The notes beneath the pieces are model-generated. The model saw only the letters and a program-made list of their open reading frames with translations, made no database searches and had not been told where the DNA came from. A stretch of DNA of 34,032 nt from Bacteroidales bacterium UBA2764. GTDB lineage: Bacteria > Bacteroidota > Bacteroidia > Bacteroidales > Paludibacteraceae. The stretch spans positions 14,407 to 48,438 of the forward strand of contig DEIW01000042.1 of NCBI GenBank assembly GCA_002352705.1. The letters are read 5' to 3'. Made by a program: the position numbers and the translations under genes. This document shows, in pieces, positions 1-34,032 of this stretch; position 1 is the first letter of the stretch, and each line of letters starts with the position of its first letter.

Positions 1-1094
1 GAGAGCGACTGTGTCTCACCGCGGGTGAAGATAGAGGAACCGTGAGGGCCGGGCAGGTAACCTACCTCGCACCAGATCGGACGAATCTCCGTGGTCTTAC
101 GGCCATCGAGACGCTTGCCCTCATCGAGCACAGCACGACGCATTGCCTCTTTCTCTACATCATGATAGTAACGATCTACGAGTGCAGCTACCTCATCGAT
201 GTCGATGCCGAGAGCCTCTGCTCGTGCAGCCATGTAATCTGCTTTCTCGGTCTTGAAGTCCTCGCAAATCTGGCTGAACATCTCCTCGCGGTGGTGCTTG
301 TCAGTGTCAGCAGCGGTAGCCTGTGCATAAGCACGTGCGTACGAGTAGTCGTGTACAGCCTGCTTCAGCTCATCGTCGTTCACCTCATGGCAGTACTCGC
401 GTTTGGTCTCCTTGCCGTACGCCTTCATCATCTCGTTGATAGCCAGACACTGCGGTTTGATAGCCTCATGTGCAGCCTTGATAGCCTCCAGCATAACGGA
501 CTCCGGCACTTCCTTCATCTCGCCCTCCACCATCATGATGTTGTCATAAGTAGCTGCTACCATGAGTTCGAGGTCAGCATGCTCGCATTGTTCGAAAGTC
601 GGGTTGATGACCATCTTGCCATCTACGCGTGCAACGCGTACCTCGCTCACGGGACCCTCGAAGGGGATGTCTGAACAAGCGAGTGCCGCACCGGCAGCGA
701 GACCTGCGATAGACTCCGGCATGTCGATGCCGTCCGCTGAATACATGGTTACGTTCACGAAAGTCTCAGCGTGGTAGTTAGACGGGAAGAGAGGACGAAG
801 GGCACGGTCAATCAGACGTGCAATCAGAATCTCATAATCCGAAGCTTTACCCTCGCGGCGGGTGAATCCGCCCGGGAAGCGTCCTGCGGACGCAAATTTC
901 TCTTTGTACTCTACGGTCAAAGGCATAAAATCCGTGCCAGGAACCGCATCTTTGGCGGAGCAGACAGTAGCCAGAATCATCGTGTTGCCGAGCGTAGCCA
1001 TCACAGCTCCGTCGGCTTGTTTGGCGAGCTTGCCTGTCTCCAGTTTGATTACTCGTCCATCGGGGAGAGCAATCTCTTTTGTTACAATATTCAT
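1..1094 (-). CDS. pnp: Polyribonucleotide nucleotidyltransferase (PNPase), N-terminal ~364 aa; the 3' end runs off the window
   Basis: Absent from the ORF track because there is no stop in the window. Minus-strand translation from the ATG at 1094 reads [46 protein letters not shown]...[50 protein letters not shown]. This is the canonical PNPase first RNase-PH domain. The frame stays open to base 1. Confidence 0.9.
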
Positions 1095-1158
1095 CAATTT
1101 TTTTCAATTTAGGCCGCCGTTTGCGACCGGTTAATATATAGACCCACAAAAAGTCGTG

Positions 1159-1166
1159 CAAAGGTA
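1159..1166 (-). promoter_or_regulatory. Possible -7 box of the pnp promoter
   Basis: The reverse complement of caaaggta is TACCTTTG, which fits TAnnTTTG, 65 nt upstream of the pnp ATG. There is no clean -33 TTTG at the expected spacing. Confidence 0.35.
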
Positions 1167-1207
1167 CTGCTTTTTTTTGACATATGCAAGTAAAAAAGCA
1201 AAAAAGA

Positions 1208-2575
1208 TCAGTCTTTCGTTTCCTCCTTTGTTTCTTCGTCATGGGCACTCATGTTCTTGATAAACAAGTTTACAAGGTGTTTTGTGACGAAGGTATGGCG
1301 CACAGCATGCCGAACTTTATCCGCGGTAGCGGACCCTCCGTTTTCGCCAGCAGATATTTTCTCCGCTTCAGCGACTTGTTGTTCACGAAGGTCAATTTTT
1401 GCCCGTACTTTTTCGGGCGCATGCTTATAGAGGAACTGATAGCATGGCATAGCCGCTTTGATGATGTATGGTGTCAAGAAAGTGGTAACGACACTGGAAG
1501 CGACGATGATGGGGTATAGTGCAGGGTCGGTTACGCCCAGTTTGTTACCCAAAGCGGCGATGATGAACGAGAACTCTCCAATCTGCACATACGAGAAACC
1601 GGTCATCATGGAGTCCCGAAGCGTCTCTCCTCCCCACCAGCAACCTAAGGTTCCGAAGATAATCATACCTACGATGACCACCACGCAAACATTTAAGATA
1701 GCAGGCCAGTATTCCACCAGCGAAGCCGGATTAATCATCATACCAACCGAGACGAAGAATATAGCAGCGAAGACGTTTTTCAGCGGAGTCATGAGTTTCT
1801 CAATGCGGTGCGACTCCGTAGTCTCCGCCAGGATAGTACCCATCACAAAAGCCCCCAGCGCACTGCTGAAACCGGCTTCCTCGGCTGTTAAAACCATACC
1901 GAGGCACAGACCTAAAGAGATGATAATCAGCGTCTCGTCGTTGAGGTATGGTTTGAGTTTGCGCATCAGTGTAGGGATTACCAGAATCCCCAACACAAAC
2001 CATATAACCAATGTAACCGCTAAAACAAGCACTTTGTCGAGCAGTTCTGCTCCTTCAAACTGGTTCTTGATAGCTATACTGGAAAGCAAGACCATCAGTA
2101 CTACAGCCACAACATCCTCGATGATGAGAATACTTGTAGCGCCTTTGACAAACCGCTCCTTGTTCAGCCCCGCTTCGTCGATAGCTTTCATAACGATGGT
2201 GGTACTTGACATGCAGAGCATGCCCGCCAAGAAGAGAGAGTTCATCATGTTCAGACCGGCTAAATATCCTACGCTGTATCCTAAAAGCATCATACCGATG
2301 ATGATAGTGGCTCCGCCGATAGCTGCCACTTTTCCGCTCTGAAGCAGGTTCTTAATACGGAACTCCAAGCCGATACAGAAGAGCACAAAGAGCACACCGA
2401 TGTTGCCCCATGCTTCCACGTTCTCCGCATTGTTGATAAAACTTTCCCCAAAGAAATAGGGACCTACAATTACTCCGGCAACGATGTAGCCCAATACAAC
2501 AGGCTGTTTCAACAGCTTAAAAAGCAGACTGACGACTCCGGCGGTAATCATCAAAATGTATAAATCATGTACCAT
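1208..2575 (-). CDS. Cation:proton antiporter (CPA2/Kef-type membrane domain, no obvious RCK domain)
   Basis: 455-aa ORF, hydrophobic throughout. The N-terminus MVHDLYILMITAGVVSLLFKLLKQPVVLGYIVAGVIVGPYFFGE is typical of the Na+/H+ exchanger family. Confidence 0.8.
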   Translation of the reverse strand: MVHDLYILMITAGVVSLLFKLLKQPVVLGYIVAGVIVGPYFFGESFINNAENVEAWGNIGVLFVLFCIGLEFRIKNLLQSGKVAAIGGATIIIGMMLLGYSVGYLAGLNMMNSLFLAGMLCMSSTTIVMKAIDEAGLNKERFVKGATSILIIEDVVAVVLMVLLSSIAIKNQFEGAELLDKVLVLAVTLVIWFVLGILVIPTLMRKLKPYLNDETLIIISLGLCLGMVLTAEEAGFSSALGAFVMGTILAETTESHRIEKLMTPLKNVFAAIFFVSVGMMINPASLVEYWPAILNVCVVVIVGMIIFGTLGCWWGGETLRDSMMTGFSYVQIGEFSFIIAALGNKLGVTDPALYPIIVASSVVTTFLTPYIIKAAMPCYQFLYKHAPEKVRAKIDLREQQVAEAEKISAGENGGSATADKVRHAVRHTFVTKHLVNLFIKNMSAHDEETKEETKD

Positions 2576-2604
2576 GTTGATATGAATTTTTTATGCAAAC
2601 TAAA

Positions 2605-3666
2605 TCAGAGCAGCACAATCTCCACTCGTCGGTTCAACTGGCGGTTCTCTTCCGATGAATTGGGCAGTATAGGGTCCCGTTCTCCGCGGCCCTCAATCTC
2701 TATGCGTGATGATACGATGCCTCTCTCCACCATAGCTTTTTTGACCTCGCGGCATCTTCCCTCGGATAGCGCCTGATTGGATCTGTCCGAACCGATATTG
2801 TCGGTGTGCCCTACAATCCGGATTTTCTGTTTCGGACGGGATTTCAGGTATTGATATAACTCGTTCAGCGCCGGTTCCGAGGAAGCAAGGATACGTGTCT
2901 TGCCGGTTGCAAAATAGATATTATGCAGCACAAACGATTTGACTTCTCTCGGGGTCATGACAACGCCTTTGAAGTTCTCCGGCTTAACGATGGTATCGAA
3001 GTACGGGAAATAATCCACGGCAGTTGCCTCCACCGTATAATATGGCATGCGGTCGTCCAAAAGGACCGCGATCAGGGAATGGACACTGTCAGAGGTTGTT
3101 TGCAGAACCCGTTGCCGGTCAGCCTTCCGTACGATGAGATTGGCTACCACCGGTCTTCCTGTCAAAGAGTCCGTAACCGTGAAAGTGAGTCTCGTCTCCG
3201 GGTAGAGCGAGATAGCAATACTATCTTCATCCTTATGATGATCCAAAAAAACGGTGTCAGAAGGGAAGTATCCTAATCTGGCGGCATGAATCCAATATCT
3301 GGCAGCGGGAATAGCTTTCGAAACTCTGGCACGCTTTGAGTCCGTAGCTTTATTGATGATAGGTTTTTTATTCGGGCGCGCGTTTACATTCTGGGCTGTG
3401 ATATGTGTAGCGGACAGTTTCTCTCCGGAACGCAGGTCAAAGGTGTAAACGTAAAGCAGCGGTTTTCCTTCCTTCATGCGTTTTTTCTTAGCCGCTTTGG
3501 CTTTAGCCGCTCTTTTTTTCGCCGCCTTCCGTTTCGCCGCCTCCCGTTTGCGCATCTGTATCTCCTTGGCTTTGGCTCGTTTCTGTTGCGGGGTGAGGGC
3601 ATACAAATCAGAGCCTCCTATCAGAAGGGCCAGCATACATAATAATATGGATATACGCGCGCGCAT
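2605..3666 (-). CDS. OmpA-family protein (signal peptide, Lys/Ala-rich stretch, C-terminal OmpA peptidoglycan-binding domain)
   Basis: The C-terminus IRIVGHTDNIGSDRSNQALSEGRCREVKKAMVERGI...NRQLNRRVEIVLL matches the OmpA_C signature. The N-terminus is hydrophobic. Confidence 0.8.
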   Translation of the reverse strand: MRARISILLCMLALLIGGSDLYALTPQQKRAKAKEIQMRKREAAKRKAAKKRAAKAKAAKKKRMKEGKPLLYVYTFDLRSGEKLSATHITAQNVNARPNKKPIINKATDSKRARVSKAIPAARYWIHAARLGYFPSDTVFLDHHKDEDSIAISLYPETRLTFTVTDSLTGRPVVANLIVRKADRQRVLQTTSDSVHSLIAVLLDDRMPYYTVEATAVDYFPYFDTIVKPENFKGVVMTPREVKSFVLHNIYFATGKTRILASSEPALNELYQYLKSRPKQKIRIVGHTDNIGSDRSNQALSEGRCREVKKAMVERGIVSSRIEIEGRGERDPILPNSSEENRQLNRRVEIVLL

Positions 3667-3682
3667 ATTCTTTTTAAATAAC

Positions 3683-3710
3683 AGGAGGACAGTCTCGGGA
3701 CTGTCCTCCT
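3683..3710 (-). terminator. Perfect 12-bp stem / 4-nt loop hairpin immediately 3' of the tRNA (terminator or processing structure)
   Basis: aggaggacagtc-tcgg-gactgtcctcct. On the minus strand it is followed by GTTATTTAAAAAG. It sits 3 nt after the tRNA 3' end and 16 nt before the ATG of the next CDS. Confidence 0.5.
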
Positions 3711-3713
3711 GTG

Positions 3714-3788
3714 TGGTCCCACTTGGGCTTGAACCAAGGACCCCCTGATTATGAGTCAGGTGCTACTAACCAACTGAGCTATAGGACC
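3714..3788 (-). tRNA. tRNA with anticodon CAU (elongator tRNA-Met or lysidine-type tRNA-Ile2; cannot be resolved by eye)
   Basis: The reverse complement is GGTCCTATAGCTCAGTTGGTTAGTAGCACCTGACTCATAATCAGGGGGTCCTTGGTTCAAGCCCAAGTGGGACCA. The acceptor stem is 7 bp, the D-loop reads AGCTCAGTTGGTTAG, the anticodon stem-loop is CCTGA-CTCATAA-TCAGG, and the T-arm contains GGTTCAAGCCC. No CCA is encoded. Confidence 0.88.
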
Positions 3789-3812
3789 GTACCCTGTATG
3801 TATTATTTTGTA

Positions 3813-5459
3813 TTATCGGCTTTGACGGGCTCTGTTATAGATAACGAGGCCTTCGTCTTTGGTAATACGCATTTCTTTCTGTGTCAGTTCCGGAATGATC
3901 AGTTCAGTACCGGGCAGAAGGGCATTCGGGTTCTTAATCTTATCCATGTTAGCGACGTAGATATAAACCCAGCAATACGTATTGTTGTAATATTGGCGTG
4001 CAAGTCTTGCGAGAGTAGTGGATTTATCCGTTACAATCGTTTCGCTTGTGCGTTGCTTGTATTCATTTTTCTTCTCGGGGCGTGCGCTTTCAGAGAGGGG
4101 AACAGTCTTTATTGCCGGTTCATCTTCCACGCGCTCAGCACGCTTGCCCTCCAGTTCGGCTTTCAGGCGGTCGAATGTCTCTTTGTCCACGAGTCGGATA
4201 GCAGCTCGTCTATTCGGCGCATAGGAGCCCTGGCTGCGGCGTCCGACAACTTTACCCATACCGGCAGCGAAGACGTGGTCTTGCGGTAATCCGTATTCAG
4301 CCAACAACTCATCCTCGACCGTGTCCGCGCGTTTGTCGCCCAAAGCGTAGTTCAGACTGGAAGAACCCGTGTTGTCGCAATAACCGATGACAACAGCGTA
4401 CAACTCCTCGTCCTCCTGCATCCGGTCAGCCACCTGTTGGATAGTAACCAATGCTTTCTCGTCCAGGTTCGACTTGCCGTTATTGAAGTAAACATAGTAG
4501 TATTGCGGGTTCTCATGCTCGACAACGGATGCCGCGGAAGCCGTAGCCATCTGCTCAATCGTCTCGCGGATGATAATCGAGTCATGCTTGATGATAATCG
4601 TGTCGTGGAGTTTGGAGAAATCCGGTTTGTCCCACTCGTCCGTGCTGACGAGGTTACGAACGTGCGTTTTCGAAACCGCCATGAGTTTGAATCGCATGTT
4701 CAGCGTCACGTCAAAAATACCATCGTTGTTCTTCGACGCCACAGCCGGTATACCTGCATAACCACGTCCGTCAATTCGGTCGTGCATGAAGTAGTCGTAT
4801 GAAGCGCGAACACCGAGCGCGATAGTACGGTTGAGGTTGAACTCCACGTTTACACCCGCTTTGAGGAAGAATGCTCCGTGGTACTCATTCTGCTTATCCG
4901 GTCCTACTTCGTTGTTCTCGTTGATGTAGGTAGCCGTAGCTCCACGTTTGTGCGTCGGATCGTTTGTGGGGTCATCATGATACATCTTGTTGTTCTTATA
5001 GAAAGCATATCCGGCTCCGAAGAGGGGCTGAATATTCACGATTTTGCGTTTTGCTTTCGGAAAGAACAGGTTTACAAGATCCATGGATACATATGCCCCG
5101 ATCTGATGCATATGACCATTTAGGAGCGTGTCGGCATTCATGGCCCCCGGTTTTCCGGTTACCGTGTACATATCGTACATGTACCCCACGCCCAAACTCC
5201 ATACCGGCGTGAAGGAATACTCAATATCCAATCCACCGTTCGGGATAGCAACATTGTGCTTCATTTCCGACTCAAAGTCGCCGTCAAAAGCGTTGAATCC
5301 GACATGGGGAATCAAAGACCAATGAGAGAGGTCCTTTGCGACGTTCTCATTCTCATCAACTTTGTAGGGGTGTGCACCCTTTACCTTTTCCTCCGTATTC
5401 TGCGCCATAATGGCTACGGAAAAGAACAGAAACGGTAGTATCAATAAGCTTTTCTTCAT
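3813..5459 (-). CDS. Outer-membrane protein: N-terminal beta-barrel-like region, OmpA-like domain, and C-terminal LysM domain
   Basis: Signal peptide MKKSLLILPFLFFSVAIMAQ. OmpA-like core VVIGYCDNTGSSSLNYALGDKRADTV...NRRAAIRLV. The C-terminal ...TTLARLARQYYNNTYCWVYIYVANMDKIKNPNALLPGTELIIPEL is LysM-like. Confidence 0.8.
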   Translation of the reverse strand: MKKSLLILPFLFFSVAIMAQNTEEKVKGAHPYKVDENENVAKDLSHWSLIPHVGFNAFDGDFESEMKHNVAIPNGGLDIEYSFTPVWSLGVGYMYDMYTVTGKPGAMNADTLLNGHMHQIGAYVSMDLVNLFFPKAKRKIVNIQPLFGAGYAFYKNNKMYHDDPTNDPTHKRGATATYINENNEVGPDKQNEYHGAFFLKAGVNVEFNLNRTIALGVRASYDYFMHDRIDGRGYAGIPAVASKNNDGIFDVTLNMRFKLMAVSKTHVRNLVSTDEWDKPDFSKLHDTIIIKHDSIIIRETIEQMATASAASVVEHENPQYYYVYFNNGKSNLDEKALVTIQQVADRMQEDEELYAVVIGYCDNTGSSSLNYALGDKRADTVEDELLAEYGLPQDHVFAAGMGKVVGRRSQGSYAPNRRAAIRLVDKETFDRLKAELEGKRAERVEDEPAIKTVPLSESARPEKKNEYKQRTSETIVTDKSTTLARLARQYYNNTYCWVYIYVANMDKIKNPNALLPGTELIIPELTQKEMRITKDEGLVIYNRARQSR

Positions 5460-5502
5460 GATAGAAAAGAGGTGTTTGTTCCATTTTTCACAATTCAGGG
5501 TG

Positions 5503-5534
5503 CAAAGGTACTACTTTTTTTTGATATGACCAAA
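5503..5534 (-). promoter_or_regulatory. Bacteroides-type promoter for the OmpA/LysM gene
   Basis: On the minus strand, TTTG (reverse complement of 5531-5534), then 20 nt, then TACCTTTG (reverse complement of 5503-5510). The -7 box lies 44 nt upstream of the ATG at 5459. Confidence 0.6.
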
Positions 5535-5773
5535 TATTTTAAGAAAAAAATTAATTTTTTATAGTAAGTATTGCGTATATGGAAAATTTTCTGTAAATTT
5601 GCAGTCGATTTATGAAGGGGTCCAAAGCGTATGTCAGGCGCAAGCGGGATTGATAGTCGATAAGCCGCGTTTAATACCGAGAATCACGCACTTATCACGC
5701 ACTAAATTTCGGGGAAAGAAAGAAGGAAATCGGACATTTCGGGGGTAGAAAACCGTCGGTCGAAATGCGAGTG

Positions 5774-5805
5774 CAAAGATACGAAAAAAAATTGATATAT
5801 GCAAA
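5774..5805 (-). promoter_or_regulatory. Bacteroides-type consensus promoter with no ORF downstream (orphan)
   Basis: On the minus strand, TTTG (reverse complement of 5802-5805), then 20 nt, then TATCTTTG (reverse complement of 5774-5781). Confidence 0.5.
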
Positions 5806-5856
5806 TTTTTCGGAAAAAATCGGGAAAGAAAAACAGGTAAAGGGGAGAGGAAAATT

Positions 5857-5912
5857 GAGAATTGAGAATTGAGAATTGAGAATTGAGAATTGAGAATTGA
5901 GAATTGAAAATT
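5857..5912. repeat. GAGAATT heptamer tandem array (7 perfect copies plus 1 degenerate)
   Basis: gagaatt x7 at 5857-5905, then gaaaatt. The array ends 25 nt upstream of the pta ATG. Confidence 0.95.
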
Positions 5913-5936
5913 TAAAAATAACAAATATATAGCATT

Positions 5937-6935
5937 ATGGACATTTTAAATCAAATGATTGCACGCGCGAAGGCTAATCCTCAGCGTATTGTGTTGCCGG
6001 AAGGCGATGAACCGAGAACATTGGAAGCTGCCAATATCCTGTTGAAAGACAAGATTGCGCAGCTTATTTTGATTGGTGACCCAGAGAAAATCAAGGGCAT
6101 GGCAGCCGAGAAGGGATATGAGTATATCAAGGAGGCAAAGATTGTTGATCCTCTCCGTGATCCGAAGATGCCGGAGTATGCGAAGCTGCTGTTCGAACTG
6201 CGCAAGGCAAAAGGGATGACAGAGGAAGAGGCTGTAAAGAAAGCGCAAGATCCGCTGTATTTAGGTTGCCTGATGATCAAGGCAGGTGACGCAGACGGCG
6301 AGTTGGCAGGTGCCCGCGGTACGACGGCAGATACCATCCGTCCCGCCTTCCAGATATTGAAGACCAAACCGGGTTGCTCGATTGTAAGCGGTGCGTTCCT
6401 GATGTTCACCCCTGCCAAGCAGTTGGGCGAGAACGGTTTCCTGCTGTTCGCAGACTGTGCGGTCAACCCGAATCCCGACGCCAAGCAGTTGGCGGAGATT
6501 GCTATCTCGACGGCAGAGACGGCCCGCGCTATTGCAGGCATCGAGCCGCGCGTAGCGATGCTGAGCTTCAGCACGAAAGGCAGTGCAAAGCATGAGTTGG
6601 TGGACAAAGTAGCGGAGGCGACAAAGCTGGCTAAAGAGATGGCACCGGGTCTGGCATTGGACGGCGAGTTACAGGCTGACGCCGCACTGATTGAGAGCGT
6701 GGCCAAGACCAAAGCTCCGGGTAGTGCAGTAGCCGGTAAGGCAAATGTGCTTGTGTTCCCGGATTTGCAGGCAGGTAACATCGGCTACAAACTCGTTGAG
6801 CGCTTCAGCGGTGCTGATGCGGTAGGTCCGATTTTGCAAGGTATAGCTGCTCCGGTGAACGACCTGAGCCGCGGATGCAAGGTGCAGGATATTGTACAGA
6901 TGGTAGTAATCACAGCAAATCAAGCGATTAAGTAA
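5937..6935 (+). CDS. pta: Phosphate acetyltransferase
   Basis: 332-aa ORF. MDILNQMIARAKANPQRIVLPEGDEPRTLEAA...GARGTTADTIRPAFQILKT...NDLSRGC is the short-form Pta family. It lies upstream of ackA. Confidence 0.92.
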   Translation: MDILNQMIARAKANPQRIVLPEGDEPRTLEAANILLKDKIAQLILIGDPEKIKGMAAEKGYEYIKEAKIVDPLRDPKMPEYAKLLFELRKAKGMTEEEAVKKAQDPLYLGCLMIKAGDADGELAGARGTTADTIRPAFQILKTKPGCSIVSGAFLMFTPAKQLGENGFLLFADCAVNPNPDAKQLAEIAISTAETARAIAGIEPRVAMLSFSTKGSAKHELVDKVAEATKLAKEMAPGLALDGELQADAALIESVAKTKAPGSAVAGKANVLVFPDLQAGNIGYKLVERFSGADAVGPILQGIAAPVNDLSRGCKVQDIVQMVVITANQAIK

Positions 6936-6990
6936 TTGAGAATTGAGAATTGAGAATTCAGTCAATTGAGAATTCAGTCAATTGAGAATT
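6936..6990. repeat. GAGAATT heptamer block interrupted by CAGTCAATT units
   Basis: gagaatt x3, cagtcaatt, gagaatt, cagtcaatt, gagaatt. It fills the whole gap between the pta stop codon and the ATG at 6991. Confidence 0.95.
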
Positions 6991-7356
6991 ATGGCAAAGG
7001 GAGAAGAAAATGTCATTGCAACTAAATCAAAGTTATTTGCACTACGTGTAATTAATCTGTACAAATATCTTGTTGACAAAAACGAATACGTTCTCTCCAA
7101 ACAAATCCTTCGCTCCGGAACATCTGTAGGAGCAAATTGCCGTGAGTCTCGCAATGCTCAAAGTCTCCCTGATTTTGTTAACAAATTAAACATCGCATTA
7201 AAAGAAGCTGACGAAACTGCGTATTGGTTAGAATTATTGAAAGAAGGAAGTTTTATAGATGAACAAAGTTATACGTCTATCTATAATGATTGCGACGAAC
7301 TTATAAAACTACTTACATCAATAATAAAAACCAGCAAGAGGAGAATTGAGGATTGA
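6991..7356 (+). CDS. Four-helix-bundle protein (23S rRNA intervening-sequence protein / Avd-like family)
   Basis: MAKGEENVIATKSKLFALRVINLYKYL...ILRSGTSVGANCRESRNAQSLPDFVNKLNIALKEADETAYWLELL matches the TIGR02436/PF05635-type pattern from memory. The start is moved from the TTG at 6982 to the ATG at 6991. The last codons (RRIED*) are encoded by the downstream repeat. Confidence 0.85.
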   Translation: MAKGEENVIATKSKLFALRVINLYKYLVDKNEYVLSKQILRSGTSVGANCRESRNAQSLPDFVNKLNIALKEADETAYWLELLKEGSFIDEQSYTSIYNDCDELIKLLTSIIKTSKRRIED

Positions 7357-7384
7357 GAATTGAGAATTTATTCGATTGAGAATT
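7341..7384. repeat. GAGAATT heptamer block
   Basis: gagaatt gaggatt gagaatt gagaatt tattcgatt gagaatt. It overlaps the stop of the four-helix gene and ends 20 nt before the ackA ATG. Confidence 0.95.
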
Positions 7385-7403
7385 TATTAATCATTTTAAT
7401 ATT

Positions 7404-8594
7404 ATGAAGATATTAGTATTGAACTGCGGAAGCAGTAGTATCAAATACAAGCTCTTTGAGATGGAGAGCAAGCAGGTGATGGCACAAGGCGGCATTGAGA
7501 AAATCGGTCTGCCAGATTCGTTCCTGCTGGTCAAACTGCCGAACGGCGAGAAAGTGAAATTCGAGAAACCGATGCCGGAACACACTGTAGGTATCGAGCT
7601 GATTTTAGAGAAACTGGTGGACCCGCAGATCGGTTGTATCAAAGACCTGAAGGAAATCAACGCCGTAGGTCACCGCGTAGTGCATGGCGGCGAGAAATTC
7701 AACAAGTCGGTTCTCATTACTCCGGAGGTTAAGAAACAGATTATCGAGTGTATCGACCTGGCTCCGCTGCATAACCCCGCTAACCTGAAGGGTATTGATG
7801 CGATAGAGAAGATTTTGCCGGGCGTACCGCAGGTGGCAGTCTTCGACACCGCTTTCCATCAGACGATGCCGGATTACGCGTACATGTACGCGCTTCCTTA
7901 TGAATTATATGAGAAATATGCGATCCGCCGTTACGGATTCCACGGCACGAGTCACCGCTACGTGAGCGCACGTGTATGCGAGTTCCTCGGCGTAGATCCG
8001 AAGGGCAAGAAGATCGTTACCGCACATATCGGCGGCGGCGGCAGTTGCACAGCGGTCATGGACGGCAAGAGCGTTGATACCTCGATGGGTCTGACCCCGG
8101 TAGAAGGTCTCGTCATGGGTACCCGCGCCGGCGACCTCGATCTCGGTGCTGCTACCTTCATCATGGATAAGGAGCATCTGGACACCGCAGCCTTCAATAA
8201 CCTCGTGAACAAGAAATCCGGTCTGCTCGGTATCAGTGGTGTATCCAGCGACTGCCGTGATATTGAAGCAGCGATCAAAGAAGGCAACAAACGCGCCGAC
8301 CTCGCCCGCAAGATGTTCATCTACCGTCTGAAGAAATACATCGGAGCCTATGCAGCAGCGATGAACGGCATTGATATTCTGGTATTTACAGCCGGTATTG
8401 GTGAGAACGATCCGTATATCCGCGCAGAGGTAATGAAAGGTCTGTCGTTCCTCGGCATCGAGTTGGACGAAGAGGCTAACAACGTACGCGGCGAGGAGCG
8501 CATCATCTCGAAGAAGGGTTCGAAGGTAACCGTTTGTCTGATTCCGACAGACGAGGAGCTGATGATTGCAAGCGATACTATGGCGCTCATTTGA
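7404..8594 (+). CDS. ackA: Acetate kinase
   Basis: MKILVLNCGSSSIKYKLF...VGHRVVHGG...AFHQTMP...YGFHGTSH...TAHIGGGGS are canonical acetate kinase motifs. Confidence 0.95.
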   Translation: MKILVLNCGSSSIKYKLFEMESKQVMAQGGIEKIGLPDSFLLVKLPNGEKVKFEKPMPEHTVGIELILEKLVDPQIGCIKDLKEINAVGHRVVHGGEKFNKSVLITPEVKKQIIECIDLAPLHNPANLKGIDAIEKILPGVPQVAVFDTAFHQTMPDYAYMYALPYELYEKYAIRRYGFHGTSHRYVSARVCEFLGVDPKGKKIVTAHIGGGGSCTAVMDGKSVDTSMGLTPVEGLVMGTRAGDLDLGAATFIMDKEHLDTAAFNNLVNKKSGLLGISGVSSDCRDIEAAIKEGNKRADLARKMFIYRLKKYIGAYAAAMNGIDILVFTAGIGENDPYIRAEVMKGLSFLGIELDEEANNVRGEERIISKKGSKVTVCLIPTDEELMIASDTMALI

Positions 8595-8661
8595 TTTACC
8601 ATTTGGTCATTTACAATATGTTCATTTATTTGGACATTTAGTAATTTAGACATTTTACCAT
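8587..8661 (+). repeat. Dispersed 'CATTTAC' element, copy 1
   Basis: tcatttgatttaccatttggtcatttacaatatgttcatttatttggacatttagtaatttagacattttaccat. It overlaps the ackA stop codon. Confidence 0.85.
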
Positions 8662-8683
8662 AGAAAGACACACAACAATAATA

Positions 8684-10324
8684 ATGAACAAACCAATTAT
8701 TTATCAACTCTTCCCGCGTCTGTTCGGAAATTACAATGAGACACGCAAACGTTACGGGACAAAGGAAGAGAATGGTTGCGGGCGGTTTGTCGATATCAAC
8801 GAGCGTGCGCTCAAGTCAATAGCAGATTTGGGCGCTACGCATGTTTGGTATACAGGCGTCATCCGCCATGCAACCGCACAATACAACCACCCTGCCATCA
8901 CTAAAGGAATGGCAGGTTCGCCTTATGCCATCACCGATTATTATGATGTGGACCCCGATCTCGCCAAGAATGAAGCGAAACGCATGCAGGAGTTTGAGGC
9001 GTTGGTGAAACGGACCCATGATGCCGGTCTTGGTGTGCTGATAGATTTCGTGCCGAACCACGTCAGCCGCGAATATAAGAGTCTTTGCAAACCCGCCGGA
9101 GTGGTAGATCTGGGCGAGGGAGACCATCCCGAATGGGCATTCTCTCCGCTCAATAATTTCTATTACATGCCGGGTGAACGTTTTAGCATGGATAAGGATT
9201 TGCAGGGATACGAGGAGTTTCCCGCCAAGGTTACGGGTAACGACTGTTTCACCTCCCATCCGGGCGAGAACGACTGGTACGAGACCGTGAAACTGAACTA
9301 CGGTGTTTTCTATCAGGGCGGAAGAGAGAAACAGTTCGACCCAATCCCCAACACATGGGTGAAGATGCGTGATATCCTGCTCTTCTGGGCTGGTAAAGGC
9401 ATCGAAGGCGTGCGTGTGGATATGGCGGAGATGGTGCCTGTCGAGTTTTTCGCATGGGCTATCAAGGCAGTCCGCCGTAAGTACAAGAAATTCCTTTTCA
9501 TCGGAGAGTGCTATGACCCGAACCAGTATGACGCTTATCTGTCCGCCGGATTTGATTATCTCTACGACAAGGTAGGCATGTACGATTATCTGCGTGGCGT
9601 CACGAGCAAAGGATGGCCGGCAGAGGGCATAACCCACCAATGGATGCAGCACGGTGACGAGCGGATAAAACATATGCTTTATTTTCTTGAGAACCATGAC
9701 GAGCAACGTATCGCCAGCGGTTTCTTCTGCGGCAGCGGTCTATGTGCCGAACCGGCGATGATCGTAGCTGCTACGCTCAACCAGTGTCCTGTGATGATCT
9801 ATTCCGGTCAGGAGTTAGGCGAGCGTGGCATGGATATGGAGGGTTTCTCCGGCATTGACGGCCGGACAAGCATCTTCGATTACTGGGGCGTCAAGAGCCT
9901 CCAGGCATGGGCTAACAAAGGAAAGTTCGACGGCGCGCATCTCAATGAGGCGCAACGCGAGATACGCGCTTTCTACCAGCGTCTGCTGACTCTGGCGCGC
10001 GAAGACAAAGCAATCCAGAAAGGCAAGATGTATGATATCACCTATGCCCAGGGCGAAGGGTTTGACAAACGCCAGCATTTTGCTTTCCTCCGCCATGTAG
10101 CCGGAGAGACATTATTGGTGGTTGTCAATTTCCATGACCGCGAGCAGCAAATCAGTCTGCGGATTCCTAATGATGCCTTTGTCTATCTGGGTCTGGAAGG
10201 CAAAGCCAAAGCCACGGCTACCGACCTGTTAGGGGGCACCAAGATGACGGTAGATTTTACTCCGGACAGTCGCATCAATATCACACTCCATGCCTGGAAA
10301 GGAATGGTGCTCAAAATCAGGTAG
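8684..10324 (+). CDS. Alpha-amylase family (GH13) glycoside hydrolase, apparently cytoplasmic
   Basis: GH13 conserved regions are present: LIDFVPNHVS, GIEGVRVDMAEM, FIGECY, FLENHDEQR. No signal peptide is apparent. Confidence 0.85.
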   Translation: MNKPIIYQLFPRLFGNYNETRKRYGTKEENGCGRFVDINERALKSIADLGATHVWYTGVIRHATAQYNHPAITKGMAGSPYAITDYYDVDPDLAKNEAKRMQEFEALVKRTHDAGLGVLIDFVPNHVSREYKSLCKPAGVVDLGEGDHPEWAFSPLNNFYYMPGERFSMDKDLQGYEEFPAKVTGNDCFTSHPGENDWYETVKLNYGVFYQGGREKQFDPIPNTWVKMRDILLFWAGKGIEGVRVDMAEMVPVEFFAWAIKAVRRKYKKFLFIGECYDPNQYDAYLSAGFDYLYDKVGMYDYLRGVTSKGWPAEGITHQWMQHGDERIKHMLYFLENHDEQRIASGFFCGSGLCAEPAMIVAATLNQCPVMIYSGQELGERGMDMEGFSGIDGRTSIFDYWGVKSLQAWANKGKFDGAHLNEAQREIRAFYQRLLTLAREDKAIQKGKMYDITYAQGEGFDKRQHFAFLRHVAGETLLVVVNFHDREQQISLRIPNDAFVYLGLEGKAKATATDLLGGTKMTVDFTPDSRINITLHAWKGMVLKIR

Positions 10325-10337
10325 TACCTGAGTTTGC

Positions 10338-10394
10338 GTCATTTACCATTTTGTCATTTACTATTTTTTCATTTATTTAGACATTTAGTATTTT
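10338..10394 (+). repeat. Dispersed 'CATTTAC' element, copy 2
   Basis: gtcatttaccattttgtcatttactattttttcatttatttagacatttagtatttt. Confidence 0.85.
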
Positions 10395-10413
10395 GGAAAC
10401 AATTAGAGACATA

Positions 10414-11352
10414 ATGCGCCTGGTGAGGTGGAGTAATCTGCTCTTCCTCGCCGCGCTGGTTTGGCTGATGGAGAAATGGGTAGCAGTACCGATACTGAAC
10501 CAAGCCGCCTTCGGCGAGCAGTTGCCATGGTATATTCTCCTGTTGCTCATCGCTGCAACGGTGTGTATCGCAGCGGGCGGGTACGTCATCAATGATTATT
10601 TCGATGTCAAGATAGACCGCATCAACCGCCCGGACGAAGTAGTAGTGACGCGTACGGTATCCAAGCCTGCAGCGATGCGTCTGAGTCTCATCCTGAGCGG
10701 CGTGGGAATCGTCTTCGGAATAGCCGTGGCGGCGTATCTGCGCAGTATGACGATAGGTATTCTTTTTGTGTTGATACCCGGTCTGCTCTGGTTCTATTCC
10801 AGCAGTTACAAGCGGCTTTTCATGATAGGTAATGTCATCATCGCTTTGCTGGCAGGTCTGACGCCTATGTTGGTGGCGTTAGCCAATGTGGCACAACTGC
10901 AATTGCTCTATGCGTCCATCTTGCCCTATACCACCCTTGTCCGTGATCTGTATATGTGGCTGGGGGGATTTGCGCTCTTTGCTTTTCTGTTGACGTGGAT
11001 ACGTGAGATCATCAAAGACATGCAGGATCAGATGGGTGACCGCGAACTCGAGTGCCACTCCATGCCGGTGGTATGGGGCGACAAATGGACTAAAGTTTTC
11101 GTTACGGGTCTGATTGTTCTTACCCTTGCCGTGATAGGTCATCTATGGTATCATGTCCTGCCGTTTCCTATTGGTTGGACATCCCTCAGCACGCGTTATG
11201 TCTTTTTGGGCGTAGTCACTCCGATGCTGGGTGTTCTCTGGCTGCTATGGGCGGCAAAGATTCCGTCCGATTACAAAACATGCCAGCAACTCGTCAAGTT
11301 CACGATGCTGCTGGGCATGCTCTATAGTATCTGTATCGTTCGGGGTCTCTAA
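10414..11352 (+). CDS. UbiA-family prenyltransferase
   Basis: Polytopic membrane protein with both Asp-rich motifs, NDYFDVKIDRINRP and KDMQDQMGD. The start is taken at the ATG at 10414 (MRLVRWSNLL). The ORF track's 10393 is a TTG inside the repeat. Confidence 0.8.
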   Translation: MRLVRWSNLLFLAALVWLMEKWVAVPILNQAAFGEQLPWYILLLLIAATVCIAAGGYVINDYFDVKIDRINRPDEVVVTRTVSKPAAMRLSLILSGVGIVFGIAVAAYLRSMTIGILFVLIPGLLWFYSSSYKRLFMIGNVIIALLAGLTPMLVALANVAQLQLLYASILPYTTLVRDLYMWLGGFALFAFLLTWIREIIKDMQDQMGDRELECHSMPVVWGDKWTKVFVTGLIVLTLAVIGHLWYHVLPFPIGWTSLSTRYVFLGVVTPMLGVLWLLWAAKIPSDYKTCQQLVKFTMLLGMLYSICIVRGL

Positions 11353-11376
11353 CCCCCTATCCTCTAACTTCTCTTC

Positions 11377-12921
11377 TTACTTCAGCGCAATCACTTGTGC
11401 CTGCTGGTTATTCATTCCCGGCATGGTGCGTCCTACGCCCGCGTTGATATAAGTCGGGTCGCATACTACGTATTTGCGGTTCTTGTAGGTCAGATAATCG
11501 CCCCGCTCCTCTTTATTGAAAGCAACGGCGGATGCCAAGTGCCCCGGATAATACAGGAGCACAACGTCCAGTCCTACCAAGTCGCGCACCAGTCTGGAGA
11601 AGAGGATAGCGCGGTCCTCGCAGTCGCAGTAAGGATAATAGAGTGTCTCCTGGGCGAAGAAAGCGCGGTCGTGACCCCATACATCATCATCTACTTTGTA
11701 GGAGAAGGCCGTCTGAACCCAGTTCAACAAAATCTCCACAGCCTGGCGTTCCGTCATGCCGGCGATGGTTTTCTGGAGAGTCGGGTAGAGGGCGTTCTGA
11801 ATGGATTTATCCAACGGAGTGTTGGCGTAAGCTGCCCAACGGGTGCGGTAGTCGCCCTTGTAGCACGCCTGTGGATAGGTATTGAAGAAATCAATCAGGT
11901 TCTTATTCACGCTGACGGATGCCGTAACGCCTTTCTTGGATGTCAGGGTGCGTTTGGGAGTCGGTTCACTGGTGAACTTCGGCAGTTTGGTAATCTGCAT
12001 CGACAGCGATTTCTCTTTGTCGTATTTCGATTCGCAGATATGCATACTGGTGTTCTTGTCGCCGCTTACGATGTAGAATTTTGCGCCGTCGAGGGTGAAA
12101 TATTTGAGTCCGTAGATGTCATACAGACTGGCTACGAGCAGTTGCAGTTTGCCGTTGCCGTTTCCGAGGCGGATCCGGTATCCGGATTGCACGAGCAGGA
12201 AAGCCTGTGCAAGGGTGGCGGTGTTGCCTTTGCCATACTGTTTCTCGCATGCGATGCGTAGCATGTTCAGGTACGCCCAGTCGCAAAGAGCGTTCGCCTT
12301 GCGTGCGTCAAGGGCCGTCTTCACAGTGATGTCATATTTGCTGTCGGACAGAGTCTTCCATCCGTCGGCGATGGCGTTCTCGTCGCTGCCGTTGAGCTTG
12401 AGGTTATCCGTCATCGGGAATCCGATGGTGATGAGTGCGCCGTAATAGGCTATTGACACACGTTTGAAAGGTTCCTCTTTGGGCTGTACGGGCGCGATAG
12501 GTTCGGGCGCCGGGGCCGGAGTAGGAATAACAATCACCTTCGGCTGTACGGCGATGGGGGCTGATTTCTGCTGCAGATCCTCCTGGGGTACAGGGATAGA
12601 GTGGATTTGCTCTTTCTTGATAGGATCCTCTTCTGCGGGCTGAGGCTCCGGGGTAGGGGATTCGTATATTACCGGCGGGATTTCTTTCTCCTTTTTGGGC
12701 TGCTCAGCTTCCTGTGCGGGGAACTCAGCCCATGAGCGGCGCATGAACTCTGCATACTCTTCGTTCACACGGCGTCGGAAGGCGTCAAACTCTGCCTGCC
12801 GATCGTTCTTGAACTGGTTAAACTGGTTTTGTTGCTTTTGTCTAAATTGCTCAAAAGCATCCGTCTGCGCTGCCATCGGCAGAGCCATCAGAACGGAGAA
12901 GAAAAACGCAATTCTTTTCAT
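11377..12921 (-). CDS. Secreted protein with Pro-rich linker and C-terminal transglutaminase-like (Cys-His-Asp) domain
   Basis: Signal peptide MKRIAFFFSVLMALPMAAQ. The linker is rich in P/E/Q. The C-terminal ...YYPYCDCEDRAILFSRLVRDL...LLYYPGHLASAV...VVCDPTY fits a transglutaminase-core triad arrangement. Confidence 0.7.
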   Translation of the reverse strand: MKRIAFFFSVLMALPMAAQTDAFEQFRQKQQNQFNQFKNDRQAEFDAFRRRVNEEYAEFMRRSWAEFPAQEAEQPKKEKEIPPVIYESPTPEPQPAEEDPIKKEQIHSIPVPQEDLQQKSAPIAVQPKVIVIPTPAPAPEPIAPVQPKEEPFKRVSIAYYGALITIGFPMTDNLKLNGSDENAIADGWKTLSDSKYDITVKTALDARKANALCDWAYLNMLRIACEKQYGKGNTATLAQAFLLVQSGYRIRLGNGNGKLQLLVASLYDIYGLKYFTLDGAKFYIVSGDKNTSMHICESKYDKEKSLSMQITKLPKFTSEPTPKRTLTSKKGVTASVSVNKNLIDFFNTYPQACYKGDYRTRWAAYANTPLDKSIQNALYPTLQKTIAGMTERQAVEILLNWVQTAFSYKVDDDVWGHDRAFFAQETLYYPYCDCEDRAILFSRLVRDLVGLDVVLLYYPGHLASAVAFNKEERGDYLTYKNRKYVVCDPTYINAGVGRTMPGMNNQQAQVIALK

Positions 12922-12932
12922 ATCTTATGGAT

Positions 12933-13454
12933 TTATTCTTTGACGAAATAGTAGGTGGAACGTTTGTTGGTCTCCGCCATGGAGATATTCAGGCTGTCAA
13001 ACGCTTTGATGGTATAGATATGCGCAATGGGCACATCGCGGAAATCCATCGTCGAGTACTCATACAGGGTGTCGTTCGATTTTGTCCATCGAAACCATCC
13101 GTTGCCGTGAAAACTCAAGTCTTCCTCGAAGACCTCGTCACTCTCGTCCCATTCTTTCCCCCAATAATGGCCTTCGCCGTCATCGTCATCGTAATACACC
13201 TTGTACCAACCGTGGTTGTCCATGTTCTTCCATTTGCCTACCATCAACGGGTCGGCGGGTGGCATTTCGCCTACAAAATAGGTGACGATATTGGTGCTGT
13301 GTTCGTTCTCTATCTCTTCTCCTTCGGGAGACTCTTCATTTTTCTGGACGGGTGGCTCGCCGGTCTCCTCGTTGTGCCTCAACCACAAGGCAGCTCCGAC
13401 GGCAGCCGCTACCATCGCGAGACAGATAAGGAGTGTGATTGTTTGTTTTTTCAT
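12933..13454 (-). CDS. Hypothetical membrane-anchored/secreted acidic protein
   Basis: 173-aa ORF with N-terminal hydrophobic helix MKKQTITLLICLAMVAAAVGAALW. It ends 11 nt upstream of the next gene and has a consensus promoter upstream. Confidence 0.6.
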   Translation of the reverse strand: MKKQTITLLICLAMVAAAVGAALWLRHNEETGEPPVQKNEESPEGEEIENEHSTNIVTYFVGEMPPADPLMVGKWKNMDNHGWYKVYYDDDDGEGHYWGKEWDESDEVFEEDLSFHGNGWFRWTKSNDTLYEYSTMDFRDVPIAHIYTIKAFDSLNISMAETNKRSTYYFVKE

Positions 13455-13476
13455 ACAGGGTTGTGATAATCGGCTG

Positions 13477-13508
13477 CAAATATACTGCTTTTTTTTTATT
13501 TATGCAAA
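13477..13508 (-). promoter_or_regulatory. Bacteroides-type promoter for the 13454/12921 gene pair
   Basis: On the minus strand, TTTG (reverse complement of 13505-13508), then 20 nt, then TATATTTG (reverse complement of 13477-13484). The -7 box lies 23 nt upstream of the ATG at 13454. Confidence 0.6.
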
Positions 13509-13629
13509 TATTTTTTGCGTATGTGCGAAAAAAATTATATGTTTCTGCCAATTAGCAGCTGTTTTGCAGTCATTTACGTTACCACTCCGCTATCATCCTG
13601 AACGTTGTAGATGTATTTGAGGACTATTT

Positions 13630-14697
13630 TTAGTGTTGTATTTGTTGTTTAATGATTTGCGAGATTTTGGGAGAGATGGTTTTGTATGCATCACGTGCAG
13701 CTTTCTCAAAACTCTGTGTGTGTCCGCCCTTCTCGCTGATTTCGTTCTCGTAAATCCGTTGGCCGGTTGCCGTTTTTTCTACCGCGATATTGGCATCCAC
13801 ATATACGAAATAGGTACTCATACTGCCGAAATCCGCTTTGTTATGTTCCCGAGCCTGCGCAGTAACATAGACCGCCCAGTCTGCTTGGGTAGCGTTGTTC
13901 ACAAACGTGCAACCGAGTTTGGATAACTCGCCTTGAATCTCTGCTTTGAGAGTGGGGTAGTTGGCGGCAAACAACTTGGCATTGCAATTGAGATAGATGT
14001 TTATACCGTTTTTGAGCTCTGCAGCCATGCGGGTATATCGTTGCGTAAACTGTTTGGTCTCCGCCAATTGTAAACTCTCCGCATCCGCAGTCGGGTCAAC
14101 AGCTATCAGAATACGCTGCGCTTGTTCCAACTCTTGGAAAATAGGAACTACTTTCTTAATGCTTTCCCGTGCTTGCATTTTCTGACCTTGGCTAATCATC
14201 TCGTTAACTTGATCCAATGCGGTCTCTATTTTGGTAAGACTAACCGTAATCTTCTTCTCCATCTGCCGGATGAGGGTGGATTTCTTGACGTATGCAAATG
14301 CGGCTATTTCATTGCTGCTGGGGTTCTTCCATGCTTCTACTTGCAGTCCGGGAATCTCCAAATCCACCTTGGTTGTGATACGGCTATCCATGGTCTCGCG
14401 AATACTCTCAGCCCATGCATCCAAAGTTTCCATGCTTTCGGTGTGAGAATGGAGAGTAGTCTCGCTTTGTACGTGCGTGTTGATGGTGCTTAACGCTTCT
14501 ACACGTGCGGCACTTTTCAAGCGCTCCATGGCTTTACCGGTATTCTCTCCATTACGTACTTCTCCTAAAGCAATACCGGTAAAATACGAATCTTTGGGAT
14601 AATTCGTACTCCGCGAAGCGTCATCGTACCAATTGGGTTTTTGTGCTACCGCCGTCAGCGATAATGCAGAGAGCAAAAGGATTAATATTTTTTTCAT
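13630..14697 (-). CDS. Cluster protein I: secreted, N-terminal LPP20/FlgP-like domain, helical middle, C-terminal alpha/beta module
   Basis: The start is taken at MKKILILLLSALSLTAVAQ (ATG at 14697; the track's 14733 adds 12 aa). YFTGIALGE...GKAMERLKSAARVEALSTINTHVQSET fits the LPP20 pattern. Confidence 0.7.
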   Translation of the reverse strand: MKKILILLLSALSLTAVAQKPNWYDDASRSTNYPKDSYFTGIALGEVRNGENTGKAMERLKSAARVEALSTINTHVQSETTLHSHTESMETLDAWAESIRETMDSRITTKVDLEIPGLQVEAWKNPSSNEIAAFAYVKKSTLIRQMEKKITVSLTKIETALDQVNEMISQGQKMQARESIKKVVPIFQELEQAQRILIAVDPTADAESLQLAETKQFTQRYTRMAAELKNGINIYLNCNAKLFAANYPTLKAEIQGELSKLGCTFVNNATQADWAVYVTAQAREHNKADFGSMSTYFVYVDANIAVEKTATGQRIYENEISEKGGHTQSFEKAARDAYKTISPKISQIIKQQIQH

Positions 14698-14784
14698 CTG
14701 ATATATAGTTTTGTTTTTATAAACATTGTCCATTTCTCCGGCATGTCATGCCGGTGTCCACAACCACTATCCTATTGCTTTTAC

Positions 14785-16062
14785 TCACGGGAGGAGTACA
14801 ACGCGGAAGCCAATGAAGTTTCTGCGGCTGCTTGGTGAATCTCCAAGTCGCTCCGACACGCGGCAACAGCATGTAGCTCCAGAATACCAACTGCCACCTC
14901 GATGCACGCGCTCATCGTATGAAGGGTCTATAGGATTATTGACATTATAACAGTTGTCATAGCTATACCAGTCCTTACACCATTCCCTAACATTGCCAGA
15001 CATATCATATATTCCTAATTCATTCATTTTTTTTGTCCCACATTGATGTGCACTATGATTACTATTTTCACGTGTCCAAGCGACTTCATCAGGCAAATTA
15101 CTACCACTATATTTTGTTCGTGTTGATTTATCACCTCCTCGAGCAGCGTACTCCCATTGTGCTTCTGTCGGTAACGTATAAGTCTTTCCCGTTTTATTGC
15201 TTAGTATGCTGCAAAATTCTGTTGCTTCTTCCCAACTGATAAAATACATTGGGTAGTCTACCCCCACCCCATTGGTGTTTTTGTTGTTAGCATCGACAGC
15301 TTTGGACGATTGCTGATAAATAGAAGTACCCATCACTTTCTCCCATTGAGACTGCGTGACTTCCAACATTCCAATATAGAAACCATCCATTTTTACATGA
15401 CACACATTCTTCTCGTTGCTCCAACAATCATCTCCCTGCTCACTCGTGCATCCCATCATAAACTCTCCGCCTTCGACCCAAATCATCTTCATGTTGATGC
15501 CCCATGCATCTTCCGTAAAGTCATAGTTGACAGGTTGGCGTGGGAAAATGCCACTATTCTCTATATGTGACTTAACAAGAGAACCAGATATTTCACCTAG
15601 CATTTCCTTCGCTAATTGACCACATGCTATAGGTAGTGTACTATAATCTTCATTCTTAACATTCACATATTGTGTAGCAGGGTTGGTCATTTGACCAGTC
15701 TCTACATTAACTAAATAAGCCTCGATATATAGTTGTGTTCCATATTTCGTGATAGACGAAATACAAATGTACTGCGCACTTGTCATCACACCGATTTTCT
15801 TACGTTGCGCATCATCCACCATACCTGATTGTTGGAAACCCATCTCATTCAGCATAGCATCTATATCCATACGTGTTAAAACTTGGAAGTTAGATTGCCA
15901 GCCCAATGCTTTACGCAACTCTCCGCGCACCATACTTACTTCCATTGCATTACATGCAGTAGAACCGGGTACTGTCAATGGTTGAAGCAAGGCTATTTGG
16001 GCTTCTTCTGCTATAATAGTCATAGTAAATGCCGAGAGCAATATAATTAATAGTTTTTTCAC
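14785..16062 (-). CDS. Cluster protein H: signal peptide, shared N-module, FGE-sulfatase/SUMF1-fold domain
   Basis: GTG start overlaps the stop of G (GTGA at 16059-16062). N-module ...RMDIDAMLNEMGFQQSGMVDDAQRKKIGVMTSAQYI...LVNVETGQ. C-terminal MIWVEGGEFMMGC...LPTEAQWEYAARGG...YDMSGNVREWCKDWY...RGGSW...GFRVV. Confidence 0.8.
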   Translation of the reverse strand: MKKLLIILLSAFTMTIIAEEAQIALLQPLTVPGSTACNAMEVSMVRGELRKALGWQSNFQVLTRMDIDAMLNEMGFQQSGMVDDAQRKKIGVMTSAQYICISSITKYGTQLYIEAYLVNVETGQMTNPATQYVNVKNEDYSTLPIACGQLAKEMLGEISGSLVKSHIENSGIFPRQPVNYDFTEDAWGINMKMIWVEGGEFMMGCTSEQGDDCWSNEKNVCHVKMDGFYIGMLEVTQSQWEKVMGTSIYQQSSKAVDANNKNTNGVGVDYPMYFISWEEATEFCSILSNKTGKTYTLPTEAQWEYAARGGDKSTRTKYSGSNLPDEVAWTRENSNHSAHQCGTKKMNELGIYDMSGNVREWCKDWYSYDNCYNVNNPIDPSYDERVHRGGSWYSGATCCCRVSERLGDSPSSRRNFIGFRVVLLP

Positions 16063-16424
16063 TGCTGTTTTTCCAATAGTTGTTTTGCAAGAGATTTACA
16101 GACCTTTTGTATTTTCTTCAGCTTCAATTTGCATTGCTCATTGGCATATGCAAACGCAAGGGCAGACTCTACATCCAGGATTTTGCAGGAAATAAAACAG
16201 GAATCTCCTATGGGGCAAACTTCTATAATAAGTATGCATTGTCCACCGGTTTCTACCGGTTCCCACTCCTCCGAATTAACCAGCGCTTCTGTTAGTGAAG
16301 TTTTCAAGACATTAGCAATCGCTGCATCATCGCATTTCGGTTGCTGAATAGTGATTGTTTTCTTCTCTTGCGCTACCATAGCCAGCGAGAGGGCTGAAAG
16401 CAAAAAGATTAATATTTTTTTCAT
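16059..16424 (-). CDS. Cluster protein G: signal peptide plus abbreviated/degenerate N-module only
   Basis: The ATG at 16424 gives MKKILIFLLSALSLAMVAQEKKTITIQQP... It retains the first strand and the ...CKILDVES strand but lacks the FQRTG segment. The track's start at 16433 is a TTG. Confidence 0.6.
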   Translation of the reverse strand: MKKILIFLLSALSLAMVAQEKKTITIQQPKCDDAAIANVLKTSLTEALVNSEEWEPVETGGQCILIIEVCPIGDSCFISCKILDVESALAFAYANEQCKLKLKKIQKVCKSLAKQLLEKQQ

Positions 16425-16444
16425 ATGTTGCAAATATCGATTGT

Positions 16445-17335
16445 TTATTTAACAAGACGGATAGGTCGACCACCTTCACGGAGATTATCATTGATAAATA
16501 TATCCCTCGAACTAAAACCAATACCCCATGCATAAAGTGAACTCTTTGGTGTTGCAGACCAATAGTACCCATTCGTCCCTATACCTTTCACTATGCCATT
16601 GCCATAACGATAACCTGAAGCAGGTAGGAAAATGTATCTCCTACTTGGTCCTGTCACATTATAGCCATCGCCCGTCCATGTCCACTGACAAGAATTTTTC
16701 AATTCTTCCCACTGCTCTTTAGTCGGCAAATTACTTCTAAAAAGAGATATTGCTTGTTCGTATGTAAAGAAATCCCCTTCTTCATTTTCTGTTTTCCATA
16801 AGGTTCTACTTGGGAGACCTAAATCCACATAGTCTGAAGAGATATGGCTTTTAGTCATTGAGGTTTTCGGTGAGGATAAACTAAATAGTGACGCCGCCAT
16901 CTCCCTACATTTATTTTTTACAGATTCCGGTTTGAGTTCCATATAATCATCTACGGACTTATCATATTTGCCTGTTGTGACATTTAGAATCTTAATTATT
17001 GCCGACAAATATCCTTCATATGCACTCACCTCAGATACTAATACATAATCAACACCGGCTAGCTCACCCATCTTCTTAATTTGGGAATCATTTACGGCAC
17101 CGGTTCTTTGAAATGCTTGTTCTTTCTGAATCTGGTCAAAAGCTGAACGGTCATATGCTTCATATTCATTAGACGTTGTTACCGCTGATTCCATAGCTCC
17201 GCGCACCATTTGTCGGAAGAATACATTGACGCTATTGTCCCGACAAATAGGATCAAGCACCGCAACTGTTTTTTTGTTCTGCGCGACCACCGTTAGCGAG
17301 AGTGCCGAGAGCAAAATGATTAATAGTTTTTTCAT
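16445..17335 (-). CDS. Cluster protein F: signal peptide, shared N-module, FISUMP/DUF1566-like C-terminal domain
   Basis: The start is at MKKLLIILLSALSLTVVAQ (ATG at 17335). The track's 17458 would overlap gene E by 110 nt. N-module YEAYDRSAFDQIQKEQAFQRTGAVNDSQIKKMGELAGVDYVL. C-terminal LPTKEQWEELK, IFLPASGYRYG, NGYYWSATP, GRPIRLVK. Confidence 0.75.
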   Translation of the reverse strand: MKKLLIILLSALSLTVVAQNKKTVAVLDPICRDNSVNVFFRQMVRGAMESAVTTSNEYEAYDRSAFDQIQKEQAFQRTGAVNDSQIKKMGELAGVDYVLVSEVSAYEGYLSAIIKILNVTTGKYDKSVDDYMELKPESVKNKCREMAASLFSLSSPKTSMTKSHISSDYVDLGLPSRTLWKTENEEGDFFTYEQAISLFRSNLPTKEQWEELKNSCQWTWTGDGYNVTGPSRRYIFLPASGYRYGNGIVKGIGTNGYYWSATPKSSLYAWGIGFSSRDIFINDNLREGGRPIRLVK

Positions 17336-17348
17336 AATTCGTTCGTTA

Positions 17349-18656
17349 TTAAGGAATGCATACAACACGGAATCCAAGATTTCTATGACGCATGTATGGA
17401 TCATCTGCATCTCGATGGGTGACGCGGCAATTGGACGCGTAAATACCCCAGCCACCACCGCGATTTACACGAAGATCTCCATAGGGGGCACCTGTTGGGT
17501 TGTTAGAATCAGAAACTCGATAAGTATCTTCATACCAGTCTTTACACCACTCACCTACATTACCGGACATGTCATATAAACCAATGGAATTTGGGCGTTT
17601 AGTTCCGCATGGGTGCGTTTCATGATTACTATTGTCTTCATACCACGCAACAGCATCAATGACATTACTACCGGCATATCTGGTTCCATCCGGATTATTT
17701 CCTCCGCGCGCAGCGAATTCCCATTGCGCTTCTGTCGGTAATGTGTATATTTTCCCTGTCTTTTGGGATAGTTTTTGGCAAAATTCCATTGCCTCTTCCC
17801 ATGTGACACAATATATAGGATAATTAGAACCAATCCCTCGACTTGGTTGAGTATTAGGTTGGTAATATTGCAGAATATTATATCTACTATACTCTTGATA
17901 ATTCCATCTATCCCACAATTTATAGATGGTTGTGCCCATTACTTTTTCCCACTGCGATTGTGTTACTTCTATTTCTCCTATATAGAATCCATCTACAAAT
18001 GTGCGGCGCAGAGTTTGTTCATCGTTTGTGCATTCTCCACCTAATTCAGAAGTGCATCCCATCATAAATTCTCCCCCTTCAACCCAAATCATTTTCATGT
18101 TAATATCCCAAGCATCCTCTGTGTATTCATGATTTTTGGATTTGATGTTTGCTTGAGAACGCTGATGAGGGAGAGTTTCAACAGACTTGTCGCCTAATAG
18201 CTCCTTTGCCAGTGCTTGACATGCTGGAAACATATTTGCTAATTTACCATTAGTTAGCTCTCCATACTGAGAAGCGGGACTAAGCATACGTCCGCTTTCG
18301 ACATGTACCAAGTAAGCCTCTATATAGAATTCTGTATTCGATTTTGTGATAGTTGAAACGCAAAGATAGTCCGCACCTGATATTTCTCCCAATTTTTTAA
18401 TTTGCGCTTCATTAACCAAACCTGTCCGTTGGAAATTCTGTTCTTGCATCATCTGATCAATATCTGTGCGTGTGATTGCATCGTAACCAGCAAAGTTAAC
18501 AATGGCCTTGCGTAATTCTCCGCGCACCATATTCTTTTCTAACGTAGTCACAGCTGTTGAACCTTCTCCTATTCGGGAAGGAAGTAAAGCTATGGTTTGC
18601 TGTGCCACTGCCGTCAGCGATAACGCTGAGAGCAAGATAATTAATAGTTTTCTCAT
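17349..18656 (-). CDS. Cluster protein E: signal peptide, shared N-module, FGE-sulfatase/SUMF1-fold domain
   Basis: MRKLLIILLSALSLTAVAQ. N-module YDAITRTDIDQMMQEQNFQRTGLVNEAQIKKLGEISGADYL...LVHVESGR. The C-terminal domain is a close paralog of H (MIWVEGGEFMMGC, LPTEAQWEFAARGG, YDMSGNVGEWCKDWY, GFRVV). Confidence 0.8.
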   Translation of the reverse strand: MRKLLIILLSALSLTAVAQQTIALLPSRIGEGSTAVTTLEKNMVRGELRKAIVNFAGYDAITRTDIDQMMQEQNFQRTGLVNEAQIKKLGEISGADYLCVSTITKSNTEFYIEAYLVHVESGRMLSPASQYGELTNGKLANMFPACQALAKELLGDKSVETLPHQRSQANIKSKNHEYTEDAWDINMKMIWVEGGEFMMGCTSELGGECTNDEQTLRRTFVDGFYIGEIEVTQSQWEKVMGTTIYKLWDRWNYQEYSRYNILQYYQPNTQPSRGIGSNYPIYCVTWEEAMEFCQKLSQKTGKIYTLPTEAQWEFAARGGNNPDGTRYAGSNVIDAVAWYEDNSNHETHPCGTKRPNSIGLYDMSGNVGEWCKDWYEDTYRVSDSNNPTGAPYGDLRVNRGGGWGIYASNCRVTHRDADDPYMRHRNLGFRVVCIP

Positions 18657-18690
18657 TATATGATAGTGTGTCTTGTTTTAAACATAAATG

Positions 18691-20043
18691 TTATTTTTTA
18701 TCAACTATATCTTGAACTAATCGCACATATGCTCTATATCCTATTCTTCTGCCTAATATAGGATGCACGCAAAATGTTTTAAAACCCATTAGACAATCTC
18801 CAATATCATAATCTCGTGCATGATGACTCCAATAATGTCCTACAGAGTATTCGTTCTCATTCTGTATTATTTTATTTGATACAATAAAGTAAGCCGCTGG
18901 AAGAAATATTGCTCCGGATTTTTCCAGTTGCTCCCATTCTCCAATAGTAAAAGCGTTCCGTTTGTAATTTCTTGATGCAGATGAACCCTCATCAATAATA
19001 TAATAACTACCATTTGAAGAATTTTTTAACTCTCTGAATCCCATTTGGGATGCTGTTTTAAATCGTTTTGATCCTTGCAGATTCCAATCATCAGGCAGTA
19101 TAATAAGCCCGTTTACACCATTTATATTGGCTGGAGCAAATAGGTCAAGGGCATTTTTACGATATAAGAACAGATATTCCCATTCATTAGGACAAAGTGT
19201 TCTCCATAAGTTTGGCACATTACCGCCATTAACTATTGGATATTGCCCCCAATCAAAAGCCGGCGAATCCTGTTCTTTTTTGTCGGAGCTATTTTTAGGT
19301 GCCCAGAACAAGAGATCATCCCATTCTCTTGTGGTAGCCATGTAATTTACATAATCGTATTGATGAGCAGCGAAACGTGCCGTATTGTTTGAGGTGTTGT
19401 ATTGTAAATTACCTTGTGAAAAATAAACTCCTTTGTCTTGACCAATAGAAAATGGATGTTTTGAGAATTTCTTATTGATGACATTTTCCGTTGAATAATC
19501 TTCCTTTATTTTGTTTGTATTTGCTTTTGTAGATTGTGTATTACTCTCTAATCGGTCGTTAGGTTTGATATCAAAATTTAACAATTTACTAGCTAAATCA
19601 ATACAGGAAAGTTGGAATATAGTGGGATCCGTTGACACATATTCCGGAACTGTGTTGTTGACTATTTTACTTGTTTCAACATCTATCAACTTCGCTGAAA
19701 GAATGATATTATTCTTATCATTTTTAATTTGTCCAACCTCTGCTACTAATATGTATTGTGTCCCTGTTATTTCTCCTATTTTTCTTATTTGTTGATCCGA
19801 GACGAGACCTGTTCGCTGAAAATTTAGTTCTTCTACTATTAGAGAGATATCTGTCCTATTAAATGCTTCATAGCCTGATGTATTTGATATTGCTGCGGAT
19901 AAATTTTCTCGAAGCATAAACTTCAAGCCATCGTCAACATCGTTGTTTTTATCAATGACATCCAGGATTGCCACTTTCTTAACATCTTGTGCCACTGCCG
20001 TCAGCGATAATACCGAAAGCAAAAGGATTAATAGTTTTTTCAT
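18691..20043 (-). CDS. Cluster protein D: signal peptide, shared N-module, large FISUMP-like C-terminal domain
   Basis: The start is at MKKLLILLLSVLSLTAVAQ (ATG at 20043). N-module VAILDVIDKNN...YEAFNRTDISLIVEELNFQRTGLVSDQQIRKIGEITGTQYIL...LIDVETSK. C-terminal GNLQYN, WRTLCPNEWEYLF, GAIFLPAAYF, VGHYWS, YVRLVQD. Confidence 0.75.
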   Translation of the reverse strand: MKKLLILLLSVLSLTAVAQDVKKVAILDVIDKNNDVDDGLKFMLRENLSAAISNTSGYEAFNRTDISLIVEELNFQRTGLVSDQQIRKIGEITGTQYILVAEVGQIKNDKNNIILSAKLIDVETSKIVNNTVPEYVSTDPTIFQLSCIDLASKLLNFDIKPNDRLESNTQSTKANTNKIKEDYSTENVINKKFSKHPFSIGQDKGVYFSQGNLQYNTSNNTARFAAHQYDYVNYMATTREWDDLLFWAPKNSSDKKEQDSPAFDWGQYPIVNGGNVPNLWRTLCPNEWEYLFLYRKNALDLFAPANINGVNGLIILPDDWNLQGSKRFKTASQMGFRELKNSSNGSYYIIDEGSSASRNYKRNAFTIGEWEQLEKSGAIFLPAAYFIVSNKIIQNENEYSVGHYWSHHARDYDIGDCLMGFKTFCVHPILGRRIGYRAYVRLVQDIVDKK

Positions 20044-20112
20044 ACTCTTCTTTATAATAAATAGTGCAACCGAGGGAGGTATCAGCCCCCTCGGCGCGAA
20101 AGTATAAAACAA

Positions 20113-20898
20113 TTATAACTCTTGGAAATGATTTTTGAAATCCTTGTGGAACTCCTCAAAGCTTTCTTCTATCTTAGTTTGATTGTTTTTCTGTAAAGTA
20201 TCATAAGCTGCTTTCAGTATACGCTCAGCACTCGCCTCAATACTGATATATGTCTTCATCATACGAACACCATTTTGAGTGTAGGTCATAGTCTTACGGC
20301 AAGCTATATTATAGCTAATGGTCTGCTTAACAGATATCTCAATCTCTTGCTTTGTCTGACTGGCAAAATTATTAGCTTCATTCTGATCCCAACTTTGATT
20401 CTGCAATCGCAGCAATGACTCCACTTTAGAGGATATTTGAGAAGCAAGATCGTTGATAGCATAAGCCTTGGCTTTTTCAATAGAGAATTGTTGATTGCGA
20501 TCCACCCCGATGCCATGACCACGAATTAAATCCTCTGTGCTTGGATAATCAGATTCAGAGCACGGTTCTTCTACTGCTTTCTCTTCAAGAGCAGCAGCTT
20601 CCTCTGCTCTTTTCTGACGCGCTTTTGCTTCTGCTTCTTCTGCGCGACGCTCTGCTTCATAACGCTCTACAGCGGCTTTACGTGCCTCTTCTTCTTCCGC
20701 AGCGCGTTTCTGGACATTTGCTAAACTGTCCATCTTCATTTTGTGACGGAGTTGAGCCTCCTCGCGTTGCATCTGTTGCTCCATTTCCCAGTTAGCCTTT
20801 TTCGCTGCTTTTTTGTCTTTGCGGCTTTGGGCATTTGCCGGAGCTGCAACTAATGCCAGTGCCATTGCGGCTACTGCTACTAACTTGATAGTTTTCAT
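20113..20898 (-). CDS. Cluster protein C: signal peptide, Lys/Glu/Ala coiled coil, LPP20/FlgP-like C-terminal domain
   Basis: MKTIKLVAVAAMALALVAAPANAQ. The charged repeat region reads EEEARKAAVERYEAERRAEEAEAKARQKRAEEAAALEEK. LIRGHGIGVD...IEKAKAYAINDLASQISSKVES fits the LPP20 pattern. Confidence 0.7.
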   Translation of the reverse strand: MKTIKLVAVAAMALALVAAPANAQSRKDKKAAKKANWEMEQQMQREEAQLRHKMKMDSLANVQKRAAEEEEARKAAVERYEAERRAEEAEAKARQKRAEEAAALEEKAVEEPCSESDYPSTEDLIRGHGIGVDRNQQFSIEKAKAYAINDLASQISSKVESLLRLQNQSWDQNEANNFASQTKQEIEISVKQTISYNIACRKTMTYTQNGVRMMKTYISIEASAERILKAAYDTLQKNNQTKIEESFEEFHKDFKNHFQEL

Positions 20899-20928
20899 TG
20901 TTGTAGTGATTTTAGTTAATATTATTAG

Positions 20929-22185
20929 TTAGAAATTTAATGCCAATCCTAATGATTGAGGACCTGCTTTTATATCAAGAGATAACGGCTGTATATCAGG
21001 TGACGAGCATCTCTGATTATACACCTTATAAGCTTTATTGCGCTTGCTGTAACCGGTTCCTAAAAGAGGAATAGATACCAATGTCATAGCTCCACCGGCC
21101 GACAAGAGGCTGATACCTATTATCATGAATTTAGTTTCAGGAACGTCGGTATAAGTTAAATCTAAAGTAGAATATGGATTTACAGCATCCGCTATTATCA
21201 TACAAGCGGCACCTCCGGCAGAAAGCGCTAAACCAGTAGCGAATAACCCCCATCCTGCTCCAATCAATTTTTTGCCTTTCTTGTATTGAGAGAATGCAGC
21301 AGGACAGTTGGTTTGTAAGAAATTAGCATACGCTTTTTTATCCATAAATGTTCCGCGGTATTCGTACTCTTTATTACTAATCTTTGTGATATAGTATTTG
21401 GCGCGTTCCGCCTCTGCGGCTTCGGCTTCTGCTTTCTCTTGCTGTTTCTTTGCTAATGCAGCTTTTTCCGCAGCCTCCCGCTCTTGGCGGTTTTTTTCGT
21501 TGGCTAACCGTCTTTCTTCTTGTGCCTTGCGCTGAGCTTCTGCGCGCTCTTGGCGGAAACGTTGTTCATCCAAACGGCGTTGTTCTTTGGCTGCGGCAGC
21601 AGCTGCTGCCATTTCTGCTTCTTGAGCGGCTGCGATGGAATCCTCCTTTGTCATGGTCTCTCGTTTCCCACCTGTGAAGATGCTAAGGAATTTGCTTGTA
21701 GAAGTAGAAGCACCTGCCAAGGCTCCGAACATCTTGCTAGCCAAACTGCGGCAACCGCGCTGCATTGCGGCAGAGGACGACCCTAACAATATATTGTCCG
21801 TTATTTCCAATCGGGTGGTCTCTACATTAAGAATTTTTGCCGTGACGAATAGTTTGTCGTCTTCTGCTTCTGCTGCTTCAGATACCAGAATGTACTCTGC
21901 ACCCGTCATCTCACCTAATTTCTTGATCTCAGAAGAACTGACATTTCCTGTACGTTGGAAATTGTGCTCCTTGAAAATTTCATCAATATCCGTACGGTCA
22001 TATGCCTCAAAACCGGCGGTGTTGGTGACGGCACGTGCCAGATTGCTACGTAGCATCAGTTTTTGACTATAGTTCAGTTTGCCCTCTTTGTCAACCACTT
22101 CAAGGATGGCTACTTTCTTAGCTCCTTCTGCAAATACTAATGCAGTAAGAAGCAATAATGAAAATAAGATAGAAAATCTTCTCAT
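20929..22185 (-). CDS. Cluster protein B: signal peptide, shared N-module, Glu/Ala/Arg/Lys coiled coil, two C-terminal hydrophobic helices
   Basis: VAILEVVDKEGKLNYSQKLMLRSNLARAVTNTAGFEAYDRTDIDEIFKEHNFQRTGNVSSSEIKKLGEMTGAEYIL...ILNVETT. Hydrophobic segments LIGAGWGLFATGLALSAGGAACMIIADAV and FMIIGISLLSAGGAMTLVSIPLLGTG. Confidence 0.8.
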   Translation of the reverse strand: MRRFSILFSLLLLTALVFAEGAKKVAILEVVDKEGKLNYSQKLMLRSNLARAVTNTAGFEAYDRTDIDEIFKEHNFQRTGNVSSSEIKKLGEMTGAEYILVSEAAEAEDDKLFVTAKILNVETTRLEITDNILLGSSSAAMQRGCRSLASKMFGALAGASTSTSKFLSIFTGGKRETMTKEDSIAAAQEAEMAAAAAAAKEQRRLDEQRFRQERAEAQRKAQEERRLANEKNRQEREAAEKAALAKKQQEKAEAEAAEAERAKYYITKISNKEYEYRGTFMDKKAYANFLQTNCPAAFSQYKKGKKLIGAGWGLFATGLALSAGGAACMIIADAVNPYSTLDLTYTDVPETKFMIIGISLLSAGGAMTLVSIPLLGTGYSKRNKAYKVYNQRCSSPDIQPLSLDIKAGPQSLGLALNF

Positions 22186-22192
22186 AATTGTA

Positions 22193-22729
22193 TTATTTTT
22201 TATTTTTTGTTTTGAATAAATCTAAGAATTTGTTGGTTGAAGTGGATGCTCCGGCAGACGCACCGAACATCTTACTGGCTAAATTGCGGCAACCGCGTTG
22301 CATGGCTGCTGCGGACATTCCAATCAAAGCATTGTCCGTGCGATCCATTTTTGTGGTCTCTACATTAAGAATTTTTGCCGTCACAAATATCTTGTTATCT
22401 TCAGCAACAGCGCCTTCAACTACAAGGATGTATGCCGCACCGGTCATTTCTCCGAGTTTCTTGATGTCTTGAGCACTAACATTTCCTGTACGTTGGAAAT
22501 TATGCTCTTTGAAAATCTCATCAATGTCCGATCTGTCAAAAGCCTCATAACCTTCCGTGTTGGTAATCGCGCGCGCAAGATTACTGCGTAGCATCAGTTT
22601 TTGACTGTAGGTTAATTTGTCCTCTCTGTCAACCACTTCAAGGATGGCTACTTTCTGAATCTCATTTTGAGCATAAGAAATAATACTCAATGTCGCCAAA
22701 AGGCATAAAAGGAATATTCGTTTCATCAT
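22193..22729 (-). CDS. Cluster protein A: signal peptide plus shared N-module only (truncated tandem duplicate of B)
   Basis: The start is at MMKRIFLLCLLATLSIISYAQ (ATG at 22729, or 22726). The sequence is near-collinear with the first ~175 aa of B, then ends ...STSTNKFLDLFKTKNKK*. Confidence 0.75.
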   Translation of the reverse strand: MMKRIFLLCLLATLSIISYAQNEIQKVAILEVVDREDKLTYSQKLMLRSNLARAITNTEGYEAFDRSDIDEIFKEHNFQRTGNVSAQDIKKLGEMTGAAYILVVEGAVAEDNKIFVTAKILNVETTKMDRTDNALIGMSAAAMQRGCRNLASKMFGASAGASTSTNKFLDLFKTKNKK

Positions 22730-22960
22730 ATAGTTTATAGTATAAATTTTGCATTGGCATATACGCCTTCTCACTTATGGATTTTCGGCGTACTCCGAAT
22801 ATATTCTGTCATTATTTAAATAATCACATACATTCGTGCATATACATACGAAAAAGCGCAGACTTCGCTATTGCTCATCTACGCACAAGGGTCTTAGCAC
22901 TTACCCCACCAGTCAAATAAACAACAATGAAACCTACGCCGATATGACAAACCCCAAAGA

Positions 22961-22988
22961 ATGTACAAGGTACAATGTACGATGTACG
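22961..22988. repeat. ATGTACR heptamer tandem repeat (4 units) in the cluster leader
   Basis: atgtaca aggtaca atgtacg atgtacg. Confidence 0.8.
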
Positions 22989-23228
22989 AAGGGCTGATAA
23001 ATGTCATACCCGTAGGCATCTACCGTTACTTTGCTTTTGACTAGTGTTGAATTTGAAAAAGTGTGCTAAGCTTTTTGTGCGTCAAATACAAAGCGTCAAT
23101 AAACGCCATTCAATATGTAATGAATCCCCTCTAACCCTCCTGCTCAGGGCAGGCCGGCGTAGATAGAATCCTTTTGGATGGACACCTTATTTATACGCAC
23201 GCATTGCGTAAAGTGCCCATTTCGGCGA

Positions 23229-23260
23229 CAAAGGTACTATAAATTTTTGAATTGAGCAAA
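23229..23260 (-). promoter_or_regulatory. Bacteroides-type promoter pointing into the nine-gene cluster (leader ~450-500 nt)
   Basis: On the minus strand, TTTG (reverse complement of 23257-23260), then 20 nt, then TACCTTTG (reverse complement of 23229-23236). I found no other consensus promoter between here and 13630 on the minus strand. Confidence 0.6.
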
Positions 23261-23300
23261 TAAATTTTTTATTTTGTGTATAATTTTTCGTTTTTTATTA

Positions 23301-23356
23301 GAAAGTCGGTTCGGGGGCAAGGAATAGGATGTAAAAACAAAGAAGCCCCGAAGGGC
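23301..23356 (+). repeat. ~55-bp direct repeat, copy 1 (upstream of the ATPase gene)
   Basis: gaaagtcggttcgggggcaaggaataggatgtaaaaacaaagaagccccgaagggc. It differs from copy 2 by 3 substitutions and 2 single-base indels. Confidence 0.85.
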
Positions 23357-23437
23357 GGGACTGCTTGGCTACGCGTAAAGAAAAATTAATGATAAGTGCA
23401 TTTTTCCATAAAATAATTTCCATAAAGCGGAAAAATA

Positions 23438-23469
23438 TTTGCACGTTTCAAAAAAATGTAGTATCTTTG
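23438..23469 (+). promoter_or_regulatory. Bacteroides-type promoter of the ATPase gene
   Basis: TTTG at 23438-23441, then 20 nt, then TATCTTTG at 23462-23469. The ATG at 23496 lies 27 nt downstream. Confidence 0.65.
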
Positions 23470-23495
23470 CAGCGATTTTAAATTTTAGAGGTCTT

Positions 23496-24623
23496 ATGGA
23501 TACCAGTATTATTAATCCTTTTATTACTACCGGCTACGCAGGTGCTGCATACTTTTGTGACCGTGAACAGGAGACTGCAGATCTTACGCGTTTGGTAGTT
23601 AATGGGAATAATGTGGCACTTATTTCACCACGCCGTTACGGAAAAACGAACCTCATTCGCCATTGCTTTGCACAGCAGGAAATAGCTGACAACTATTACA
23701 CATTCATTATCGACATTTACTCTACTAAGTCAGTACAGGATTTGGTTCATCGTTTAGGATTATCCATCCTTGAGGCACTCAAACCCAAGGGCAGGAAGGC
23801 GTGGGAGAAGTTCATCTCCGTATTGGCATCCGTGCGACCGGGCATCACGTATGATGCCGGAGGAAACCCATCATGGACGCTCAGCATTGGGGATATAGCC
23901 ACGCCTACCACTACTTTGGAAGAGATATTTTCCTATCTGGAGCACGCCGATAAGCCGTGCATAGTAGCCATTGACGAGTTCCAGCAGATAACCCATTATA
24001 ACGACGATTTGATTGAAGCAACTATGCGGACCTATGTGCAATACTGCACCAACACCCATTTCATTTTCTCCGGTTCGCAACGGCATTTGATGGGGCAGAT
24101 GTTTACCTCGCCGGCTCGACCGTTTTATCAGAGTGTAACACTGTACAACTTACCCTTGTTACCGGAGGATAAATACACGGATTTTTGCCTGCGGTTGTTT
24201 GAGCAAAGAGGAAGGATATTGTCTCAAGATGTACCGCACGCCCTTTACGAGCGTTTTGAGGGTATTACCTACTACATGCAGCGCGTGATGAATGAATTGT
24301 TTACGCGCACACCGGTTGGCGGATCATGCACTGTGGCAGATATAGAGTCGGCTATCCGGTATATCATCCTTATTTCTTCGAATACTTACGAAGACTTGAT
24401 GTATCAGTTGCCGGAAAAACAATCGCTAGTTCTACGTGCAATCGCTCAGGAAGGAAAGGCTCGGAATCTGACATCCGGCAAATTCATCAAGCGGCACGGT
24501 CTGTTGTCTGCCAGTTCCGTTAAGTCTGCTGTGCCTGCATTGTTAGACAAAGGGCTTGTTACCAGTGAGTTGGGCATCTATCAAGTCTATGATAAATTTT
24601 TAGAGTTGTGGTTAACTACATAG
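23496..24623 (+). CDS. AAA-type ATP-binding protein (Arch_ATPase-like N-domain plus DUF234-like winged-helix C-terminus)
   Basis: The start is at MDTSIINPF (ATG at 23496, just downstream of the promoter; the track's 23439 lies inside the promoter). Walker A is ISPRRYGKTNL and Walker B is CIVAIDEFQQI. The C-terminal LSASSVKSAVPALLDKGLV is wHTH-like. Confidence 0.8.
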   Translation: MDTSIINPFITTGYAGAAYFCDREQETADLTRLVVNGNNVALISPRRYGKTNLIRHCFAQQEIADNYYTFIIDIYSTKSVQDLVHRLGLSILEALKPKGRKAWEKFISVLASVRPGITYDAGGNPSWTLSIGDIATPTTTLEEIFSYLEHADKPCIVAIDEFQQITHYNDDLIEATMRTYVQYCTNTHFIFSGSQRHLMGQMFTSPARPFYQSVTLYNLPLLPEDKYTDFCLRLFEQRGRILSQDVPHALYERFEGITYYMQRVMNELFTRTPVGGSCTVADIESAIRYIILISSNTYEDLMYQLPEKQSLVLRAIAQEGKARNLTSGKFIKRHGLLSASSVKSAVPALLDKGLVTSELGIYQVYDKFLELWLTT

Positions 24624-24675
24624 GAAGTCGGTTCGGGGGAAGGAGTAGGATGCAAAAAAAGAAGCCCCGAAGGGC
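24623..24675 (+). repeat. ~55-bp direct repeat, copy 2 (downstream of the ATPase gene)
   Basis: ggaagtcggttcgggggaaggagtaggatgcaaaaaaagaagccccgaagggc. It begins at the last base of the ATPase stop codon. Confidence 0.85.
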
Positions 24676-24678
24676 TTC
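24654..24678 (-). terminator. Intrinsic terminator of the murF / coiled-coil gene transcript
   Basis: On the minus strand, GAAGCCC-TTCG-GGGCTTC followed by TTTTTTTGC, 43 nt after the stop at 24721. Confidence 0.7.
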
Positions 24679-24720
24679 GATGAGATTTTACGGGCAACGC
24701 GGGTAAAAGCGGGTGATTCT

Positions 24721-25602
24721 TTATTTCTTGAGTTGGAAAGGGAAGGAGCCGATAAGGTTTCCTTCGCAGAAGAAATCAATCGTATAGAACCCTTTTACCA
24801 CCTCCTCTATCGGACAGAAACAAACGCCGTTATATGCCTCGCCGGAGTACTCAATCTGCTGGGTGGCGGAGTAGGGAATCTCTCCGGACTCAAAGGGAAA
24901 GAGGTTGGTCTCGCTCTCGTTGAGCAGATTACCCTCCGGATCGATAATACGCACGTAGAGGTCCTTCATGCCCGGCGTACAAGTGATATTTTTCGCAATA
25001 GTATATTCAAACTGAATCTTGCGGATATGAGAGGCAATGCGGGTTTTCCTGTCGTTCTTATTAAGAGGAGTGAAGGTGCAACCGGTGACCTCCAGCATTG
25101 ACGCGCGTGTGACAGTTTCGGTAAGTTGCGTATTAAGGGTGGAGAGTTGTGTGTTCTGCTCCTTGAACTGTTGGTTCTCCCGGCGGACAAGGATATTCTC
25201 CTCCGTCAACCGTGCGTTGGTGGCATTCAAACTGTCAATCTGGCGGACATAATCTTTCATCACCTCGCGCACGGTAGCCAGCTCTTTCTTGAGTTCCGCG
25301 ATACGGCGTGCATTGGACGCCTTTGTCTGACGCAGTTCTTCCAATAAGTCCTGCACACGTTGCTGCTCCCGCGAGAGTAGGTCTTGCAGACTGTCATTGC
25401 GGATATCCATCTGCTGGAAACCGTCAAACTGAATAGCCAGATCTTCGTATTCTTCTTGCAGTTCTTCTTTCTCAATAGTCATCTGTTCCACCATCTCGTT
25501 GAGTTCGTTATGTTGGTTCCAATAAAGGAATCCGAGCGTAGCCAGAGCAACAAGCAGTAGCGCCAGAAAAATCCAAAGCAGGGTATTATTTTTTTCTTTC
25601 AT
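24721..25602 (-). CDS. Membrane-anchored coiled-coil protein, function unknown
   Basis: N-terminal TM helix LLWIFLALLLVALATLGFLYW, a long heptad-like Glu/Gln/Leu region, and a C-terminal beta-rich domain. The ATGA overlap with the murF stop (25599-25602) implies co-translation. Confidence 0.7.
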   Translation of the reverse strand: MKEKNNTLLWIFLALLLVALATLGFLYWNQHNELNEMVEQMTIEKEELQEEYEDLAIQFDGFQQMDIRNDSLQDLLSREQQRVQDLLEELRQTKASNARRIAELKKELATVREVMKDYVRQIDSLNATNARLTEENILVRRENQQFKEQNTQLSTLNTQLTETVTRASMLEVTGCTFTPLNKNDRKTRIASHIRKIQFEYTIAKNITCTPGMKDLYVRIIDPEGNLLNESETNLFPFESGEIPYSATQQIEYSGEAYNGVCFCPIEEVVKGFYTIDFFCEGNLIGSFPFQLKK

Positions 25603-26951
25603 AAGAGTGGGATTACTTTTTCCAACTGGTTAGACCGGCTGCCTTTCAACAGGATACGATAGCCGGCGAGCGGTTCGCGTTGCAGATAATCGCACAACGC
25701 TTCTACATTATCAAAGACAGGATAGGGAGCCGTAGTTTGTTTGTATTCCTCTCCGACGAGCAGTACTTTGTCCGCCTTGCGCTCCAACAGCATATTGACA
25801 ATATTCTGGTGCTCGAGGTGACTATACTCGCCCAGTTCACGCATCGCTCCTAATATGAAGCACCCCGGTGCTTCATGATCGCCTTCGCAGGTCTGACCCA
25901 GACCGCTGCGCTGTTGAACCGCTTCGCTGTTAGACCGCTTCGCTGTTAGACAAAATGCTTCTATTGCTGCCTGCATAGAGGTAGGATTGGCGTTGTAGGC
26001 ATCAACGACTACGGTGTTTTTTTCTGTCGGCATCAGTTGTGAGCGGTTGTTGGTTGGCACATACTCACATATAGCCTCGCGGCTCTCAGGGAAAGTGCAA
26101 ACCATACACATGCCGATGGCAAATGCAGCGGCAATGTTCTCCTGATTATAATCACCTACCAGATGCGTCTCTGACACCTTAACCGGACAATCCGATGAAC
26201 GATAGCGGAACAATCCTATTCCTTTGTCGGAACCGGGAGAGAAGACCTCGTTGTACCAATGAATCTTGTTGAATTTCTTACGGATGGTCTTGCGTCCTTT
26301 GGGCAGACGTTTCTTCAACATTTTGCAAAGATACGGGTTCTCTGCATTGTAGAAGATTGTTCCTCCATGCGCAATAATCCAATCGTATAACTCACCTTTC
26401 GTTTGCTGTACTCCTTCGAAGGATCCGAAGCCCTGTAAGTGCGCTTTGCCTACATTCGTGATCAGCGCGTCGGTAGGCTCCGCAATTTCCACCAGTTCTT
26501 TGATATCTCCCGGATGGGAAGCCCCCATCTCGATAATTGCTATCTCATGCGCACGCGTGATAGATAATAAGGTGAGGGGTACGCCGAGTTGGTTGTTGAG
26601 ATTGCCTTGGGTATAGCATACGTTATACTTCTTGCTCAACACAGCAGCCGTCAGTTCCTTGGTAGTGGTCTTTCCGTTGGTGCCGGTGATGGCAATAACC
26701 GGAATTCTAAACTCGCGTCTCCACGCGCGTGCAAGGTCTTGTAACTCAGCTAAAGCGTTTTCTCCGGAAATGATATATGCTGCGCCATTTTTCTTTGCCT
26801 GCTCAACAAAGTCATTTCCGTCAAAATGCTCACCTTTCAGCGCCACGAAAACGGAGCCGGGAGTCACCTTCCGGCTGTCTGTCGTGACGGTAATGGAATC
26901 TTTATTTTTTATTAGGAAGCTCCAATCCATATCCTTTACGTTTATCTTCAA
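25599..26951 (-). CDS. murF: UDP-N-acetylmuramoyl-tripeptide--D-alanyl-D-alanine ligase
   Basis: TTDSRKVTPGSVFVALKGEHFDGNDF, the Mur-ligase P-loop ITGTNGKTTT, DAYNANPTSM, and LLKGSRSNQLE. An alternative start is the ATG at 26930 (MDWSFL). Confidence 0.9.
   Translation of the reverse strand: MKINVKDMDWSFLIKNKDSITVTTDSRKVTPGSVFVALKGEHFDGNDFVEQAKKNGAAYIISGENALAELQDLARAWRREFRIPVIAITGTNGKTTTKELTAAVLSKKYNVCYTQGNLNNQLGVPLTLLSITRAHEIAIIEMGASHPGDIKELVEIAEPTDALITNVGKAHLQGFGSFEGVQQTKGELYDWIIAHGGTIFYNAENPYLCKMLKKRLPKGRKTIRKKFNKIHWYNEVFSPGSDKGIGLFRYRSSDCPVKVSETHLVGDYNQENIAAAFAIGMCMVCTFPESREAICEYVPTNNRSQLMPTEKNTVVVDAYNANPTSMQAAIEAFCLTAKRSNSEAVQQRSGLGQTCEGDHEAPGCFILGAMRELGEYSHLEHQNIVNMLLERKADKVLLVGEEYKQTTAPYPVFDNVEALCDYLQREPLAGYRILLKGSRSNQLEKVIPLL
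25902..25949. repeat. 3 x 16-bp tandem repeat inside murF (48 bp, keeps the frame)
   Basis: accgctgcgctgttga / accgcttcgctgttag / accgcttcgctgttag. An adjacent palindrome gaagcacc-cc-ggtgcttc lies at 25857-25874. Confidence 0.9.
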
Positions 26952-28275
26952 TCTTCAGAGCGAGACTGAGCAGAAATGCCAGCACGCCGAACGAAGCAAA
27001 AACAATCATCGGCACAAGATATCCGTCGGTAGCCACGCGCAGTTTGCCGATTAAGAGCGGCACGAGACATAGACCGATATTCTGCACCCAGAAAATGAGG
27101 CAGTATGCCGATCCTAACACTTTCTCATCAATAATCTTCGGTACTGAAGGCCACATCGATGCCGGTACAAGTGAGAAGCTGACGCCGAGTATCAAGATAG
27201 TGACCAGCGCAAGCGTCTTGGACGGATAAGCGGGCAGCACGAAAGCAAACACCAGATGGCATGCCGTCATGATGACAGCGCCGAGAAGCATCATCGATGC
27301 GCCTTTTCCCTTGTAATCGATGAAGGCACCGAGGAACGGGGTCAGCACCATCGCCAGTATCGGGAACCATTTGAAAAGTCCAGCGGCTTCCGCATTACTG
27401 ATAGCCAGTGTCTCCTCCAGGAAATTCGTAGCGAAACGCTGGAAGGGGAAGATGGCGGAATAATAGAGTACGCAAAGGAGCGCAATAATCCAGAACATCT
27501 TCGAACTAAAAATCTGGCCAAGGTCGGAAACATGGAACTCATCACTATCATTTACCATTTCGTCATTTACCATTTGTTCATTTATTTCCTGTTTATCCAA
27601 GGTCTTGTCCATGATCGTGAAGACGAAGAAATTGAGGAGTCCGATAACGAGTAACAGCGAAGCGAAAAGCAACGGCGCCGTAACCGAGTTGACACCATTC
27701 TCGGCAAACTGCTCGCTGAAGATAGGAGAAAGCCACATGGCGGCAAAAACACCGATACGTGCAATAGCCATCTCCAGTCCCATGGCAAGCGCCATCTCTT
27801 TGCCTTTAAACCATTTGGCGAGAATCTTGCTGACCGTAGTACCAGCCATCTCGCATCCACAACCGAAGATCATAAATCCGAACATCGCCAGTTTGGCGCT
27901 ACCCGGCATAGACGGCCACCATGCATTGAGCCACTCAACGGTATTGGCATCCGTCCAAGAGATACCCCAGTATTTGATACCTGCTCCGATTACCATGAGT
28001 GAGGCGGATAGCAGTCCCGTGAAACGGACGCCCATCTTGTCCAGGATGATACCTGCCAGGATAAGGAATCCGAAGACATTCAGCAGATATTCTCCGGCGG
28101 CATAGGTTCCGAAAACGCCTTGGTCCCACCCGAGCGTATCGTTGAGCAACGAAGCTAAAGGAGAGAGGATATCCACGAACATGTATGCGAAGAACATCAT
28201 CGATGCGACGAGGACGAGTACCGTCCACCGCGCTGCGGCGCTATCGCGAAGTGTTTGTTGAATTTTTTGTACCAT
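26902..28275 (-). CDS. MFS transporter
   Basis: Many hydrophobic helices in two halves separated by a central loop. The start is moved to the ATG at 28275 (MVQKIQQTL), because the first 10 codons of the track ORF (MVNDQMVNDI) are a translation of the CATTTAC repeat. Confidence 0.8.
   Translation of the reverse strand: MVQKIQQTLRDSAAARWTVLVLVASMMFFAYMFVDILSPLASLLNDTLGWDQGVFGTYAAGEYLLNVFGFLILAGIILDKMGVRFTGLLSASLMVIGAGIKYWGISWTDANTVEWLNAWWPSMPGSAKLAMFGFMIFGCGCEMAGTTVSKILAKWFKGKEMALAMGLEMAIARIGVFAAMWLSPIFSEQFAENGVNSVTAPLLFASLLLVIGLLNFFVFTIMDKTLDKQEINEQMVNDEMVNDSDEFHVSDLGQIFSSKMFWIIALLCVLYYSAIFPFQRFATNFLEETLAISNAEAAGLFKWFPILAMVLTPFLGAFIDYKGKGASMMLLGAVIMTACHLVFAFVLPAYPSKTLALVTILILGVSFSLVPASMWPSVPKIIDEKVLGSAYCLIFWVQNIGLCLVPLLIGKLRVATDGYLVPMIVFASFGVLAFLLSLALKIEDKRKGYGLELPNKK
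27547..27589 (+). repeat. Dispersed 'CATTTAC' element, copy 3, inside the MFS coding sequence
   Basis: atcatttaccatttcgtcatttaccatttgttcatttatttcc. It is read in frame on the minus strand as ...NEQMVNDEMVNDSD... Confidence 0.85.
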
Positions 28276-28278
28276 AAT

Positions 28279-28327
28279 GTCATTTACCATTTGGTCATTT
28301 ACCATTTAATCATTTATTTGGTCATTG
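28279..28327 (+). repeat. Dispersed 'CATTTAC' element, copy 4
   Basis: gtcatttaccatttg gtcatttaccattta atcatttatttg gtcattg. Confidence 0.85.
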
Positions 28328-28433
28328 AGCTATTTGTGGATTTGCCATACGACCATTTCTTTTTCTTTTTTAACCACTCAGCCTTTTTCTTCTCGTATTC
28401 GGCGTAGTGGGATTCCAAATATCCGTCAGCCAT
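28314..28433 (-). CDS. Possible small basic protein (39 aa), below the ORF-track threshold
   Basis: ATG at 28433: MADGYLESHYAEYEKKKAEWLKKKKKWSYGKSTNSSMTK*. The N-terminal half resembles small conserved Bacteroides proteins as I remember them (unverified). The C-terminal codons run into the repeat. Confidence 0.35.
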   Translation of the reverse strand: MADGYLESHYAEYEKKKAEWLKKKKKWSYGKSTNSSMTK

Positions 28434-28442
28434 GACGTTTAA

Positions 28443-28474
28443 TCATTTTCTCATTTAGTCATTTTCTCATTTGA
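28443..28474 (+). repeat. Dispersed 'CATTT' element, copy 5 (2 x 16 bp variant)
   Basis: tcattttctcatttag tcattttctcatttga. It overlaps the stop of the ompH gene. Confidence 0.75.
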
Positions 28475-28958
28475 TGCCGAGCTCTTTCTTCACAGCGGGA
28501 GTGGCATCGATAGCGTCGTTTCCGATATGTACCATCGCTTGGCTGTCGAAGATATAGGTATAGTTCTCACGCTCACCGACAGCCTTGATAGCCTTAGCCA
28601 TCTTCTCGTGAATAGGAGCCAGCAGCTCTTGCTGTTTCTTCTGGATGTCCTGCTCTGCCGTCTGGTAGAAGAGCTGGATACGCTGATTCATCTCCTGCAG
28701 CTCCTGCTGACGGATTTGTTTTACGGCATCAGCCATGGTGGCTTCCTGAGCCTGATAATCCTGCATCTTCTTTTGGATTTCCTCGTTCATCGAAGCCAGT
28801 TGAGCTTCGTATTGACCTTGGATAGTATCCATTTTGAGTTTCACTTGTGCCACCTCAGGCATTTGGGAGAAGAGCTCCTGCGTGTTGATGTGACCGAATT
28901 TCTGTGCGCTGGCGAGGATAGGAAGAGCCAGCATGATGGAAATAATAATCTTTTTCAT
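28467..28958 (-). CDS. ompH: OmpH/Skp-family periplasmic chaperone
   Basis: Signal peptide MKKIIISIMLALPILASAQ. KFGHINTQELFSQMPE followed by a Gln/Glu-rich helical arm is a typical OmpH layout. It lies downstream of bamA. Confidence 0.85.
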   Translation of the reverse strand: MKKIIISIMLALPILASAQKFGHINTQELFSQMPEVAQVKLKMDTIQGQYEAQLASMNEEIQKKMQDYQAQEATMADAVKQIRQQELQEMNQRIQLFYQTAEQDIQKKQQELLAPIHEKMAKAIKAVGERENYTYIFDSQAMVHIGNDAIDATPAVKKELGIK

Positions 28959-28998
28959 TTTATTAATAGTTTGTTTTTAGTTGTTCTTATACGTTAGC

Positions 28999-29042
28999 TT
29001 TGACCGTCGTTTGACCGTCGTTTGACCGTCGTTTGACCGTCG
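28999..29042. repeat. 4 x 11-bp perfect tandem repeat TTTGACCGTCG
   Basis: Four perfect 11-bp units from 28999 to 29042, between the two ompH genes. Confidence 0.95.
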
Positions 29043-29060
29043 GGATTGGAAGGTATTATA

Positions 29061-29090
29061 GTGTATTTTAGTGTATTTTACTGTATTTTA
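29061..29090. repeat. 3 x 10-bp tandem repeat (G/C)TGTATTTTA
   Basis: gtgtatttta gtgtatttta ctgtatttta. The last unit contains the stop codon (29088-29090) of the upstream ompH gene. Confidence 0.9.
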
Positions 29091-29657
29091 CTTTGCTCCT
29101 AATTTTTGGAGTACTTGGTCCGATACATCCAGTTTGGAGGACATATATATCAGCGCGGGGTCGGCAGAGCGGTCCTTCACTATATCGATTCGTTTTTCGT
29201 TAGCCAGATCCTGGATGGCATTGTATATCTCATCCTGGATAGGTTTGATGAGTGCTTCGCGTTTTTTATATAGTTCCCCGTCCTGTCCGAAATACTTGCG
29301 TTTGAGTTCGAGCACCTCTTGTTCCTTCTTGACGATTTCCTGTTCGCGTTGGGTACGCATGTTTTCAGAGAGGAAGATTTGTTCGGTCTGGTAGTTCGTA
29401 GCCATGACGCGTGCCTCCTGTTGCGCGGCGTCAATCTCTTTCTGCCATCGTTTGGAGAGCATAGTCAACTGTTCGTTCGCCTGTTCGTATTGCGGCAGAT
29501 TTTTCAGGATATACGCCATATCGATGTATGCGATCTGCTGGTCTTTAGCAAAAGCCGTGCCACAAAGCATCAGAGCGGCAATGATAATTGATAATTGATA
29601 CTTCTTAGCCGCAAAGGCACGATAAACTCCGTTTTTGATAATTGATAATTTATTCAT
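29088..29657 (-). CDS. ompH: OmpH/Skp-family periplasmic chaperone (second copy)
   Basis: QQIAYIDMAYILKNLPQYEQANEQL... followed by a helical arm. The N-terminal leader contains two GATAATT x2 blocks (29583-29600 and 29637-29650). Confidence 0.8.
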   Translation of the reverse strand: MNKLSIIKNGVYRAFAAKKYQLSIIIAALMLCGTAFAKDQQIAYIDMAYILKNLPQYEQANEQLTMLSKRWQKEIDAAQQEARVMATNYQTEQIFLSENMRTQREQEIVKKEQEVLELKRKYFGQDGELYKKREALIKPIQDEIYNAIQDLANEKRIDIVKDRSADPALIYMSSKLDVSDQVLQKLGAK

Positions 29658-29718
29658 AAGTTTTTATCTTTGAGCAGCCATCAGCTGCGGTCTTTATTCA
29701 TTGAGTGTAAGCGGTCTA

Positions 29719-32322
29719 TTACAAGTCTTGTCCAAGTACGAAGTGGAACTGGCTTCCGCTATACTGTTTGGAGCCGTTGATTTCGTCGAATCCCCAACCC
29801 CAGTCAACACCCAGCAGACCGAACATAGGCAGGAAGATACGAACACCGACACCGGCGGAGCGTTTGAGGTTAAACGGATTGTAATCCCGGATATCCGCAA
29901 AACAGTTACCCGCCTCCAGGAACGCCAATGCCCAGATAGTGGCATTCTGTTCCAACGTAATAGGATAACGCAACTCCATTGTAAATTTATTATACAGATA
30001 ACCCATGTTACGTCCGCTGGAAATATCATACGGAGTCAGAGATCCTGCGGAATAACCGCGCAGAGCAACATACTCGGTGGAGTAGCCGGAAGAGTATCCC
30101 GCCATACCGTCGCCACCCATATAATATGTTTCGAACGGCGATTTGGCGTATTTGTTGAAGTAGCCCAGATAGCCGAACTCGGCACGTGTCATGAGGACCA
30201 GTTTGCTATCCCTCGTAAGCGGTGTGAAGACCTTTCCCGAGAATTTCCATTTATGGTACTCAATCAGGTTATACCGTTCCGAAGCGGGCAGTTCCGAATA
30301 GTCTTTACCTGTGATAGCAGACCACGGCGGCGTCACTTTTACGCCTACTACGAATTGCGAACCCCGGCGGGTATATATCGGGTTGTCAATGGACGAACGG
30401 GATAATTGCAGCGAGAGTGCCAAGTTATGCGCCATACCGTTGGTAATCAGCAGATATGGCCAGTCTTTCATCCAATACATCACATAACTCAACTCGGCAT
30501 AGAAACTGAAATAGTCATCCGGCCATTTGAGACGTTTACCATAACCGATAGAAACACCAATCTGGCGGATGAACTTGTCCTTGTCCGCTTCGGCCTCCGC
30601 TAACTGCTGGTAATAATTCGAGTTGCCGGAATAGTAGTAGTAACTGGAATAGGTGTTATACAGGTTCTGGTAGGCACGCTGATAACGGCTGGACCAACCG
30701 GTCTGGTTATAGAAGAAGAAACTGGCACTCAGCTGGTTCGGTCGTTTTCCGCCTAACCACGGTTCCAGGAATGACATCGAAACCTGGGTGGAGTAGATAC
30801 CGTTGGTGCGCAGGTTGATGGAGAACGTCTGTCCTTCGCCTTGCGGCACGATACGGTAGGCTTTCTTGTTAAAGAGATTCTGGATGGCAAAATTGGTGAA
30901 CTTGAATCCGATAGAACCGGTAATACCGGTAGCGCCCCATCCGAGTGAGAATTCAACCTGGTCGCTGGATTTGGTTTCCAATTGGTATGTGATATCTACC
31001 GTTCCGTCTTCCGGATTAGGCTGGATATCGGGCACGAGTTTCTCCTGGTCGAAGTGTCCCATCTGCGCCAACTCACGAAGCGAACGCATGATATCCGACT
31101 GGCTGTACAACTGTCCCGGCTTCGTGTATAACTCGCGGCGCACGACATGCTCGTACACGCGCGTGTTTCCTACAATATTGATTTCATTAATAGTAGCCGG
31201 TTTTCCCTCGTACATACGCATTTCAAAATCGATAGAGTCATTCTCTACATTCACCTCCACGGGTTCCACATTGAAGAAGAGATAGCCGCGGTCTGTGTAC
31301 AGTTTGCTCACAGCGTCGTCATCCGTCTGGAGCCGTTCATTGAGAGTCTTGAGATTATACACATCTCCGGGTTTGACACCGAGGGTGGCATCCAGCAGTT
31401 CGTAGGGATAGATGGTATTTCCGACCCATTTGATAGAGCGTACGTAGTATTTGTCTCCCTCGCTGAGAGTGATATACACATCAACCCGGTTTGGGTTCTC
31501 GGGGTTCGGCACTACGCTGTCCGCAACGATGTATGCGTCGCGGTAGCCGTACTCGTTGTATTTGTCGATGATAGCCTGTTTGTCTTTCTCGTATTCGGAG
31601 GTGACGAATTTCTTGGTGCGGAAGAGGTTGATGATATGGTTATCATTCGTTTTCTTCATCGCTTTGTTGATTTGCAGGTCACTCAGCGCTTTGTTCCCCG
31701 TCAAGTAGATTTTTCCTACCTTTGTCTTTACTTTCTTATCCACTGCAACCAGAACGCGGACATAGCCCGGGTGATCGGGGTCGGCTTTCTGAACGATATG
31801 TACATCGGCGTTATGGAAACCTTTTTCGGCAAAGTATTTCTTGATAACCGTTTTGGCATGATCTTCTACGTTCGGAGTCATCTGGCTACCCTGGCGGATA
31901 CCGGACTTGATTTCCAGATCCTCCCGTTCGCTTTTCTTGAGTCCCTCGAATCTCACCTCGCTGATACGCGGACGCTGCTCCAGTTCTATCACGAGCCAGA
32001 TTTTGTTTCCCTCAATCTTCTTGGCTTTGATCTTGACATTGGAGAACAGACCCTGTTTCCAGAACCGTTTGATGGCTTTGGTGACCTGCGGGCCGGGCAC
32101 TTCAATCTTATCCCCGACGGCCAGTCCGGAGAAACCGATGAGCACGAAATCTTCGTAACTATCCGCTCCTTCCACTTCAATGCCGGCAATTTCGTACGTC
32201 TTATGGGTCAAGCCATATTCGATATCCTGAGCCTTCGCCGCGGGGCAAAGGATCCAGATCGCACATGCAAAAAATAGTATTTTAATGAATCTGTTCACTT
32301 GTTTTTCCAAATCTACGTTCAC
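29719..32322 (-). CDS. bamA: Outer membrane protein assembly factor BamA
   Basis: 867 aa with POTRA repeats ([10 protein letters not shown]..., [11 protein letters not shown]...) and a C-terminal beta-barrel ending ...FHFVLGQDL. The start at 32322 overlaps the uppS end by 41 nt. Confidence 0.92.
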
Positions 32323-33022
32323 GTTTCTGATAATCGACTATGGCTTTGTAAAACTCTTCTTCGGTGAACTCAGGCCACAGGCAGTCTGTAAAATATAATT
32401 CGCTATAAGCCAATTGCCACAGCAGGAAATTACTGATGCGATACTCGCCGCTGGTACGGATGAGCAGGTCTGGGTCCGGCATCTCCCGGGTGGTCATGAG
32501 TGAAGAAACCAATTGTTCATTGATTTCGTCAGCTCGCAGCTCGCCAGCTTGCGCGCGACGCACTGCCTCGCGTACAGCCTCCGTAATCTCCCATCTGGCT
32601 GAATAACTGAGGGCAATCACCATCGTCAGCCCCGTATTACGGCTCGTCTGGTCTATACATCCTATGAATTTCCGGCGTGTCACTTCCGGCAGACGGTCTA
32701 TATCTCCGATAGTTTGCAACCGCACGTTGTTATTCATCAGCGTCGGTGTCTCTTTTACGATAGTATCTACCAGCAATGACATCAGTGCATCCACTTCCTC
32801 TTTCGGGCGGTTCCAGTTCTCCGTAGAAAAAGTATAGAGCGTGAGATAGCTGATGCCCAATTTGGTAGCTGCTACTGTGATATTATGCACGGTTTCCACT
32901 CCCTGTTTATGACCGAACATACGCGCCAAACCCTGTTTCTTTGCCCATCGGCCGTTACCATCCATGATGATAGCTATGTGCCGTGGGAGACGCTCGTTGT
33001 CTATTTGTGATTTATAATCCAT
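32282..33022 (-). CDS. uppS: Isoprenyl transferase (undecaprenyl-diphosphate synthase)
   Basis: [24 protein letters not shown] and [24 protein letters not shown] are canonical cis-prenyltransferase motifs. Confidence 0.93.
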
Positions 33023-33040
33023 AATCAGTTGATATTCACT

Positions 33041-33721
33041 TTAGTCGGTGTTGCATACCCGGCAGGCTTTTTTTGCTTTTGCGAACTCAAAGACAAAGCC
33101 CACCGTGAACATTCCTGTCAGGTCGCAGTTCATCCAGTTCCACCCGTTCATCTGGTGCTTGTTATCCAGTTCGTCCCTGCCTTCCAGATTGTCTGACATA
33201 TAGATATTATGCTGCCAAGCGATATTCAAGCCCACTTGCTCATGAAATTTCCATTTGAATCCGATACCCAGCGGGATATAGGCAGTAGCTCTGAGATTCT
33301 TGGTTCCTACGCCCGACGTTCCTGCGCCGATTCCCAGAAAGATATAGGGAGTATAGGGACGGATACGTTTGTCAAAACGGTTTGCGGTGCCAAAACGGAA
33401 GAAATTGAACTCTGCCATCACATCCACATTCACCAACTGGTTCTGCCATTTGCTATCCAGGCGCTCGCCGCGAATGGTGTAATTATGGCCGGTGATACGC
33501 TGGCCGGAAACCTTGACTTGCAAAGCCCATCGTTTGGTGAACTTGTACCGGAAATGGAGACCGTATGCTTCACGTGGCGCCATGAAAATATGTGGTGCAG
33601 CATCGCCTACATAATAGCCGGCCCCGCCCTGCAATCCGAACTCGCAGAGATACGGTTGTGCCTGAGCCCAAGCCCCTGTACTCAACAGGGAGAAAAACAC
33701 TATGTACAGTAACTTCTTCAA
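33041..33721 (-). CDS. Outer-membrane beta-barrel protein (DUF6089-like, usual neighbour of uppS-bamA in Bacteroidota)
   Basis: Signal peptide (M)KKLLYIVFFSLLSTGAWAQ and an alternating beta-strand pattern. The only in-frame start is a TTG at 33721, which overlaps the radA stop (TTGA). Confidence 0.7.
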   Translation of the reverse strand: MKKLLYIVFFSLLSTGAWAQAQPYLCEFGLQGGAGYYVGDAAPHIFMAPREAYGLHFRYKFTKRWALQVKVSGQRITGHNYTIRGERLDSKWQNQLVNVDVMAEFNFFRFGTANRFDKRIRPYTPYIFLGIGAGTSGVGTKNLRATAYIPLGIGFKWKFHEQVGLNIAWQHNIYMSDNLEGRDELDNKHQMNGWNWMNCDLTGMFTVGFVFEFAKAKKACRVCNTD

Positions 33722-34032
33722 TTCTGATTCTTGATTAACAACCGGAAGGCGTCTGTCACTCTTCTGACAGGTACGACCTGGATGGTATATCGTTTGTTAT
33801 CTATCTTGTTATCCGCCGGTACCAAGATGCGGCTGAATCCTAATTTCTGCGCTTCGGCGATGCGTTGCTCAATGCGGTTCACGGGGCGAATTTCTCCTGC
33901 CAGTCCCACCTCTCCGCATAAGCAAGTGGCGGTATCCAGGGCGATATCCATATTACTGCTCAACACGGCTGCCAGCACGGCGAGGTCGATAGCCGGATCC
34001 TGTACCCGTAGTCCTCCTGCGATATTCAGGAA
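33718..34032 (-). CDS. radA: DNA repair protein RadA/Sms, C-terminal Lon-like domain; the 5' end lies outside the window
   Basis: The frame is open from the window edge: FLNIAGGLRVQDPAIDLAVLAAVLSSNMDIALDTATCLCGEVGLAGEIRPVNRIEQRIAEAQKLGF. Confidence 0.88.
   Translation of the reverse strand, partial: FLNIAGGLRVQDPAIDLAVLAAVLSSNMDIALDTATCLCGEVGLAGEIRPVNRIEQRIAEAQKLGFSRILVPADNKIDNKRYTIQVVPVRRVTDAFRLLIKNQN

Follow-up and report, generated by a model that had tools for sequence, protein, structure and literature searches.

The nine minus-strand genes at positions 13630-22729 of the window (the whole 34,032-nucleotide stretch of DNA analysed) look like an undescribed envelope system, in which one docking module is combined with interchangeable lectin-like heads. 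Its new features are a recurring gene architecture bracketed by genes C and I, the variation of the heads, diversity-generating retroelements (DGRs) embedded in relatives, and a structured leader RNA outside Rfam. Since the heads in sister loci are hypermutated by DGRs, the locus looks like an envelope system that presents variable binding domains. Our tentative explanation is a periplasmic, non-lipidated, multi-protein scaffold with swappable ligand-binding heads. In the literature, we found no published description of a system with this gene set, in line with a preliminary description of this DNA, which knew of no system of such composition.

Organization of the operon

The genes, named A to I from the 5′ side, are separated by 7, 30, 69, 34, 13, 20, -4 and 84 nt. 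The preliminary description had listed the same nine ORFs with gaps of -4 to 87 nt, a range whose upper limit is corrected here to 84 nt. It had also noted the GTGA overlap at 16059-16062, which was confirmed: the GTG start of H overlaps the stop of G. A Bacteroidetes-type promoter pattern (TTTG-N20-TAnnTTTG) at 23229..23260 on the minus strand is the candidate promoter of the operon. The scan detected eight copies of the pattern in the window, where 0.94 were expected. Between 13.4 and 23.3 kb, the minus strand has the pattern only at this site and at 13477-13508, with no copy inside the operon, as expected from the earlier proposal of one promoter at 23229-23260.

In all nine products, the N-terminus combines a K/R-rich n-region, a run of hydrophobic residues and an A-Q or A-E site. 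These features are of the signal-peptidase-I (SPI) type, and a signal peptide had already been assigned to every ORF. A lipobox Cys was found in none of the nine products. The host of the operon is a gut or rumen Bacteroidales bacterium.

The N-module and its heads

A module of about 130 aa, the N-module, can be aligned among six of the proteins (A, B, D, E, F and H), with 26-70% identity to A and the motifs FQRTG, IKKxGE and ILNVET. G is a degenerate copy; the seven paralogs recognised earlier as sharing a module after the signal peptide are retained. Pfam CsgG was matched at or above its gathering score of 20.8 bits by A (21.5 bits), E (20.8 bits), F (27 bits) and H (30.3 bits), while D gave a sub-threshold match to LpoB (19.4 bits). 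The CsgG match is confined to positions ~31-104 of the 210-position profile, and the LpoB, FlgO, GNA1162 and FlgT_M matches fall on the same region. A profile search of PDB sequences with the N-module gave no match. The family-profile matches support the assignment of the N-module to the CsgG/LpoB/FlgO-type alpha/beta superfamily. Because only some third of the CsgG profile is covered, the module lacks the channel part of CsgG. Strict membership of CsgG, LpoB, FlgO or LPP20 was rejected, since a lipobox is absent, about one third of the CsgG profile is covered and the matches are mostly sub-threshold. The CsgG/LpoB/FlgO-like label given before applies only at the superfamily level.

A (22193..22729, minus strand, as for all genes below) consists of a signal peptide and the N-module only; it is 178 aa long (the gene call starts at the second Met and gives 177 aa), and homologues were found. 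It shares 70% identity with the N-module of B; the other paralogs are 26-45% identical, with 60-77% identity in DNA repeats. By profile, alignment and TM evidence, B (20929..22185) carries the N-module, a charged helix of ~90 aa (residues 176-270 are 79% E/K/R/A/Q), two TM-like segments (residues 314-332 and 354-372) and a C-terminal tail. TM-like segments beyond the signal sequence occur in B alone, in agreement with its earlier designation as the sole membrane-anchored member. G (16059..16424) is headless, without a Pfam match, and its alignment shows that the FQRTG core is deleted. Short copies like G are also present in loci L012 and L020. N-module proteins occur as singletons outside the C...I loci as well.

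E (17349..18656) and H (14785..16062) carry FGE-sulfatase heads of the C-type-lectin-like type, which were correctly recognised before and are strong Pfam matches (1.4e-49 and 2.1e-47, respectively). The best solved relative of these heads is TvpA, a DGR variable protein (2Y3C; 1.5e-27). In E, Ile occupies the position aligned with the catalytic Cys336 of human FGE, so that one of two catalytic cysteines is missing. These findings support the previous suggestion that the heads are binding domains, not enzymes. The structural analogy to PorK/GldK of the T9SS found no support (TIGR03525 scored 88 bits; cut-off, 350). FISUMP/DUF1566-like heads had been proposed for both F and D. F (16445..17335) has a small Lcl_C/DUF1566-like head, whose Lcl_C and Fib_succ_major matches (E~0.014) are under the cut-off; F homologues reach 1e-5. 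The ~260-aa head of D (18691..20043) is of uncertain family, with weak BLASTP similarity to the F head (E 0.004), and D has an orthologue in locus L017.

Predicted structures of C and I

The AF2 model of C (20113..20898; pLDDT 81) shows, after the signal peptide, an 80-residue single helix and an Lpp20-like domain, in which two Cys residues, C113 and C200, form an invariant pair. Its best Foldseek matches were HP1454 (3e-3) and Lpp20 5ok8 (4e-3, prob 1.0, TMt 0.50-0.54), both weak as fold matches. The model of I (13630..14700; pLDDT 82), the terminal gene product, comprises three parts: its N-domain is Lpp20-like and its C-domain LptE/DUF4136-like, and there is a helical bundle. I matched HpaA, Cj1090c, HP1454 (320 columns), GNA1162, CsgG, LptE, FlgT, the LPHT ring and PelC at 1e-5 to 1e-3, and its C-domain matched the LptE, PelC, GNA1162 and CsgG structures. 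Among the matches listed, identity to I is at least 54% across 120 relatives, and the family comprises 830 clusters at 50% identity.

No similarity between C and I was detectable by BLASTP or hhalign, neither matched Pfam LPP20, and profile searches of PDB sequences with both gave no match. The LPP20-type assignment made earlier is kept as a predicted fold, because of the predicted-structure matches and the sub-threshold LPP20 matches of distant I relatives. These models support Lpp20/HP1454-like predicted folds for C and the N-domain of I.

Related loci and embedded DGRs

The order C, one to six N-module genes, I was found in about 38 loci, all in Paludibacteraceae-like MAGs. C, the invariant 5′-side partner, was present in 31/31 loci with enough upstream sequence, and N-module genes in 30/31; the exception, L016, has C and I with no recognisable N-module gene. 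I is the 3′-terminal gene in most loci. Between loci, the head types are FGE, Lcl_C-like, Sel1, OmpH, a MORN-like class (defined by precomputed weak or faint matches only) and a double N-module. At the syntenic site of a close relative, just A-C-x-I is present. Thus, C and I are an invariant pair bracketing variable genes, and head content turns over rapidly between loci; both features were missed in the preliminary description.

In eight loci, HRDC and RT genes directly follow an N+FGE gene, forming an embedded DGR. The order is the N+FGE gene with a 3′ variable repeat (VR), HRDC, RT and the template repeat (TR). In the TR/VR pairs compared in four DGR loci, 13-18 of 14-20 mismatches were at TR adenines. 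Judged from these repeats, DGRs evidently diversify the FGE head in sister loci, which had also been overlooked. The window contains no DGR: no RT, HRDC gene or template repeat was found. The 3′ end of H aligns with the variable repeats of the DGR-bearing sister loci, and its codons are not AAC-derived. The variable-position codons of E and H are not NNC-type; therefore, they give no sign of recent mutagenic homing.

The leader RNA

The region 22730-23260 is not empty spacer. Within it lies a leader RNA of ~300 nt (22851..23172, minus strand) that is conserved and structured and matches no Rfam family, another feature that had escaped notice. Nhmmer located it ahead of the first gene at 19 distinct related loci, and it was found in 112/120 metagenome loci. 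In the covariation analysis, 94.5% of cells were paired versus 31-47% when slid, and 22 pairs had compensatory changes, with 0/500 shuffles as high. The leader also precedes many metagenome operons other than the C...I loci, about two thirds of which begin with a gene having a signal-peptide- or membrane-like N-terminus. The downstream genes include BspA-LRR, Big_2, MBG_2 and further surface-protein genes, and restriction-modification, HEPN and Gp49-type genes.

Proposed assembly and alternative explanations

In the proposed scaffold, non-lipidated proteins related to the Lpp20/FlgP and CsgG/LpoB/FlgO scaffold folds would assemble in the periplasm around an invariant core of C (long helix and Lpp20-like domain) and I (HP1454-like, three domains). 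The N-module would act as a common docking or oligomerisation module joining interchangeable C-terminal heads to this core. The heads, mostly C-type-lectin-like domains of the FGE and DUF1566/Lcl_C types, would bind variable ligands, and the DGR of sister loci would rewrite the ligand-binding face of the FGE head. B may anchor the assembly in the inner membrane by a TM hairpin, with its helix of ~90 residues as a spacer. The whole operon would be transcribed from one promoter through the leader shared with other accessory operons.

We tentatively prefer this scaffold because the genes are tightly spaced on one strand behind a single promoter pattern, SPI-type signal peptides occur throughout and a profile search found no T9SS C-terminal domain among the operon proteins. 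It is also preferred because the N-module, C and I resemble CsgG/LpoB/FlgO and Lpp20/HP1454/LptE/FlgT/PelC/LPHT-ring proteins, C, N-module and I are conserved while heads swap, DGRs with TR-adenine mismatches follow N+FGE genes, and E, without a Cys336 equivalent, is closest to TvpA. Precedents are the H. pylori ring partners Lpp20 and HP1454 and the periplasmic DGR variable proteins of Bacteroides (bioRxiv 10.1101/2024.11.15.621889). Counting against it are the weak fold matches of C (E 3e-3 to 4e-3, TM ~0.5), the empty PDB sequence searches with N-module, C and I, the singleton N-module proteins, L016, and the more frequent surface exposure of DGR targets together with the DGR-free window.

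A credible but rather unlikely alternative is surface display, in which N-module, C and I form or use an outer-membrane route and the heads are variable adhesins outside, as in TvpA and LdtA. Bacterial proteins diversified by DGRs are, as a rule, ligand binders at the surface (PMC5758913; PMC8144416), the leader is common to surface-protein genes, and the fold relatives CsgG, PelC and LptE of I are located at outer-membrane export pores. However, the operon proteins have neither a lipobox or other lipoprotein export signal nor a T9SS C-terminal domain, a beta-barrel gene is absent from the operon, and the N-module is without the channel-forming part of CsgG. It is improbable that the heads form a periplasmic neutralisation array of pre-made, antibody-like binders of toxins (bacteriocins, T6SS effectors) or phage parts, with DGRs giving new specificities. 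The predicted periplasmic location, the tandem swappable heads with their rapid turnover, the eight DGR loci and the leader ahead of restriction-modification, HEPN and Gp49-type genes would fit, but PADLOC matched none of the nine proteins, no toxin or phage gene is linked within the window, and the ligand is speculation. Equally doubtful is the reading that there is no assembly and that the genes encode separate secreted binding proteins, a family that expanded and has the N-terminal domain in common by descent, with C and I as unrelated neighbours. The paralogs are old and N-module proteins are found alone elsewhere; yet C and I bracket N-module genes in essentially every locus, where the I proteins are only 46-70% identical, and the genes are spaced as in an operon, behind one promoter pattern. 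Finally, Pfam and NCBIfam names (FGE-sulfatase, CsgG, LpoB, GldK) would suggest sulfatase maturation, a curli-type CsgG channel, an LpoB-type PBP activator or the PorK/GldK part of the T9SS. This is highly improbable: the operon contains no sulfatase, curli, PBP or T9SS genes and no lipoproteins, E is without one catalytic cysteine and closest to the non-enzymatic TvpA, and the GldK score is far below its cut-off, as is that of LpoB TIGR02722 (16-21 bits against 110).

Comparison with known systems

Among the closest parallels to the scaffold is the H. pylori Lpp20 operon (HP1456, HP1454, HP1457) with the flagellar disk and ring accessories FlgP, FlgO, FlgT and FapH, where small periplasmic alpha/beta scaffold folds are likewise encoded together. 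The C model resembles Lpp20 and HP1454, the I model resembles HP1454, FlgT and the LPHT ring, and the N-module matches FlgO and FlgT_M profiles. In contrast, the proteins of the present system are non-lipidated, lectin-like, Sel1 and OmpH heads are attached to the scaffold module in a multi-copy variable gene set, and by sequence the matches reach family thresholds at best. Flagellar genes are absent; Bacteroidales are not known to be flagellate. In H. pylori, Lpp20 (HP1456) and HP1454 bind the disk/ring proteins FlgP and FapH. The Lpp20-operon and flagellar accessory proteins bind one another and form disks or rings beneath the outer membrane, and the homologues of FlgP include non-lipidated ones that are SPI substrates (PMC11756786).

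T. denticola TvpA and HRDC-type 'architecture C' DGRs share the FGE head and the sister-locus set of VR, HRDC, RT and template repeat, whereas TvpA is a lipoprotein without an N-module; no DGR target with a CsgG/LpoB-like N-terminal module was found described in the literature. The outer-membrane lipoproteins CsgG, LpoB, GNA1162, LptE and PelC have the same alpha/beta core fold and envelope location, but here the lipid anchor and the partner genes (curli, Lpt, Pel, PBP1B) are absent, as are the CsgG transmembrane hairpins. Bacteroides BovT and BfiT are also Bacteroidales DGR-diversified proteins that stay periplasmic; unlike the present proteins, they have type V pilus tip adhesins as relatives and have neither a CsgG/LpoB-like module nor bracketing Lpp20-like genes (bioRxiv 10.1101/2024.11.15.621889).

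Neighbouring genes J and K

Beyond I lie J (12933-13454, minus strand), a TM protein, and K (11377-12921, minus strand), a secreted protein of 514 aa. They have no Pfam or PDB match, and the promoter pattern at 13477-13508 (minus strand) is their own, separate from that of the operon. J and K are possibly accessory to the operon; K, usually with J, is located 3′ of I in eight related loci and directly after I in four of these.

Organization of the operon

The nine genes A-I are all on the minus strand, with A at the 5' end and I at the 3' end. The ORF calls placed A at 22193-22729, B at 20929-22185, C at 20113-20898, D at 18691-20043, E at 17349-18656, F at 16445-17335, G at 16059-16424, H at 14785-16062 and I at 13630-14700. 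From A to I, the gaps are 7, 30, 69, 34, 13, 20, -4 and 84 nt, and the negative value comes from the overlap of the H start codon (GTG) with the G stop codon (TGA), already noted in the preliminary description. The close spacing, the signal peptides and the shared module following them (the N-module), which it had also described, were borne out by the ORF calls and the alignment.

In all nine products, an N-terminal basic n-region leads into a hydrophobic core, which is followed by an A-Q or A-E site. No lipobox cysteine was found in any of the nine signal peptides; thus, the lipoprotein character of CsgG, LpoB, FlgO and LPP20 is not shared. Window and related-locus proteins were assigned to SPI-type and lipoprotein classes heuristically. 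In the related loci, 71 of 76 N-module proteins, 35 of 38 I proteins and 32 of 34 C proteins fell into the SPI-type class, and only one N-module protein and two weak C-like matches were lipoprotein-like. Among the nine products, additional TM-like segments were detected only in B (residues 314-332 and 354-372).

The Bacteroidetes promoter pattern TTTG-N17-23-TAnnTTTG was found eight times in the window, where 0.94 occurrences would be expected. On the minus strand of the operon region, just two copies were observed: one precedes A (23229-23260) and the other precedes J (13477-13508), a gene downstream of I. A single transcript from 23229-23260 had been proposed. A promoter pattern is indeed present there and none lies within the operon, which fits A-I being one transcription unit but is not proof of it. 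An invertible promoter is unlikely, since the sole long inverted repeat (23229-23267/23431-23469) consists of two divergent promoter consensus sequences. The divergent upstream ATPase_2 gene (23439-24623), which gave a weak PADLOC match to PDC-S27, was rejected as a part of the system because no homologue was found in any related locus.

The N-module

Immediately downstream of the signal peptide, A, B, D, E, F and H can be aligned for about 130 residues, at 26-70% identity to A. In the alignment, G is a degenerate copy without the FQRTG core. Against Pfam CsgG (PF03783, cut-off 20.8 bits), H scored 30.3, F 27.0, A 21.5 and E 20.8 bits, and B, D and G were under the gathering score. The match covers only profile positions 31-104, approximately, of 210. 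A full CsgG domain, which includes the segments forming the transmembrane beta-hairpins of the channel, was not found in the module of about 130 aa.

LpoB, FlgO, GNA1162 and FlgT_M gave sub-threshold matches on the same segment. LpoB scored 14-20.7 bits with PF13036 (cut-off 22.3) and 16-21 bits with the NCBIfam model TIGR02722 (cut-off 110.55) in the window proteins, and FlgO (PF17680, cut-off 22.6) scored 15.3 bits in E. Higher scores were obtained in relatives: 26.1 bits for PF13036 in a 360-aa protein (L023) and 26.4 bits for PF17680 in a protein from L017. A search of PDB sequences with the N-module profile found nothing. Since these profile matches fall on one segment, the N-module is assigned by profile to the CsgG/LpoB/FlgO-type alpha/beta superfamily, yet to none of these families, and is predicted to have neither a lipid anchor nor the CsgG channel part. 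The likeness to CsgG, LpoB and FlgO claimed earlier thus holds for CsgG in H, F, A and E, with partial coverage and no lipobox, and stays below threshold in the window for LpoB and FlgO.

At 10001-10876 in L003-L006, a 291-aa N-module protein with a B-type TM tail is encoded on its own, away from any C...I locus. Genes for an unknown protein of 174-182 aa and for a response regulator come next.

The C-terminal heads

The FGE-type heads described earlier for E and H were confirmed by strong FGE-sulfatase matches (PF03781, cut-off 23.3): 169.5 bits (1e-49) for E and 162.4 bits (2e-47) for H. Their best solved relative is TvpA (2Y3C; 1.5e-27), the variable protein of a Treponema denticola diversity-generating retroelement (DGR).

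A FISUMP/DUF1566-like head had been proposed for F and D. The head of F matched Lcl_C/Fib_succ_major weakly, with 16 bits against cut-offs of 34-35 (E about 0.014). Lcl_C was matched by 4 of 14 F-head homologues, the best at 1e-5. Thus, the proposal gains weak support for F; the head of D stays without a family assignment and shows only a weak BLASTP match to F (E 0.004).

C and I

The LPP20-type assignment of C and I, still tentative, drew on predicted folds and not on Pfam, where neither protein had any match and LPP20 (PF02169) was absent at E<=0.1. Distant I relatives scored 20.5 and 14.5 bits with PF02169, below the cut-off of 25.9, and also gave sub-threshold DUF4136 matches; a cluster look-up of such relatives yielded neither names nor taxa. 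Sequence and profile searches of C and I against PDB sequences found nothing, and C and I were not significantly similar to each other by BLASTP or hhalign.

In the AlphaFold model of C (pLDDT 81), a helix of 80 residues leads into a beta-alpha-alpha-beta-beta-alpha domain. The PDB structures that it matched best were HP1454, Lpp20 and Tip-alpha (E 3e-3 to 1e-2, TMt 0.5). The match to Lpp20 (5ok8) had E 3.9e-3, probability 1.0 and TMt 0.50-0.54, and that to HP1454 had E 3.2e-3. The model of I (pLDDT 82) has an Lpp20-like N-domain, a helical bundle and a C-domain matching LptE, GNA1162, CsgG, PelC and HpaA. It aligns with HP1454 (E 1.2e-4) and FlgT over 320 columns or more. I (about 355 aa) is the best-conserved component, with at least 54% identity across the 120 matches listed, and its family comprises 830 clusters at 50% identity (E<=1e-3).

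Related loci

Homologues of A, C and I were found in MAGs of Paludibacteraceae or uncultured Bacteroidales from rumen and gut. ORF calling covered about 38 distinct loci, and the ORFs were scanned with HMMs derived from the window. C is upstream of I in all 31 loci with enough upstream sequence, and in 30 of these, one to six N-module genes lie between them. Most loci end with I on the 3' side; L007, L041 and L045 have additional N-module genes beyond it. Two or three C...I loci are present in some MAGs.

The heads vary by locus and include FGE, F-type (Lcl_C-like), D-type, Sel1/TPR and OmpH domains. One variant is a double N-module with an above-cut-off FlgO match. For a MORN-like class, the precomputed matches were only weak or faint. 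At the syntenic chromosomal position in a close relative, whose A protein is 88% identical, only A-C-x-I is present. Therefore, the content of the locus turns over quickly. GC content is 0.35-0.42 within the operon (window 15001-20000) and 0.47-0.55 in the housekeeping flanks. The low GC and the rapid change of content between close relatives (L048) fit frequent gene exchange or replacement.

K (11377-12921) and the adjoining J (12933-13454), both on the minus strand downstream of I, also follow I in eight related loci. K is a secreted protein of 514 aa without a Pfam or PDB match in sequence and profile searches. By eye, its C-terminus shows a Cys...His...Asp pattern (CDCED, PGH, CDPT), which recalls transglutaminase-like proteases.

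In four loci (L012, L024, L031 and L041; in L024 at 6009-7331 and 7556-8311), the series of N-module genes is interrupted by a radical-SAM/SPASM gene and a DUF4760 gene. A radical-SAM maturase beside FGE-fold proteins is curious. Directly upstream of another related locus (L049, 1-9393) are a Tubulin_2 gene, a gene for a 996-aa protein and a 1246-aa FGE-sulfatase/DUF553 gene, which may be a separate system.

DGRs in sister loci

Genes for HRDC (about 156 aa) and reverse transcriptase (RT, about 337 aa) follow the gene combining N-module and FGE head in eight loci (L018, L019, L021, L022, L023, L036, L043 and L044). Complete HRDC-type DGRs sit between this gene and I. In L022, the variable repeat (VR) is at 7999-8132, HRDC at 8239-8709, RT at 8706-9719 and the template repeat (TR) at 9697-9830. 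A Kinase-PolyVal gene was observed after RT in L023 and L044.

TR/VR pairs were compared in L018, L019, L022 and L043. In these four loci, a 133-147-nt repeat at the 3' end of the N-module/FGE gene has its second copy immediately downstream of the RT gene. Of the mismatches, 16/17, 18/20, 15/15 and 13/14 were located at adenines of the RT-proximal copy, mostly in AAC codons. Such adenine-specific mismatches are the DGR signature, and at the sequence level, they show the FGE head of the sister loci to be a putative diversifiable ligand-binding surface.

E and H, judged by TvpA (2Y3C) and by alignment with the sister VRs, likewise have the C-terminal CLec/FGE domain of DGR variable proteins. A DGR in the window itself was rejected, since no RT gene, HRDC gene or template repeat was found there, and the 3' ends of E and H are not repeated within the window. 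These 3' ends can be aligned with the sister variable repeats, and the codon positions at which they differ are the same. The codons there are not NNC, the type that AAC templates would give, and H carries a 3-nt insertion. Because of the codon type, E and H are regarded as homologues of DGR targets without sign of recent homing. A remote DGR, encoded outside the window, may still act on them.

The leader RNA

Between the promoter and A lies a structured leader RNA of about 300 nt (22851-23172, minus strand), the conservation of which exceeds that of the coding genes. Using nhmmer, we detected it upstream of the first locus gene in 19 distinct related loci; outside the window, copies lie at 9662-9963 in L049, 5759-6062 in L014 and 5975-6263 in L011. 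RNAalifold predicted 44 pairs from an 18-sequence alignment, 20 of them with compensatory changes. With a long-range helix added, 94.5% of cells pair, compared with 31-47% in slid controls. Pairs changed on both sides numbered 22, against a shuffle mean of 12.5, and none of 500 shuffles reached the observed values. No Rfam family matches the leader. A candidate terminator at its 3' end, a helix (84% paired) with a U-tract, would plausibly compete with helix 3; covariation in the terminator-like helix was not beyond shuffles.

A metagenome scan with the 19-nt leader core as a query gave at least 120 loci (L050-L169), and the whole element was present in 112 of the 120 matches listed. A leader specific to this system was rejected: among the matches listed, 72 copies had a long enough stretch downstream, and C or N-module genes follow in only 7 of them. 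Other copies precede genes for BspA-type LRR, MBG_2, Big_2, Listeria-Bacteroides-repeat and PEGA proteins, and some precede DNA methylase/restriction-modification, HEPN or Gp49 genes. About two-thirds of the first genes (50/74, among the matches listed) encode signal-peptide- or TM-like N-termini. Because the downstream genes are diverse, the leader appears to be a general 5' element of accessory operons, of which this locus is one member. It is a well-supported candidate for a new class of cis-regulatory structured RNA, widespread in rumen and gut metagenomes.

A possible envelope assembly

The arrangement that we favor, with somewhat less than even confidence, is a periplasmic assembly in which C and I would form the invariant core. 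The N-module would dock variable binding heads onto this core, and the heads would bind variable ligands. B could tie the assembly to the inner membrane through its charged helix of about 90 residues, to which the 80-residue helix of C is similar. Co-assembly, location and ligand are all inferred in this proposal. The H. pylori proteins Lpp20 (HP1456) and HP1454 interact with the disk/ring formers FlgP and FapH, and some FlgP homologues are non-lipidated (PMC11756786). In Bacteroides, DGR variable proteins are present in the periplasm (bioRxiv 10.1101/2024.11.15.621889).

Alternatively, the heads might be displayed on the cell surface, where a diversifiable binding domain would also have its place; given signal peptides without a lipobox, we consider this rather unlikely. 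A periplasmic array neutralizing toxins or phage would likewise draw on variable heads; PADLOC gave no match for any of the nine proteins, and we lend this reading little credence. Equally little is given to the notion that the genes are unlinked paralogues, which would agree with the shared N-module and must be set beside the constant order of C and I in the related loci.

Very improbable are an enzymatic role or a known machine, for which the FGE and CsgG matches might speak. At the position of the catalytic Cys336 of human FGE, E has Ile, and only the equivalent of Cys341 is retained, as in TvpA; thus, the catalytic cysteine pair was absent from E, the head examined. The analogy to GldK/PorK of the T9SS found no support, with TIGR03525 scoring 88 bits against a cut-off of 350. 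Pfam matches revealed no flagellar genes in the window and no curli partners (csgA/B/E/F) anywhere in it.

The periplasmic core with docked heads might extend to an unrecognised class of envelope system in gut Bacteroidales: a scaffold-mounted array of swappable C-type-lectin heads, reprogrammable by DGRs in an antibody-like manner, under a new leader RNA controlling many accessory operons. We put this forward tentatively, as a doubtful proposal. The folds are already known; for the Lpp20/FlgP and FlgO/CsgG types, most examples come from flagellar disks and from lipoprotein machines of the outer membrane. To our knowledge, Bacteroidales are non-flagellate. New elements are the composition, the lack of lipidation, a setting without flagella, the exchange of heads, the embedded DGRs and the leader RNA, and no publication combining these components was found in the literature searched. 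If our reading is right, these scaffold folds have been reused as a general mount for ligand-binding domains.

In the DGR survey by Wu et al. (PMC5758913), some targets of the FGE class are listed as carrying "extensions of unknown function" at the N-terminus. The locus would provide such targets with a defined cellular context; thus, what a periplasmic or envelope DGR target recognizes becomes experimentally askable.

Repeats in the flanks

Arrays of the heptamer AATTGAG were observed at 5829-5935, 6917-6990 and 7327-7384 of the window, flanking pta, ackA and a gene of the 23S-rRNA-IVP family (6982-7356). In addition, a 57-nt intergenic repeat (ATTTACCATTTGGTCATTTAC...) occurs four times (8594-8650, 10341-10397, 27550-27606 and 28282-28338), and its copies are 70-88% identical to the reference copy.
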